Made by a program: the position numbers and the translations under genes | Part shown: one piece after another, positions 1 to 64,000 of the stretch | Layout: each line of letters opens with the position of its first letter | Position numbering within the stretch: the stretch's first letter is position 1 | The notes under the pieces: generated by a model | Seen by the model: the letters and a program-made list of their open reading frames with translations, nothing else | What the model was told of the DNA's origin: nothing | The model's database searches: none | NCBI RefSeq assembly: GCF_018977255.1 | Contig: NW_024704771.1 | Span: 3,720,001-3,784,000, forward strand | DNA from: Callorhinchus milii | Lineage: Eukaryota | Reading direction: 5' to 3' | Length of the DNA stretch: 64,000 nt

Positions 1-190
1 GGGGCAGAGAGATCGAAGGCCCGCCCGCCATAACGGTGGGGCGGACGAGCCAGAGAGACGTGCAGCAGGTTGGAGCCCATTGAGCGGAGGGAGCGGGAAG
101 GATGGTAGGGGGGTTAGGGGGTCACAGAAGTAAGGATGACCAAGGCCATGGAGGGCTTTGAACGTGAGGACCAGGATCTTGAACCGTATC
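1..190 (-). mobile_element. L2-clade LINE fragment
   Basis: Resembles the reverse complement of the L2 RT 3' sequence seen at 20630-21000 and 54800-55100. Confidence 0.65.
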
Positions 191-588
191 CTCTTGTTCT
201 ATCTTCTAAACTATTGCTCTGGGTTTATTTTTTCAATCCTATTTAAAATGTTACGCTCTATAAAGTCCCCTCTGAGACGTTACATAGCTCCCCTCACACA
301 AGGTAGCCTCCCAGAATCGCCGGCCCATGTCCTCTGGTTCCACCGTTCAGTTTAACTTGTCTCCCGAGGCTCATAGCTCTGACATTAGGGATCATTTGTT
401 TCGCTCTATTGCACTTCCTCTCGGGCCTGGGAAACCCCTTATGTTGCAGTGGCAAACAGTTTGCAGTATTTTGGTGCCAAACACCGTGACGTTGATAAAA
501 CGCCTTATCACGTGAAACATTCAGACGTGGGTCACGTAGAGTGCAGTGGCTGCACATTTGTAGGCAAATGCTTCAGCCAATTTCTGCC

Positions 589-656
589 TTAGTGCCTCAA
601 ACAGCCACGAAATAAGTGAGTCCGTTTTTTGGTTTGAGAATTACTGGCCAGGATTT
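589..656 (-). CDS. Putative terminal coding exon of the B7-H6-like gene (hydrophilic tail, no TM)
   Basis: Minus-strand CTAAC branch-like motif at 676-672 and acceptor CTACAG| at 657. A phase-1 join gives EILASNSQTKKRTHLFRGCLRH* (TAA 591-589). Minus-strand AATAAA at 229-224. The polypyrimidine tract is weak. Confidence 0.4.
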
Positions 657-1041
657 CTGTAGGTGGACTTAGTTAGAGGTGAGTCAGGCCCAGGCTGAAA
701 CCCGCACTTTTACTGGCGTTGAAATGTTTGTCGTTTTATAGACATGAGAGAACGTAGCACTCATTTGCTGGGACGATAACGAGTATAATTCTCTCCCCCC
801 GAATTCCCTCACTGCACGTTTTCTCTCTTTACCTTCGAAAAACATTTATAAAATCCATCTCTCTGCATCAGCATCCCCAAACTCTTCTTCTTCCTTTCAA
901 ATCCCCATCGTCTCTGTGAAGAGCTTCAAGACGTTCATCCAACTTGACCCTATAAGTGTTGTTCTACTCACCTAACTTTGGATCATTTGGGGATGGGAGG
1001 GTTGACTGTTACACTTTGGTTACCGTTACAGTGTGACTTAC

Positions 1042-3284
1042 CCATAACTGTGATGGTCACTCTTTGTTTCACAAGAGTCTCGGACGCTTCATGTCTCACA
1101 TGACAGATGTAACTGTCACCTCCCACCACTGGAGGCGCCCTTAGGGTTAGGACATTGACAGCGCTGAAGGTCCCGTCGCTGTTCCTCACGGGATTCCCTC
1201 TCTGGATCTCCTGACCGGTCATCTCTTGCAGGGTCTCGACGGTTGAGATCTTGAACCAGAGAATGGAAATTTCTTCCGGGTAGAAACCAGAGGCCTCGCA
1301 GCGCAATGATCTCCTGAACCCGGGCTTGAGCTCCAGCAGGGGTCCAACTGGGGGAACACTGGGGGAAGCTGAACACAAGATAATGATTATTGTTAGAGGA
1401 CAATCAGATGGAATGGCTGAACAAAGCCATTCAATATAATAAATAATAAAATTCGTGACTTCAAGCCACGACTGTTTGTGGGGACGCTGCTGTGGGCAAT
1501 TTCGCCCACAAAATACACAGTCACTGCACTACAGTGTATCCTGTGAAGCGTTTTGAGACGTCTCGAAGACGTGATGAGGCGCTGTATCAAACGAGAGGAT
1601 TATTATTGTTGCGATGACTGTCAAGCTTTGGAGGGAGAGTGGACAAGAGATAGAAGTACCTGATATCCTTAAAGTGCAAGTGGCTGATCCCTCGTCGGGT
1701 GAGGCGATGACTGTACACTCGTAGTCTCCCTGATCTTCAATACCAACCTCAGGGAGGAACAGAGCTGCTTTGCCCTTTGCCAGCTCACCAGCAAACCGAG
1801 TGCCAACCCTGGACACACGAATGCCACCCTTAAAATACGAGATCACAAGCTCGTTGTTCCTCTTCCAGCTCACTAACAGGAACTGGGGTTCAACAGGTGC
1901 ATCGGGGACAAAATCGCAGTTTATGGTCACGTTCGTCCCAACGGCCGTCTTCAGCATCTGTGGACTCAGCATCACTTTCAGAGCCACTAGGAAGAGATTC
2001 ACCCGCCTCAGCGATTTCAAGTATCATCAAAAAAACAAAAGAAGCCACACTTTCTCTCTCTCTCTCTCTCTCCGAGCCAAGCTTGGTGGTCGGCAAGCGA
2101 GAGGACCCAAGGTTCAGTTCCCAGGCTGGGAGTGACCGTAGGCAAGTGTCCTCACTCCACCCCCCGCCCACCTCGGTTTGCCTCGCAGTAAGGAGGCGCC
2201 AGGCTGCTAGTCGACTTTCCAGGGGTCGTAAAGCCCTTTAAAAAAAATGTGGTCGCTCAATCCATGATTGTTTGTGGGACGCTGCTGTGCCCGAATTGGC
2301 TGCCGCGTTTCAACCACAAAATAAAATCAATTCACGTTACAGTGAATTGTGAAGCGCTTCGAGACATCCAGTAGACGTGATAAGGTGCTATACCAAATGC
2401 AAGGATTATTATTATTATTATTATATCAAATGCAAGGATTATTATTATTATTATCCCTCTCGTACACCCACCCTACCATCTCCCCCACCCCTGCATCAAG
2501 TTGCTTTTTAAATGAATCAGTGTTCTGGCTTCAATCAGCCTTCCATAAGATTGACTTCATACACAATAAATCGAACCTGCAAAGCTTTCGGAGACGCTTT
2601 GAAGTGAAAGGTAATTCGTGAAGTTGTTAGCAACACGACCTAAGGCTTGGTTTGGTTCCGAGTTACCGAGCAACCATCCTTTTCCAAACACCCAGTCTCC
2701 TGAAAGTTTATTTAACGCATTCACACTTAAAAACTAAAAAAAGTACTCACTAGGACGTCCATAATATCGGAAATTGCAAGCGAGAGGTTCGATTCACAGG
2801 CACGGGCGAAATCTTAGGCAAGTTTCCTGACTCAGAACGCCTCTGTTTCCCGAGCAGTAAATCACTCTCCGGGGTTAACAAACACTTCAAAAAAATATTA
2901 GAGTCAGGGGCGTGTCTCAAAACAAACAGGACACCTCCTAAAATAAAGAGTTACTTTACTAAATAATAGTAATAATCCTTGCATTTGCTACGGCGCCTCA
3001 TCACGTATTCACGACGTCTCAAAGCGCTTCACTGAATATACTGTAAAGTGAACTGATTGTATATTTTGTTGGTGAAATGTTGCGCACAGCGGCGTCAGTG
3101 ATTATTTAAGGAATCATTACCGCTGGAAAATATGATTTCTGGGCAAAACAGCGGCGTTCACATCCACACAACACTCACCCCATCTCCACATCCACCACAT
3201 TTCTGTTTGTCTTGTTCCTTGTCTCTTACCTGACAATAAAGCTGTCAAGAGAAGCAACAACCCCAGGGCAATAAGAGAAGCCAT
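1042..3284 (-). CDS. NCR3LG1: B7-H6 (NCR3LG1)-like Ig superfamily protein: leader + IgV + IgC1
   Basis: Three phase-1 exons with canonical AG/GT: leader 3284-3230 (MASLIALGLLLLLTALLS), IgV 1986-1660 (VTINCDF...LLVSWKR...GKAALFLPEVGIEDQGDYECTVIASPDEGSATCTLRIS), IgC1 1368-1042 (LRCEASGFYPEEISILWFK...VRNSDGTFS...YICHVRH). The C1 motif CEASGFYPE and the V end YECTVIASP resemble human B7-H6 (CESSGFYPEAINITW; YRCEVVVTP). No TM exon found in the window. Confidence 0.78.
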
Positions 3285-4399
3285 ATTCCGTGTCCGGAAA
3301 CCAAGGCTGTCACTGGAGAAAGGATCGAGCTTCCTCGGTTTATTTAACGGTGGACAACTAGTAAGGTGACTCGCTCCGAAGGACACTGCAGCAGCAGTAA
3401 CCGAAGCTCAATACGTTCCTGGCAAGTGTGCAGGTAGACTAATATTGTTGCTATGTGCTCCTGAATTGGGTGGGGAGAAAACAAAGGTTTCTTATCGCTC
3501 AGACAAGAACAGACCTGTAGAATATGCATCGTTTTGATGCTTTCTGTTTCGTACCTGTCACTCCGTTTCCTAAGCCCTTGAGAGATGGGCCTCAGATGTC
3601 CTTCGGATGAGACATTAAACAAGGCCACATTCGTCCGGGCAGGCGTTAAAGATCCTGATCGAAAAGAGACGCTAGTTTCTGTCTCTCGGTGTCCTGTCTG
3701 TTGTCATCCTGTCTGACAATCCCCAGATAAAATTGGTCGCTCGATCCAAAACGCACAGTAAAATCTGGTGATCGCTTTGAGACGTTTCAGCGGTGTAAGA
3801 AGGTTTCGGAGCTTGTTTACGTTTACATTGGCTGATTTCCACCCCGTGATGCGTCTAAAAAAAAATGCGACACATATCAACCACCAGAACAGGTTCTGCA
3901 GCTGTGAAGGCGCACGAATCAGGAAGTGTTTCGCAGATACTTGTATCATAGAGAGCATCCTGCAGTGTGAAGGGAGAATTTAAGTTAAAAAAAAGTGTTC
4001 AGTGGAGAGGAGGGGGAATGCGAAACAAATTTCAGGGGAATTTAACAAGAATTTAGATAGAATCACCGACCTGAATTATCCAGTTCTAAAGCGAAAGACT
4101 GAACAAGTTATTCAGTGGCACAAACCAATCACAACATCCTAAAGTCATACAGAAACCCTCAGACAAGAACAACAACTTGGATTTATATAGCGCCCTCCAC
4201 ACCGGACGGCGTCTCTGTTTACCAAGCAGTTAGTTAGTCGATTGGCGGATCGCTTTCCGGGGATAATAATACCTCCCCCCAGAAAATGCGATCGCTCAAT
4301 TCACGACTGTTTGTGGGACAATTGCTGTGTGCAATTGGCTGCCGAATTTCATAAGAACATAAGAAGACGAAGAAGAACAACAACAAAATTACATTTATA

Positions 4400-4890
4400 G
4401 AGCACCTTTCACATCGGGAGGACATCCCAAAGCGCTGGACAGTCAGGGGTCAGGACCTGAGCTGGGGGAAGGGTGGGGTATGGGTGAGGGAAGGCAGAGA
4501 GGTAGGAGGGCGACTGAAGGCACGATCGAAGAGGAAGGTCTTGAGACCGGACTTGAAGGAGGCGAGGGAGGAAGTGAGGCGAAGGGACTGTGGGATGGAG
4601 TTCCAGAGCGTGGGGGCAGAGAGGCTGAAAGGACGGGTCGGGGGGGAAGACATGGAACTGGCCAGAGCCCCGCTGAACGGAGGGAGCGGGCAGGTTAGTA
4701 CAGAGTCAGCAGGTCAGAGATCCTCATCCTTGAAGTTGAGGACGAGGATCTTGAATTCGATCCTCTGAGGGATGTCGGGGAGGGTGGGAGGGACGGGGTC
4801 ACGGAGCCTGGTGCGTGAGAGCACACGAGCTTCAGAGTTTTGGATGATCTGCAGCTTGTGAAGGGAAGAGTTGGGAAGGCCGATGGGGAG
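4400..4890 (-). mobile_element. L2-clade LINE 3' fragment
   Basis: Minus-strand ORF pieces [29 protein letters not shown] and FSLSAPTLWNSIP. Confidence 0.8.
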
Positions 4891-4896
4891 GGAGTT

Positions 4897-5410
4897 TCCA
4901 TCCGAGCATAAGAAATAAGAAATAGGAGCAGAAGCAGGCCCTTCAGCCCCTCGAGCCTGTGCCCCGCCATTTAAGATCATGGCTGATCTTCTAACCTAAT
5001 TCCACTTACCCGCCCTATCCCCATATCCCTTATCCCTTTAGTTTTTAAAAATCTATCAATCGCAGTCTTGAATATGTTCAATGACTGAACATCCACGGCC
5101 TTCCGGGGTAGAGAATTCCATAAATTCACTTTAATCTTGAGCTTATGACCCCTAGTTTTAGATTCTCCAACCAGGGGAAGCAGTCCCACACTATCTACTC
5201 TGTCAAGACCCTTCAGAATCTTACAGGTTTCTATAAGATCACCTCGAATTCTTCTACGTTCTAGAGAATGTAGGCCGAGTCTACTCAACCTCCCCTCGTA
5301 GGTCAAACCCTTCATGCCAGGAACCAATCTAGTGAACCTACGTTGCCCCCCCTCCAAGGCGAGTATATCCTTTCTCAGCTAAGGAAACCAAAATTGCACA
5401 CAATATTCCA
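4897..5410 (-). mobile_element. CR1-clade LINE 3' fragment
   Basis: ORF 4977-5357: QRRFTRLVPGMKGLTYEGRLSRLGLHSLERRRIRGDLIETCKILKG (CR1 RT C-terminus), plus the shark-type CR1 3' UTR (ATCAGCCATGATCTTAAATGGCGG...GGGGCTGAAGGGCCT). Confidence 0.9.
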
Positions 5411-6198
5411 GGTGCGGTCAAAACGCACAGTCACAAAACGAAAAGCACACCGTCAATCCACCTCACAATCTATTCTGTTGTGTTCCTCACAAGGTAACCA
5501 TCACCGTTGCTTAAGAGTCTCCAAAGCAAGCTGAGAGAGGACATGGACCTCCCAGAGATAGATGGTTGGAACTGAACGTGCTCTCTCCCCACCCCCCCCC
5601 CCCCCCGGAGGGACGCTCCCTGCTTACGTCTCGAAGCCCCGCTACGTCAAAAGCAAGGATTATTATTATTATTGATTGTCGAATGAGTTTCGAAACCGCG
5701 GGGGGCGGGTGGGCGGGTGGTGGGCGTTGGGTACTAAGGGAAAGTGCTCTTCGTGCACGATACACGCAGGAAGCAACATGGGTTGGTTACCATTGGAAAT
5801 GAGGTCCAAAAATGACTGTGGTTTGTACAGATTGTGCTGTAATTCAGCGGATACATTACAGCCCTTGAAACCGCAGTTTCCTGTCGAGAGTCCTGACGAG
5901 AGGTGGAGGTCAGGTAAGTGGGACAAAGCTCTGACACCGGAGGCCCACCCCCCCCCCCCCCCCCCACCCCGCGCTGTCTAACAAATCCAGAGCCGCAGAG
6001 CGACAGGGCCGGTGGGACTCTTTTTTTAAACAGCCCCTCGTCGAGACGAAACGTGGCAAAGAAACAGCCGCAGAAAAGCGCGGCGTGACTGTTTTCTTTA
6101 AGCCAATGTGGGGGAGGGAGAGAAGGGGGGAGGGAGGGAGGGAGGGAGGGCGCTCAGGATCCTTGGCCTAAAATCTGGTGCATGAGCTTCCGCGCACT

Positions 6199-6205
6199 TA
6201 TAAAT
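6199..6205 (+). promoter_or_regulatory. TATA-like element upstream of the NCR3-like gene
   Basis: TATAAAT about 215 nt upstream of the ATG at 6418, at the edge of a CpG-rich stretch (about 6240-6470); ETS-like CTTCCG just upstream. Confidence 0.3.
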
Positions 6206-6417
6206 AATTTGCATTTTCACACGCTCAGGCAGGTGCCATGGTGCAAAGCGCAATGCAACCACCCGCCCGTGTTTCCGAAGCGCCCGTCAACGAATGAGCA
6301 TTCAGCTCCTTTGCGGTCTGTCACACATTTTCCACTGGCTGCCCCCGGTCGTGTGACATAGGCTGCGTGTCTCTCGCACGCCGCGCGTCCGACTCACCAT
6401 CCCGCCATCTCACCGAG

Positions 6418-9400
6418 ATGAACGGCCTGATGCTGCTCGCGGCGTGCGCCTCGCTCGGTATTGCAGGTCGGTGCTTTTAGTTTGATTAAACATCACGGTA
6501 CAAGTGGGGTTTTATTTCCCACCTTCTCTCTCTCTCTCTCTCTCTCAAAGACGGCGAGTTTTATAGCACGGCACACGGTTCGAGTTCCGTAAGCGTGGTG
6601 GTCAGCGCCCTAACCCCGCAAGCGAGAGGACCCGAGCTTGATTCCCGGGCGGCTTGAAACCTTGGGCAAGTCTCCTTACTCCACACAAAGACACGCCTCT
6701 GTTCTTACGCAGCAGTAAGTAGGGACTCAGGTGTTAGTCGATTGGCGGATCGCATTCCAGAGATAATAATTCCCTTCAAAAAAAAAATGCGGTGACTTAA
6801 TCCACAACTGTTTGTGGGACGCTGCTGTGCGCCGTGTTTCGCCCCCGAGATAGTCACAACACGTTCGAGTATATCCTGTGCAAAGTGCGTGAGGTTTGAA
6901 AGCTCTTAGAGACCTCTCAACCACATAATCAGGTGCCGTATCTAACGATAATCCTTGCTTTATTGTTAGACAATAACTATTATTATTATTTTATCATCTA
7001 ACAGAACGGCAGAACAGGCTCGTGGGGCTGAATGGCCTACTCCTGTTCCCATGTTCCCCGTGTTTCGAGCTGCAGTTGTTGAGCAACCGAGAGAAAGGCT
7101 TTGTTGAGTTTCTGTGCCCGTGCGTTTGCTGTTTCAGGAAGGGCCTTCGGGCTGAAGGTTACTCAGCCCGGGCAGAGCCTGGTGTTGCTGAGAGGGGACG
7201 CAGCCATGTTGCAGTGCTTCTTTGAGTACAGCGGGGGTCAGCCTGGACTGGCGTCGACCGTGTGGTACAGGGAGACGCCAAGCAAAAGCGAAATCAGCGA
7301 GACCAATGCTCTGTACTCTGGTCGGGTGATCAAACCCACAGCTCGGGACCTGGCACACGGGAGGAACGCCTCACTGACCCTCAGTAACGTCACGGTGCAG
7401 GACACCGGCGTCTATTACTGCACCGTCAAGGTCACGATCCCGGGAGAGGGCAGAATGGAGAATGGCACAGGCAACGGAACCCACTTACTGGTGAGAGGTG
7501 AGCGAGACTTGCTGGAGAGAGCCAGAGGGATGGGTGGGGTAGGGGAGGCGGGGGGAGGGGGGGGTGGGGGGGGAGGTGAAAGCCGGGGGAATGGGACAGC
7601 AGGAGATCACAAACTGCACAGATTGTCACGCTATTAACGACGATAACAAATAATAATAATAATCCTTGCATTTGAATTCTTATCACATCGTCGAGACGTC
7701 TCAAAGCGCTTCACAGAACATAAAGTGGAATGACTGTACACTCTGTGGGTGAAACGGCGTCACACAAACGGTCGTGGATTGAGTGACCAAATTATTATTA
7801 TTATTTGAAGGGATTATTAGGCGATTACAGTAAAACTCTCATAAGTCATATCAGTTGGGACCGTACATTGAATATGACTTTCGCAGAGTATGAGTTATGC
7901 GAAACTTATCAATAATATTTTTTTATCATTATTATATTATTATAATAGGAAATTCAATGGGACTTGGGCAGATGTGCAACTTAGGCGATACGATTTATAA
8001 CAGATCAGACTTGGGGTGAGTTTATCACTTTGGCAATCACCTAAATCGTGCTGCCCGAGTCTTGTTAAAGTTCCTGGTTGTTAGTCGATTGGCTGATCGT
8101 TTTTTCCGGGCGTATTAATCTGTTCCAAAAAAATAATAATGTGGTCGCTCAATCCGTGACTGTGTGTGGATCAGTAACTGCTGTGCGCAATTGGCTGCCG
8201 CGTTTTGCACGTACAATATACAGTCAATTCACTTTACGGTGTATTCCGCGCGATTGATTAGGTAATGAATTAAGTAAGTGATTAATTGAGAAGGAAAATG
8301 GAGAAAAGAGGGATTGAGGGAGAGCGTTGGGAGAGTTCCAGGGACTGGATTTAATAATAATAATAATAATAATAATCCTTGCATTTGATATAGCGCTTTT
8401 CACGTCGGAAGGACGTCCCAAAGCGCTTCACAGAACACACTGTAAAGTGAATTGACTGTAAATTTGTGGGCGAACGCGGCAGCCAATTGCGCACAGCAAT
8501 GTCCCACAAACAGTCGTAGATTGAAAATGCCAATTTTATTATTGTTTTTGGTTTTTTGGAGGGATTATTATTAGGCTCCGTGTGGAGTAAGGAAACTTGC
8601 CCAAGGTTTCGACCTGCCTGGAATTGAACTCAGGTCTCTCGCTTGCAAAGCGAGTGCTCTAACCACTGAGCTACAGGACTCCACGATTTGGTGCCAGAGT
8701 GCAACCTTTTGCTCTTTCCTTTGGCCCAGCTCCCCCGGCCCCTCCGAGGATATCAACAGAAACCCTGGGGTCGCAGGTTGTCAGTGTGACCTGCAAGACA
8801 TCTGGCTTCCACCCCAGAAACATCAGCCTGGTGTGGCTGCTGAACAACAGGTCAGTCACTGACAGTGGGACTACTGTCCTGACACAGGAACCCGACTCGA
8901 CCTACTCAGCTTCCAGCGTGTTCAACGTCACCCAGACTGGCCTTCGCCCTGATGTAAGCCCCCAGGCCATCTTCGCCCAGTGCCAAGTTCTCCACCAGAC
9001 CTTGCAAACTCCTTTGAGAAGTGAAAGGATTCAGCTGCGAGTTGCCCAACCCAGTGAGTAAACAACATCCCTCAGTTAGTCTGTACAGGGTTGAATCCCC
9101 GCATTAACCTCTGTCCCCCACCCCATCACCCCAGCCCTCGCCAGGCTCCACTGGCTCCCTCTCATTCGTCTCATCCTGCTTGTCCCTCATCCCCTCTGTT
9201 TCCATCATCAGTGGTCCCGGGTTGTCAGTGTGACTACTCTTTCAGTCACTACTCCCCGAAATCCTGGAACAATCTTCCTCTTCCTTGCCCCCTTCCTTCT
9301 CCATCTTCAGGTTGCGCTTGAAGACCTTCCCCTTCGACTGTGCCTACGGTCACCCTCCCCTGCCCTCTGGCATCAGGCTCTGCCACTGCCCAGTGGTCTG

Positions 9401-10322
9401 GGACACTACCCCGGGTGACAGGTACTATATATGTACACATGGTCGCTGAATCCATCTGCCCTGAGCTAGACAGCTTTCATTGAACACCACTTCCTGAAAG
9501 ATCAGGTTAGCTCAGCTTACAGCAAGCGCTCTCACCACTGTGGCGAGAGGTTGCGAATGCGAGGCCCCAGGTCTGCATTTAACTCACAGCGTGGACCACA
9601 GAATGAATTGGCATTAAAAGCCGTCCTTTTGAGAGAAGAGGTTAAATGGAGGGTCTGTCTGTCTGAACCGGTTGACGTTAAATATCCTGCGATGCTATTA
9701 TTAGTAATGACAAGCCCTGCATTTGATGTAGCGCCTAAATCGCACAGTCGAGACATCTCAAAGCTCTTCACAGGATATACTGTAAAAGTGTCGTGACTGT
9801 TTATTTGTCGACAGAGGTGGCTGCCCAGCAGTGACCCACAAACGGTGATGGTGTGAGTGACCAATTTTATTTGGGGGGATTGTCAGCCAGGCCACTGAGA
9901 GAGAGAAACTCCCTTCTCTTTTCGAATAGCGCCTTAGGATCTTTGACGTCCACCTGTACAGGCAGACGGGAGCTCTGACAATGCAATAGCCCACCCCCCC
10001 CCCACCGGAGCGTCAGCTTAGACTATGGGGCTTGAACCCACAATCTTCTGACTCAGAGAGCAGAGTGCAACCGAATAACAGCATAACAGGCTGACAGAGC
10101 GAGCTGCAAAACCACGTGTTGTCTCATGGATCATCTAAATATAATGAAGACGTGTCAAAGCGAATGCAAGGATGATTATGATTATTATTTACCTAGGGAT
10201 TAATATTTTATGTGAACTCTACACAACAGGTCTGAATACTCCCCTTGTGATCGGCTTGATAAGCGTCTGTGTTCTGGCTCCGGCCCTGATTGGTATTGCT
10301 TACTATTTACTTCGAAAAGAAG
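6418..10322 (+). CDS. NCR3: NKp30 (NCR3)-like receptor: leader + VJ-type IgV + IgC1 + TM
   Basis: Phase-1 exons: leader 6418-6466 ([16 protein letters not shown]), V 7138-7497 (LKVTQP...LQCFF...TVWYRE...YSGRV...[22 protein letters not shown]...[10 protein letters not shown]; NKp30 ends GTGNGTRLVV), C1 8730-9053 ([18 protein letters not shown]...[14 protein letters not shown]), TM 10230-10322 ([27 protein letters not shown]). All boundaries are AG/GT. Confidence 0.8.
8353..8682 (-). mobile_element. Full-length tRNA-derived SINE with L2-like tail (young subfamily)
   Basis: Head GGAGTCCTGTAGCTCAGTGG...GAGTTCAATTCC (A and B boxes); tail TGTGAAGCGCTTTGGGACGTCC...AAATGCAAGG(ATT)n. Near-identical copies at 41935-42256 and 53270-53594. 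The same family is scattered throughout the window. Confidence 0.9.
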
Positions 10323-10961
10323 GTAAAACCCGTGACAAGGCAAGGTTACTGTAACCGGCAGTGAGAGAGTTACTTACACCAATGCAATATCACACTTACA
10401 CAGCGCCTTTCACGTCAAGAGGACGTCCCAAAGCGCTGGACCTGAGCCGGGGGTCAGGATCGGGATCAGGATCAGGAGTGTGTGGGTAGGAGGGTGACCG
10501 AAGGCTCGGCCGAAGAGGTTTTGAGCCACTCCTTGAAGGAGGCGAGGGAGGGAGCGAGGCAAAGGGAATGTGGGACGGAGTCCCACAGGGTGGGGGCAGA
10601 AAGGCGCATTGGTCAACGGTGGGACGGGCCGGGCAGGAGCAAGGGGCCAAGGTTCTGGACCTGCCTTGGTAAGGTGGAGTGTGCATCCCTGGACGGTGAT
10701 GCTGTCAGTACATCAGAGATGAGAGAATGCTGTGACACGGCAGAATTAATAATAATAATCTTTGCACTTAACGCAGCATCTTATTACATCGTCGAGACGT
10801 CTCAAAGCGCTTCACAGTATAGTGGAGTGACTTCATATTTTGTGAGCAAAACATAGCAGCAAAATTGCACACAGCAGCGTCCCCACAAACAGCCGTAAAG
10901 TCATCGAATAATTTAATTTGAATTTGGGGGATTTCAGACCTGGACACCGGGGGAGAGAGAG

Positions 10962-10994
<33 letters not shown>

Positions 10995-12071
10995 AACTCT
11001 TCTCTCTTTTTGAGTAGCGCTGCGGGATCTTTAACGTCCACCTGAAACAGGCAGACGGTTTAACATCGCATCCGAAGTACGAGGCGCTAAGCAACAAACC
11101 GAATCACATTGTAACGCGGTGCAATTGCTTTCACAGAGATACGCCAAGTTCCAGAGAGAAGTTCGCACACTGTAAGTAGATTTTTTTTGGGGGGGTGGGG
11201 GGGGGGGTGGCGCGTCAGGTCAAAAGCAGACTGAGATTTCCACATATGTGTGTCACCAACACGTGGAAATTTCCCTGCGTCTGGAATGCAATGCACACTC
11301 TCTCCCCATCAGCGTTGCTTAACAGTCTCCAAACCAGGCTGAGATTTCCATGCATCCCATTTCCTTGGAAATTCCAGCGATAGATTGTTGGAATGAATAC
11401 TCTCCCTGCAGATAAGTGCCCAGCTCGCCTAATTCCGGAGAGTATGAGGCACAGGGCTTTGTGGCTTGTGGTTAATGGGAACTAAATGGGAAGAATCTCT
11501 ACTCCCAATACTAAAATTAATTCTTGCATTTGATATAGCGCTTTATTGCATCTCCGAGACGACTCCAAGCACTTCACAAAACATAATCGAAAGTGAATCG
11601 ACTGTATATTTGGTGGGCGCAATGCGGCAGCAAATTGCGCCCAGCGGCGTCCCACAAACAGTCGTGGATTGAATGACCCATTTATTTTATTTTTTTGGAA
11701 GGAATTATTACCCCGCGGAAAGCCATCCGCTAATTGACGAGCAACCAGGTTCCTACTTATCGCTAGGCAAACGGAAGCGTGCGGGTAAGGAAACTTGCCC
11801 AACCTTTTGCCCTGCCGGGAATCGAACCCAGGTCTCTTGCTTGCGAGGCGAGCGCCCTAACCACTGAGTTACAGGACTCCAAGCAACAATTACACAGAGC
11901 CTTTCACGTTGGGAGGACATCCCAAGGCGCTGGACAGGTAAGGAATCGCACCTGATCTGGGGATGACAATTTTTTTGTTAATTTTTCCGAAGGTGGACTG
12001 GACGGACACAATAAACCCAATCTACGCCACAATCAAATTCTCAGATTGAAACAGAAAAGACGTTCCCACAG

Positions 12072-12098
12072 GGAGTTCTGCCCACGAATTGAATGAGC
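12072..12098 (+). CDS. Putative short cytoplasmic exon of the NCR3-like gene
   Basis: Acceptor TTCCCACAG|, 27-nt phase-1 exon (GSSAHELNE), donor C|GTAAGG. The terminal exon is unresolved; AATAAA at 12480-12485 and 12539-12544. Confidence 0.45.
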
Positions 12099-12880
12099 GT
12101 AAGGTTTCGAGCTTACCTTACCTTACTTGCTGTGAAGGGCATCTCCAATCAGGACATCGGAAAGATTATTCATTCTTTTGATCGTCTGTAAATTCAAAAA
12201 ATGAAAAATTTGTAGAGGCAGAACAGTTAATAGGACTGCGTGATGTCAAGAAATATTTGTTTATGCACCAAACCAGAAAAACAAGTACGTGTGCAGAGAT
12301 TAGAGACATTCAGAGAAATGTTATCTGTCAGCTCAAGATGCGTAACGAGGAGTTGGCTGGTGTTATCAGTGGGAAACAGAGTGGTTTCATGTCCCAACAT
12401 ATAGTGTAAATACAGCATTTTTGTGTATGGAACTATAGCCGACAACCAAGTATTATTTTATTTCCATGTGTATATAACCAATAAAAAAAAACCTTGTTTT
12501 GGCCCAAACTGTCCTTGTCAAGCCGGTGTTTATCCTGCAATAAAAGTAGAATTTATTTCTTACAGAAAGCACAACCTGCCCCCAAATACTGGGTGTTTGC
12601 TGTCCTGAAAAGGAAACATACGAACAGGAGGCCATTCAGCGCCTCGTGTCTGTTACGCCATTCTATAAGATTTTGGTTGATCCTCCAATTACCCGCCTTT
12701 GCCCTGTTATCCCCGGATACACTTACCTAACAGTGCCTTGATATGGATTCTGAATGGATCCAGGAGCCACGGCATTTGGGGAAGAGAGTTCCACAGAGGG
12801 CGAGAAAGCAGGTCAGAGAGATAGGGAAGTGTGAAAGGATTTGTACGCAAATGAAAGGATCTTGAAATCGATCTGTTCTG

Positions 12881-13235
12881 TGATAGGGAGCCGGTGGAGC
12901 CTGGCGAGGGCTGGGGTGATGGGGGTACAGGGTTTAGTGTGTGTGTTAGGGAGCCGGTGGAGCCTGGCGAGGACTGGGGTGATGGGGGTACGGGTTAGTG
13001 TGTGATAGGGAGCCAGTGGAGCCTGGCGAGGGCTGGGGTGATGGGGGTACAGGGGTTAGTGTGTGATAGGGAGCCGGTGGAGCCTGGCGAGGGCTGGGGT
13101 GATGGGGGTACAGGGGTTAGTGTGTGATAGGGAGCCAGTGGAGCCTGGTGAGGGCTGGGGTGATGGGGGTACAGGGGTTAGTGTGTGCGATAGGGAGCCA
13201 GTGGAGCCTGGCGAGGGCTGGGGTGATGGGGGACA
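12881..13235. repeat. About 61-bp minisatellite (6 copies) inside an L2 fragment
   Basis: GGGAGCC(G/A)GTGGAGCCTGGCGAGGGCTGGGGTGATGGGGGTAC... starting at 12886, 12949, 13007, 13068, 13129 and 13193. Confidence 0.9.
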
Positions 13236-14108
13236 GAAGTTAGTGTGGGTTGGAATACGGGCAGCGCAGTTCTGAATCAGTAGTTTGGTTTGGAGGAGTT
13301 GGAGGACATTGGGTCCAGTCGAGGCGGGAGGTTATGAAGGTGGAGATGAGGGTTTCAAGTGTGTCGAGTGTAACAGTCTCGAAACACCACATAAAGTGTT
13401 GACACACGGAATACGTTTATTTTTTATTCACACAGATTTATATATAAAAAAAATCAGTACAAACAGGGAGACAGACGTGTAAACAGCTCTGTGTACAGAG
13501 CCAAGACGGGCTCCTACGCATTGTCACGAACGACAAACACGAGTGTGCAAGGCACGGGGACGTGCAAATAAATACAATTAATAGTGCATCTCTCTATCTG
13601 GCTAACAGCTGGAATGAGTGTATATAAAAACAGAAGTGGCCGGGAAACACTCAGCGGGTCAGGCAGCATCTACGGAGAGAGAGGAGAAAGTGAGTTCACC
13701 TTTCAGGTCGATGGCCTTTCTTTCATCAGTGGTCATCGGTCTGACGAAAAGCTCTCCATAGATGCTGCCTGACCTGCTGAGCGCTCCCGGACACTTCTGT
13801 TATTGTTTCAGATATCCAGCATCTGCAGTATTTTGGCTTTGGGAATCATTGGGTGTTTTATTTTCACTACGGGCAAGAACCAGCTTGTTGGGGAGGGGAA
13901 AAGGCATTTAAATAGACAAGCAATATCAGTCGCTCTCTCTCACTTTATTCTCCATTAACTGAAGCAGATTTTTCTGTTGGTCAGCCGGGTGTCTGACACG
14001 CGCGGAAACCCATCACCGTGCTTAAGGGTCTGCAAACCAAGCTGAGAATTCCACGGATCCCACCTACGCCTGGAAATCCCAGCGGTAGATTGTTGGAAAG
14101 GAACGCGC

Positions 14109-14149
<41 letters not shown>

Positions 14150-14897
14150 GGAGGGATGCATTCCCTGCTGTCCTCGTTCTGGGGAGTATCAGGCGCAGGT
14201 TGGCAAGAGGCAAGGCTCGGGGGACACCGTAGGGTGTGTGCTGGGGTGACTTAACGCGTTGTGTTGCGTTGCTGACCTCTCACCAGCTAAAACCCTTCCC
14301 TCTCCGCTCAACACAACAACTGTTAGGGAGGGCATTGGAGTAAAAGTGCACACACGCACACGCACACACGCACACACATATGTATCTGCAGTCAAAAAGC
14401 AGGTTCGAGCGAGGCGGATAAAACACAATATTTCCGAGCTCGAAAGTTCCGAGGCCCGGACTCATTCTCGAGACACGTCGGAAGGGCAAACAGAAATAAA
14501 ATGATGGCTTCTCGGATAAAATTTCACTTAAAGAAGGAGCAGTTGGTCACTGAACCCAAACACCATCTCAGGGTGACTTAGGGGCCAATAGATCAGAAAA
14601 GGACTCACAAAACGACTCACCAACGCAAGGTTTGGACCCGGTTGGGTGAGTGTTTAAGACTACCTGGATCTGCGTAGTTGACTCGAAGTAGTGTCTTAAT
14701 AACAATAATAATCCTTGCGTTTAATACAGCACCTTATCACATCATCGAGACGTCTCAAAGCGCTTCACAGGATATACACTGTAAAGTGGAGTGACCGTGT
14801 ATTCTGCGGGCGAAACGCAGCAGCGTCCCACAGACAATTGGGAATTGAGGGATAAGGCGCAAGGGTCAAATGCAAGGGTTAGTAAGGGATATTAGGA

Positions 14898-15805
14898 TTA
14901 TTTCTGGAGCGTGCCGACAGGTTTCTTTCTGAGCTGCCAGAGGTGGCCCTGGATTGTCAGGGCGTCCACGTTGGCAGACATTGTCTTGGAGGGGATGGGT
15001 TGGAACTGTTTGCGATCGGAGTTGTACTTGTACAGGTTCTCGATCATTTTCTTCTGGATGCTGCGTGGCCCTGAGCCGGCCAGTTTGTGGATCTCCTCCA
15101 TCTCGGGGCAATAGGAATAGAGGGCCCGGAACTGGCACTGGTGGTCACGGAACAGAATCACGCACTGGTTCAGCCCACACTTCTCCAGCTCCTGTAACAC
15201 CAACACACGATCAGATCAACGCCAACGCACAATCAGAGTAACACCAACACACAATCAGAGTAACACCAACACACAATCAGAGTAACACCAACACACAATC
15301 AGAGTAACACCAACACACAATCAACACCAACACACAATCAGATCAACACCAACACACAATCAGAGTAACACCAACACACAATCAGAGTAACACCAACACA
15401 CAATCAGCTCAATACTAACACCAACATACAATCAACTAACTCATCAACAACAACTCACTCACTCACTCACTCACTCACTCACTTACTCACTCACTCAACA
15501 GCTTACATTTACGCAGCACCTATCCCGTTGGGAGGACGTCTCAAAGCGCTTCACAGGGTTTGCTGTAAAGGGTTTTGTAGGCGAACGAGACAGCCACCAA
15601 GTGCACGAACAGCAGATCGTGTTCACGAGCTACACCTGAGGCAGAGCGGCAGCGGAGACTGTTTTGCTCAACCGAGTGTCTTGACACCCGCGGAAACTCA
15701 TCACCGTCACTTAAGAGTCTCCAAACCCCAACTGAGAATTCCAGGCATCCCACCTACACATGGACATCCCGGAGAGAGATTGTAGGAACAGAATGCGCTC
15801 CCCCC

Positions 15806-15842
<37 letters not shown>

Positions 15843-17531
15843 CCTGGAGGGACGCACCCTGCTGACCGAATTCCAGAGAGCATTAGGCGCAGGTTGGCAA
15901 GGGCTGAGATCTTGGAGAGCCCAGAGTGTGTGTTGGGGTAACTGCTGGAGTCTGACCAGCTACAACCATTGATATCGCTGTCACAGTGACTGCGTTGAGA
16001 GCTAGGCCACTCACTCACCTCGATCATGATGCTTCTCTGAGACTCATTAGCTTTGCCGGCCAGACAGCAGTGGTTCAAGGCGTTGTGCAGAATGAGCCGG
16101 TTGGATTTGGCGCTGGGCTCCTTAAACATCCGCAGACCTGGGCGACAGACCAGAGACAGTATGCACAGAGTCACGCAGCTCCCATTTGCACCGAGAGACT
16201 GCCTTGCACTTAAAAGCACCACAGCATCGACAACACTACCACCACCGGCGCACCCCTCAGACAGGATAGCCTCTCGGAGCTCACCGCACCAACGTTACGC
16301 TTAAAAGCGTCGCAGAAACGTCAGGCAGAGACGGATCACAAAGCTGCATTTAATAATAACAATCTTTGCACTTGAAAAAAGCGCCTTATCACGTTGCTGA
16401 GGCGCTTCACAGAATATCCTGTAAAGTACAGTGACCGTGTGATTTTGTGGGCGAAACACGACAGCCAATTGCGCACAGCAGTGTCCCACAAGCAGTTGTG
16501 GATTAAGCGACCGCATTTTTTCGGGGGTCTATTGCCCCCGGAAAGGGCTCCGTCAATGGACTAACAACCAGGTTCCTGATTACTGCTTGGTCAACAGAGG
16601 CGTGCGTGAAGTGGAGTAAAGGGAAGGTTTCGCACCGCCCGGGTGAACTCGCTTCACCATTATCCTCTCCCCCCCCCCCGTGCCCCCGTCCCAGCCTATA
16701 GCTCAGTGGTTAGACGTCCGCCAGACCTCCATGTGATTCTCGCGCAGGGCGAAATGTTGGGCAACTTACTCCACACACACGCACGCGCCTCTGTCTACCT
16801 GGCGGTAAGCAAGAACCGACTGTTAAGTCAATTGGCGGATCGTTTCTTCTGATGGCAATAATTCCTTCCCCACAAAAAAAGAATAATAATAAAATACTAA
16901 ATAATACTGATTAAAAACAAGTCAATCCACGACTGTTTTTGGGGGGGGGAAGCTGTTGTGCGCAATTGGCTGCCGAGTTTCGCCCACAGAATATGCAGTC
17001 ACCACACTTTACAGTATATTCTCTCAAGCGCTTCGAGACGTCTCGAAGATCTGAGGAGGGGCGCTGTGTCAAATGCAAGGATCATCATTATTATGATTAT
17101 TATCATTATTATAATTATTATAATTATTGTAATTATTGTAATTATTGTAATTATTATAATTATTATTATGAGTACTATGATTAATATGATTATTGTGATT
17201 ATTAGGGTTATTAGGATTATTATCCTCCTCCTCGGTGAACGGCCCAGGTACCTGGTGACTCTGTGGCTGGGTGTCTGTCCTTCTCCGCAGTGGGAGTATT
17301 GCTCAGGATCAGGGTCCTGGACATGGTGGACGCAGCCTCTGGCTGCTGCTCCCTGAATAAGCCACAAACAGAACCTTAACACAAGTTATTTTCTGCCCGA
17401 CCGGGTGTCTGACACACACACACACAAGAAAATCCATCGCCGTTGCTTAAGAGTCTCCAAACCCAACTGAGAATTCCATGGATCTCACCTCCATCTGGAA
17501 ATCCCAGAGATAAATTGTTGGAATGAATGTG

Positions 17532-17562
<31 letters not shown>

Positions 17563-20500
17563 GGGATGCATCCGGCTCACCTAATTCCAGAGAGTATTAG
17601 GCGCAGGTTGGCGAGAGCCCAGAGTGTGAGTTGGGGTAACTGCTGGGGTCTAACCAGCTGAAACCTCGGTGTCTGGTAGGGTTGGGGACTTCCTGCTCCT
17701 GCTCCTGCTTGCAGTGCGCACGCCATCCTGCAATTCCAACTTGGACAAGACATCTGTCCCCCATTCCACATCTGTCCACTCGCCACCCCCACACCCCATA
17801 GGAGCAGGAGGAAACCATTCAGCCCTTCGAGCCTGTTCCACCATGCAATTACATCATGGCTGATCTGCACCTCAACTCCGATCACCCGCGTCCTGATTCC
17901 TAACTGGCCTCAGCTCCAATTTGAAGGTGATTCCCCCCTTGTTCTGGATTCCAGCGCCTTGGGACGTCCTCCCGACGTGAAAGGCGCTCAATAAATGGAA
18001 TCTTGTTGTTGTTGTTGTTGTTGGATTCCCCCCCCCACACACACACACACCAGAGGATATGGTTTCTCTGTAGCTAACGGCAATACTTACTCGTCTGCCG
18101 GGAATCCATCCTCACAGACCTGGGTGTGTGGAATTGTTCCTGTTAATAAGAGAATAACTCTGGTTCGCAGCCCACCATAATGGCCACAACACATCACATT
18201 CACACAGCGCCTTTCACGTCAGGAGGACCTCCCAAGGCGCCGGATTTGGACCCGAGCTGAGGGGTGGGATCAGGAGGGGTGGGTGGAGGGCGGGGAGGGT
18301 AGGGGCAGGAGGGTCGACCGAAGGTGTCGTCGAAGTGGAGAGTCTTGAGAACGTGACTTGAAGGAGGCAAGGGAGGGAAGCGAGGAGAAGGGACTGTCTG
18401 ATTCACAGTCACTACACTTTACAGCATATTCCGTGAAACGCTTTGAGAGCCAACAACGTGATAAGGCAAGGATTCCTATTATATTCTGCGTTTCAGACCA
18501 ATTTTTCTCTTGAAGATCTTATTGTCATCATGTATTATTATCATAAGAATTATTATTGTTATTAAACTTGTGACCCATTCCCACGAACCCCTCATGGAAA
18601 GGGCCGGTCTGTGTCGCCACCTCGTGATCAGGGAGAGAATAGCCTCTCAGCGTAAAGCAAGAATCTTTCTTCCAGCATTTATCAGATCTAAAACACCTTA
18701 AAACTCTCCCGAGCCTCTGACTGTCGGCTGTAGGCAGAACGCAGCAGCACAACAATGTCTTGCAAACCTCTCTTGTGGCGTGATTTAGCGTCCGACCGAA
18801 CAGGCACAGATATTTATCATTGATATTAATAATAATCTTAAGTAACGATCATTCGACATCGAACCTCGTCACATCCCATCGTTGAAACGTCTCAAAGCGC
18901 TTCACAGAATCCACTGTAAAGTGCAGGGACTGTGCATTTGTAGATAATAACATAGCGTATATTTCACACAGCACCTTATCAAAGCGCCGCACCTACTGTA
19001 TGTATATTGTAAAGTGTAGTGACTGTGTCTTTTGGGGGGCAGAACGCAGCAGACGTGGATTGAGTGACCAAATTTATCTGGGGGGTGGTTTTCGGCCAGG
19101 ACACTGGGAGGAATTCCCTTCTCTTTATGAATAGCGCCGTGGGATCTTTAAAGGTCCAACTGGACAGACAGACGCTCAATTTAATGTCCCGTCCGAAGGA
19201 CGACACCTCCAAACAATGCAACGATCTCTAACATCTTTTAACTGATGTGAGTCTTGAGCCCTGGTGATGTGATTGAGAGACCAGTGTTACTGACCGACAT
19301 AAATAAATGATAATAATGACACTTGCATTTGATATAGCGCTTTACCACATCATTGAGACGCCTCAAAGCGCTTCGCAGGATGTACTATGATGGCCCATCG
19401 TGCGCAGCAGTGTCCCACAAACGGTGAGGGAGTTACTTTGGGGGACAGGGAGAGAGAGAGAGAGAGTAACTCCCTTCTCTTTTCCAATAGCATCTTTAAT
19501 ATCCGCCTGAACAGGGAGACAGGCTGCGCGTCTCGTCCGAATGACGGCACTTCTGACGATGCAACACCCCCCCCAGTGCTGCGTTGGAGCATCAGCTTAG
19601 ACTAAGAGATTCCGAGTCCCGATGTGGGGGCTCGAACCCACAACCTTCCGACTCGGAGACGAGAGACGAGAGAGAGAGAGAGAGAGAGAGACCGACTGAG
19701 CCAGGCCGAGACGTTGTGACCCAGACTCTGTGGCTTTGCGGTGACTGGGTTACTCACTTGCTTTCAGTCCGGACTTGGACAGTCCTGAGTCGGTGCCCGG
19801 CCTCTGACGCACGACCACAGCCTCCTCCTTCCTGAGCCGGATCTCTCTGGCTCTCCGTCTGCTCACAGAGGGAGCAGAGATAACCGGGGCCGGGGTGGGG
19901 AGGGGGGGAGAGAGATAATAAGTCACCGATCATGGGGAGGGAGATAGAGGGTGGGAGAGCAGAAGGGGTAGGGGTAGGAAGGGAGAGAACAGGTGGGGAA
20001 GAGGAGGGTAGGGGGGGAAAAGGAGGGGCAGGGGGAGAGGAGGGGTAGGGGGAGAGGACGGGTAGGGGGGAGAGATGGGTTACAGGGGGAGGGGTGGGGT
20101 AGTGGGGGGAGAGCAGAGGTAGGGAGGGGAGAGGAGGGATGGGGGCGAGAGTAGGGGTAATGGGGAGAGGAGGGGTATGGGGGAAATGAGGAGGGGTAAC
20201 GAGATGGGGGGAGAGGATGGGCAATGGGATGGGGGAAGAGGATGGGTAATAGGATGGGAGAGAGGAGGGATAGGGGGAAAAACAACAACAGGATTACGTT
20301 TGTATAGCGCCTTTCACGTCAGGAGGACGTCCCAAGGCGCTGGACAGTGTACAGCATTGCAGACCCGAGCTGGGGTTGGGGGGGGGGAGAAGGGCAGGGA
20401 GGGGAAGGGGGTGGTCGACGGCATGGTCGAAGAGGAGGGTCTTGAGGTGGGACTTGAAGGAGGCTAAGGAGGGGGCGAGACAGAGTGACTGGGGGTTGGA

Positions 20501-23500
20501 ATTCCAGAGGTTGGGGGCAGAGTGACTGAAGGCTCTCCCGCCAATGGTGGGGCGGGTGGGTCGGGGGACGAGGAGCAATGTTACGGAGGTGAGGGAAGGC
20601 AGAGCGGGTCATGGCTTGGATGTGGGTGCTTGGATCATTCAGAACTCATTCAGAACTCTGCAGCTCGTGTACTGTCCCGCACTAGGCTTCGCGACCACAT
20701 CACTCCCACCCTCGCTCCCCTCCACTGGCTCCCCATCCCCCAGAGGATTGATTTCAAGATCCTCATCCTCACCTACAAGGCCATTCACGGCCTCGCTCCC
20801 TCCTACCTCTCCAACCTACTATCCCCCTACCTACCTGCCCGTACCCTCCATTCCTCCGGCTCCGGTCTGCTCCACGTCCCCCGCCCCAACCGCCCTACCA
20901 TCGGTGGCCGGGCCTTCAGCCTCTCAGCCCCGAGGCTCTGGAACTCCATCCCCCAGTGCCTTCGCCGCTTCCTCCCTTTCCTCCTTCAAGGCCGGTCTCA
21001 AGACCTTTCTCTTTGACCGAGCATTCAGGTCCCCTCTCGACTCTTCCCCCTTCTCGCTCCCTCCCTCCCCTCCCCTCACCCTGACCATTTCCCCCCTCCT
21101 CGCTCCCTCCCTTCCCTCCCCTCACCCTGACCATTTCCCCCCTCCTCGCTCCCTCCCTTCCCTCCCCTCACCCTGACCATTTCCCCCCTCCTCGCTCCCT
21201 CCCTTCCCTCCCCTCACCCTGACCATTTCCCCCCACTGCTCGGGTCATGACCCAACTGTGCAGCGCCTCGGGACGTCCTCCTGACGTGAAAGGCGCTTTA
21301 TAAATGGAATCTTGTTGTTGTTGTTGTTGTTGTGGGGGAGAAAAGACAGTTGAGGATCGAACAAGACACCCGGGTTCCTGATGGCTGGTGAGTTGTGGTG
21401 AGCAACCATGGAGGGTGACGCTGCCAGAGCCTGAGGTGCTGAGGCACTGGCGTGAGCCGATCGGGAGGGCCTCAGTCTTGTTCACGTTCAACTGTAGGAA
21501 ATTTGCCCTCATCCAGGACTTGATGTCCCACCGCAGTCTGTCAGGACAGCAGTGCTCCTGGAGTTGAGGGTGGAGGCAGAACGATAGAGTTGGGTGTCAT
21601 CCGCATACGTGTGGAAGTTGACCCCATGTCTGCGGGTGATGTCAATGGGGAGGCTGTAGACATCAAAGAGGAGAGGGCCAAGGACAGAGCCCTGGGGGAC
21701 GCCAGACATGACAGTGCGGGGGCTGGAGGAGAAACCGTTAGAGGCAATGGAGGGGATGGGGGGGGGGGGGAGGACTCACCGAGCCTGTTCCCGCTGGCGT
21801 TCCTGGTCGCTCTCTTGCTGTTCCCGCCGGAGCCTGGCCCCCTCGCTCCGCTGCTGCTGCTTGAGGATGAAGAGCGCTCGTCTGTGTGCTACCGTGTCCT
21901 GGCGACAGAGGCAGCAATGGTTACAGCACCTGCCCACCACCCCCCCCCCCCCACCCCACAACCCCATCACACAGGCCCTCTCCACCCCCAACCCCCTACG
22001 TCACACAGGCCCTGCGCCCCCACCCTCATTCCTGTCCCCGCTCCCCAACTCTCTGTCATTCCCGGCTCAAGCCATTCACCCAACGCACACTCCCCCCCCC
22101 AAAGCCTTGGCCCTTGCCAACCTGTGCCTAATACTGTCCGGAATTAGGGGTAAGCAGGGCGCGTCCCTCCAGGGGGGGAGAGAGAGAGAGAGAGAGAGAG
22201 AGGGAGACAATCTAGCGCTGGGATTTCCGGGTGTGGGTGGGATCCATGGAATTCTCAGCTCGGTTTGGAGACCCTTAAGCGACGGTGTCGGGGTCCGGTG
22301 CGCGTCAGACACCCGGCTGACCCCGAACACGTTTCAAAGCGCTTCGCGGGCTGCACTGTAAAGTGGAGTGACTGTACGTCTTGTGGGGGAAAGGGGCCCA
22401 ATTGCGCACAGCAAACAGTCGTGGATTGAGTGACCAATTTTTTTGGGGGGAAGGGGTTAGTAACCCCAGAAAGCGATCTGTCAATCGACTAACAACCGTG
22501 TTCCCATTTACCGCTGTGCGTGTGCGGGTGTGTGGGTGTGTGTGTGTGTGGTGTTTGTGGTGTCTATGTGGTGTGTGTGTGATGTGTGTCTGTTGGGTGT
22601 GTGTAGTGTTTGTGGTGTGTGTGTTATGGTGTGTGTGTGTGTGTGTGTGTGCACACGCGTGTGTGGTGTGTGCCTGTGGTGTGTATGGTGTGTGCATGGT
22701 GTGTTTGTGGTGTGTGTGATGTGTGTGTGTGCNNNNNNNNNNNNNNNNNNNNNNNNNNNNNNNNNNNNNNNNNNNNNNNNNNNNNNNNNNNNNNNNNNNN
22801 NNNNNNNNNNNNNNNNNNNNNNNNNNNNNNNNNNNNNNNNNNNNNNNNNNNNNNNNNNNNNNNNNNNNNNNNNNNNNNNNNNNNNNNNNNNNNNNNNNNN
22901 NNNNNNNNNNNNNNNNNNNNNNNNNNNNGTGTCGAGTGCTCGAATCACTGCGCCACAGGACTCCACAGAGTCAGGTGGTCCGAGTTTGGACGGTCTCTCA
23001 CCGCGGCTGCGCTTGGTGTTGGTTTGGGGGTCTCCCGTCCCCCGGGGTCTGGTCGGAGCTCGGGGGACCCCCGGCTCAGCCCCTCCAGCTCCGACTGCAC
23101 CACATTCAGGCTCCGGTTCAACTCCTCCAAACCGGCCCCCTCCCCCGCTTCGGGGTCGCCCCGGGCCTCGCTCCGCAGCCCCCACTCCGGCCACACCCGG
23201 TGCCCGTTTGCGGGGGGCTCGCCGGGAACCTCCCTGTCCTCCCGGCCCCCCTCCGCAGCCCCAGCCAGCAGAGCAAACGCCTCCTGCCCCAGCCTCTGCC
23301 TGTGGCTGGCGGCCATTTCCTCCACGGCCCGGATCTGAGCCAGGATCTCCCTGCGCTTGGCCTCCAGCCGCCTGCGGAGCCCCGTCTGCTCCTCCGTCTC
23401 CCCGGGGCCCGGCTCCTCCGCTCCCGCCGGGGCCCCCAGCGCTGGGGCAGGGCAGGGGTGCCGTTTGCCCCGCCCCTTCCGGAACCTTCTCTCGGCGAAG

Positions 23501-25473
23501 CTGGTCATCTGGACCCCGTTGGCCGGTGGACACTGCGAGGGGTCAGCGCCGGCCTCTCCGCCCCCCCCCTCCCCATCCCCATCCCCCTCCCCCTCCCCCC
23601 GGCTCGGGCCCCGGCCTCCCTTCCGGATGATGTAGCTGTGTTGACGGCTGATTGGCTTCTTCCGGCCGGGCGGGGCGTCCGCAGGCTCCTCCCCCTCAGA
23701 ATTCCCAGAATTCCCGTCGTTCCCGGGATTCAGGACGTTCCCAGAACGCTCGACGGCCCCGGAATTCTCGACGGCCCCTGAGTTCTCGACGGCCCCGGAA
23801 TTCTCGACGGTTCCGGAATTCCCGACGGCCCCGGAGTTCCCGACGGTCCCGGAATTCTCGACGGCCCCGGAGTTCCCAACGGCCCCGGAGTTCCCGACGG
23901 TCCCGGAATTCTCGACGACCCCGGAATTCCCGACGGCCCCGGAATTCCCGACGGCCCCGGAGTTCCCGACGGCCCCGGAGTTCCCGACGGTCCAGGAATT
24001 CTCGACGGTCCCGGAATTCCCGACGTTCCCAGAACAGGAGTCCAGCCCCGCCCTCGTGGCGTCCCACCCCAGACAGCTCAGGCCGTGGCCATGGCCCCCG
24101 ATGATGGGCAGACCCGTGGCTCTGGCACTCTCTGGCGTGTGTGGCCGGTCAGACAGGATGTAGCTGTTGCGGAGCAGGTGGCCGGCCCGCGGTTTCGCCG
24201 GGAGCCGCGTCCCCTCAGCGTCGCCGCCGCCCTCCCGTCTCCGAACCCGCTCCGTCTCCCTCCTCCCGGCTCCCCCCAGCTCAGCGGGAGCCTCGCCCGG
24301 CTCCGACACAACCGTCTCAGGAGGGAATCGCGAGGACGGACAGGCGTCGGGGAGCGCTGATGGACTCTTCGTCTCTTCCTGAATGGGCTTCATTGCAGAG
24401 GTGGTCCTCCCAACTACAACTACAACAACAGCAGCAACTTCATCATCATCGATATCATCATCATCAACAACTTCATCATCATCATCAACATCAGCAACAA
24501 CAACATCAGCAACTTCATCATCATCATCATCAGCCTCATCAACATCAACAACAACAACATCATCATCATCAACATCATCATCATCAACATCAGCAACAAC
24601 AACATCATCAACAACATCATCAACATCATCATCATCAGCAACAACAACAACAACAACATCATCGTCAACACACACACACACACGCTCTTTGTTTCCCCTG
24701 GACGCAATCGAGTGCGCGCAAAATGCCCAGTCACTTCACTTTACAGTCTGTTCTGTGAAGCACTTTGAGACGTGATGATCAAATGCGGATTAATATTATT
24801 ATTATTTATTTCACACCTTTCACGTCGGGAGGATGTCCCGAAGCGCTGGACAGTCAGGGATTGCCCCCCCGCCCCCCCCCCCCCCCCCCCGAGCTGGGGG
24901 TTGGGATCAGGCGGGACAGGGGAAGTGTGGGGGTAGGAGGGTGACCGAAGGCGCGGTTGGAGAGGAAGCTGTTGAGATGGGCTTCGGAAGGAGACGAGGG
25001 CGGGGGGCGGGGGGGGGGGGGGAGAGAGAGAGGAGGGCGACATGGCGCAGGCTGGAGCCCGCTGAGCGGAGGTCACGGAGGTAGGGACGGGCAAGGTCAT
25101 GGTGGACTTCCAAAGCAATCGGAGGATGTCGAATGGGAAGCGTTTCCACGCGAGTCTTGACTGCACGGGGTGGGGCGGGGGGTGGGGAGGGAGGGAGAGG
25201 GTGAGGTTGGGGTGGGGGGGACCAACGGTTAATCTTGGCCTCTCCTCCTCACCTTCATCTTCGCTCCTCGCCTTCTCGTCCTCCTCGTCGGGACAGCGGG
25301 AATCCCAGCCCTCCTCGGGGGAGCGACTGGAAAGGGGCTCAGAGCCGGGAAGATGGGGAACACGGTGGCCCTGGTCGCTCATCGTGGGGTCAAACTTACA
25401 GTTGGGGCTGTTCGGAGCAGCTGTAGTGACGGGGAGAAGATTTCAAAGGGAGTCGGGAGTTTTCTCTGTCGCG

Positions 25474-25504
<31 letters not shown>

Positions 25505-25952
25505 TTTCTCTCGCTCTCTCGCTCTCGTTCCCTCTCTCTCTCACGTTTTCCCTCTCGCTCTCACTCTCTCTCACGCTCTCTCTCTCTCTCACACTTTCTC
25601 TCGCTCTCTCTCTCTCTCTCGCTCACTCTCGCGCTCTGTCTCTCTCTCACGTTTTCCCTCTCGCTCTCACTCTCTCTCACGCGCTCTCTCTCTCGCGCTC
25701 TCTCTCTCTCTCGTGCGCTCTCTCACTCGTTCTTTTTTGCTCGCTCTCTCTTCTTCACTTTTGCTCGCTCTCGCTCGTTTTCTCTCTCTTTCTCTCTCTC
25801 TCTCTCTCGCTCCCTCTCGCGCTCCCTCTCTCTCGCTCTCTCTCTCACGCTCTCTCTCTCTCTCTCTCTCGTGCGCTCTCTCACTCGTCCTTTTTTGCTC
25901 GCTCTCTCTTCTTCACTATTGCTCGCTCTCGCTCGTTTTCTGTCTCTCCCTT

Positions 25953-25992
<40 letters not shown>

Positions 25993-26104
25993 CAACTCGA
26001 CCCCACAATATGTTTATTTCCCTTCCCACGAAAAGCAGCTCATTAACTGGAGCCATGTGACGGCCCAGTGACCGCCCGTCGGCGCCTGAACACAATGGCT
26101 CCAT
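14898..26104 (-). CDS. CAMSAP: CAMSAP/Patronin family microtubule minus-end protein (coiled coils + CKK domain), paralog unresolved, apparently lacking the CH domain
   Basis: Phase-consistent exons: 26104(ATG)-26002, 25420-25253, 24413-23002 (MTSFAERR; [11 protein letters not shown]...[10 protein letters not shown]; [12 protein letters not shown]), 21898-21780 ([18 protein letters not shown]), 19858-19758, 18139-18091, 17352-17252, 16137-16019 ([28 protein letters not shown]), 15191-14898 ([13 protein letters not shown]...[10 protein letters not shown]...[18 protein letters not shown]; CKK). Together 2466 nt, about 821 aa. The 3' six exons are firm; the start and the two 5' exons are tentative. 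Minus-strand AATAAA at 13421-13416. Confidence 0.85.
15195..15430. repeat. 22-bp minisatellite next to the last CAMSAP acceptor
   Basis: Unit ACACAATCAGAGTAACACCAAC, about 9-10 copies, some degenerate. Confidence 0.9.
19300..19715 (-). mobile_element. HE1-like (shark V-SINE type) SINE
   Basis: Minus-strand tRNA head (GCTCAGTCGG...TCGGAAGGTTGTGGGTTCGAG), HE1-like core (GTGCCGTCATTCGGACGAGACG; GAAAAGAGAAGGGAGTT) and L2-type tail. Related pieces at about 9800-10090 and 53595-53710. Confidence 0.65.
20627..21330 (+). mobile_element. L2 3' fragment nested in an oppositely oriented L2
   Basis: [57 protein letters not shown] with a (TTG)n tail. Flanked by TGTGGG at 20621-20626 and 21331-21336. The host L2 (-) spans about 20300-21700. 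Confidence 0.85.
22733..22928. other. Assembly gap within a CAMSAP intron
   Basis: 196 N next to a (GT)n-rich tract; a small exon could be hidden here. Confidence 0.99.
23752..24021 (-). repeat. In-frame 18-bp coding repeat (15x [G/E]NSG[A/T/V]V) in the large CAMSAP exon
   Basis: 15 units of about GGGAATTCCGGGGCCGTC, bounded by GACGTTCCCAGAAC direct repeats at 23734-23747 and 24022-24035 (+ strand). Confidence 0.92.
24414..24670. repeat. (CAA/CAT)n trinucleotide microsatellite
   Basis: Imperfect CAA/CAT/CAG tract directly next to the 24413 acceptor. Confidence 0.9.
25475..25992. repeat. (CT)n-rich low-complexity tract
   Basis: CT/CG dinucleotide runs with internal duplications. Confidence 0.9.
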
Positions 26105-27076
26105 TCTTAAAATCCTCTCAAGTCGACGGCAACACGTCTCTGCTGACTGTCTCTGCTCTGGAAAGCGTTCAAAATGTATCGTCCCCCCCCCCCCCCCCCC
26201 CCCCCACCCACCCCGGCTTCCCCTGCTCTCCCAGCCCATCCCCCCCCCCAAGAGCGGAGAGACTCCGAGTTCCTCGAGTTGCGGAGTCCAGCAGCTCAGG
26301 GGTTAAAGCGCTCGCCTGGCGAGCGAGAAGACTCGGGGTTCGATTCCCGGGCGGGTCGGGTCGGGTCAGGGCGAAACCTCGGACAAGTTTCCTTACTCCA
26401 CACACACACACACCCACACACACACCCACACACACACACACACACCACACACACGCCTCTGTTTACCCGGCAGTTGTCAGTCGATGGGCAGATCGCTTTC
26501 CGGGGTAATTATCCCCCAAATAAAATCGGTCGCTCACTGTTTTTTGGGGTGTTGTGCGCAAACTGACTGCTGCGTTTCGCCCACAAAATACAAATTTAAT
26601 TCGCCTGACATATATTCTAAGACGCCTCAACAACGAGGCGATGTGTCAAAGCGTCATCATTGTTATCTGCTCCACCCTCCGGGACTCCATCCCGCAGTCC
26701 CTTCAACGTGGCTGTGGGATGGAGTTCCACCTCCCTCCCCCTCGACCCCTCCCTCGTCTCCTACAAGGACCATCTCGCAACCCTCCTCCTCGACCGCGCC
26801 TTCAGCCACCCTCCTACTCCCCACCTCCCCCGCCCTCCGCCCCTCCTAATCCCAACCCCCAGCTCGGGTCCAAATCCCTGTCCGTCCAGCGGCTTGGGAA
26901 GTCCCTTCGTGCCCTCGCACCTCTCTCTCTGATTTTCTTACGCCCCCGCTCCTAAAGACCTTCCTTTTTGATGGTGCTCGTGGTCACTTGCCCCCCACCA
27001 TCCTCCCTCCCTCCCTCCCTCCCTCCCCCCGGCTCGGGGTCAGACTCCATCACTGCAAAGCGCTCCAGGACACTAC

Positions 27077-27284
27077 CCTGAGTGAGGGACGCTGTGCAAA
27101 TGCAATGTCTCGTCGTCGTTGCTCCCGTTTCCAGTCGCCCACAGATTGGAAGCTGCTTCTTCTGACCTATCCCCAAGTTATTCAGACTCACCAGCCTCGA
27201 TCTCGGGGGTTTAGACCCTCTTCGTCCGCAGTCCCTGAATTAAAGGCTCCCGAGCAGTTCAGCTACAAACGCCAGGAAAATGAG
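27077..27284 (-). pseudogene. Degenerate CAMSAP CH-domain-end exon with in-frame stop
   Basis: Phase-0 acceptor followed by LIFLAFVAELLGSL*, in the same register as CAMSAP1 PNVMVFIAELF. TAA at 27242-27240; a PRD motif appears in a shifted frame. Candidate donors at 27191 and 27076. Confidence 0.5.
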
Positions 27285-27944
27285 CTGGAAATTGAGAGGC
27301 GTGAGGAATGTTAATGAGATACACCTGGTGACGTTCACCTCTGGAGTTTTTTCTGGCTTGCGAGCGACGAAAAACTAATCATAATAATAATAATCGTTGC
27401 GTTTGATCTCGCGCCTCATCACGTCATCGAGACCATCTCAAAGCGCTTCGCGCAGAATATATTTGAAAGGGAAACGCGGCAGCTGATCGCACGCGGAAGC
27501 TTTCCCACAAACGGTCATGGATTGGGCCAACAAATTGTTATTTAAAATAAAAAACATTTTTAGATGGGATTATGACCCCCCCAGAAAAGAGATCCTATCA
27601 ATTCACTAACAACCGGGTGTGTAACAACCGGGTGTGTAACAACCGGGTTCTACTTACTGCTCTGTGTGTGTGTGTGTGGTGTGTGTGTGCGTGTGCGTGG
27701 AGTAAGGAAATTTGCCTAAGGTTTCGCCCCGCCCGGGAATCGAGCCCAGGTCCTCTCGCTTGTGAGGCAAGCGCTCTAACTGATACGCCCCGGGACACAG
27801 AAATTTATTCCCTCCCCTCCCCCCACCCTTGTTTCTCAACTTTTCGTCTTCACCTCTTTATTCTACACATCTACAAACCCGAGTTAAGTCAAACACTTCA
27901 CAGCGTGAGGTGAAGCAAAGCAGCTTAAGCTCGCGTCAGTGTGT

Positions 27945-28470
27945 GTCAGCCCGGCTCGGTCTGTGGGTCGTCAGTGTGTGTCAGCCCGGCTCGGTCTGTG
28001 GGTCAGTCCGGCTCGGTCTGTGGGTCAGTCCGGCTCGGTCTGTGGGTCAGCCCGGCTCGGTCTGTGGGTCAGCCCGGCTCGGTCTGTGGGTCAGTCCGGC
28101 TCGGTCTGTGGGTCAGCCCGGCTCGGTCTGTGGGTCAGCCCGGCTCAGTCTGTGGGTCAGTCCGGCTCCGCCTGTGGGTCAGCCCGGCTCGGTCTGTGGG
28201 TCAGCCCGGCTCGGTCTGTGGGTCTGTGGGTCAGTCCGGCTCCGCCTGTGGGTCAGCCCGGCTCGGTCTGTGGGTCAGCCCGGCTCGGTCTGGGTCAGCC
28301 CGGCTCGGTCTGTGGGTCAGCCCGGCTCGGTCTGTGGGTCAGCCCGGCTCGGTCTGTGGGTCAGCCCGGCTCGGTCTGTGGGTCAGCCCGGCTCGGTCTG
28401 TGGGTCAGCCCGGCTCGGTCTGTGGGTCAGCCCGGCTCGGTCTGTGGGTCAGTCCGGCTCAGTCTGTGGG
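27945..28470. repeat. 22-bp minisatellite (about 23 copies)
   Basis: Unit TCAGCCCGGCTCGGTCTGTGGG, head-to-tail with no spacers. Confidence 0.92.
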
Positions 28471-28619
28471 ACACTGCTATTTGCAATTAGCTGTCATATG
28501 TTGCCCACAAAATACACAGTCACTGCACTTGAATAATAATAAGTCTTGCGTTTGATACAGAGCCTTATCATGTCATTGACGTGTCTGAAAACTCTTCGCA
28601 AGAAACAATGTAAAGTGAA

Positions 28620-29265
28620 TTGACTAAGGAACAAAGAGGAGGTGTTCTCTTCGACCCTGAGCTGTCCTTTCTTCCCCACGTCCGCGCCACAACTGGCACC
28701 GCCTTCCACCACCTCCGGAATATCGCCAGACTGCGGCACTACCTCACCCCTCACGCGGCTGAAACTCTGGTCCACGCCTTTATCACCTCAAGGCTGGACT
28801 GTGGGAACTCTCTCCTCGTCGGCCTTCCCTCCACCTCCCTCCACACTGCAGGTCATTCAGAGCTCTGCAGCTCGTGTACTATCCCGCACTAGTCTTCGCG
28901 ACCACATCTGGCTCCGGTCTGCTCCACATCCCCCGCCCCAACCGCCCTACCATCGGCGACCGGGCCTTCAGCCTCTCAGCCCCGAGGCTCTGGAACTCCA
29001 TCCCCAGTGGCTTCGCCGCTTCCTCCCTTTCCTCCTACAAGGCCGGTCTCAAGACCTTTCTCTTTGACCTTCAGCCTTCAGCTCCCCTCTCGACTCTCTA
29101 TCCCCTCCTCGCTCCCTCCCTTCCCTCCCCTCACTCTGACCATTTCCCCCTCCTCGCTCCCTCCCCTCCCCTGACCATTTCCCCACTGCTCGGGTCCCGA
29201 CCCAACTGTGCAGCGCCTCGGGACGTCCTCCCGACGTGAAAGGCGCTCTATAAATGAAATCTTGG

Positions 29266-29295
<30 letters not shown>
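28620..29295 (+). mobile_element. L2 fragment with (TTG)n tail
   Basis: ORF HLRNIARLRHYLTPHAAETLVHAFITSRLDCGNSLLVGLP. Confidence 0.85.
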
Positions 29296-29296
<1 letters not shown>

Positions 29297-30775
29297 ATGC
29301 TGAAATACTGAGTCACAGATAACATCAAATCCCAGTAGATCTGAGACTCAGCATCTGAGTTATTGTCACAGTCTGTTATTGTCAGCGAGAGCAACAAAGC
29401 TTAGGTGAAGAGTGTAGGAGATAAGAGCTTACAAAGGGCATGTTCTTAATTTTTCTTTCTTTCCTCCGTCCCTCCCTCCCTCCCTCCTTCACTCGAATCC
29501 TCTCTCCGGAATGCAATTACTTGCGCTGGGGAAAGTTCATGAGATCACAGATTGGTTTGGATGATTAGGCCCCTCTTGTGGGTTTAACCCTGAAAGCGAA
29601 GGCCTTAACGGGAAGGTTGGTCCTCGCTGGACAAGCGGATTGGGAGGAGTGGGGGGGGGGGGGGGAACATGCAGCAGGCCAAGTCGGGATCAGGAGGGTT
29701 AGGGTGTTAGGGTGAAGGGTAGGATGACCAAAGGCGCGGTCAAATAGGAGGATCTTGAGACCGACCTTGAAGGAAGCGAGGGAGGGATCAGGCGAAGGGA
29801 CTGTGGGATGGAGTTCCAAAGGGTGGGGGCAGAGAGGGTGAAGGTCTGACCGCCGATGGTGGGGCGGACCGGGCGGGGGAATGTGGAACAGGCCGGAGCC
29901 CGCCGAGTGGAGGGAGCGGACCGGTTGACATGGGGTCCGCAGGGCACAGAGGTAGGGAGGGGGTCAGGCCGTGGAGGGATTTGGGGGTGAGGACGAGGAT
30001 TTTGAAGTCTTATCCTCTGGGGGGGATGGGGAGCCAGTGGAGTCGGGCCAGGGTGCGGGTGATGGGGTCAGGGAGCCTGGTGCGGGAGAGGACACGAGCT
30101 CCGGCTCGGAAATCATTGCCTTTTCAACGTGAAGCAAAAATGTGTCGTCGTTTCCCGGCGAATGGCTCGTCTCAACAAGCGGGGCAAATGCACCTACCAT
30201 TACGCAGTCACTACGCCTTACAGCGAAACCCCGGGAAGCGCTCCGCAACACTTCCGCAAGATTGAGGGTCGCCGTGCGCTGTGCGCAATTGGCTGCTGCG
30301 TTTCGCCCACAGAATGCACCGGTCACCTACACTTCACAGTGTATTCTGTGAACCCCTTCGAGACGTCTGAACGACGTGACAAAGCGCTTTATCGAACGTC
30401 CGTTTCAGTACGCGTGCGATGCCTCTTTGCGCCTCTCCCCCTTCCCCAAAACATTAAAATAAATTAATATTAATAATAATCCTTGCATTTGACATGGCGC
30501 CTTATCGCGTCTTTGAGACGTCTCAAAGCGTTTCACGGGATACACTGCAAACTGTATAGTTTGGGGGCAAAATGGGGCGGTGTTAAAATTATTATTATTA
30601 TTAAAATGTAAGGATTATTATGACCGTTATTATTCTTTATTTAAGCATAAGCCATTGCTGAGATCTCTCTCTCTCTCTCTCTCTCTCTTACCTGAACCAA
30701 AAATCTTGAGCTGAAGCCGAGTCAGAGTTGAGTTTAACACGAATCAACATCGTTCTCTCTCAGGCGTAAGAATCA

Positions 30776-30809
<34 letters not shown>

Positions 30810-31291
30810 GCTCTCTCCTTTCTCGAGGTGTCTTACCCTCCGGCGAAACAGCCCGTCTCCCGTCCCACGCGCATCCAGCCCCGACAGCCTTTGCCCCCAA
30901 ACAAACTCAATAGAAAAAAAAGTTCCACCAACTACTCAAAAACTTTGAACGTCTGGTAACAAGGAAGTCCCTCCTCTCGGGGTCGGGCTGGGTTGGCTGA
31001 TGCCTCAATGGGGCTTCAGTTACTTTATTGCTGGATCCGCATGTCATTCCCTTCAATCGGAAAACGCCCACAAACTGGCCCTTGTGCAGTTCAGTCCACA
31101 AACCCCTCTCGCTCTCCCCCCCCCCACCACCCCAAACCGTCAACCTCTTATTTAATATTTCATTATTAAGAGCATTTTCCAACTTGGATCTTTAACACGA
31201 AACCGATCGGGTGTCTCTTTCTTTTCTGTCCCAAATGGATCTCGCTGCTCCGCGGGCGTCTAACGTTAAGGTTATTAATAATGATGATTTG

Positions 31292-31629
31292 TGGCGCCCT
31301 ACAGCGCAGTGGTTAGTGCTCTCACCTCGCAAGGGAGAGGACCCGTAGGCAATCTTTCTTTCTCCGCACGCCTCCGTTTACCAGCAGTGAGTAGGGACCC
31401 GGTTGTTAAGTCGATTGGCGGATCACTTTCTGAGGGTAATAATCCCTTAAAAAGTAATATTAATAACTTGGCCGCTCAATCCACGCCGCTGTGCGCAATT
31501 GGCTGCCGCGTTCGCCCACAAGAATACAGTCAATTCACTTTACAGTGTGTTCTGTGAAGCGCTTTGGGACGTCCTCCCGACGTGAAAAGCGCTATATCAA
31601 ATGCAAAGATTATTATTATTATTATTATT
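31292..31629 (+). mobile_element. tRNA-derived SINE
   Basis: Degenerate tRNA head, core and TGTGAAGCGCTTTGGGACGTCC...(ATT)n tail. Confidence 0.8.
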
Positions 31630-33756
31630 CTGTGAAGGGCTTTGAGACGTCTCGATGACACGATCAGCAGCCGAATCAAATGCGAGGATTAATACAAAAT
31701 GACAACAGCCGCTCAGTATTCGCTGCCAGTGCAGTGAGTCAGGAAACAGATACAACGGCATCCTCTAGCCCCCCCCCCCCCCCCCCCCCCGGGAGGGAAA
31801 AGGATTTGCCCCCTCATCGCCCGTTGAAATGGTTCAAATGTTTCGTGAGTAAATTACTGTGAAGTGTAGCCACTGTTTTTGTAGCCGAAGGCAGCAGATA
31901 TTTTCACCTGCGTTGTCCTTATCACCGCCACTCCACACGCGCACACGAAGGGGGAAAGGCTGAATTTATCTGGAAAGGAAAGTGAGTCAACGTTTTGGGT
32001 CCACGACCCTTCATCAGATTAAAATGAAACCCAAACAGACGGCAGTTCAGGCAAGTTTCCTTACTCCACACACACTACCGAGAAGTAAGTCCCGGTTGTT
32101 AGTCGATTGGCGGATCGATTTCCGTGGGTCCCTTCCAAAATAAATAATAATTTGGTCACTCCGCTCCACGACTGTTTGTGGGGCGCTGTTGTGTGCAGTT
32201 GGCTGCGGCATTTCGGCCAAAAATATACCACACTTTACAGCTGTTAAGCAGCTTGAGCGGAAAATCTCAGCAAAAAAAGTTTGTTAGTTGCCGGGGCAAC
32301 AAAATATTTAGCGCGAACGGGAGTTTCAGAGAAAGTATGGCTTTTGTCGAATCCTTAATAGGGGAAAACAGGCGCCAGTTAAAAACAATCTCCCGGGTGC
32401 GTATATGATCTGGAGACGGAAAATCGTTCAGGTTTTCCTGACACCTGCCCCATGTCCTGTTGTTTCAGGAAAATAATAATAATCCTTGCATTTGATTATG
32501 GCGCCTTAGCGCATCGTCGAGACGTCTCGGTAATAATTTGGTATCCAGAATACACTGTGACGTGGATTGACTGTGCATTTTGTGGGCAAAACGCAGCACA
32601 GTTGTGCACAGCAGCGTCCCACGAGCAATTGCGAACTGAGTGACTAATTTTTTTTAAAATTATCATCCTCGGAAAGCGATCCGCCAATCGACTAACTCCT
32701 GCTATGCGGATGAAGGAAACTTGCCTAAGGCTTCACCACCCCCCCAACCCCACCAGGAATTGAACCAAGGTCCTCTCGCTTGTGAGGTAGCGTGTACTAA
32801 CCACAGGGCCTCCACAATTCAGGGGGACAGGTCTGCTCCTCATTGCCATGAGTTCTGCTGGTGCCTTCACCCACTAAACCACTGAGCCTGGCTCAGGGTA
32901 TCTGAACGACAGACCAGCAGATCTCACCTGAACCCACAAATTACATTGACGCAATGGCTTTCCCTTTGGGAGGTCGTCCCCAAGCGCTGCAGCTGGAGGT
33001 TGGGATGGAGGGCAGGTTTAAGTTGGGGCGACCAAAGGCGCGGTCGAAGAGGAGGAGGATCTTAAGAAGGGCCTTGAAAAGAGGCAGGGAGGGAGCGAGG
33101 CGAAGGGACTGTGGGATAATGTTCCAAAGACTGAAGGCCTGACCGCTGATGGTGGTCCAGGCTGGGCCGGGAGGATGTGGAGCAGCGTGCCCCCACTCTC
33201 TCCGCTCGGTGGGCTCCAGCCTGCTGCTTGTCAGCGTGGATCCGCACACCGAACAAACAAGTCACGTAAACCACAGGAGGCTCCGGTAATGAAAACTGCT
33301 CAATAACTTTAATAATTTCTGAGTGCGGTGAGAGGAAACTGAATAAAACTCGAGACGCTGAGAAGCCAGTCACGTTCCCTACTCGAGCCCCACCACCTTT
33401 CCCCAACCCCCCCCCCCCCCCACCACCAAACCACCCCACCCCCCTCAAGTACAGTGCAGGACAGCTGTGAGCAAAGCTGCTTCATACAAATCTCGTGTTA
33501 AAAGGTGGATCTTAAATAAACTGTAAAAAAAAAACAAGAGACTCCTCTCGGAAGTCGCTTTTAAGATTCAGAACATAAAGGGTTAAACGGTGCAGTCTGG
33601 AGTGGGTGCTCTGTCAATGAGATGGGGGCGGGGGGGCGCGAGTGCTCACTGTTTTACCCCCCCCCCACTCTCACACCCCCGCCCACTCTCCCTCCCTCCT
33701 TCTCGGGATTTATTAATGGAACGAGAGACTACAGACAGAGGAGAGATGGAGAGGCA

Positions 33757-36700
33757 TCATGCTTTGATGGGGGCCTTGTTCTGTACTTTCTGGAAGTCCT
33801 GCTGTAGTTTGGCGAGGGTCTCTCTGTGTTGCTCGGACTTCTTCTCTAGGTCTTTCATCTGGGTCTCGTATCGCTTTCTGCAGGAGACGGGAAGTGTGAG
33901 AAAGAACGTAACATCATAATAATCCCTGCATTCGAGACACTGGATAGGGGATTGACTGTATATTTGTGGGCGAAACGCGGCAGCCAATTGCGCACGGCAG
34001 AGTCCCACAAACAGTCGCGGATTGAAGTGACCAAATTATTATTATTATTTTTTTGAAGGATTATTATCCCCGATGAAGTGATCCGCCAATCGACTAACAA
34101 GCGGGTTCCTACTTGCTGCTGGGTAAGCAGAGGCGTGTGGAGTAAGGAAAGTTGCCCAACATTTTGCCCTGACGGGAATCGAACCCCAGGTGTCTCGCTT
34201 GCGAGGCGAGTGCTCCAAAACACTGAGCTACAGGATTCCTTAAAAATTTGCTGGACGAAAGACCAAGGTCCATTTAGTTCGCCTTCCCTCATCCCAGCAG
34301 TTGCATGACATCAACGGATATGGGGCAAATGTGGGTAAAATGGAGTTGAGGTACAGATCAGCGATGAATGGTGGAACAGGCTCGAGGGGCCGAATGGCCT
34401 CCTCCTGTGATTCGAGGACCCACAGACTTGGGGGCTGGTGGGGGTGGTGGGGGGTATGTGAAGTGTGACTCACATCTCTCCGTTGATGTAATCCAATCGC
34501 TTTGTGACGGTGGACTTCGCCTCTTCTAGATCCTGTTTGACAAGGACTGGGCCAATCAGCTTGAAGACGGTGTTCGATGACTCCAACAGGTTCAACTCCT
34601 GAGGGAGGGAGGGAGGGAGGGAGTGAGGGGGAAACGGAGAGAGGGAGAGAGAGAGAAAAAAAAGACAGAAAGCACAGGTACAGAGAAATCAACACAGAGC
34701 TGACGGCAGGATCAACTTCAGGGCCTTCACTCCCCAGCACCTCCCTACATACCCCATCCTCCGCCCACCTCAATCCCTCCACCTGGTCCCCTCTTTATCC
34801 ATCTTTAAATCCGAGTGACCGACAGTGTCCTGGCCAACGATCCCCCCCAAATAAAATCGGTCACTCGTTTCACGGCTGTTTGTGAGACGCTGCTGTGCGC
34901 AATTGTCCTGCCGTGTTCGCCTACAAATACAGTCACTGTGTTCAAAGCAATTCCCGTTGAGATGTTCTTCCTTCCACTTGACGCCTTATTGCGTCGTTGA
35001 GGCGTCTCAAAGCGCTTCACGGAATGTATTATAAAGTGGAATGACCGTTAGATCGCAGCAGCCAATTACGCGCAGCAGTGAACCGCACAGTCGTGGACTG
35101 AGTGTGACCACATTTTTTTTAAAAGGGAAAGTGATCCGCCAATCGACTGACAACCGGGTTCCTACGTATCACCAGGTAAACGGAGGCGCGTGGAGGATGG
35201 AAACTTGCCGAAGGTTTCGCCCTCTCCGAGAATCGAACCCGGGTCCTCTCACTTGCAACACGAGAGCGCTAACCGCTACGCAAAGGTTATTATTATTAGT
35301 TTTCTGAAACAATAGGGACATGGGACAGGTGTCAGGAAAACCTAAGTGATTTTCCTGTATCCGGAATACATATACGTCTGTTTTCCTATATTAAGAATTG
35401 GACAAACGCCATGACATCTCCCTTCACACTAAACGTTTTGTTGCCCTGGCAACTAACAAACTTTTTTTGCTGAGATTTTCTGCTCAAAGCGCTTAACAGA
35501 ATACACTGTAAAGTGAATTGACTGTATACTTTGTGGGCAAAACGCAGCAGCCAATTGCATGGATTGAGTGACCAATTTTTTTGGGGGGGGAAAGTGAAAT
35601 TGCTTTCCGGAGGAGGCAATAATCCTTTCAAAAAAAAAATAATAACTTGGTCACTCACTCCACGATTGCTTGCGAGACATTTGCTGCTGCGTTTCGCCGA
35701 CAAAATACACAGTCACTACACTTCACAGTATATTCTATCAAGTGCTTTGAAATGTCTTGATAAGGCACTATATCATCCGCTAATTCACTAATAACTGTGT
35801 TCCTACTTACTGCTGGGTAAACAGAGTGCGGAGTAAGGAAACTTGCCTAGAGTTTCGCCCTGCCCTGCCCAGGAGTCGAACCCTCATCCTCCCGCTTGCG
35901 AGGCGAGAGCACTAGACCCTACGCTACGGGACTCGATATATCAAATGCAAGGATAATTATTGTTACAGAAATCATCGTTGGGAGCCTTACCTCTTTAACT
36001 ATTGTATTTTCAGTCACCTGCGCTTCCAGCTTCTGTCTCGCCGAGAGACATTTGCTGAGATCTGCGAGAGGAAAGGACAGTGTTAAATAAGTACCAGACG
36101 TGATACGGATGTGAAACAATATATATATATATTCCTGTTTGACCTTGATTCCTAATTCTTCAAATTCAGGCATTTCAAATAAAATCCTGGAAAATTTGAC
36201 AGTGATTTTATTTGAAACCTTCGCGATTCATGGCAGTCACTTTTTTTTTTCCTAACTCAAATATGTTGCTGAGGGAGAGGGGCAGGGAAGTCTACATGGA
36301 GTTGAAGTGCTTCCTAAGGTGACTGGCAACAGCATGTGTGGATCAAGCCAGCCCTCTGCGACAGTGTCTAGTCTGGTTCCTGAGCCAGTATGCCAGGACA
36401 CTGTTGATGACGGCACGGCCGGGCCTGGCTCATCGGCAGCGCCTGCGAGGGCAGACCGGTCCCTGGGGGCCGGGAATCCTCCGACTCAGCTCCTGTTAAC
36501 ATTGCAGCCAAAGCCCTGACAGGTAGGGTGGTCCCAGCTGGACAAGCAGCGGGAAAGCTTGCCAGACAGTGATATCAATGGCAAGCTATGTGGTTTTAGC
36601 TGGTTAGTCTCCAGCAGTTACGCCAACTCTGGGGTCCCCAAGCCTTGGCTCTTGCCAACCTGCGCCTAATGCTCTCCAGAATTACGTCAGTTGGGTGCCT

Positions 36701-37374
36701 CCCTCCAGGGAGTGTGTGCACATTCTATTCCAAAAATCTATCTCTGGGATTTTCACATGTTGGTGGGATGGATACATGGAAATCTCAGCTTGTTTTGGAG
36801 ACTTTTAAACACGTGCGTCAGACACCCGGCTGACCAAAAAACAGAGAGATCTTGCAACTGCTCCGTATCTCCAGCAGTTTCTGATCACAATCATGTCATG
36901 CAATGAGCTATGATACCCGGAAATGTTTACAGGGCAGTGGTTTAACCTGGGGTTTGGGTTATAAACTGATCTTTGTGTACTAGTGACTCTAGAAACATGT
37001 GAACAGGAGGAGGCCATTCAGCTCCTCGAGCCTGTTCCGCTATTCTTTTAGATCATGGCTGATCTGTACCTCAACACCAAATACCTACCTTTACCCTACA
37101 TCGCTTGGTAATCTGACCTAACAAACATCTCTCTCCCTCAGTCTTGAAAGTGTGAATGGATCCAACCATAATCCACAGCCTTTTGGGGGAAGAGAGTTCT
37201 AGATTTCCACTACCATTTGGGTGAAAAACTGCCTCCTGATTTCACTCGTAAATGGCTTAGTTCTAATTTTAAGATAATGTCTCTTTCCTCTGGATTCTTC
37301 CCACTGACCAGAGGAAATAGTTTCTCTGTATCTACCCTATCAAATCCCTGTATCATTTTAAACACTTCAATTAG

Positions 37375-37408
<34 letters not shown>

Positions 37409-39010
37409 AGGTTCCCGCCCCCCCACTTCCCCCCTTCTGGTCGAGGTCTCTTGTCCTCTCATTCTCTCTGGTTCTCCCTATTCATCTTTCAGGAATTCTC
37501 TTTTTATCTGTCTCTCTCTCTCTAGTGGGGATCTCTCTTTCTCTGTAGAGTTACACACATTTACAGTGTGTTATGTCTTTCTCTATCTGTCTGGGTCTCT
37601 CTTGCGTCTCTACCTGCCTCTTAGGGAATCTCTCAGGCTTTTTCTGCGTATGTCTCCCTCTCCCGTGGTCTTTCAATTTGTCTCTAAGATTTCCTCTTTC
37701 TGTGTGTGTTTGTCTCAGTCTCTAACTCTCTCAGCATCTCTCGCTCCCTCTCAGTGACTCAATCTGAGTCTCTCTCTCGGAATCTCTCCCTCTCTCTATT
37801 CCTCTCTCTCTCTCTATTTCTCTCTCTCTGTCCATTCCTCTCTCTCTCTCTCCCTAGTCCTATTCTCTCTCTCTCTCCCCCTATTCCTCTCTCTCTCTCC
37901 CCCTATTCCTCCCTCTCTATCTCTCTACCCCTATTCCTCTCTCCCTATTCCTACTCTCCCTCCCTATTCCTCTCTCTCTCCCTATTCCTTTCTCTCCCTC
38001 TCTATATATTCCTCTCTCTCTCTCTCTATTCGCCTCTCTTCCTCTCTCTATTCCCCTCTCTCTCTCTCGATTCCTCTCTCTCTCTATTTCCCCCCTCTCT
38101 CTCTATTCCCCTCTCTCTCTCTATTCCCTTCTCTCTCTATTCCTCCCCTCTCTCTCTCTATTCCCCCCTCTCTCTCTCTATTCCCCTCTCTCTCTCTCTC
38201 TCTCTATTCCCCCTCTCTCTCTCTCTCTCTATTCCCCTCTCTCTCTATTCCCCTCTCTCTATTCCCCTCTCTCTCTCTATTCCCCCCTCTCTCTCTCTAT
38301 TCCCCTCTCTCTCTCTCTATTCCCCTCTCTCTATTCCCCTCTCTCTCTATTCCCCTCTCTCTATTCCCCTCTCTCTCTCTCTATTCCCTTCTCTCTCTCT
38401 CTCTATTCCCCCCTTCTCTCTCTCTCTATTCCCCCTCTCTCTCTTATTCCCCCCCTCTCTCTATTCCCCTCTCTCTCTATTCCCCCCTCTCTCTCTATTC
38501 CCTTCTCTCTCTATTCCCCCCTCTCTCTCTCTATTCCCCTCTCTCTATTCCCCTCTCTCTATTCCCCCCTCTCTCTCTTCCCCCCTCTCTCTCTCTATTC
38601 CCCTCTCTCTCTCTATTCCCCTCTCTCTCTCTATTCCCCTCTCTCTCTCTATTCCCCTCTCTCTCTCTCTCTATTCCCCTCTCTCTCTCTCTCTATTCCC
38701 CATTCTCTCTCTCTCTATTCCCCTCTCTCTCTCTCTATTCCCCTCTCTCTCTCTCTCTCTATTCCCCTCTCTCTCTCTATTCCCCTCTCTCTCTCTATTC
38801 CCTTCTCTCTCTATTCCCCCCCTCTCTCTCTCTATTCCCCTCTCTCTCTCTCTCTCTCTATTCCCCTCTCTCTCTCTCTCTATTCCCCTCTCTCTCTCTC
38901 TCTCTATTCCTCTCTCTCTCTCTATCCCTCTCTCTGGAGTCTGTACCTTTCTGTAGTTGTTGGTATTTCTCGAGCTCCGCCTGGAGCTTCCTCTGCTGCA
39001 AGTCCGCCAT
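33757..39010 (-). CDS. PFDN6: Prefoldin subunit 6
   Basis: Exons 39010-38947, 36061-35991, 34598-34474 and 33877-33757 (381 nt, 126 aa): MADLQQRKLQAELEKYQQLQKDLSKCLSARQKLEAQVTENTIVKEELNLL...VFKLIGPVLVKQDLEEAK...KRLDYINGEIKRYETQMKDLEKKSEQHRETLAKLQQDFQ. AATAAA (-) at 33714-33709. Confidence 0.97.
37790..38935. repeat. About 1.1-kb (CT)n-ATTCCC pyrimidine tract in PFDN6 intron 1
   Basis: Variable CTCTCT runs punctuated by ATTCCC; ends about 10 nt from the exon-1 donor. Confidence 0.92.
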
Positions 39011-39043
39011 GTTGCCAGGAACCGGAAATAGACAGAGAGCACA

Positions 39044-39284
39044 GTGTCCAATCACAGCCCCGCTCCCCCTCCAGTCAGTGACCAATCACAGCCCGGCTCC
39101 CCCTCCAGTCAGTGACCAATCACAGCCCAGCTCCCCCTCCTGTCAGTGACCAATCACAGCCCGGCTCCCCCTCCTGTCAGTGACCAATCACAGCCCGGCT
39201 CCCCCTCCTGTCAGCGTCCAATCACAGCCCGGCTCCTCCTCCTCCTGTCAGCGTCCAATCACAGCCGCTCCTCCCTCCTGTCAG
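39044..39284. promoter_or_regulatory. 7x tandem 34-bp CCAAT/GC-box array immediately upstream of PFDN6
   Basis: Unit about GTGACCAATCACAGCCCGGCTCCCCCTCCTGTCA; CCAAT at 39048, 39082, 39116, 39150, 39184, 39218 and 39255. Starts about 35 nt upstream of the PFDN6 ATG. Confidence 0.8.
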
Positions 39285-41424
39285 CCTCCCCCCCCCCCCC
39301 CCCCCCCCCCCCCCGTGTGCGATGCTGTCCATCTCAGGTCTCTGTACAACCATATACAGACAGTGACTGTGACCTCCGCACTGATGACCACCACCGGCGC
39401 TGCTCCGTGGGGTCTCCTCGGAGCTGAATTGGCCCCGAGGTGACACGTTCGGCAACGGAAAGCCAGAATCGAGCCGGACCTCCGCGACAGCCTCCAGTCC
39501 AGTCCCTGAGCCCGTCGGGTCCACAGGATTCCAGGGCATTGACCGCTGATAAGACAGCACAGCCCGGCCCGGCCCATCGGGCCGACCAGTCACTGGGGAC
39601 AGGGAGTCATCCCACTGGGCTCCTGTTAGCCCCGCAGCCAAAGCCCTCACTCGCGGGTAGGGTGGTCCTGGCTGGACAAGCAGCGGGCAAGCTGGTCAAT
39701 TGTAGCTGGTTAGGCTCCAGCCCAACACACACTCTGAGATCCCCGAGCCTTGGCTCTCGCCAACCTGCGCCTAATGCTTTCCGGAATTAGGTAAACAGGA
39801 TGCATCATCTTTCACGTCGAGAGGACGTCCCAAGGCGCTGGACAGTTGGGTCAGGACCCGAGCATTGGGAGGGAAACGGTGAGGGGAGGGAGTGAGGAGG
39901 GGGTAGGGAGTCGAGAGGGGAGCTGTGAAGGCGCGGTCAAAGAGAAAGGTCTTGAGACCCGGCCTCGAAGGAGGAGAGGAAGCGAGGCGAAGGCACTGGG
40001 GGATGGAGTCCCAGAGCCGACCCGTCACCGGGGGGTCATCCCTCCAGGGAGAGTGCTCATACCATTCCAACAGTATGTCTGGGGTTTCCATGTGCAGGTG
40101 GGATGCACGGAATCCTGAGTTCGGTCTGGATACTCTTAAGCACGAGTTTGCGCACGTTACGGACACCCGGCCGACCCCGCACTACATTGCGGCGACGTGG
40201 ACAAATGCCAAGCGAACAGGTGGCACGGCTGCAGCCCTGCCATCCAACTCTGATCATATCCGATGCTGTATGACAACAGATTATTCAAGTATTGGCAACG
40301 AAACAGATATGACTGGGATTGGGTTTCCTTCAAGCTGAGCTCAGCGGAGGCCAGTGGGGCTCGATGTGGGGCGGCGGTGAAATTTAAACTGCAGATGTGA
40401 GCTCTCATTACGCAGGTCGAGAACGCAAGTGCTTGGTGGGACGGGGCGACGACAGGTAAACATAACCAGATACCTGCTGACAAAGTTCTTCACCTTTCAT
40501 CCTCGCAAATAGAAGCCATAAAAAAAAAAACCACAAGAAAACATCAATGCCTCACATCAATTAAAGGCTGAACGTTTATGGACCCTGTGGTTTATCAAAC
40601 ATGAACTATAGCAATTAAAAAAACTTCAGTCATTATTACCGTTTGCCCGGCTCAGTTAGCAGCGCTCTGATCCAAGTCAAAAGATGGAGCTCACAGTCCA
40701 GGCTGACACAGCTGGACTGACATTCATTGTCCTTTAGATGCGACACATTAACCCAAGATCCTGTCCCGCGGTTTTCTTGAACGCTAATAATACTTCAATT
40801 TGATATAGCGCTTTATTACGTCTTCCAGATGTCTCAAAGCACTTCCTAGAATACACCATAAAGTGGATTGACTGTATATTTTGTGGGCGAATCGCAGCAG
40901 CCAATTGCGCACGGCAGCGTCCCATAAACAGACGTGGATTGAGCGACTTTGTTTGAGGGATTAATCCCCGTTAGTGATCTACCAATTGACGAACAATTGC
41001 TACTCACTGCCAGGTAAACAGAGGTCTGTATTGGAGTAAGGAAATTTACCAGAAGTTACGCCCCGCCCAGGAATCGAACCCAGGTCCTCTCGCTTGCGAA
41101 GCAAGTGCGTTAACCAATACACTAGTGATTAACCCAAGGTTCTGTCTTCCTGTTTTTCTGGATGTCAAAGATCCTATAAAAATTGGCCGTCGCATTTCAC
41201 CCTCAAAACACATTAATATTCTGTGAAGCGCTTCGAGAAGTCTCAACGTTTTGGGTTGGGGTCAGACGGGTGTTTGGCACATGCCTCGAGACGTCTCAAC
41301 GATGTGATAAGGCAAGGATTATTATTAAGATTTCCCCCAGTTATAAAACAGGAAATATAAAAAAATCAGAAATAGGATTTTTAGTTTATTTATATCCGTT
41401 TGCAAAAAGTAACCAATATGAACA

Positions 41425-50461
<9,037 letters not shown>

Positions 50462-50475
50462 GATGGCTGCGCGGC

Positions 50476-50493
50476 AGAGAGAGAGAGAGAGGG
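50476..50493 (-). promoter_or_regulatory. 5' terminal oligopyrimidine (TOP) tract of RPL7A
   Basis: CCCTCTCTCTCTCTCTCT 15 nt upstream of the ATG-only first coding exon, in a CpG island (about 49800-50570). Confidence 0.75.
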
Positions 50494-50574
50494 CGCGCGC
50501 TGCACTCTGGGCCGTCTTGGGCTTCTGTGCTCTCGCGGCAGCGTCTCGCGAGATCGGCCTCGTCTCCTGGCAAC

Positions 50575-52030
50575 GCCTCAGCCCCTCAGCCTCAGCGCCT
50601 CATCCCCTCAGCCTCAGCGCCTCAGCCCCTCAGCGCCTCATCCCCTCAGCCTCAGCCTCAGCCCCTCAGCCTCAGCGCCTCAGCCTCAGCTCCTCAGCTC
50701 CTCATCCCCTCAGCCTCAGCCCCTCAGCTCCTCATCCTCAGCGCCTCAGCCTCAGTCCCTCATCCTCAGCCCCTCAGCCCCTCATCTCCTCAGCCTCAGC
50801 TCCTCATCCTCAGCTCCTCATCCTCATCCCTTCAGCCTCAGCCCCTCAGCTCCTCAGCCCCTCAGCCCCTCAGCCTCAGCCCCTCAGCTCCTCAGCCCCT
50901 CAGCCTCAGTCCCTCATCCTCAGCCCCTCAGCTCCTCATCCCCTCAGCCTCAGTCCCTCATCCTCAGCTCCTCAGCGCCTCAGCCTCAGCTCCTCAGCCC
51001 CTCAGCCTCAGCTCCTCAGCGCCTCAGCCTCAGCTCCTCAGCCCCTCAGCTCCTCATCCCCTCAGCCTCAGTCCCTCAGCGCCTCAGCTCCTCAGCGCCT
51101 CAGCCCCTCAGCCTCAGCTCCTCAGCCTCAGCCCCTCCTCCCCTCAGCCCCTGATCCCCCCTCATCCCCTCAGCCTCAGCTCCTCATCCCCTCAGCCTCA
51201 GCTCCTCATCCCCTCAGCCTCAGCTCCTTATCCCCTCAACCTCAGCTCCTCATCCCCTCAGCCTCAGCTCCTCATCCTCAGCTCCTCATCCCCTCAGCCT
51301 CAGCTCCTCATCCTCATCCCCTCAGCCTCAGCTCCTCATCCCTTAGCCTCAGCTCCTCATCCCCTCAGCTTCAGCTCCTCATCCTCTCATCCCCAGCTCT
51401 TCAGCTCCTCATCCCCTCAGCCTCAGCTCCTCAGCTCCCTCAGTTCCTCAGCCTCAGCTCCTCATCCCCTCAGCCTCAGCTCCTCAGCTCCCTCAGTTCC
51501 TCAGCCTCAGCTCCTCATCCCCTCAGCCTCAGCTTGTAATTTCCTCATCCCCAGCTCCTCAGCTCCCTCAGTTCCTCAGCCTCAGCTCCTCAGCCCCAGC
51601 TCCTCAGCTCCTCATCTCCTCATCCTCAGCTCCTCATCCCCAGCTCTTCAGCTCCTCATCCCCTCAGCCTCAGCTCCTCATCTCCTCAGCCTCAGCTCCT
51701 CATCCCCGGCTCCTCAGCTCCTCATCCTCAGCTCCTCATCCCCTCATCCTCAGCTCCTCATCCCCAGCTCTTCAGCTCCTCATCCCCTCAGCCTCAGCTC
51801 CTCATCTCCTCATCCTCAGCTCCTCATCCCCGGCTCCTCAGCTCCTCAGCCTCAGCTCCTCATCCCCGGCTCCTCAGCTCCCTCAGCTCCTCACCCTCAG
51901 CTCCTCAGTTCAGCCTCAGCTCCTCATCCCCGGCTCCTCAGCCTCATCCCCAGTGCCTCAGCCTCAGCTCAACTGCAGCTCAGCCGCAGCCCCTCAGCCT
52001 CAGACTTAGCACCAGCTCAGCCTCAGCTCA
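50575..52030. repeat. About 1.45-kb CCTCAG/CTCCTCATCC satellite upstream of RPL7A
   Basis: Shuffled 6-nt motifs (CCTCAG, CTCCTC, ATCCCC), followed by an AT-rich tract at about 52060-52460. Confidence 0.92.
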
Positions 52031-52817
52031 GCCTGTCCATCAGCACCAGAAACATCAACAATATCATATTATATTAGTTATAAAATAATATAATAATAAA
52101 ACAATAATATAAGAATAATATAGGAATGTGATCATAATATTATATGATGTATAATATTAAATTATACTAATATAAGAATATAAGAATGTGATCATAATGT
52201 ATAATATAATATAATACAATATATGAATTATAATAAAATAATATATAATGGTATAATATAATAAAATGTAATAATAAAATAATATTGTGATGAAAATATA
52301 ATAATAATACTTGCATTTGATATAGAGTATCCATATAGAGATCTTAATGATGATATAATAATATAATGATATAATAATACAATAATGTTATAATAGTATA
52401 ATAATGATATAATAATATAATAATACAATAAAATAATAGTTTAATAATATAAAAATAATTATCTTTGCATTTGATATAGCATCTTATGGCTTTTTCGAGA
52501 CATCTCAAAGCGTTTCGCAAGACATATTGTACAGTGTAGTCGCTGTGTATTTTGCGGGCGAAATGCTATCCACATCCTCAGAGATCTTAGTCTTTGCACT
52601 AACTTCAGACACCATCCCCATGGACTTCAGAGTTCATCCACTGTCTCCATCCTGGTGGTCAGTCAATTAGCCAATTGCACACAGCAGTGTCCCACAAACA
52701 GTGGTCGATTCAGTGACCGAATTATTATTTTTTTTAAAAAATTTCCAAAGGATTATTACTCGCCCTACCCGTGAATCAAACCTTTCTTTTGCTTGAGAGG
52801 TGAGTAAGCAAACCAAC

Positions 52818-52849
<32 letters not shown>

Positions 52850-53269
52850 AATAATCCTTGCAGGACTTCATCATTAATGGGAGTGCTGTCGTCAGACGCC
52901 CGGCTGACCCCAAAATAATCAAAGCTCCAGCATTTACCGAATGTGCCATGAAGGGGTCTCTGCTGAGCTTGTTTTAAGTCTGTTATAAATTGGGACTTGC
53001 TCTGTGTGTGGGCTGCGCTGTGCACCATTGGGTGACGCGTTTCACCCACAAACTACACAGTCAATCCACATCACAGTATGTCCTGCGAAATGCTTTGAGA
53101 CGATTCGATGACGTGATGAGGCGCGGATGGTGGAGTTGGGGGGTAAGCAGGTCGGAGAGGTAGGGAGGTGCGAGGGAATTTAAGGGATTTGAAAACATCA
53201 TTACGTCCTATCAATGCAGTGTTTAAAATCAGCTATCTGGCGGGCAACTGCCTTCAGCTTGGTGCATAT

Positions 53270-53594
53270 TAATAATAATAATAATAATCCTTGCATTTGA
53301 TATAGCGCTTTTCACGTCGGGAGGACGTCCCAAAGCGCTTCACAGAACACACTGTAAAGTGAATTGACTGTATATTTGTGGGCGAACGCGGCAGCCAATT
53401 GCGCACAGCAGTGTCCCACAAACAGTCGTAGATTGAAAATGACCAATTTATTATTGTTTTGGGTTTTGGAGGGATTATTATTAGGCTCTGTGTGGGGTAA
53501 GGAAACTTGCCCGAGGTTTGCCCCTGTACCGGGAATTGAACTCAGGTCTCTCACTTGCAAAGCGAGTGCTCTAACCACTGAGCTACAGGACTCC
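53270..53594 (-). mobile_element. Full-length tRNA-derived SINE
   Basis: Same subfamily; also shares about 148 bp of flank with the 41935 copy. Confidence 0.9.
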
Positions 53595-54305
53595 ACTGGG
53601 GTGGGGTGGGCACTGCATTGTCAGAGTCCATCCTTCAGATGAGATGTTAACCCGAGGTCCCGTCAGTCTGTGCAGGTGGACATTAAAGATCCCATCCGAA
53701 AAGAGAAAGGAGTTTCCAACAAGTTTGTTTGCCTACAAATTGCACAGAAACTACACTTCACAGTGAATTCTGCGCAGCGCTCTGAGATATCATAATCCTT
53801 GCACTTGGTACACGTCGGGAGGACGTCCCAAAGCGCTTCACAGGAGAGGCAATGCCCGGCAATGTCCCACAAACAGCCGTGAAACAAATGACCATTGTAT
53901 TCGGGGGATTGTTGGCACTGGGCCAGGCTGACCCAAATTGTGAAAGGCTCTCTGTCATACGCCACTATTTTTTTGCACGTCCGGTTTGCAGTATGTTTCC
54001 ACAAATATACAGTCAATTCACTTTACAGTGTGTTTCCCAAGCCTTAAAACAAACAAGGACTCAACACATATTATTTGGCATTTGCTGATTAGTGTTGAAG
54101 TCAGAGAGGATCATTCTCGTCCCTGGAGGGTTAGTCGCTGATCAATTAGGTGCAAAATTCCTCCTGGTGCCGGACTGTGTGCCCATTTTTTTCTTTTAAA
54201 AGCTTCAGAATTGTTGGGATACATCTTGAATTCAGTGTTGATTTCACCTGCAAAACACAGTCACTACACTTTACAGTATAATCTGCGTGATGTCTCGACG
54301 ACGGG

Positions 54306-54627
54306 ATAATAATAATAATAATAATCCTTGCATTTGATACGGCGCTTTTCACGTCTTCTCGACGTCTCAAAGCGCTTCACAGAATGTACTGTAAAGTGAA
54401 TTGACTGTATATTTGTGGGTGAAACGCGGCAACCAATTGCGCACAGCAGTGTCCCACAAACAGTCGTGGATTTAGTGACCAAATTATTATCGTTTTTTTT
54501 CGCTTGAGGGATTATTATCAGGTATGTGGAGTAAGGAAACTTGCCCAGGGTTTCGCCCTGCCAGGAATCGAACCCAGGTCTCTCGCTTGGTGAGGCGAGA
54601 GCTCTAACCACTGAGTTACAGGACTCC
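54306..54627 (-). mobile_element. Full-length tRNA-derived SINE
   Basis: tRNA-like head at about 54560-54627; (ATT)n tail at about 54306-54325. Confidence 0.85.
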
Positions 54628-54659
54628 ACAAAAATAAAGCAAGACAACCGCTTTAAGAC

Positions 54660-55640
54660 AACAACAACAACAACAACAAGATTACATTTGCCTTTCATGT
54701 CGGGAGGACGTCCCAAGGCGCTGGACAGTGTACAGGATATCAGACCGGAGCTGGGGGAGGGGGGGGTGAGGGGAAGGGGACTGGCCGATAGCATGGTCAA
54801 AGAGGAAGGAGGCTAAGGAGGGGGGCGAGGCGGAGTGACTGGGGGATGGAATTCCAGAGGTTGGGGGCAGAGTGGCTTAAGGCTCTCCCGCCAACGGTGG
54901 GGCGGGTGGGTCGGGGGACGAGGAGCAGCCGGAGCCGGCTGAGCGGAGGCTGTGGGCGGGTTGGTAGGGGGTTAGGAGGTTGCAGAGGTAGGGTGGGGCG
55001 AGGCCATGGAGGGCTTTGTAGGTCAGGACCAGGATCTTGAACTGGATCCTCTGAAGGATAGGGAGCCAATGGAGTCGGGCGAGAGTGGGGGAGATGGGGT
55101 CATGGAGTTTGGTGCGGGAGAGGACACGGGCGGCAGAGTTCTGGATTATCTGCCGACTGTGGAGGGAGGAGTTGGGAAGGCCGACAAGCGGGGAGTTTGC
55201 ACAGCCGAGCCTGGAGGTGATGAAGGCACGAACAAGAGTTTCAGCGGCTTGAGGTAGTGACGGAGTCGGGCGATGTTACGGAGGTGAGGGAAGGCAGAGC
55301 GGGTCATGGCTTGAATGTGGGGGAGAAAAGTCAGTTGAGGGTCGACCAAGACACCCGGGTTCCTGACTGGCGGTGAGTTGTGGTGAGCAACCATGGAGGT
55401 CGACGCTGCCAGAGCCTGAGGTGCTGAGGCGCTGGCGTGAGCCGATCGGGAGGGCCTCAGTCTTGTTCACGTTCAGCTGTAGGAGATTTGCCCTCGTCCA
55501 GGACTTGACGTCCGACCGCAGTCTGTCAGGACAGCAGTGCTCCTGGAGTTGAGGGTGGAGGCAGAAAGGTAAGAGTTGGGTGTGATCCGCACACATGTCG
55601 ACATTGACCCCATGTCTGCTGGTGTTATTGGCCACGTCAG
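54660..55640 (-). mobile_element. L2 fragment
   Basis: Minus-strand RT pieces: HLRNIARLRHYL; [14 protein letters not shown]. Confidence 0.85.
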
Positions 55641-56219
55641 CAAAGAGTAACAGCCTACCTTTGGCCAGCTCCAAATAAAGAGATAAGGCGCTGTATCAAA
55701 TGCAAAGCGTAATTATTATTATTATTATTAAATCTCCTTGGTTAGAAAGATTTTAGCTTAACCTCTCCTCCGCATTCCTGAATAATGTGTGTGGTGTCTC
55801 TCTCTCTCTCTCTCTCTCTCTGTCTCCTCTGCCCTGGGGGTTGGGTTATGTAAAAGGGGCTGAAAAGGGGTTTGCATGGCAGAGAGGAAGAGAGGGAGAG
55901 AGAGGGAACACAATTTTATTGCAAAGGGACAAATCGTTGAAATACCAGACAGAGAAGCTGGTGAATGAAAGTGAAACTCACTCAGAGCTTCTGCAGATGT
56001 TCTGCTCTGTCCCTCTTGCAGAGAGGGGAAGAAGAGTGGGAGTGTAAGGGGGAGAGAGAGAGAGGGGTGGGGGGGGGGGGGTGGGAGTAAATAAAAGTGC
56101 AATGCCATCTCTGTGGATCAGAGAGTGTGCGAGAGAGAGATAGTTAGAGGAAGTGAATGCAATCGTGCAATGTTGTCACTATCAATCAGATAGTCAGTGA
56201 GTGAGAGGGAGGGACTGAA

Positions 56220-56401
56220 CTAAATTGGGCAATACTGAGCAGAGAGGGGGAGAGTGAAAAGAAGAGGGGGACAGAGAGAGAGAGGGAGAGAGAGAAGGGA
56301 AGAGATGCAAAGGGACTGAGAGAGAGAGAGAGAGAGGGGGTGAATGAAATTGTGCAATGCCATCTCTGCTTAGCAGAGGAGAGAGAGGGGGGGGAGAGTG
56401 A

Positions 56402-56438
<37 letters not shown>

Positions 56439-57074
56439 AAAGGCAAAGAGAGAGAGAGAGAGAGAGGTGTGAGAGAGAGAAGGCAGAGAGAAAGGGGGAA
56501 GAACGAGTGTGGATGTGTGAGAGAGAAAGAGAGTGGTGTGGGATAGGCAGAGAGAGAGAGTGAGAGAGAGGGGGTTGGTGGAGAGACACAGAGAGAGGGG
56601 GAAAGAGAGAGAGAGAGAGAGAGAGTGGGAAGGGCAGAGAGAGAGGAGACAGAGAGAAAGGGGGAAGAACGAGTGTGGATGTGTGAGAGAGAAAGAGAGT
56701 NNNNNNNNNNNNNNNNNNNNNNNNNNNNNNNNNNNNNNNNNNNNNNNNNNNNNNNNNNNNNNNNNNNNNNNNNNNNNNNNNNNNNNNNNNNNNNNNNNNN
56801 NNNNNNNNNNNNNNNNNNNNNNNNNNNNNNNNNNNNNTGCAAATTGTGCTGCATTGGTCAGGACTGAGTGAGTTGTCTGGGAATCCGAGGGGTTGAGGGG
56901 ATGGAGAGAGAGAGAGTCATTGGCTCTGGAGACCAAACCCCCGTTGGGTTGGGGTTTGGATCAGTTCTTTGCTGAGAGGGGACGAGGAGAGCAGAGACTG
57001 ATGTGCTGATCTGTTTGTGAGTATATCGCTGTTTCCTGTCACGTATCTGCCTTCTGCATATGTATTTATATTTC

Positions 57075-57111
<37 letters not shown>

Positions 57112-58654
57112 GGGGTATTTGTGTGTTTCACCCCCAAAGGAACTGTGTACAGTACCACCGGGTCTGCATTTACACTGCGATGTACCATTGCACACACACA
57201 CACACACACACACCAGGGATGGGATTGCTTTAAACCTCTGTGTGTGTGGGGGGTGGGNNNNNNNNNNNNNNNNNNNNNNNNNNNNNNNNNNNNNNNNNNN
57301 NNNNNNNNNNNNNNNNNNNNNNNNNNNNNNNNNNNNNNNNNNNNNNNNNNNNNNNNNNNNNNNNNNNNNNNNNNNNNNNNNNNNNNNNNNNNNNNNNNNN
57401 NNGGTGGGGGGGTTGGGGGTGTATGTGTGTGTGGGGGGGTGGGGGGTGTATGTGTGTGTGTGGGGGGGGTGTGTGTGTGTGTGTGGGGGGGGTGTGTGGG
57501 GGGGGGTGTGTGGGGGGTGGGGGGTGTATGTGTGTGGGGGGGGGGTGTGTGTGGGTGTGGGGGGTGTATGTGTGTGTGCGTGTGTGGGGGTGGGGGGTGT
57601 ATGTGTGTGCGTGTGGGGGGGGTGTGGGGGGTGTATGTGTGTGTGTGTGTGGGGGTGGGGGGTTTATGTGTGTGGGGGTGGGGGGGGGTGTGGGGGGTGG
57701 GGGGTGTATGTGTGTGTGGGTGGGGGGGGGTGTATGGTGTGTATGTGGGGGGTTGGGGGTGTATGGGGGTGTGGGGGTTGGGGGGTGTATGTGTGTGTGG
57801 GGGGTGGGGGGTGTATGTGTGGGGGGGGGGGTGGGGGGTGGGGGGTGTATGTTGTGTGGGGGGGGGGTGTATGTGTGGGGGGGGGTGTATGTGTGGTGTG
57901 GGGGGGTGTGGGGGGTTGGGGGGTTGTTCAGCATCACTGCGATCTCTGCTATTGCGCTTCCGCACTGTATATTTCACCCCACACCCCCTCTCTGATGCTC
58001 TCCATCTCTCTCTCTCATTTGCCTTGTGTCACCTGCACTCTCCCCCCTCCCCCCTCTCTCTCCCCCTCCCCTCTCTCCCCCATCCCCCCTCTCTCTCCCC
58101 CCTCCCCCCTCTCTCTCCCCCCCCCCCTCTCTCTCCCTCCTCCCCCCCTCTCTCTCCCCTCCCCCCCCTCTCTCTCCCCCTCCCCCTCTCTCTCTCCCTC
58201 CCCCCCTCTCTCTCCCTCCCCCACTCTCTCTCCCTTCTCCCCTCTCACTCCCTCCCCCCCTCTCTCTCCCTCCCCCCTCTCTCTGTACCACCCCCCCTCT
58301 CTCTCTACCCCCCCTCTCTCTCTACCCCCCACTCTCTCTCCCCCTCCCTCCCCCCCCCCCTCTCTCTCTCTCCCTCTCATTTGCCTTGTGTCACCTGCAC
58401 TNNNNNNNNNNNNNNNNNNNNNNNNNNNNNNNNNNNNNNNNNNNNNNNNNNNNNNNNNNNNNNNNNNNNNNNNNNNNNNNNNNNNNNNNNNNNNNNNNNN
58501 NNNNNNNNNNNNNNNNNNNNNNNNNNNNNNNNNNNNNNNNNNNNNNNNNNNNNNNNNNNNTTATTGATTTGCTTTGGTTGATCAATTGCTGAAAGCATCG
58601 CAAAATGGTGGGGATCTCTATTGGGGGTGACCTGGTTTGAAGGAGGTGTTGACG

Positions 58655-58685
<31 letters not shown>

Positions 58686-60545
58686 ATGATGATGATGGTG
58701 TGTGGGGGGGGGGGAATGATGATGATGGTGTGTGTGTGGGGATGATGATGATGGTGTGTGTAGGGGATGATGATGGGGTGTGTGTGTGGGGTGGGTGGGA
58801 GAGAGAGATGATGATGTTGTGTGGGGGTTAGAGATGATGATGATGGAGTGTGTTTCTGTGTGTGGGGAGAGGGGTGATTATGGTGGTGTGTTGTGAGGGG
58901 GGTGATGATGATGATGATGGTGTGTGGGGGGAGAGGGGTGATGATGATGGTGTGTATGGGGAGAGGGGAGATGATGATGGTGTGTATGGGGAGAGGGGTG
59001 ATGATGATGGTGTGTGTGAGGGGGGTGATGATGATGTGTGTGTAAGAGGGTGATGATGATGGTGTGTACGGGGAGAGGGGTGATGATGATGGTGTGTGTG
59101 AGGGGGGTGATGATGATGGTGTGTGTGTGGGGAGAGGGGTGATGATGATGGTGTGTGTGGGGGGGTGATGATGATGCTGTGTGTGAGGGGGGTGATGATG
59201 ATGATGGTGTGTGAGGGGGTGATGATGATGATGGAGTGTGTGTGTGGTGGGGGGGTTGATGATGAAGATGGAGTTGTTCCTCCATACCTTAGTGAATTCA
59301 TTGGGAAACGCCCACACACACACCATCATCATCATCCTCATCACCCACCCCACACACACACCTTCATCATCACCCCCACACACACCATCATCCTCATCAT
59401 CCCCACATGCCATCATCATCCTCATCACCCACCCCCCCACACATACCATCATCATCATCACCCCTCCACACACCATCATCATCATCCCTCCCACGCCACC
59501 ATCATCATCCCCTACCCCCCACACACATCATCATCATCATTCCCCCCAACACACACACACCATCAACATCACCCCCCACACACACACCTTCATCATCAAA
59601 CCCCCCCCCCCAAACACAAAGGGCTGGAAGCAGATTCTTGCCCTTAACCCAATGGCCTCCCTTTGTGGTCCAGGGTTAGTGAACAATGGTCCAGGGTTCA
59701 GGAAGACACATAGAAAGATAACTGCATATAAGACCAAGTGAAATGCGGGGGCCACACACGGTACGGGTGACCACCCCCTCCACCCGACCCCCAGCAGGGC
59801 AAGGGGCAGATAGGCATTTGAGGGGTAAGTCATTTGGAAGGCGGGGGCAATGGTGCGGGGGGTTGGGGGTGGGGGGGAGTGATGGTGTGTGTGTGTGTGC
59901 GGGGTTTGATGATGGAGAGTGTGTGTGTGTGAAGTGGGGGGTGATGATGGAGTGTGTGTGGGGTGGAGGTGATGAGGGAGTGTGTGTGTGGGCGGGAGTG
60001 ATGAGGAGAGGGTGCGTGTGTGGGGGTGAGATGAGGGAGTGTGTGGGGGGGAAGGGTGATGATGGAGAGAGTGTGTGGGGGCAGTGGGTGATGATGGAAT
60101 GTGTGTGGGGTGGAGGTGATGAGGGAGTGTGTGCGGGGGGGGGGAGGAGTGATGATGGAGAGAGTGCGTGTGGGGGGTGTGATGAGGGAGTGTGTGGGGG
60201 GGAAGGGGTGATGATGGAAGAGTGTGTGGGGGCAGTAGGGAGAGATGATGGACATGACGTGGGAAGAGATGTGGGGGGGAGAAGTGATAAGGGAGTGTGT
60301 GTGGGGGGGGAGTGATAAGGGAGTGTGTGTGGGGGGGAGTGATGAGGGAGTGTGTGTGGGGGGGAGTGATGAGGGAGTGTGTGTGTGGGGGGGAGTGATG
60401 AGGGAGTGTGTGTGGGGGGGGAGTGATGAGGGAGTGTGTGTGGGGGGGGGGAGGGGTGACGAGGGAGTGTGTGTGAGGGGGGGAGGAGTGACGAGGGAGC
60501 GTGTGTGAGGGGGGGTGGAGGAGTGACGAGGGAGTGTGTGTGTCA
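56220..60545. repeat. Low-complexity block (GA-, GT-, CT- and GAT-rich) with three assembly gaps
   Basis: Simple-sequence tracts; N runs at 56701-56837, 57258-57402 and 58402-58560. Confidence 0.9.
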
Positions 60546-62354
60546 TATAAGCACATCGTCTCGTCGCTTATCAGGGGATGGACACTGCCACCACACAGCC
60601 CTATAGCAAACTGCAGCGCAGCACTGTATCGTTCATTACAACAGCTCACACTGCGACAACACCGATGAAATCAGATTCCTCACAGGCCACCACCCCCCCC
60701 ACCCCCCCCCCCCCCCCCCCCCCACCCCCCGAAGCTTCGAATGGGTCCAGAGAGCCCCCGAATTCATCCCGGCTTTAGCCCGAAGCACCGTTGATAATCA
60801 TAATAATAATAATCCCGATAACAAGAATCCTGAACAATAATAACCCCTTGCATTTGATATCGAGCCTCGTCGTGTCGTTGAGACGTCCCAAAGCGCTTAC
60901 GCAGGACGGACGGACCGTAATGTGGGTGGACTGCGTGGTTTGTGGGTGAAATGCACAGCAGTGTCCCGCAATCAGTCGTGAATTGAGTGACTTAAGTTAT
61001 TATTATTTTTAAATGTATTTATTGGAGGGATTACTACCCCCTGTTAATAATTCAACAGGGAGTAGTGGTAAGAGTATCGTGTTTATTCCGTTAATATCAA
61101 ATAAATATATATATATATCTACTACTACAAATTGTTTATCCTTTTCCATATATAATAATAATAATCCTTGCATTTGATATAGCGCTTTTCACGTCGGGAG
61201 GACGTCCCAAAGCGCTTCACAGAACACACTGTAAAGTGAATTGACTGTATATTTGTGGGCGAACGCGCACAGCAATGTCCCCCAAACAGTCGTAGATTGA
61301 AAATGACCCGTTTATTATTGTTGTTTGTTTTGGAGGGATTATTATATATATATATATACATATAAAAAAACGGTAAACAATTTGTATTCAAACCATATGA
61401 CCATATAACAACACACCACAGTCCGCACCATACAACGACACAGATGTCCAAATCAAATAATTGGGAAACACAACAGCGTGCGCTCGGGAATCGCTCAGTA
61501 ATCCAGACAAAATCATAAGCCCGAGAACGCACCTCAACATACGCAGCAGAGATCACAGAACTATCACACAGAGATAAACTGTCAACTCAACAGCCAAACT
61601 CGCGCTGCCTTTCAAACGTGGCTGCTTTTATCGCTTCTCTGCCCGGCAGACAGAACCAACGCCCTCTCACCCATTACTTCCTTCCTCTCTTTCTGAAGTT
61701 GATTGATCCTCTACGACAACTCCCAACTATTCCGAAGTTCCACCTGTCTTTTAGGTGTTTCTAACTCCACCTCTCGTTGTCGCAAAGATCGCTGCACCCT
61801 TCTCAAGCTGTTTTTGCACAGAGAGAGAGAGAGAGAGAGAGAGAAAAAAAGTGATGGACAACTTTTTCGCAGCCTTCCACATCCTTGAGATAGGCTGTGG
61901 AAGGCTGTCTGAGGCTATAGCCGTTTCTCTCTGTGGTCAATCGTTCTTACGTCTATGCTCAAGGACACGATGGCTCGTTATCTCAGAGAAGTGAACGTCT
62001 TCCCAGGAAAATGTGAAACGTAATCGGAAGCTAAACTCAACCTGTCCAGCAAAGCTACTCCTAACCATTTAACTATCAAGCCTTCATGCAGTTGTTGTTC
62101 GAAATATTACCAAGACACCTTGAGCTGTTAGGCGGCATATTTCAACACCCTGCAGAGCGATCCGCCAACTGGGCTCCTACTTACTGCCAGGTAAACAGAG
62201 GCGTGTGGATTAAGGAGACTTGCCTAAGGTTTTGCCCTGCCCAGGAATCAAATCTGGGTCCTCTCGCTTGCGAGACGAGTCCTCTAACCACCACACGACA
62301 GGACACTTCTTAGGGATTCAAATTGGTGCGTGGTTTTAAAGTTTAAGAGAAAAT

Positions 62355-62675
62355 GTGGAGTCGTGTGGCGCAGTGGTTACGAGTGCTCACCTCGCAAACG
62401 AGAGGACCCAGGTCAGGGTGAGGTCCGTAACCGAGCAGTAAGTAGGAACCTGGTTGGTAGTAGATTGGCGCAACCCTTTCCGGGGGCAATAATCCCTCGC
62501 CCCCCAAAAAAATGTGGTCACTAAATCCACAACTGTTTTTTGGACACTGTTGCGTGTAATTGGCTCTAGAGTTCGACAGCAAAATACATGGTTAATCCAA
62601 TTTGCAGTACATCCTGTATATTCGTGCAAAGACGTGATAAGCTCTATATCGAGTGCAAGGATTATTATTATTATA
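62355..62675 (+). mobile_element. tRNA-derived SINE upstream of B3GALT4
   Basis: GGAGTCGTGTGGCGCAGTGG head to TGCAAGGATTATTATT tail. Confidence 0.75.
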
Positions 62676-62799
62676 GTATTCGTCAATTGATTTTTTTGTT
62701 CATTCTTTTATCGTTTAGGATGTTGGAAAGCCCAGATATAACACAGAAGCCCTGACCCAGTTTACTGTGCAAATTTCTGCCCTGTTCATCAAAATCTCT

Positions 62800-63896
62800 A
62801 TGGAGATGCTACGTCGCTTCAATAAATGCCGGCTGATTGGCTTTCTGCGGAAACCTCGGTTGGGTGTGGGTTTGTTGCTCGTGTTGATGCTCACGGGCAT
62901 TCCTTTCCTGGTGGATTACGCCCAGGAATGGACCCTGCGGAGAGACCCAACGCCCATCACCAATGGCAGTATCGTGCAGATGCGGGCGAGGGCCGTGAGC
63001 TTCAACATGGAGGTCTTCAGACACAACGCTTCCAAATATTACCTCATTCCCAACACAAACGCCTGTGACGGTCCCGACGTCTTCCTGGTCAGCTTTGTCA
63101 TCAGTAAAACGGGCCACTTCCAAAGCCGGGAGGCCATCCGCCAGAGCTGGGCGAGCGTCAAGGACGTTCAAGGACACACAGTGTTAATACTCTTCGCTTT
63201 GGGGGTCCCCGAGAGCACAGAAGAACAGGAGAGAATCGAGGAAGAATCATCTCAATACAAGGACGTGGTTCAAGGGGTCTTTAGGGATACTTACCACAAC
63301 CTGACCCTGAAGACCATCATGATAATGCAATGGTTGGCACTTATTGCCCGGCTGCCAGATACCTCCTCAAAGTCGACGACGATGTCTTTCTGAACTATCA
63401 CAACCTAATGGAGCATCTCATAGGCCTCAGCGACGATTCCGAGGACCTGTATCTGGGTTGGGTCCATCGTAGGGTCAGACCCGTTCGAAACAAGAACGAC
63501 CTGTACTACGTCTCGGAGTCCGTGTACTCGAAGGACGTCTACCCGGACTACTGCAGTGGGACGTCTTATGTTGTGTCCAAGGATGTTGTCCTCAAGGTCT
63601 ACGTGGCAGCATTGACCACTCCGCTGATAACCATCGAAGATGTCTTTGTGGGGTTGTGTGCTCATAAGATGGGGGTTTCACCCACTCACACCTCTAAGAT
63701 ATCTGGGCCAGTTCGATTTCACTTAAACCAATGTTGCTACAAGTCTATATACGCTTCCCATCACATCAAGCCGGGAGAGTTCCTGAAGATATGGAAGCTT
63801 GTGAATGACGGGAGCAGATGCTCGTTGCTCGCTAAGTACACTGGGCTGTTCATGTGCAAAGCCCTCGCCTTGTTGAGTCCAGTTATTAATCAATGA
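62800..63896 (+). CDS. B3GALT4: Beta-1,3-galactosyltransferase 4 (GT31), single coding exon, 1-nt frameshift near 63338
   Basis: Two overlapping ORFs join into about 365 aa: type II TM (LGVGLLLVLMLTGIPFLV), LIPNTNAC, REAIRQSW, FRDTYHNLTLKT, YCPAARYLLKVDDDVF (DxD), YPDYCSGTSY, IEDVFVG and a B3GALT4-like C-terminus (CCY...SHH...WKLV...GLFMCKALALL). Close to PFDN6, as in the human extended class II region. Confidence 0.88.
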
Positions 63897-64000
63897 GGAG
63901 CCTGTAATGGCTCTCCTGTTTGGGGAACAGACTGGGGCATTGTGGAATCCTGTAGCGTAGTGGTTAGAGCGCTCGCCTCGCTAGCGAGGGGACCCGGGTT

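Follow-up and report, generated by a model that had tools for sequence, protein, structure and literature searches.

The stretch of DNA analysed here (the window, 64,000 nucleotides), corresponding to Callorhinchus milii scaffold MU249860.1:3,720,001-3,784,000 with no mismatches over 13,284 bp, carries a genuine pair of divergent genes in unusual proximity, one B7-H6-like (gene A) and the other NKp30-like (gene B). Gene A is read on the minus strand from an ATG at 3284 and gene B on the plus strand from an ATG at 6418, with 3,134 bp between the two start codons. The first-pass annotation had proposed a divergent pair across about 3.1 kb, and this was borne out when strands, exon coordinates and ATG distance were all rechecked. 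The best explanation, to which we assign a probability of roughly 0.6, is that gene A encodes a protein of the B7-H6 family and gene B an NKp30-type receptor, placed head-to-head and, by analogy with the human proteins, most likely acting as ligand and receptor in recognition in trans. Both families were known in C. milii before; the noteworthy parts are the tight pairing and the VJ-C1-transmembrane (TM) layout of gene B.

Gene A is composed of a leader exon (3230-3284, minus strand) ending in a phase-1 donor (G/GTAAGA), an exon coding for a B7-type V domain (1660-1986, minus strand; Pfam V-set, 4.9e-8) and a C1 exon (1042-1368, minus strand; Pfam C1-set, 8e-12), all of them in phase 1 and with AG/GT borders. 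The joined exons reproduced residues 1-236 of the RefSeq protein XP_042200825.1, named "NCR3 ligand 1-like", which begins at the same leader exon; the leader-V-C1 gene that had been read on the minus strand is therefore identical, exon by exon, to the RefSeq model. The tblastn search with the XP_042200825.1 protein located the TM exon at positions 14212-14292 of L001, about 0.9 kb past the left edge of the window. The predicted product is a type I membrane protein whose B7-type V domain and C1 domain precede a transmembrane segment. Older gene A models (512-561 aa) were fusions with a degenerate V/C1 module situated downstream of the gene, and, apart from this module and the exons of genes A and B, neither the window nor the 11 kb adjoining it on the left held any Ig-type exon.

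The affiliation of gene A was assessed by comparing an AF2 model of its ectodomain (pLDDT 86.4) with PDB by means of Foldseek. Ranks 1 to 7 were occupied by human B7-H6, with E-values from 8e-20 to 1e-18 and 28% identity, followed by PD-L1 (1.6e-15, 17% identity), butyrophilin (3.7e-14) and tapasin (1.7e-13, rank 35). The E-value of B7-H6 was thus about 10,000-fold better than that of PD-L1, and gene A was closer to B7-H6 than to the other solved B7, butyrophilin and tapasin proteins; the identities of butyrophilin and CD276 were rejected on this ranking. Tapasin and TAPBPR were also discarded, since the gene A leader splices straight to the V exon and there is no large N-terminal domain. When the V exon alone was searched against PDB by phmmer, the best matches were CD276, PD-L1 and B7-H6, an indecisive ranking in which B7-H6 scored 24 bits versus 28-31 bits for CD276 and PD-L1. 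Gene A has the B7-H6 layout of a B7-type V domain, a second domain of C1-set rather than C2 type, and a TM segment, and the second domain of mammalian B7-H6 is likewise of C1-set type. Moreover, a frog NCR3LG1-like protein was 30% identical over the V, C1 and TM regions (E 3e-28), and lizard NCR3LG1 proteins were about 30% identical. A profile protein search was dominated by anuran paralogues, with neither cartilaginous-fish nor mammalian anchors among its matches. These comparisons, together with the RefSeq name, support the membership of gene A in the B7-H6 (NCR3LG1) family, as had been proposed from the sequence. Gene A is a putative rather than an established orthologue, as the V-C1 tree was star-like, with a backbone lacking resolution, and joined it (99/97) to a lungfish protein instead of to amniote B7-H6.

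Gene B comprises four exons on the plus strand: a split leader exon with a phase-1 donor (6418-6466; contained in UniParc UPI0004574DFD), a germline-joined VJ exon (7138-7497; Pfam V-set, 2.4e-10; UniProt A0A4W3GK94, 'NCR3'), an unannotated C1-set exon with phase-1 AG/GT borders (8730-9053; Pfam C1-set, 5.6e-11) and an uncharged transmembrane exon recognized from its translation (10230-10322), with a read-through stop at 10352-10354. No additional Ig exon was found between them. Since the 3′ end of the neighbouring CAMSAP1-type gene lies at 14.9 kb, gene B is confined to the interval from 6.4 to 14.9 kb. The C1 exon is probably part of the gene B mRNA.

The V domain of gene B can be considered NKp30-like on sequence comparison. 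In PDB phmmer searches, the V exon matched NKp30 with 1.7e-10 and 44.2 bits in a single stretch of about 33% identity, versus 35.4 bits for SIRP-alpha and 30.7 bits for TAPBPR; an antibody entry that ranked above NKp30 was the sum of three weak stretches. Gene B and NKp30 also share the GTGNGT-L-V J motif (GxGTxLxV G-strand), and gene B has the single-exon, non-rearranging VJ domain and the split leader of NCR3. Two word-indexed protein searches, one with the V exon by itself and one with an extended open frame that relaxed the length filter, recovered nothing but the gene's own 150-aa model. The AF2 model of this domain, built with no alignment, reached a pLDDT of 39.8 and was left out of the fold search. 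The residues by which human NKp30 contacts B7-H6 were not conserved in gene B in its alignment with NKp30, which is uninformative if the pair co-evolves. Departing from the NKp30 plan of one V domain and a stalk with no C domain, gene B has an intact, phase-compatible C1 exon between V and TM, and it presents neither a charged TM residue, the signalling route in mammals, nor a cytoplasmic tyrosine motif. Therefore, of the NCR3-like gene first read from the ATG at 6418, the V-domain assignment stands, with NKp30 as the best single-domain match and NCR3 as the UniProt name, and the identity with a plain NKp30 does not, given the C1 exon and the uncharged TM. SIRP identity was rejected for gene B, which has one C1 exon, no ITIM, no TM charge and a weaker V score against SIRP. 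Grouping of the genes with tapasin or SIRP, named at the outset as evidence that would speak against the pair, was disfavoured in both cases, by Foldseek for gene A and by 44 versus 35 bits for gene B.

The genes to the right of the pair place it in a mixed neighbourhood. Its immediate neighbour, tail-to-tail with gene B, is a CAMSAP1-type gene (14901-24681, minus strand) with CKK exons (Pfam 2.5e-33 and 1.8e-11) and a CC1 match (2.6e-8), whose best PDB match was CAMSAP1 with 133 bits versus 117-120 bits for CAMSAP3. It is followed by PFDN6 (34473-39010, minus strand; Prefoldin_2, 9.5e-10), with exons at 34473-34688 and around 39010, where the ATG of the first coding exon lies. RPL7A (42345-48658, minus strand; Ribosomal_L7Ae, 1.6e-7), carrying intronic SNORD36 (Rfam scores of 81 and 78 bits) and SNORD24 (62 bits), sits between PFDN6 and a B3GALT-family ORF (62767-63893, plus strand). 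Galactosyl_T positions 2-75 of this ORF are in one frame and positions 74-193 in another; its best PDB match was B3GALT5, and it can be called B3GALT4 by position only. PFDN6 and B3GALT4, which had been placed beyond gene B, were thus both recovered, the latter with this qualification. In the human genome, PFDN6 and a B3GALT gene are markers of 6p21.3, and CAMSAP1 and RPL7A are markers of 9q34. Consequently, the view of the locus as an MHC-type region held for PFDN6 and the B3GALT gene, but not for CAMSAP1 and RPL7A with SNORD24/36.

The same neighbours bear on the age of the arrangement. The NCR3 clusters of sawfish and great white shark are located between DDAH2 and AIF1, megabases away from the PFDN6 block, and gene B, whose window neighbours are CAMSAP1, PFDN6 and RPL7A, does not share this class III position. 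In sawfish, two uncharacterised genes separate NCR3 from AIF1. On the ligand side, the NCR3LG1 gene of the lizard Lacerta adjoins a nucleobindin (NUCB) gene, in agreement with human 11p15.1, where NUCB2 lies beside NCR3LG1, and no NKp30-like exon was found within 10 kb of the lizard gene; gene A has gene B and CAMSAP1 as neighbours and shows no synteny with this amniote locus. The idea that the pair preserves an ancestral arrangement was not supported by the sawfish, great white and lizard loci.

These observations also give substance to another interpretation, in which gene B is a separate non-rearranging VJ-C1-TM chain of antigen-receptor, SIRP or UrIg type and not an NKp30 orthologue, its V domain only resembles that of NKp30, it may have a ligand other than gene A, and the adjacency reflects an old IgSF cluster in an MHC or MHC-paralogous region. 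We regard it as rather unlikely, though it survives best among the alternatives. The leader-VJ-C1-TM order is the layout of TCR and Ig chains and not that of mammalian NKp30, and in PDB the C1 exon matched Ig light-chain C as well as SIRP domain 2 (59 bits, in two stretches) and the C1 of shark UrIg2 (43 bits). CAMSAP1 and RPL7A point to the 9q34 paralogon, on which antigen-receptor precursors and UrIg2 have been placed in the literature, and the elasmobranch NCR3 clusters lie at DDAH2-AIF1, away from PFDN6. However, the V domain clearly matched NKp30 best, and the UrIg2 V was absent from its top 60 PDB matches; there is one C1 exon, versus two in SIRP and three or more in UrIg; the TM lacks the charged residue of SIRP-beta and the gene lacks the ITIM of SIRP-alpha; and the Ensembl/UniProt assignment is NCR3.

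It is quite improbable that gene B is, as a whole or in its C1 and TM exons, an unexpressed or decaying relic and the pair functionless today. In favour of this reading, NCBI's current gene set records no called gene at this position, older models end in the intron behind the V exon (the Ensembl model consists of the V exon and intron read-through only), neither a signalling motif nor a charged TM residue is present, and the introns are packed with SINEs, one of which ends 49 bp before the C1 exon. Against such decay, all four exons are open, in phase 1 and flanked by canonical splice sites, and the canonical Cys-Trp-Cys residues, the J motif and seven N-glycosylation sequons are all preserved, which is not the pattern expected from neutral decay.

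The intergenic spacer (3285-6417; 3,133 bp) contains repeats and SINE copies. At least 34% of it, chiefly 4210-5031, is repeated at other places in the window; that segment forms a mid-spacer repeat block of about 0.8 kb, and the sequence beside each ATG is unique. The origin of the locus by inverted duplication was rejected because SINEs are the sole inverted repeats there. The CpG observed/expected ratio was 0.5-0.85 over most of the spacer, and no CpG island was found in its 3.1 kb. A TATA-like element, TATAAATA (6199-6206, plus strand), was read from the sequence some 210 bp ahead of the ATG of gene B and may represent a core promoter. Because of the interspersed repeats, the lack of a CpG island and the unique sequence at each ATG, genes A and B are most likely driven by separate promoters, and the co-regulation suggested by the first-pass annotation found no support in a spacer at least one third of which consists of interspersed repeats. 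A co-regulated cassette under one bidirectional promoter, which the divergent orientation and the spacing of only 3.1 kb might suggest, is very doubtful, since classical bidirectional promoters have start sites less than about 1 kb apart and are CpG-rich, and here the spacing is larger, the CpG ratio is low for most of the spacer, a repeat block lies in its middle and the TATA-like element is found beside gene B alone.

In the preferred receptor-ligand reading, the gene A product would be displayed as a cell-surface ligand, by analogy with the human NKp30-B7-H6 complex, and a cytotoxic or NK-like lymphocyte carrying gene B would recognize it in trans through V-to-V contact made by the gene B V domain. 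The receptor would consist of a split leader, a non-rearranging NKp30-type VJ domain, probably a C1 domain, an uncharged TM and a very short tail. Since this TM is uncharged, and the interval from 10.3 kb to the 3′ end of CAMSAP1 showed neither an ITAM nor an ITIM exon, gene B may need a partner chain, perhaps recruited through C1 pairing, or may be non-signalling. Close linkage would prevent matched alleles of receptor and ligand from being separated. We infer expression, the binding between both products and the signalling mode of gene B.

A bolder proposal is that gene B is expressed as a germline-joined leader-VJ-C1-TM chain and represents a living VJ-C1 antigen-receptor precursor physically coupled to its ligand. 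This is unlikely, and if it were true, a holocephalan region that still combines MHC (6p21.3) and 9q34-paralogon genes would hold, at a distance of 3.1 kb from each other, a B7-H6-type ligand and an NKp30-type V domain in the exact layout of a TCR/Ig chain, and would provide an example of the precursor postulated for the proto-MHC as well as a co-inherited recognition cassette.

Among NK receptors, NKp30 is described as the only one to be conserved throughout the jawed vertebrates, with B7-H6 reportedly co-evolving with it. A candidate receptor and ligand 3 kb apart would offer a test of their original co-inheritance in a primordial immune complex, and the same closeness in C. milii a test of linkage as a driver of receptor-ligand co-evolution. 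The possible VJ-C1-TM receptor form is relevant, too, wherever non-rearranging relatives of antigen-receptor chains are sought.

Among known systems, the pair most resembles human NKp30 and B7-H6 (PDB 3PV6, 6YJP): gene A has the B7-H6 layout and B7-H6 as its closest PDB match, and gene B shares the non-rearranging VJ domain and the G-strand motif of NKp30. Identities amount to only about 28-33%, however; gene B has a C1 domain in addition and lacks the transmembrane arginine of NKp30, and the long cytoplasmic tail of human B7-H6 is missing from the gene A RefSeq model. Moreover, human NCR3 (6p21.33) and NCR3LG1 (11p15.1) are unlinked, whereas the C. milii genes are 3.1 kb apart.

The cartilaginous-fish NCR3 genes (nurse shark MT914154-MT914161, and those of great white shark and sawfish) are, like gene B, MHC-associated non-rearranging VJ genes; their clusters are of class III position, at DDAH2-AIF1, whereas gene B is beside CAMSAP1 and PFDN6. 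Shark NCR3 genes reportedly encode single-V receptors, unlike gene B with its C1 exon. UrIg of the shark MHC, UrIg2 of the antigen-receptor complex and SIRP share with gene B a germline-joined VJ, a split leader and C1-set domain(s). In contrast to the single C1 and plain TM of gene B, UrIg is a secreted protein with three C1 domains, nine are present in nurse shark UrIg2, and SIRP combines two with ITIMs or with a charged TM residue, features absent from gene B; the V domain of gene B is also NKp30-like rather than UrIg-like. The amniote NCR3LG1 locus contains the same V-C1 family as gene A, but in Lacerta the gene lies next to a nucleobindin gene, with no NKp30-like exon within 10 kb. The definition of the NCR3 and NCR3LG1 families is unchanged by this comparison, and the C. 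milii pair represents a useful, testable case of known families rather than a new type of system.

The head-to-head arrangement proposed by the first-pass annotation was borne out by the exon reading, in which exons, phases, splice sites and Pfam V-set and C1-set matches all checked. A B7-H6/NCR3LG1-like leader-V-C1 gene (gene A, minus strand, ATG 3284) and an NCR3/NKp30-like gene (gene B, plus strand, ATG 6418) are divergently oriented, with 3,134 bp from ATG to ATG. The leader (3284..3230), V (1986..1660, Pfam V-set) and C1 (1368..1042, Pfam C1-set) exons of gene A, all on the minus strand, in phase 1 and with canonical GT/AG sites, when joined are identical to residues 1-236 of XP_042200825.1 ("NCR3 ligand 1-like", 263 aa), and the transmembrane exon lies to the left of the window, about 0.9 kb beyond its edge. 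This RefSeq protein, retrieved with the V exon of gene A, led to L001, a locus on C. milii scaffold MU249860.1 (assembly GCA_018977255.1) whose first 13,284 bases match window positions 1-13,284 exactly in reverse complement; the window is accordingly MU249860.1:3,720,001-3,784,000, from a holocephalan. In L001 a degenerate V-like exon and a C1-like exon follow closely on the transmembrane exon (14212-16383, 0.9-3.1 kb left of the window). Older models of 512-561 aa had fused them to gene A, so that the module probably represents a tandem copy in decay. Where the transmembrane exon ends, the old and the new models are separated by a frameshift: one runs into a short stop, the other continues into a basic stop-transfer sequence that looks more natural.

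The V domain of gene A alone retrieved B7-family matches without discriminating among them (phmmer against solved structures, bits per domain: CD276 about 28, PD-L1 28-31, B7-H6 24, VTCN1 24). No relative exceeding about 38% identity turned up when 1.8 billion cluster representatives were searched exhaustively, and the automatic names of the nearest V-C1 relatives disagree: "NCR3LG1-like" or "NR3L1" in frog and bichir, "B7 like protein 6" in mole-rat, "tapasin-related-like" in bichir and "SIRP-like" in coelacanth and Xenopus, those of lungfish, skate and bamboo shark being uncharacterised. The maximum-likelihood V-C1 tree was star-like, with lineage-specific clades and a backbone without resolution. 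In it gene A was sister to a lungfish protein (99/97), whose pairing lay apart from the long branches formed by the butyrophilin, TAPBPL and CD276-like rows. The decisive test was a Foldseek comparison with the PDB, using solved structures as anchors, of a whole-protein AF2 model built without templates on aligned frog and lizard relatives (pLDDT 86.4). Human B7-H6 occupied ranks 1-7 (E 8e-20 to 1e-18, 28% identity across some 220 columns, with a target TM-score of 0.76-0.84), with PD-L1 at rank 8 (E 1.6e-15, 17% identity), butyrophilin at rank 17 (E 3.7e-14, 18% identity) and tapasin at rank 35 (E 1.7e-13, 20% identity). Because B7-H6 ranked first and the domain next to the membrane is of genuine C1-set type, as in mammalian B7-H6 and in frog and lizard NCR3LG1 alike, gene A is, on its predicted fold, a member of the B7-H6 family and a candidate strict orthologue. 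Within this family, many frog proteins reach about 1,000-1,100 aa and lizard NCR3LG1 models about 870-940 aa, and shorter frog forms have, beyond the hydrophobic segment, one further Ig-like domain that is conserved. This reflects either the fusion of tandem genes or a genuine multi-domain architecture.

Gene B comprises a split leader (6418-6466), a V exon (7138-7497, Pfam V-set), a C1 exon (8730-9053, Pfam C1-set, 5.6e-11) and a transmembrane exon (10230-10322), all in phase 1 with canonical sites and with no extra Ig exon among them. The V exon codes for a VJ domain that is joined in the germline, with the canonical Cys-Trp-Cys and a G strand of the form GxGTxLxV, whose best single-stretch match among all solved structures was human NKp30 (44.2 bits, E 1.7e-10, about 33% identity over the whole domain, with the hexapeptide GTGNGT in common); SIRP-alpha V reached 35 bits, TAPBPR 31, and CAR, CTLA-4 and TCR-alpha about 29, and the sole entry above NKp30 was an antibody fusion with a score summed from three weak stretches. 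The Ensembl model (UniProt A0A4W3GK94) names the gene "Natural cytotoxicity triggering receptor 3". Both this model and an older one of 150 aa read past the V exon into the intron, and the current NCBI gene set records no gene at this position. Use of the C1 exon in the mRNA is suggested by its intact frame, conserved residues and phase-compatible splice sites and by seven ectodomain N-glycosylation sequons. The transmembrane segment contains zero charged residues, and the frame reaches a stop ten codons on if the last donor is unused. The downstream sequence yielded no exon coding for an ITAM or ITIM, and there is little room there for a signalling exon because the opposite-strand CAMSAP gene ends at about 14.9 kb.

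The main rival explanation is that gene B encodes a distinct VJ-C1 chain, antigen-receptor-like or of SIRP/UrIg type, with another ligand. Its C1 exon does resemble Ig light-chain constant domains, SIRP domain 2 and shark UrIg2 C1, and its V domain scores highest with NKp30. Co-regulation, first suggested as a possibility, fared poorly: the 3,133-bp spacer lacks a CpG island, interspersed repeats with further copies in the window make up at least 34% of it (mainly 4210-5031), and unique sequence amounts to about 0.9 kb beside gene A and 1.4 kb beside gene B, where a TATAAATA element occurs at 6199-6206, roughly 210 bp ahead of the ATG. Two separate promoters would be the simpler reading. Nothing points to an inverted duplication behind the pair, since the sole inverted repeats are SINE copies. 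Copies of one SINE family crowd the introns of gene A and gene B, and the tRNA-like Rfam matches on the minus strand in repeat-rich sequence (8609-8680, 11807-11878, 53521-53590, 54553-54625 and others), one of which stops 49 bp short of the gene B C1 exon, probably belong to tRNA-derived SINEs.

On the human map, PFDN6 and B3GALT4 belong to the extended class II region (6p21.3), and CAMSAP1 and RPL7A to an MHC-paralogous region at 9q34, CAMSAP1 being outside the MHC. The expected PFDN6 was present (minus strand, Prefoldin_2 exon 34473-34688, ATG 39010), as was a galactosyltransferase ORF at 62.7-63.9 kb. A CAMSAP1-type gene (14901-24681, minus strand) stands tail-to-tail with gene B, with CKK exons at 14.9-16.0 kb (Pfam 2.5e-33; 133 bits for CAMSAP1 versus 117-120 for CAMSAP3) and a CC1 region at 22.9-24.7 kb, and multi-exon RPL7A (42345-48658, minus strand) separates PFDN6 from the B3GALT gene. 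The RPL7A introns carry SNORD36 copies, two of them strong and two weak, and one SNORD24 (Rfam), both being intronic snoRNAs of human RPL7A too. The label "MHC-type region" is thus only partly apt, PFDN6 and B3GALT supporting it and the 9q34 genes not, because the neighbours mix both human regions. The B3GALT-family ORF (62767-63893, plus strand), a B3GALT4 candidate assigned at family level, has its Galactosyl_T match split between two overlapping frames (profile positions 2-75 and 74-193), which places a frameshift in or near the overlap at 63285-63390, due either to an error in the assembly or to the ORF being a pseudogene. Long spurious ORFs arise at 50000-52100 and 56700-58600 from GC-rich low-complexity tracts with strong skew, the second of which is interrupted by three of the four N runs in the window, all kept as they stand.

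In human, NCR3 lies between DDAH2 and AIF1. NCR3 clusters occupy this same interval in great white shark (n=5) and sawfish (n=3), megabases from the wdr46-b3galt4-pfdn6 block (Verissimo et al. 2023 gene tables, PMC10751288). The NCR3LG1 of Lacerta agilis adjoins a nucleobindin gene (lizard locus L003, 1-5202 and 10001-24694). Since this neighbour matches NUCB2, which flanks NCR3LG1 at human 11p15.1, the lizard gene can be regarded as a synteny-anchored orthologue. No NKp30-like exon was found within 10 kb of this gene or of one frog NCR3LG1-like gene. Because these loci differ from the arrangement described here, the tight pairing seems, as far as tested, particular to the chimaera among the loci compared.

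By analogy with the human NKp30-B7-H6 complex, the gene A product would be a surface ligand and the gene B product a receptor engaging it through its V domain, with linkage holding compatible alleles together; the anatomy is what the analysis shows, and binding, expression and signalling are inferred. The family assignments and the arrangement are very probably right, a functional pairing of the products is held with moderate confidence, and the overall reading, pairing included, is given a probability of roughly 0.6. Members of both families are already on record from cartilaginous fish, with shark NCR3 linked to the MHC, and Flajnik et al. in 2012, Ohta and Flajnik in 2015 and Kinlein et al. 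in 2021 reportedly stressed copy-number co-evolution rather than physical adjacency. Public annotation already calls the two genes NCR3LG1-like and NCR3; it is their close pairing and the VJ-C1-transmembrane layout of gene B that deserve bench testing. Unlike mammalian NKp30, gene B has a C1 domain and lacks both a transmembrane arginine and a recognisable signalling motif, whereas in its V domain it is like NKp30.

Follow-up and report, generated by a model that had tools for sequence, protein, structure and literature searches.

An MHC-linked NCR3 (NKp30)-like gene of Callorhinchus milii with a predicted germline VJ domain on a C1-set domain

The gene described in this study lies on the + strand of a 64,000-nucleotide stretch of Callorhinchus milii DNA (contig NW_024704771.1, positions 3,720,001 to 3,784,000; hereafter the window, in which all positions are counted). 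On balance, it is best read as an NCR3 (NKp30) family member that is intact and MHC-linked, with an ectodomain that places a VJ domain on a C1-set domain instead of a bare stalk. The model comprises four exons bounded by GT/AG sites. Every intron is in phase 1, and when leader, VJ, C1 and transmembrane (TM) segment are joined, the frame stays open over 275 codons. Exon 1 (6418–6466) holds the start codon and signal peptide, and ends in phase 1 at the donor CAG/GTCGGT. Exon 2 (7138–7497, 360 bp) encodes the germline-joined VJ domain of V-set type between the acceptor tgtttcag and the donor GAG/GTGAGC, and exon 3 (8730–9053, 324 bp, phase 1-1) encodes the C1-set Ig domain between the acceptor ttggcccag and the donor CCA/GTGAGT. 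Exon 4 (10230–10322, 93 bp; acceptor acaacag, donor AAG/GTAAAA) contributes a short connecting piece, an uncharged TM helix and the stop-transfer residues RKE; its start is ambiguous, as use of a second in-phase acceptor, at 10197, would lengthen the product by 12 residues.

In the germline, V and J already form one unit. The V exon runs uninterrupted through YYCTVKV into a J-like G strand, with both canonical Cys, the Trp and the YYC present, and no RSS heptamer was found in or beside 7138–7497; rearranging TCR and Ig genes have separate V and J segments flanked by RSS, whereas here both lie in a single exon. Sequence and predicted fold both identify the V domain as of NKp30 type. The exon scores above the curated Pfam cut-off for V-set domains (2.4e-10), and its best single-domain match by sequence in the PDB is human NKp30 (44.4 bits, E 1.7e-10), with which it shares the motif GTGNGTxLxV, against 35 bits for SIRP V in the same search. 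The predicted model (AF2 pLDDT 92.4) gave NKp30 as all of its top four Foldseek matches (TM-score 0.81, rmsd 2.6, 32% identity), with SIRP V ranking directly after them (TM-score about 0.70, rmsd 4.7), and it contains a helix at residues 68–74, where NKp30 has helix alpha2 (PMC3135353). When the alignment was mapped onto Table II of the same source, only 2 of the 11 B7-H6 contact residues of NKp30 were identical in the C. milii V domain (PMC3135353).

Exon 3 is confidently predicted to adopt a C1-set fold, and Pfam, PDB and AF2 agree on this. It contains the stretch YSASSVFNV, keeps every C1-set hallmark, passes the curated Pfam cut-off for C1-set domains twofold (5.6e-11), and its predicted model reaches an AF2 pLDDT of 85.2. 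The best single-domain match by sequence was domain 2 of SIRP-alpha (33.2 bits), ahead of Ig kappa C (30 bits) and the C1 of UrIg2 (22 bits). In the SIRP-alpha match, the end of the exon aligns with CEVAHVTLQGDPLR, and the likeness includes the TLQ..PLR segment after strand F. Foldseek returned generic C1-set neighbours for the model, with UrIg2 C1 among the top ones, and the look-alikes in the ESM Atlas were generic V-set and C1-set clusters only. A tblastn search with the gene product gave one C1 exon and no second.

The hydrophobic run encoded by the TM exon reaches a Kyte-Doolittle mean of 2.66 and contains no Arg, Lys, Asp or Glu. Mammalian NKp30, which consists of a V domain and stalk only, couples to CD3-zeta or FcR-gamma through an arginine in its TM (PMC6514059), and this residue is missing from the C. 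milii gene. These results agree with most of the original prediction, which had described V and a J-like G strand in one uninterrupted exon, an NKp30-type V, a C1-set exon with a SIRP-like end and an uncharged TM helix, and had concluded that this is not a classical activating NKp30; the C1 exon and the uncharged TM do set the gene apart from the V-only mammalian form with its TM arginine (PMC6514059). The further suggestion that the receptor may be inhibitory was not supported: ORFs from every phase-1 AG acceptor between 10330 and 14900 contain no ITIM or ITSM, and a tblastn search of 159 proteins against 9–15 kb gave no convincing match to a known tail. A tail would arise by read-through (10323–10354, + strand; ORF 10172–10354, stop 10352–10354) only if the exon-4 donor were unused.

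A B7-family V-C1 gene lies head-to-head with the receptor gene, 3.1 kb away on the minus strand (ATG at 3284), and the PDB matches of its V domain include B7-H3, PD-L1 and B7-H6. The 3.1-kb interval common to the two divergently oriented genes also holds a candidate TATA box on the + strand (TATAAA, 6199–6204; a pattern match only), about 215 bp 5' of the receptor start codon. Recent shuffling of the C1 domain from the C1 of this B7 gene was considered and ruled out (24% identity, tblastn E 0.011). B3GALT4-like ORFs at 62.7–63.9 kb of the window point to an MHC location, as in NCR3 and NKp30, since the white-shark MHC chromosome carries both B3GALT4 and NCR3 genes (NCR3: PMC10751288 supplement). 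The white-shark NCR3 cluster, at 101.9–102.3 Mb of chr19, lies between AIF1 and DDAH2 (PMC10751288 supplement), whereas both genes are absent from the 64-kb C. milii window, so that the genes next to the receptor do not follow the AIF1-NCR3-DDAH2 order.

To place the gene among known receptors, relatives of the V domain were sought in 1.84 billion representative proteins, and among the best 150 listed (cut-off about E 7e-7), the same V-C1-TM layout was present in one lungfish protein only. This protein of Protopterus annectens (XP_043926868 / XP_043926867, 289/292 aa) has leader, VJ, C1 and TM in the same order, and its V domain is the nearest to that of C. milii among the matches listed (63.5 bits, 35% identity); amphibian and shark NCR3-like V domains followed in the per-domain ranking at 54–62 bits, and mammalian SIRP V domains at 23–32 bits. 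The alignment spans both domains, with a C1 that is 26% identical and shares the ending CxxxHxTLxxxLxS, and the lungfish J motif is GVGPGETLIV. Unlike the C. milii protein, it has an Arg at the outer TM edge (DWVRIGLF) and a 12-residue tail, and given these features it looks like an activating form. In a V tree that contained no mammalian NKp30 sequence, the C. milii V domain was excluded from the mammalian SIRP V clade (100/99) and fell in an unresolved polytomy, where its pairing with the lungfish V (85/0) had no SH-aLRT support; the highest identity to it in the tree was that of a horn-shark NCR3-like sequence (36%).

The likeness to SIRP seen in several of these comparisons raises the alternative, which is rather unlikely but the strongest of the rivals, that the gene is not an NKp30 orthologue but an MHC-resident, SIRP-like VJ-C1 receptor, whose resemblance to NKp30 would go back to the common origin of VJ domains in general. 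SIRP-alpha, -beta and -gamma likewise have a VJ-type V followed by C1-set, the C. milii C1 is most similar to SIRP domain 2, down to the TLQ..PLR segment, and by fold the SIRP V stands directly behind NKp30. Furthermore, the whole lungfish protein, the nearest relative, matches SIRP-alpha domains 1–2 best and contiguously (8.5e-24), and is named 'SIRP-alpha-like' by NCBI. The SIRPs, however, have two C1 domains together with an ITIM tail or a TM lysine, whereas the C. milii gene has one C1 exon, an uncharged TM and, in the tail searches above, no four-tyrosine or ITIM tail exon. Its V domain also scores higher with NKp30 than with SIRP V in the PDB (44 against 35 bits), and the 23–32 bits obtained with mammalian SIRP V domains compare with 54–63 bits for NCR3-like V domains; in the tree it lies outside the mammalian SIRP V clade. 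Human SIRP genes lie outside the MHC, while the gene described here adjoins a B7-family gene in an MHC-type block.

With the gene read as a member of the NCR3 family, its likenesses to mammalian NKp30 are the single-exon VJ-type V, the GTGNGTxLxV motif, the MHC linkage and a B7-family gene as a putative ligand, and its differences are the additional C1-set domain, where NKp30 has one V and a stalk, and the lack of TM charge. The elasmobranch NCR3 genes (nurse shark MT914154-914161; horn, white and bamboo shark) are MHC-linked and non-rearranging VJ genes, as in C. milii, but the annotated shark NCR3-like proteins compared here are V-stalk-TM or V-V-TM and none of them has a C1; at least the horn-shark NCR3-like protein carries tyrosine motifs of ITIM form (VQYSAL and VQYCTL). 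VJ-C1 genes that do not rearrange are already known from the MHC and from its paralogues, namely UrIg and the tetrapod VJ-C1 genes (PMC10751288, PMC12227049). UrIg and UrIg2 resemble the C. milii gene in having a germline VJ followed by C1-set domains, and UrIg is found in the MHC class III region. UrIg is, however, a secreted protein of V and three C domains, UrIg2 has nine C domains, and their V is nearer to Ig/TCR than to NCR3 (PMC12227049). The C. milii gene has one C domain and not at least three, and the 60 best sequence matches of its V did not include the UrIg2 V.

The two public models of this gene, of 150 and 172 aa, end after the V exon and continue into the intron or a repeat, and they are truncated artefacts. 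One partial model also contains the leader-to-V junction of exon 1, and the V-exon model is named NCR3 in UniProt. The Ensembl/UniProt entry A0A4W3GK94 was rejected as evidence, since its C-terminus corresponds to dispersed repeat copies (20.8 kb and 28.9 kb) and to no exon of this gene. No full-length public model was found: a word-indexed search with the V exon and a V-C1 profile search (up to E 10) recovered the lungfish protein and the 150-aa fragment and nothing else. The four-exon model therefore corrects the annotation, as the public models miss the C1 layout.

The missing C1 in both public models could also be taken to suggest that the C1 exon is skipped in the mature mRNA, or is a decaying relic, and that the product is a conventional V-stalk-TM NKp30. 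Skipping would keep the reading frame because all introns are in phase 1, every annotated NCR3-like protein of sharks has a V-only or a V-V layout, and a short stalk could come from use of the 10197 acceptor. This is nevertheless improbable. The exon is intact over 107 codons and is flanked by a strong acceptor tract and a GTGAGT donor that fits the consensus, and its full set of C1-set hallmarks, Pfam score and pLDDT of 85 do not fit a relic. The public models, being artefacts that read into intron or repeat, are no evidence of skipping, and a skipped product that used the 10230 acceptor would hold V only about five residues from the membrane. The C1 exon is probably included in the main transcript. 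It is very unlikely that the entire gene is a pseudogene, lately inactivated and lacking a complete 3' end. Although no convincing tail exon was found and the first AATAAA, at 12010, is 1.66 kb beyond the read-through stop, all four exons keep an open frame and canonical splice sites, both a signal peptide and a TATA-like element are present, and a 13-residue read-through tail would already complete a type I protein.

If the gene is an NCR3 family receptor, its V domain may use the same face as human NKp30 to bind a B7-H6-like ligand, for which the adjacent gene's product is the simplest candidate, and the C1 domain would act as a spacer and possibly also in pairing. With no coupling arginine in the TM, mammalian-style signalling through CD3-zeta or FcR-gamma would be precluded, and signalling would instead have to depend on a tail or a partner chain.

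The nearest relative being a lungfish protein of the same V-C1-TM layout, the layout is probably old, and not an accident specific to the chimaera. It is a more tentative suggestion, and one that may well prove wrong, that the chimaera and lungfish genes preserve the original NKp30, a germline VJ-C1-TM chain encoded in the MHC beside its B7 ligand. NKp30 would then have begun as an antigen-receptor-like molecule and later lost its C1 in elasmobranchs and tetrapods, and NKp30 and SIRP would descend from one VJ-C1 ancestor. The description of the receptor as 'primordial-type', which the original prediction had offered, draws on one other species, the lungfish, and on a V tree with a polytomy, and was not upheld at that strength.

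NKp30 is frequently described as an MHC-encoded VJ gene that does not rearrange, and on that ground as related to the gene whose splitting by the RAG transposon created antibodies and TCRs. The accounts consulted treat it as a V-only receptor, whereas a V-C1-TM version matches an antigen-receptor chain in its complete domain order. The presence of this form in the slowly evolving chimaera and in lungfish would tie NKp30 to VJ-C1 genes of the SIRP and UrIg type. Additionally, because the receptor gene is head-to-head with a B7-family gene, the possibility of a co-inherited receptor-ligand pair is directly testable.

Reading of positions 6000–10800 gave four plus-strand exons that join into a single open frame of 275 codons: a leader exon of 49 bp (6418–6466; donor CAG/GTCGGT), a V exon of 360 bp (7138–7497; acceptor tgtttcag, donor GAG/GTGAGC), a C1 exon of 324 bp (8730–9053; acceptor cctttggcccag, donor CCA/GTGAGT), and a transmembrane (TM) exon of 93 bp (10230–10322; acceptor acaacag, donor AAG/GTAAAA). 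All of the introns are phase 1, the usual state in immunoglobulin-superfamily genes. The V exon is unbroken between its A strand and a J-like end, with YYCTVKV along the way, so that V and J are already fused in the germline; no recombination-signal heptamer was found inside or adjoining this exon. The TM exon encodes a hydrophobic run without any charged residue, and the order of V, C1, and uncharged TM described in the original prediction is thus correct. An alternative TM-exon acceptor at 10197 has the same phase as that at 10230 and its use would add 12 residues, including one cysteine; both are candidate acceptors, between which we cannot choose. A dispersed repeat (…AATAATAATAATCCTTGCATTTGA…GTCGAGACGTCTCAAAGCGCTTCACAG…) occurs in forward and inverted copies, within the introns as well as across the window (7650–7760, 8350–8470, 9700–9800, 10740–10800, and elsewhere), and a tRNA-like SINE lies just 5' of the C1 acceptor (8570–8690).

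The V exon was assigned to the V-set by Pfam (2.4e-10), well over the curated cut-off. In a comparison with solved structures, human NKp30 was the top single-domain match by sequence (44.4 bits, E 1.7e-10), with GTGNGTxLxV common to both within the match, and the V domain of SIRP-alpha scored 35 bits. An AlphaFold model of the domain, with 25 related V domains as input, had a pLDDT of 92.4 and placed a short helix (residues 68–74) at the position of NKp30 helix alpha2, which is part of the B7-H6 contact surface (PMC3135353). The top four Foldseek matches to this model were NKp30 chains (TM 0.81, rmsd 2.6, 32% identity), followed by around 35 SIRP V chains (TM ∼0.70, rmsd 4.7). With NKp30 ranking first by both sequence and fold, the earlier assignment of an NKp30-type V domain is borne out.

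HMMER returned 408 matches to the V exon from a set of 1.84 billion representatives, and the 150 listed were re-scored per domain. The V domain of a Protopterus annectens (lungfish) protein of 289 aa (XP_043926868) scored 63.5 bits, those of amphibian proteins, several of them named NCR3-like, 48–62 bits, and those of newt and horn-shark “NCR3-like” proteins 54 bits, with mammalian SIRP V domains at 23–32 bits. Among the 150 matches listed, the lungfish protein is the only one in which an NCR3-like V is directly followed by a C1; it shares the V(J)-C1-TM order of the elephant shark gene, and both domains align (35% identity for V and 26% for C1). In a maximum-likelihood tree built from 44 V domains, none of them from mammalian NKp30, the mammalian SIRP V clade was split from all other sequences (100/99), and the elephant shark V fell within a polytomy of NCR3-like sequences, its pairing with the lungfish V being weak (85/0).

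A less likely reading is that the gene is no orthologue of NKp30 but a VJ-C1 receptor of the SIRP-like kind. The C1 exon, a C1-set domain by Pfam (5.6e-11) and well over the curated cut-off, has SIRP-alpha domain 2 as its best single-domain sequence match (33.2 bits), followed by the Ig kappa constant domain (30 bits) and the UrIg2 C1 (22 bits). The segment after strand F is included in the SIRP-alpha match, in agreement with the SIRP resemblance noted previously at the end of this exon. The lungfish protein also carries the NCBI name SIRP-alpha-like and, taken as a whole, matches SIRP-alpha domains 1–2; its V domain alone scores slightly higher with NKp30 (35 bits) than with SIRP (31 bits). 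Against a SIRP-like receptor are the V-domain evidence, the presence of one C1 only, the lack of any tyrosine tail found, and the B7 and MHC setting. The fold of the C1 model (pLDDT 85.2) has the usual C1-set domains as neighbors, namely UrIg2, IgNAR C, MHC class II beta2, light-chain constant, and TCR constant.

With regard to this setting, a minus-strand B7-family gene lies head to head with the NKp30-like gene, its start codon at 3284 and the two start codons 3.1 kb apart. Its V exon (1658–1981) has B7-H3 and PD-L1 as best PDB matches, with B7-H6 also listed, and is accompanied by a C1-set exon (1040–1366). Downstream of the NKp30-like gene, on the minus strand, are two ORFs (44165–44527 and 47941–48318) that, from their translations, we take to be RPL7A-like exons; human RPL7A sits in the 9q34 MHC-paralogous region. 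Long plus-strand ORFs at 62719–63893 resemble beta-1,3-galactosyltransferase and are B3GALT4-like; B3GALT4 marks the MHC at its extended class II end. The white-shark MHC chromosome carries both B3GALT4 and an NCR3 gene cluster, the latter flanked by AIF1 and DDAH2; the AIF1-NCR3-DDAH2 order was not seen within the 64-kb window. Long low-complexity stretches with strong GC and AT skew (37.7–39.1, 50–52, and 58.8–60.7 kb) translate in several frames to Ser/Leu/Pro or His/Thr/Pro repeats, and there are four N gaps (22733–22928, 56701–56837, 57258–57402, and 58402–58560).

Skipping of the C1 exon is another, less likely, possibility, in view of its phase symmetry and of the absence of a C1 from the annotated shark NCR3-like proteins, but the exon is intact, with good flanks and a confidently predicted fold, and its absence from the public models is an artefact of those models. 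Two public proteins carry the identical V exon, both without the C1 and TM exons: a UniParc entry of 150 aa that runs past the end of the V exon into intron sequence, and UniProt A0A4W3GK94 (172 aa, “Natural cytotoxicity triggering receptor 3”, Callorhinchus milii), whose C-terminal part corresponds to dispersed repeats (20.8 and 28.9 kb) and to no exon of the gene. In both models the reading continues past the V donor into a G-rich run (GGGGAGGCGGGGGGAGGGGGGGGTGGGGGGGG) directly 3' of the V exon (7497–7640), a probable explanation for these shortened annotations. No fuller model was found by a V-C1 profile search of a 5.8-billion-protein collection. That the gene is a pseudogene seems unlikely, given its four clean exons.

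VJ-C1 genes that do not rearrange are a well-established theme of the MHC and its paralogues, represented by UrIg, UrIg2, and tetrapod VJ-C1 genes, and NCR3 has been handled as a VJ-domain gene (PMC10751288, PMC12227049). In the literature searched, which did not extend to the primary shark NCR3 papers, we found no account of a C1 following an NKp30-type V.

Seven N-glycosylation sequons fall in the predicted ectodomain of the product, which would be a type I membrane glycoprotein. Its V domain may bind a B7-H6-like ligand through the NKp30-type face, the simplest candidate being the product of the neighboring B7-family gene, whilst the C1 domain would act as a spacer between the V and the membrane and might also serve for pairing with a second chain that bears a C1. 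Of 11 human NKp30 contact residues (Table II of PMC3135353), two are identical and about five conservatively replaced in the NKp30 alignment, a pattern compatible with a co-evolving receptor–ligand pair but which proves nothing.

Mammalian NKp30 couples to CD3-zeta or FcR-gamma through a TM arginine (PMC6514059), something that the uncharged TM rules out here. The suggestion of a receptor that is adaptor-independent in the mammalian sense is reasonable. If the exon-4 donor is unused, read-through gives a 10-residue tail; no next exon was found beyond this donor, and the space left for tail exons is limited by an ORF (14901–15215, minus strand) where the stretch of a downstream CAMSAP-like gene begins. 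As no ITIM or ITSM was present in phase-compatible ORFs between the TM exon and the CAMSAP-like gene, and no homology to known tails was detected, the accompanying suggestion of an inhibitory receptor is unsupported. In the horn-shark NCR3-like protein XP_067865381, two motifs of ITIM form are present in the cytoplasmic tail (VQYSAL and VQYCTL), so that some members, at least, of the shark NCR3 family look inhibitory, unlike mammalian NKp30.

What the first reader, a model, noticed from the sequence alone, without database searches (positions are those of the whole stretch)
14898..27284. Candidate fourth CAMSAP ohnolog on the MHC paralogon
Seen: a CAMSAP gene with a clear CKK domain between the NCR3-like gene and PFDN6. 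Known: human CAMSAP1 (9q34), CAMSAP2 (1q32) and CAMSAP3 (19p13) lie on chromosomes carrying MHC paralogons, with none at 6p21. Inference: this is the missing fourth 2R copy, retained in this lineage. It is short (about 821 aa versus roughly 1250-1600 aa) and divergent outside the CKK domain and coiled coils.
Basis: partly seen in the sequence, partly recalled or inferred. Interest (0 to 1): 0.7.

Follow-up and report, generated by a model that had tools for sequence, protein, structure and literature searches.

The report
Fourth CAMSAP paralogue beside MHC genes
The window holds an intact but shortened gene of the CAMSAP family (proteins that cap microtubule minus ends) belonging to a little-noticed fourth branch found so far only in sharks and rays, sitting among MHC-region genes, which fits (but does not yet prove) a leftover copy from the two ancient vertebrate genome duplications.

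Summary
There is a real CAMSAP-family gene on the minus strand. Homology supports five exons (24393..23002, 21898..21780, 17352..17252, 16137..16019, 15191..14898). All introns are GT-AG and the ORF is 674 aa, with CC1, a CC3-like coil and a complete CKK domain. No CH or N-terminal CAMSAP domain exists anywhere in the window.

The assembly gap (22733-22928) lies in an intron. An in-frame stop precedes it and a (CA)n repeat plus a SINE follow it. Exon phases on both sides match those of the orthologues.

The CKK groups (100/99) with seven elasmobranch proteins labelled "uncharacterized" or "CAMSAP3-like". It lies outside bony-vertebrate CAMSAP1 and CAMSAP3, and outside a CAMSAP2 clade that includes catshark. 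It shares 7 of 7 clade-specific residues and the same exon phases. CKK dN/dS is 0.1-0.2.

Neighbours are PFDN6 and a B3GALT gene here, and WDR46 in two stingrays, which is 6p21-type synteny.

The ohnolog reading is therefore plausible, but three points are open. AU tests cannot resolve the sister group. Chondrichthyan CAMSAP1 and CAMSAP3 could not be retrieved. RPL7A (human 9q34) also lies here.

Verdict: partly supported; moderate interest.

The parts
14898..15191 (-). Last exon (294 nt including stop TAA at 14900-14898): C-terminal two thirds of the CKK domain
   Evidence: Pfam CAMSAP_CKK E 2.5e-33. PDB CAMSAP1 CKK E 3.6e-38. Acceptor ttacag|GAG. Same length and phase as in basking shark, Narcine, Hypanus and Hemitrygon.
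16019..16137 (-). Penultimate exon (119 nt, phase 1): N-terminal third of the CKK domain, including the N1492-equivalent Asn
   Evidence: Pfam CKK E 1.8e-11. PDB alignment to CAMSAP1 chain 6qus_I residues 37-73. Splice sites. Same length and phase as the orthologues.
17252..17352 (-). Small linker exon (101 nt, phase 2 to 1) ending ...HPATESP|G, equivalent to the orthologues' exon ending ...PPAE(Q/P)T|G
   Evidence: Strong acceptor ttctgtttgtggcttattcag|g and donor CAG|GTACCT. Phases are identical to shark exon 12 and the rays' 86-107 nt exon. The sequence similarity itself is weak, so this is inferred.
21780..21898 (-). Coiled-coil (CC3-like) exon, 119 nt, phase 0 to 2
   Evidence: tblastn hits from 29 CAMSAPs, best E 7.7e-7. 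Aligns to basking-shark exon 9 of identical length and phase. Splice sites.
22733..22928 (.). Assembly gap, inside the intron between the large exon and the coil exon
   Evidence: An in-frame stop at 22947-22945 and the donor at 23001 precede it. A (CA)n repeat at 22515-22731 and a SINE follow it.
23002..24393 (-). Large exon (464 codons from the first in-frame ATG). Clear homology to the orthologues from about 24210 downward. The true 5' end or upstream splice is unknown (a possible acceptor cag| at 24379).
   Evidence: tblastn against basking shark residues 645-946, E 1.7e-28, 34.5% identity. ORF and splice model.
23272..23382 (-). CC1 conserved region ([17 protein letters not shown]...); the family's LEEK motif reads LEAK here
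   Evidence: Pfam CAMSAP_CC1 at 34 bits, cutoff 27. Motif as defined in PMC4016758.
23704..24025 (-). Coding minisatellite, 18 nt x 17.9 copies = hexapeptide [12 protein letters not shown] repeats in the disordered linker
   Evidence: TRF score 399. Basking shark has a different 14-aa repeat at the same place.
24394..27284 (-).
   Evidence: No tblastn, HMM or Pfam signal. Repeats.
33760..39085 (-). PFDN6 (4 coding exons), upstream neighbour on the same strand; it bounds the CAMSAP gene
   Evidence: Exon translations. Pfam Prefoldin_2. PDB 'Prefoldin subunit 6' E 1.9e-12.
7083..9058 (+). NKp30 (NCR3)-like V-set exon with a J-like motif, plus a C1-set exon; downstream neighbour
   Evidence: Pfam V-set 9.1e-10 and C1-set 1.1e-10. 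Translation.
43546..48658 (-). RPL7A with intronic SNORD24 and SNORD36 copies (synteny context; a 9q34 gene in human)
   Evidence: PDB eL8/L7a E 1.6e-27. Pfam Ribosomal_L7Ae. Rfam SNORD36 and SNORD24.
62719..63893 (+). B3GALT-family gene (B3GALT4-like by position) with a frame break (synteny context)
   Evidence: Pfam Galactosyl_T positions 2-75 lie in one frame and 74-193 in another.

Best explanation
SHOWN. The window carries an intact five-exon, 674-codon gene of the CAMSAP/Patronin family. It encodes a disordered, repeat-rich N-terminal half, the CC1 region, a CC3-like coiled coil and a complete CKK domain. It has no calponin-homology or N-terminal CAMSAP domain. It is the orthologue of a set of elasmobranch genes that form a fourth vertebrate CAMSAP clade ('CAMSAP4'). 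That clade is distinct from CAMSAP2 (including shark CAMSAP2) and from bony-vertebrate CAMSAP1 and CAMSAP3. The gene sits among MHC-region (6p21-type) genes.

INFERRED (origin). This is most likely the fourth copy from the 1R/2R duplications of a proto-MHC CAMSAP gene. It was kept in cartilaginous fishes and lost in bony vertebrates, and it evolved fast. Its N-terminal domain is extremely diverged in sharks and not detectable in rays or here.

INFERRED (mechanism). The protein binds microtubule minus ends through its CKK domain, wedged between protofilaments at the intradimer site as in CAMSAP1-3. The residues that set affinity (R1528 and R1535 equivalents) and end-selectivity (N1492 equivalent) are kept, and the domain is under purifying selection. 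The coils probably mediate self-association or partner binding. Spectrin or calmodulin binding through CC1 is doubtful, because LEEK reads LEAK and the basic calmodulin-site residues are lost. Without the CH module it would act as a pared-down minus-end binder, possibly tissue-restricted.
For: Gene and domains.

The exon count, lengths (119, 119 and 294 nt) and phases are identical to the orthologues in basking shark, Narcine, Hypanus and Hemitrygon.

Clade: WIN plus 7 elasmobranch proteins has support 100/99, and WIN is sister to them at 91/79. CAMSAP2 including two catsharks has 96/95, and CAMSAP3 has 100/97. The quick tree of 116 representatives gives the same clade at 99. All 7 clade-specific CKK residues are shared by the window.

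Orthologue names and taxa.

Selection: CKK dN/dS is 0.12-0.21 against shark and rays. It is 0.33 over 127 hand-picked conserved codons of the large and coil exons.

Key residues: N1492, R1528 and R1535 were mapped through PDB chain 6qus_I and are conserved (residue roles from PMC6868217).

Synteny: PFDN6 and a B3GALT gene in the window. WDR46 (BING4CT) lies tail-to-tail with the orthologue in Hypanus and Hemitrygon.

No bony-vertebrate member was found among the 150 best representatives of 1.84 billion proteins. The topology (CAMSAP2, CAMSAP3) versus (CAMSAP1, clade 4, cyclostomes) is of the symmetric kind that two rounds of duplication predict.
Against: The CKK alone cannot resolve the sister group: all four placements pass the AU test.

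The N-terminal tree is dominated by a 1.7 substitutions-per-site stem and by long-branch attraction to tunicates.

No chondrichthyan CAMSAP1 or CAMSAP3 could be retrieved. The claim of an 'extra copy' is therefore shown only relative to CAMSAP2.

Clade 4 is nearest to CAMSAP1 in both the CKK and the N-terminus. A bona fide RPL7A (human 9q34, like CAMSAP1) lies beside PFDN6. This is what a moved 9q34-type segment could also look like.

Synteny in sharks proper was not seen, because there are no called genes in the 10-kb flanks of the basking-shark locus.

The 5' end, transcription and microtubule binding are untested. The window's gene product is not present in the protein collections searched.
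Confidence: 0.55

Rival explanations
1. Lineage-specific duplicate. A copy of CAMSAP1 (or of another paralogue) arose in the chondrichthyan stem, landed in the MHC-linked region, and then diverged quickly. It would be younger than 2R and not an ohnolog.
For: Clade 4 falls in the group with CAMSAP1 (86/84), and the C4+CAMSAP1 clade costs only 0.09 lnL. The shark N-terminal domain scores best against CAMSAP1, at 99.8-106 bits versus 65.9-93.6 for CAMSAP2 and CAMSAP3. The long stem branches (0.48 for the CKK, 1.7 for the N-terminus) show acceleration that could mimic age. The clade is known only from cartilaginous fishes.
Against: It needs a chance insertion into exactly the one paralogon that lacks a CAMSAP. 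The introns are retained with family-typical phases, so it is not a retrocopy. CKK identity to CAMSAP1 (66-67%) is lower than between CAMSAP1 and CAMSAP2 or between CAMSAP1 and the cyclostome proteins (72-75%).
Confidence: 0.2
2. Relocated orthologue. Clade 4 is simply the chondrichthyan CAMSAP1 (or CAMSAP3) orthologue, moved next to PFDN6 (perhaps together with RPL7A) and evolving fast. There would be no fourth gene.
For: No chondrichthyan CAMSAP1 or CAMSAP3 was seen in any output. RPL7A, which shares 9q34 with CAMSAP1 in human (own knowledge), lies in the same window. The tree position next to bony CAMSAP1 is what orthology would give.
Against: The failure to see the sequences is a limit of the listings, which show only the top 120 or 150 hits and cluster at 50%. 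It is not evidence of absence. CAMSAP1's CKK is nearly invariant across bony vertebrates (terminal branches 0-0.12) and catshark CAMSAP2 is ordinary, so a 0.48 stem plus loss of the CH domain in an only copy would be extraordinary. PFDN6 lies between RPL7A and the CAMSAP gene, so this is not a clean block. NCBI's '-like' or 'uncharacterized' names for these proteins hint that other CAMSAP genes hold the orthologue names, which is weak evidence.
Confidence: 0.1
3. Decaying relic. In this species the gene is an N-terminally truncated, unexpressed remnant whose open frame is a short-term survival.
For: No N-terminal domain was found. No protein for it is in the collections. The gene is packed with microsatellites, SINEs and an RT fragment. 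LEEK reads LEAK in CC1. A neighbouring B3GALT gene has a frame break.
Against: The ORF is an uninterrupted 674 codons with four canonical GT-AG introns. CKK dN/dS is 0.12-0.21 with dS above 1. All three functionally tested CKK residues are kept. Rays have the same N-terminally short architecture in annotated genes.
Confidence: 0.07

Closest known systems
Elasmobranch 'uncharacterized protein' / 'CAMSAP3-like' genes: Cetorhinus maximus LOC144695486 (XP_078422491), Carcharodon carcharias LOC121291862, Pristiophorus japonicus, Narcine bancroftii XP_069771717, Hemitrygon akajei XP_072890948, Hypanus sabinus XP_059818369, Mobula birostris
   Same: One clade with the window (100/99). They share 7 of 7 signature residues. 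The last exons are identical in length and phase. They share the CC1 and 'RNSYI..RPHT.ESA.A.GLPI' blocks. Each has a lineage-specific peptide repeat at the same place. WDR46 is a neighbour in two rays.
   Different: The window is only 64-74% identical in the CKK and branches outside all seven. Sharks keep a highly diverged N-terminal CAMSAP domain (7 extra 5' exons) and two extra small exons. The window and the rays show neither.
CAMSAP1 (human 9q34.3; minus-end tracker)
   Same: Nearest classical paralogue in the CKK (about 66-71%) and in the sharks' N-terminal domain. The CKK residues N1492, R1528 and R1535 are conserved. CC1 and a CC3-like coil are present.
   Different: The window gene has no CH domain and is 674 aa versus about 1600 aa. 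The CC1 spectrin motif LEEK reads LEAK and the basic calmodulin site is lost. The genomic neighbourhood is different. The evolutionary rate is far higher.
CAMSAP3 / CAMSAP2 (human 19p13.2 / 1q32; minus-end decorators and stabilisers)
   Same: CKK fold (E 2.8e-33 to the CAMSAP3 CKK structure). The window shares 'KYNSDRK' and 'TIQGHLWQ' with mouse CAMSAP3. NCBI labels two orthologues 'CAMSAP3-like'.
   Different: CAMSAP2 and CAMSAP3 group together without clade 4 (95/80). Catshark CAMSAP2 is inside CAMSAP2. No similarity was found outside CC1, the coil and the CKK, so an MBD-type lattice-binding region is not evident.
Other MHC-paralogon gene families with members on 1, 6, 9 and 19 (e.g. NOTCH, BRD, PBX, RXR; from own knowledge, not tested)
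   Same: CAMSAP1/2/3 lie on 9q34, 1q32 and 19p13. A member beside PFDN6, WDR46 and B3GALT would complete the 1-6-9-19 pattern.
   Different: For those families the fourth member survives in mammals and the 2R topology is documented. Here the fourth member is chondrichthyan-only and its age is unresolved.

Membership tests
CAMSAP/Patronin family | C-terminal CKK domain (PF08683) | tested here: met
   Two exons cover model positions 2-119 (E 1.8e-11 and 2.5e-33). PDB CKK hits reach E 3.6e-38.
CAMSAP/Patronin family | [quoted passage not shown] | tested here: not met
   No CH or N-terminal match anywhere in the 64 kb by tblastn with about 90 CAMSAPs or by an HMM of the shark orthologues' N-terminus. 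Shark orthologues keep only PF25532, weakly, and not PF11971. Rays keep none. So the protein is CAMSAP-derived but does not have the full family architecture.
CAMSAP/Patronin family | CC1 conserved region with the LEEK(R) motif | tested here: met
   PF17095 at 34 bits against a cutoff of 27. The motif reads LEAKR in the window and LEEKR in basking shark. Spectrin and calmodulin binding cannot be assumed.
CAMSAP/Patronin family | CC3 / pre-CKK coiled coil | tested here: inconclusive
   The 119-nt exon matches 29 CAMSAPs weakly (best E 7.7e-7). The assignment to CC3 is by position only.
CAMSAP/Patronin family | Binds microtubule minus ends | not testable with these tools
   There is only indirect support: the N1492, R1528 and R1535 equivalents are conserved and dN/dS is 0.12-0.21.
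Elasmobranch fourth CAMSAP clade ('CAMSAP4') | Monophyly with the seven elasmobranch proteins, excluding CAMSAP1-3 | tested here: met
   Support is 100/99 in the careful tree and 99 in the 116-row tree.
Elasmobranch fourth CAMSAP clade ('CAMSAP4') | Clade-specific CKK residues and shared exon architecture | tested here: met
   All 7 diagnostic columns are shared. The phases 0/2/1/0 and the 119- and 294-nt CKK exons are as in the rays and sharks.
2R ohnolog on the MHC paralogon | Lies in the 6p21-type paralogon (the MHC proper) | tested here: met
   PFDN6 is adjacent and a B3GALT gene lies 35 kb away. WDR46 is adjacent in two stingrays. Caveats: no class I or class II gene is in the window, and RPL7A (9q34 in human) is also present.
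2R ohnolog on the MHC paralogon | The duplication node predates the chondrichthyan-osteichthyan split | tested here: inconclusive
   Clade 4 lies outside the CAMSAP2 clade that includes catshark, and outside bony CAMSAP1 and CAMSAP3. However, no chondrichthyan CAMSAP1 or CAMSAP3 is in the tree, and the AU tests reject nothing.
2R ohnolog on the MHC paralogon | CAMSAP1, 2 and 3 all present elsewhere in the same genome | not testable with these tools
   No vertebrate genome collection is available. Only Scyliorhinus CAMSAP2 was found.

The most novel reading that the evidence does not exclude
A fourth vertebrate CAMSAP ohnolog ('CAMSAP4'), the 2R partner of CAMSAP1, survives only in cartilaginous fishes. 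It lies inside the MHC region next to PFDN6 and WDR46. This would mean the proto-MHC carried a CAMSAP gene, and it would complete the 1-6-9-19 set for this family. The gene has been reduced during evolution to a CH-less protein built around CC1, a coil and the CKK domain. RPL7A beside it may be a second case of reciprocal ohnolog retention between cartilaginous and bony vertebrates.
Probability: 0.5. Interest if true: 0.6.

Novelty: new member of a known kind. Interest (0 to 1): 0.5.

Why it matters
The CAMSAP family is textbook-described as three genes in vertebrates. A fourth, cartilaginous-fish-only branch appears in databases only under automatic names ('uncharacterized', 'CAMSAP3-like'). 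It does not appear in any paper I could find in the library.

If it is a 2R copy, it adds a clean four-member family to the MHC paralogon. It would also give a dated marker for differential gene loss between cartilaginous and bony vertebrates.

For cell biology, it offers a naturally minimised minus-end protein: the CKK is kept under selection while the CH domain is diverged or lost. That could show what the CKK and the coils can do alone.

It is not a new kind of system, and the origin claim still hangs on one missing comparison.

Tried and rejected
1. Searching the 5.8-billion-protein collection with the large exon failed. Low-complexity words swamped the candidate list and gave one irrelevant hit.

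2. I tried several routes to chondrichthyan CAMSAP1 and CAMSAP3. These were CKK-region searches with basking-shark and Hypanus proteins, name look-ups of 30 representatives, and contig look-ups of short CAMSAP1-like fragments. They gave only teleost, Logan or metagenome sources. Only catshark CAMSAP2 turned up.

3. Literature and supplement searches for shark CAMSAPs or a CAMSAP-MHC link found nothing usable. The 'CAMSAP4' text hits were a citation superscript and unrelated acronyms.

4. The N-terminal-domain tree was rejected as uninformative. It has a 1.7 substitutions-per-site stem and a long-branch join with tunicates, and the careful search did not finish.

5. I looked for shark exons 10-11 and for the 'PPAEQT' motif in the window. 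They are absent. Rays lack them too, and skipping them keeps the frame.

6. I looked for PFDN6, RPL7A, B3GALT and Ig genes in the flanks of the elasmobranch loci and for WDR46 in the window and other loci. Only the two stingrays show WDR46. There is a weak possible exon in the Narcine flank.

7. The species of the window could not be named. No single-exon complete protein was available for an exact look-up, and I did not type spliced sequences into calls.

8. I did not include them, because there is no homology and no transcript evidence.

Full report
1. WHAT IS THERE

The window is vertebrate genomic DNA with four assembly gaps. On the minus strand, stop-to-stop translation shows a CKK domain split over two exons and a 596-codon ORF.

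Pfam gives CAMSAP_CKK on both exons: E 2.5e-33 for model positions 36-119, and E 1.8e-11 for positions 2-41. It gives CAMSAP_CC1 in the long ORF at 34 bits, above the curated cutoff of 27. The last exon matches the solved CKK domains of CAMSAP1 (E 3.6e-38) and CAMSAP3 (E 2.8e-33). This is far beyond chance.

2. GENE MODEL

tblastn with about 90 full-length CAMSAPs hits only four places: 14901-15215, 15848-16294, 21779-21904 and 22951-24398. No CH domain is hit anywhere in the 64 kb.

I mapped the basking-shark orthologue exactly onto its locus. It has 14 exons. The last six measure 119, 95, 55, 116, 119 and 294 nt, and they follow a 2104-nt large exon.

The window has the same 119-nt coil exon (21898..21780, phase 0 to 2). 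It also has the same 119-nt (16137..16019, phase 1) and 294-nt (15191..14898) CKK exons.

Between the coil exon and the CKK exons I found a 101-nt exon (17352..17252). It has a strong acceptor. It has the phases of shark exon 12. It has a similar ending, HPATESP|G against PPAEQT|G.

Shark exons 10-11 are absent from the sawshark and ray proteins. The ray genes have exactly the five-exon C-terminal layout that I infer here: large exon; then 110-113 nt; then 86-107 nt; then 119-122 nt; then 294 nt, with phases 0/2/1/0.

Joined from the first in-frame ATG (24393), the model is 2025 nt, or 674 codons. It has one terminal stop and four GT-AG introns.

Clear similarity to the orthologues starts near 24210, at '[27 protein letters not shown]'. 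The alignment to basking shark residues 645-946 has E 1.7e-28.

3. THE GAP

The large exon ends at a consensus donor, GCG|GTGAGA (23002|23001). If the donor is ignored, the frame stops at 22947-22945, before the gap at 22733-22928. Beyond the gap come a (CA)n-like tract (22515-22731) and a SINE.

The orthologues have no exon between the large exon and the coil exon. Their large exons also end in phase 0. The gap is therefore intronic under every reading I could construct.

4. THE 5' END

Nothing between 24394 and PFDN6 (whose 3' end is near 33760) resembles any CAMSAP or any orthologue.

An HMM of the sharks' conserved 310-aa N-terminal domain finds every shark exon (E down to 7e-47). It finds nothing in the window (best E 0.84) and nothing in the three ray loci, including the 40-kb Hemitrygon gene and 10 kb upstream of each.

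The interval is largely (GAT/GTT)n, (TC)n, SINE pieces and other repeats. I therefore treat 24394-27284 as unsupported. An upstream non-homologous exon splicing at cag|24379 cannot be excluded without RNA data.

5. RELATIVES

A scan of 1.84 billion representative proteins with the last exon gave 405 hits, and the best was only 69% identical.

In a tree of 116 CKK domains the window falls in a 5-row clade with support 99. Its members are elasmobranch proteins:
- Cetorhinus ('uncharacterized LOC144695486', 1306 aa)
- Pristiophorus ('CAMSAP3-like', 1174 aa)
- Narcine (1061 aa)
- Hemitrygon (728 aa)
- Hypanus (560 aa)

Carcharodon and Mobula were added later.

A careful tree of 47 labelled CKKs gave these results:
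- window plus 7 elasmobranchs: 100/99
- window sister to all seven: 91/79
- CAMSAP2 including two Scyliorhinus proteins: 96/95
- CAMSAP3: 100/97
- bony CAMSAP1: 88/93
- (CAMSAP2, CAMSAP3): 95/80
- clade 4 with CAMSAP1 and the cyclostome proteins: 86/84

Seven alignment columns are fixed in the elasmobranch clade and differ from the consensus of each of CAMSAP1, CAMSAP2 and CAMSAP3. The window has the clade state at all seven. A 90-aa fragment of unknown species (P0029) also carries the signature.

6. WHAT THE TREE CANNOT SAY

AU tests on the CKK do not reject clade 4 as sister of CAMSAP1 (p 0.50), CAMSAP2 (0.21) or CAMSAP3 (0.22), nor as lying outside all three (0.14).

The sharks' N-terminal domain aligns to the whole CAMSAP N-terminal/CH region at only 22-27% identity. 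It scores best against CAMSAP1. Its tree has a 1.7 substitutions-per-site stem that joins the tunicates, which is a long-branch artefact.

I could not obtain a chondrichthyan CAMSAP1 or CAMSAP3. The listings are capped and clustered, and every look-up led to teleost or anonymous sources.

7. SYNTENY

Upstream on the same strand lies PFDN6. Its four exons were read directly. Pfam gives Prefoldin_2, and the PDB gives 'Prefoldin subunit 6' at E 1.9e-12.

At 62.7-63.9 kb lies a B3GALT-family gene. Downstream are an NKp30-like V/C1 gene and another V/C1 pair.

In Hypanus and in Hemitrygon the orthologue lies tail-to-tail with a WD40+BING4CT gene, which is WDR46. From my own knowledge, WDR46, PFDN6 and B3GALT4 are adjacent in the human extended class II region. 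So the clade is MHC-linked in at least two distant chondrichthyan lineages.

Against a purely 6p21-like picture, a genuine RPL7A lies between PFDN6 and the B3GALT gene. It is multi-exon and hosts SNORD24 and SNORD36 as in human. From my own knowledge, human RPL7A is at 9q34, the paralogon of CAMSAP1. This could mean reciprocal retention of ohnologs. It could equally mean that 9q34-type material moved here. I cannot tell which.

8. IS IT FUNCTIONAL, AND HOW WOULD IT WORK

CKK dN/dS against basking shark, Narcine and Hypanus is 0.12, 0.21 and 0.19. dS is 1.1-1.5, which is saturated, so these values are approximate. Over 127 conserved codons of the large and coil exons dN/dS is 0.33, though these blocks were picked for conservation.

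I mapped residues through PDB chain 6qus_I, where chain residue i corresponds to residue 1439+i, given the 1474-1613 construct stated in PMC6868217. The Asn whose mutation (N1492A) lowers minus-end selectivity is conserved. So are the two loop-3 arginines (R1528, R1535) that give affinity.

The most likely mechanism is therefore CKK-mediated recognition of microtubule minus ends, as in CAMSAP1-3. Helical CC1 and CC3-like segments and a long disordered linker accompany the CKK. The linker carries an 18-copy hexapeptide minisatellite here, and a different 14-aa repeat sits at the same place in basking shark.

CC1's LEEK motif, required for spectrin binding in CAMSAP1, reads LEAK. The basic residues of the predicted calmodulin site are gone. 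Those interactions should not be assumed. Whether the protein tracks, decorates or stabilises minus ends is not predictable from sequence.

9. COMPARISON AND NOVELTY

By descent this is a CAMSAP. By the family's architectural definition (CH plus CKK, PMC4016758) the window's protein fails one defining feature. It is best described as a CH-less CAMSAP derivative.

The clade exists in public databases only under automatic names, and I found no paper describing it. It is a new member, in effect a new paralogue branch, of a known family and not a new kind of system.

10. VERDICT

Distinctness, breadth in elasmobranchs, MHC linkage and purifying selection are shown. A 2R age and the 'extra copy' status relative to CAMSAP1 and CAMSAP3 are not yet shown.

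Noticed in passing
window 42345-48658 (-): A genuine multi-exon RPL7A lies directly next to PFDN6. It hosts intronic SNORD24 (46694-46772) and four SNORD36 copies (48584-48658, 43805-43879, 43169-43241, 42345-42417). In human RPL7A is in the Surfeit locus at 9q34 and PFDN6 is at 6p21. This may be reciprocal ohnolog retention or a rearrangement.
   Followed up: partly
window 62719-63893 (+): The B3GALT-family (B3GALT4-like by position) coding sequence is split between two reading frames at Pfam Galactosyl_T position 74/75, with the overlap at 63285-63390. This could be a frameshift, a sequencing error or a pseudogene.
   Followed up: partly
window 986-2023 (-) and 7083-9058 (+): There are two immunoglobulin-superfamily V-set + C1-set exon pairs. 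The plus-strand V exon ends in a J-like [10 protein letters not shown] motif (NKp30/NCR3-like). The minus-strand pair looks like a B7-type or tapasin-type V-C1.
   Followed up: partly
window 23704-24025 (-); L001 about 35700-36400: A coding minisatellite sits inside the large CAMSAP exon: 18 nt x 17.9 copies, giving [12 protein letters not shown]. Basking shark has an unrelated 14-aa repeat (GQGAQEDPELLGTS, more than 20 copies) at the equivalent place. These are independent repeat expansions in the same linker.
   Followed up: partly
window 15194-15407, 24411-24670, 25463-25992, 27975-28470: The gene is dense with tandem repeats. A 22-nt unit x10 abuts the last acceptor site. A (GAT/GTT)n tract reads as D/V runs just 5' of the first homologous codons. 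A 530-bp (TC)n tract follows. A 22-nt unit x22 lies further upstream.
   Followed up: no
window 21512-21775 (-), 5100-5417: A reverse-transcriptase fragment (RVT_1, E 2.5e-7) lies in the CAMSAP intron. A transposable-element ORF at 5100-5417 recurs many times in all four elasmobranch loci at 50-68% amino-acid identity. About ten tRNA-like Rfam hits are tRNA-derived SINE heads.
   Followed up: no
P0029 (90 aa, species unknown): A CKK fragment in the representative library carries the clade-4 signature residues. It is only 62-63% identical to the window and to the sawshark. It may be a further lineage with this gene, but its source could not be looked up.
   Followed up: partly
L001 10001-31573; L002-L004: Shark orthologues keep seven 5' exons. 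These encode a conserved but extremely diverged CAMSAP N-terminal/CH-like domain (stem branch 1.7 substitutions per site). The ray loci show no trace of it, so the N-terminal module was apparently lost at least once within the clade.
   Followed up: partly
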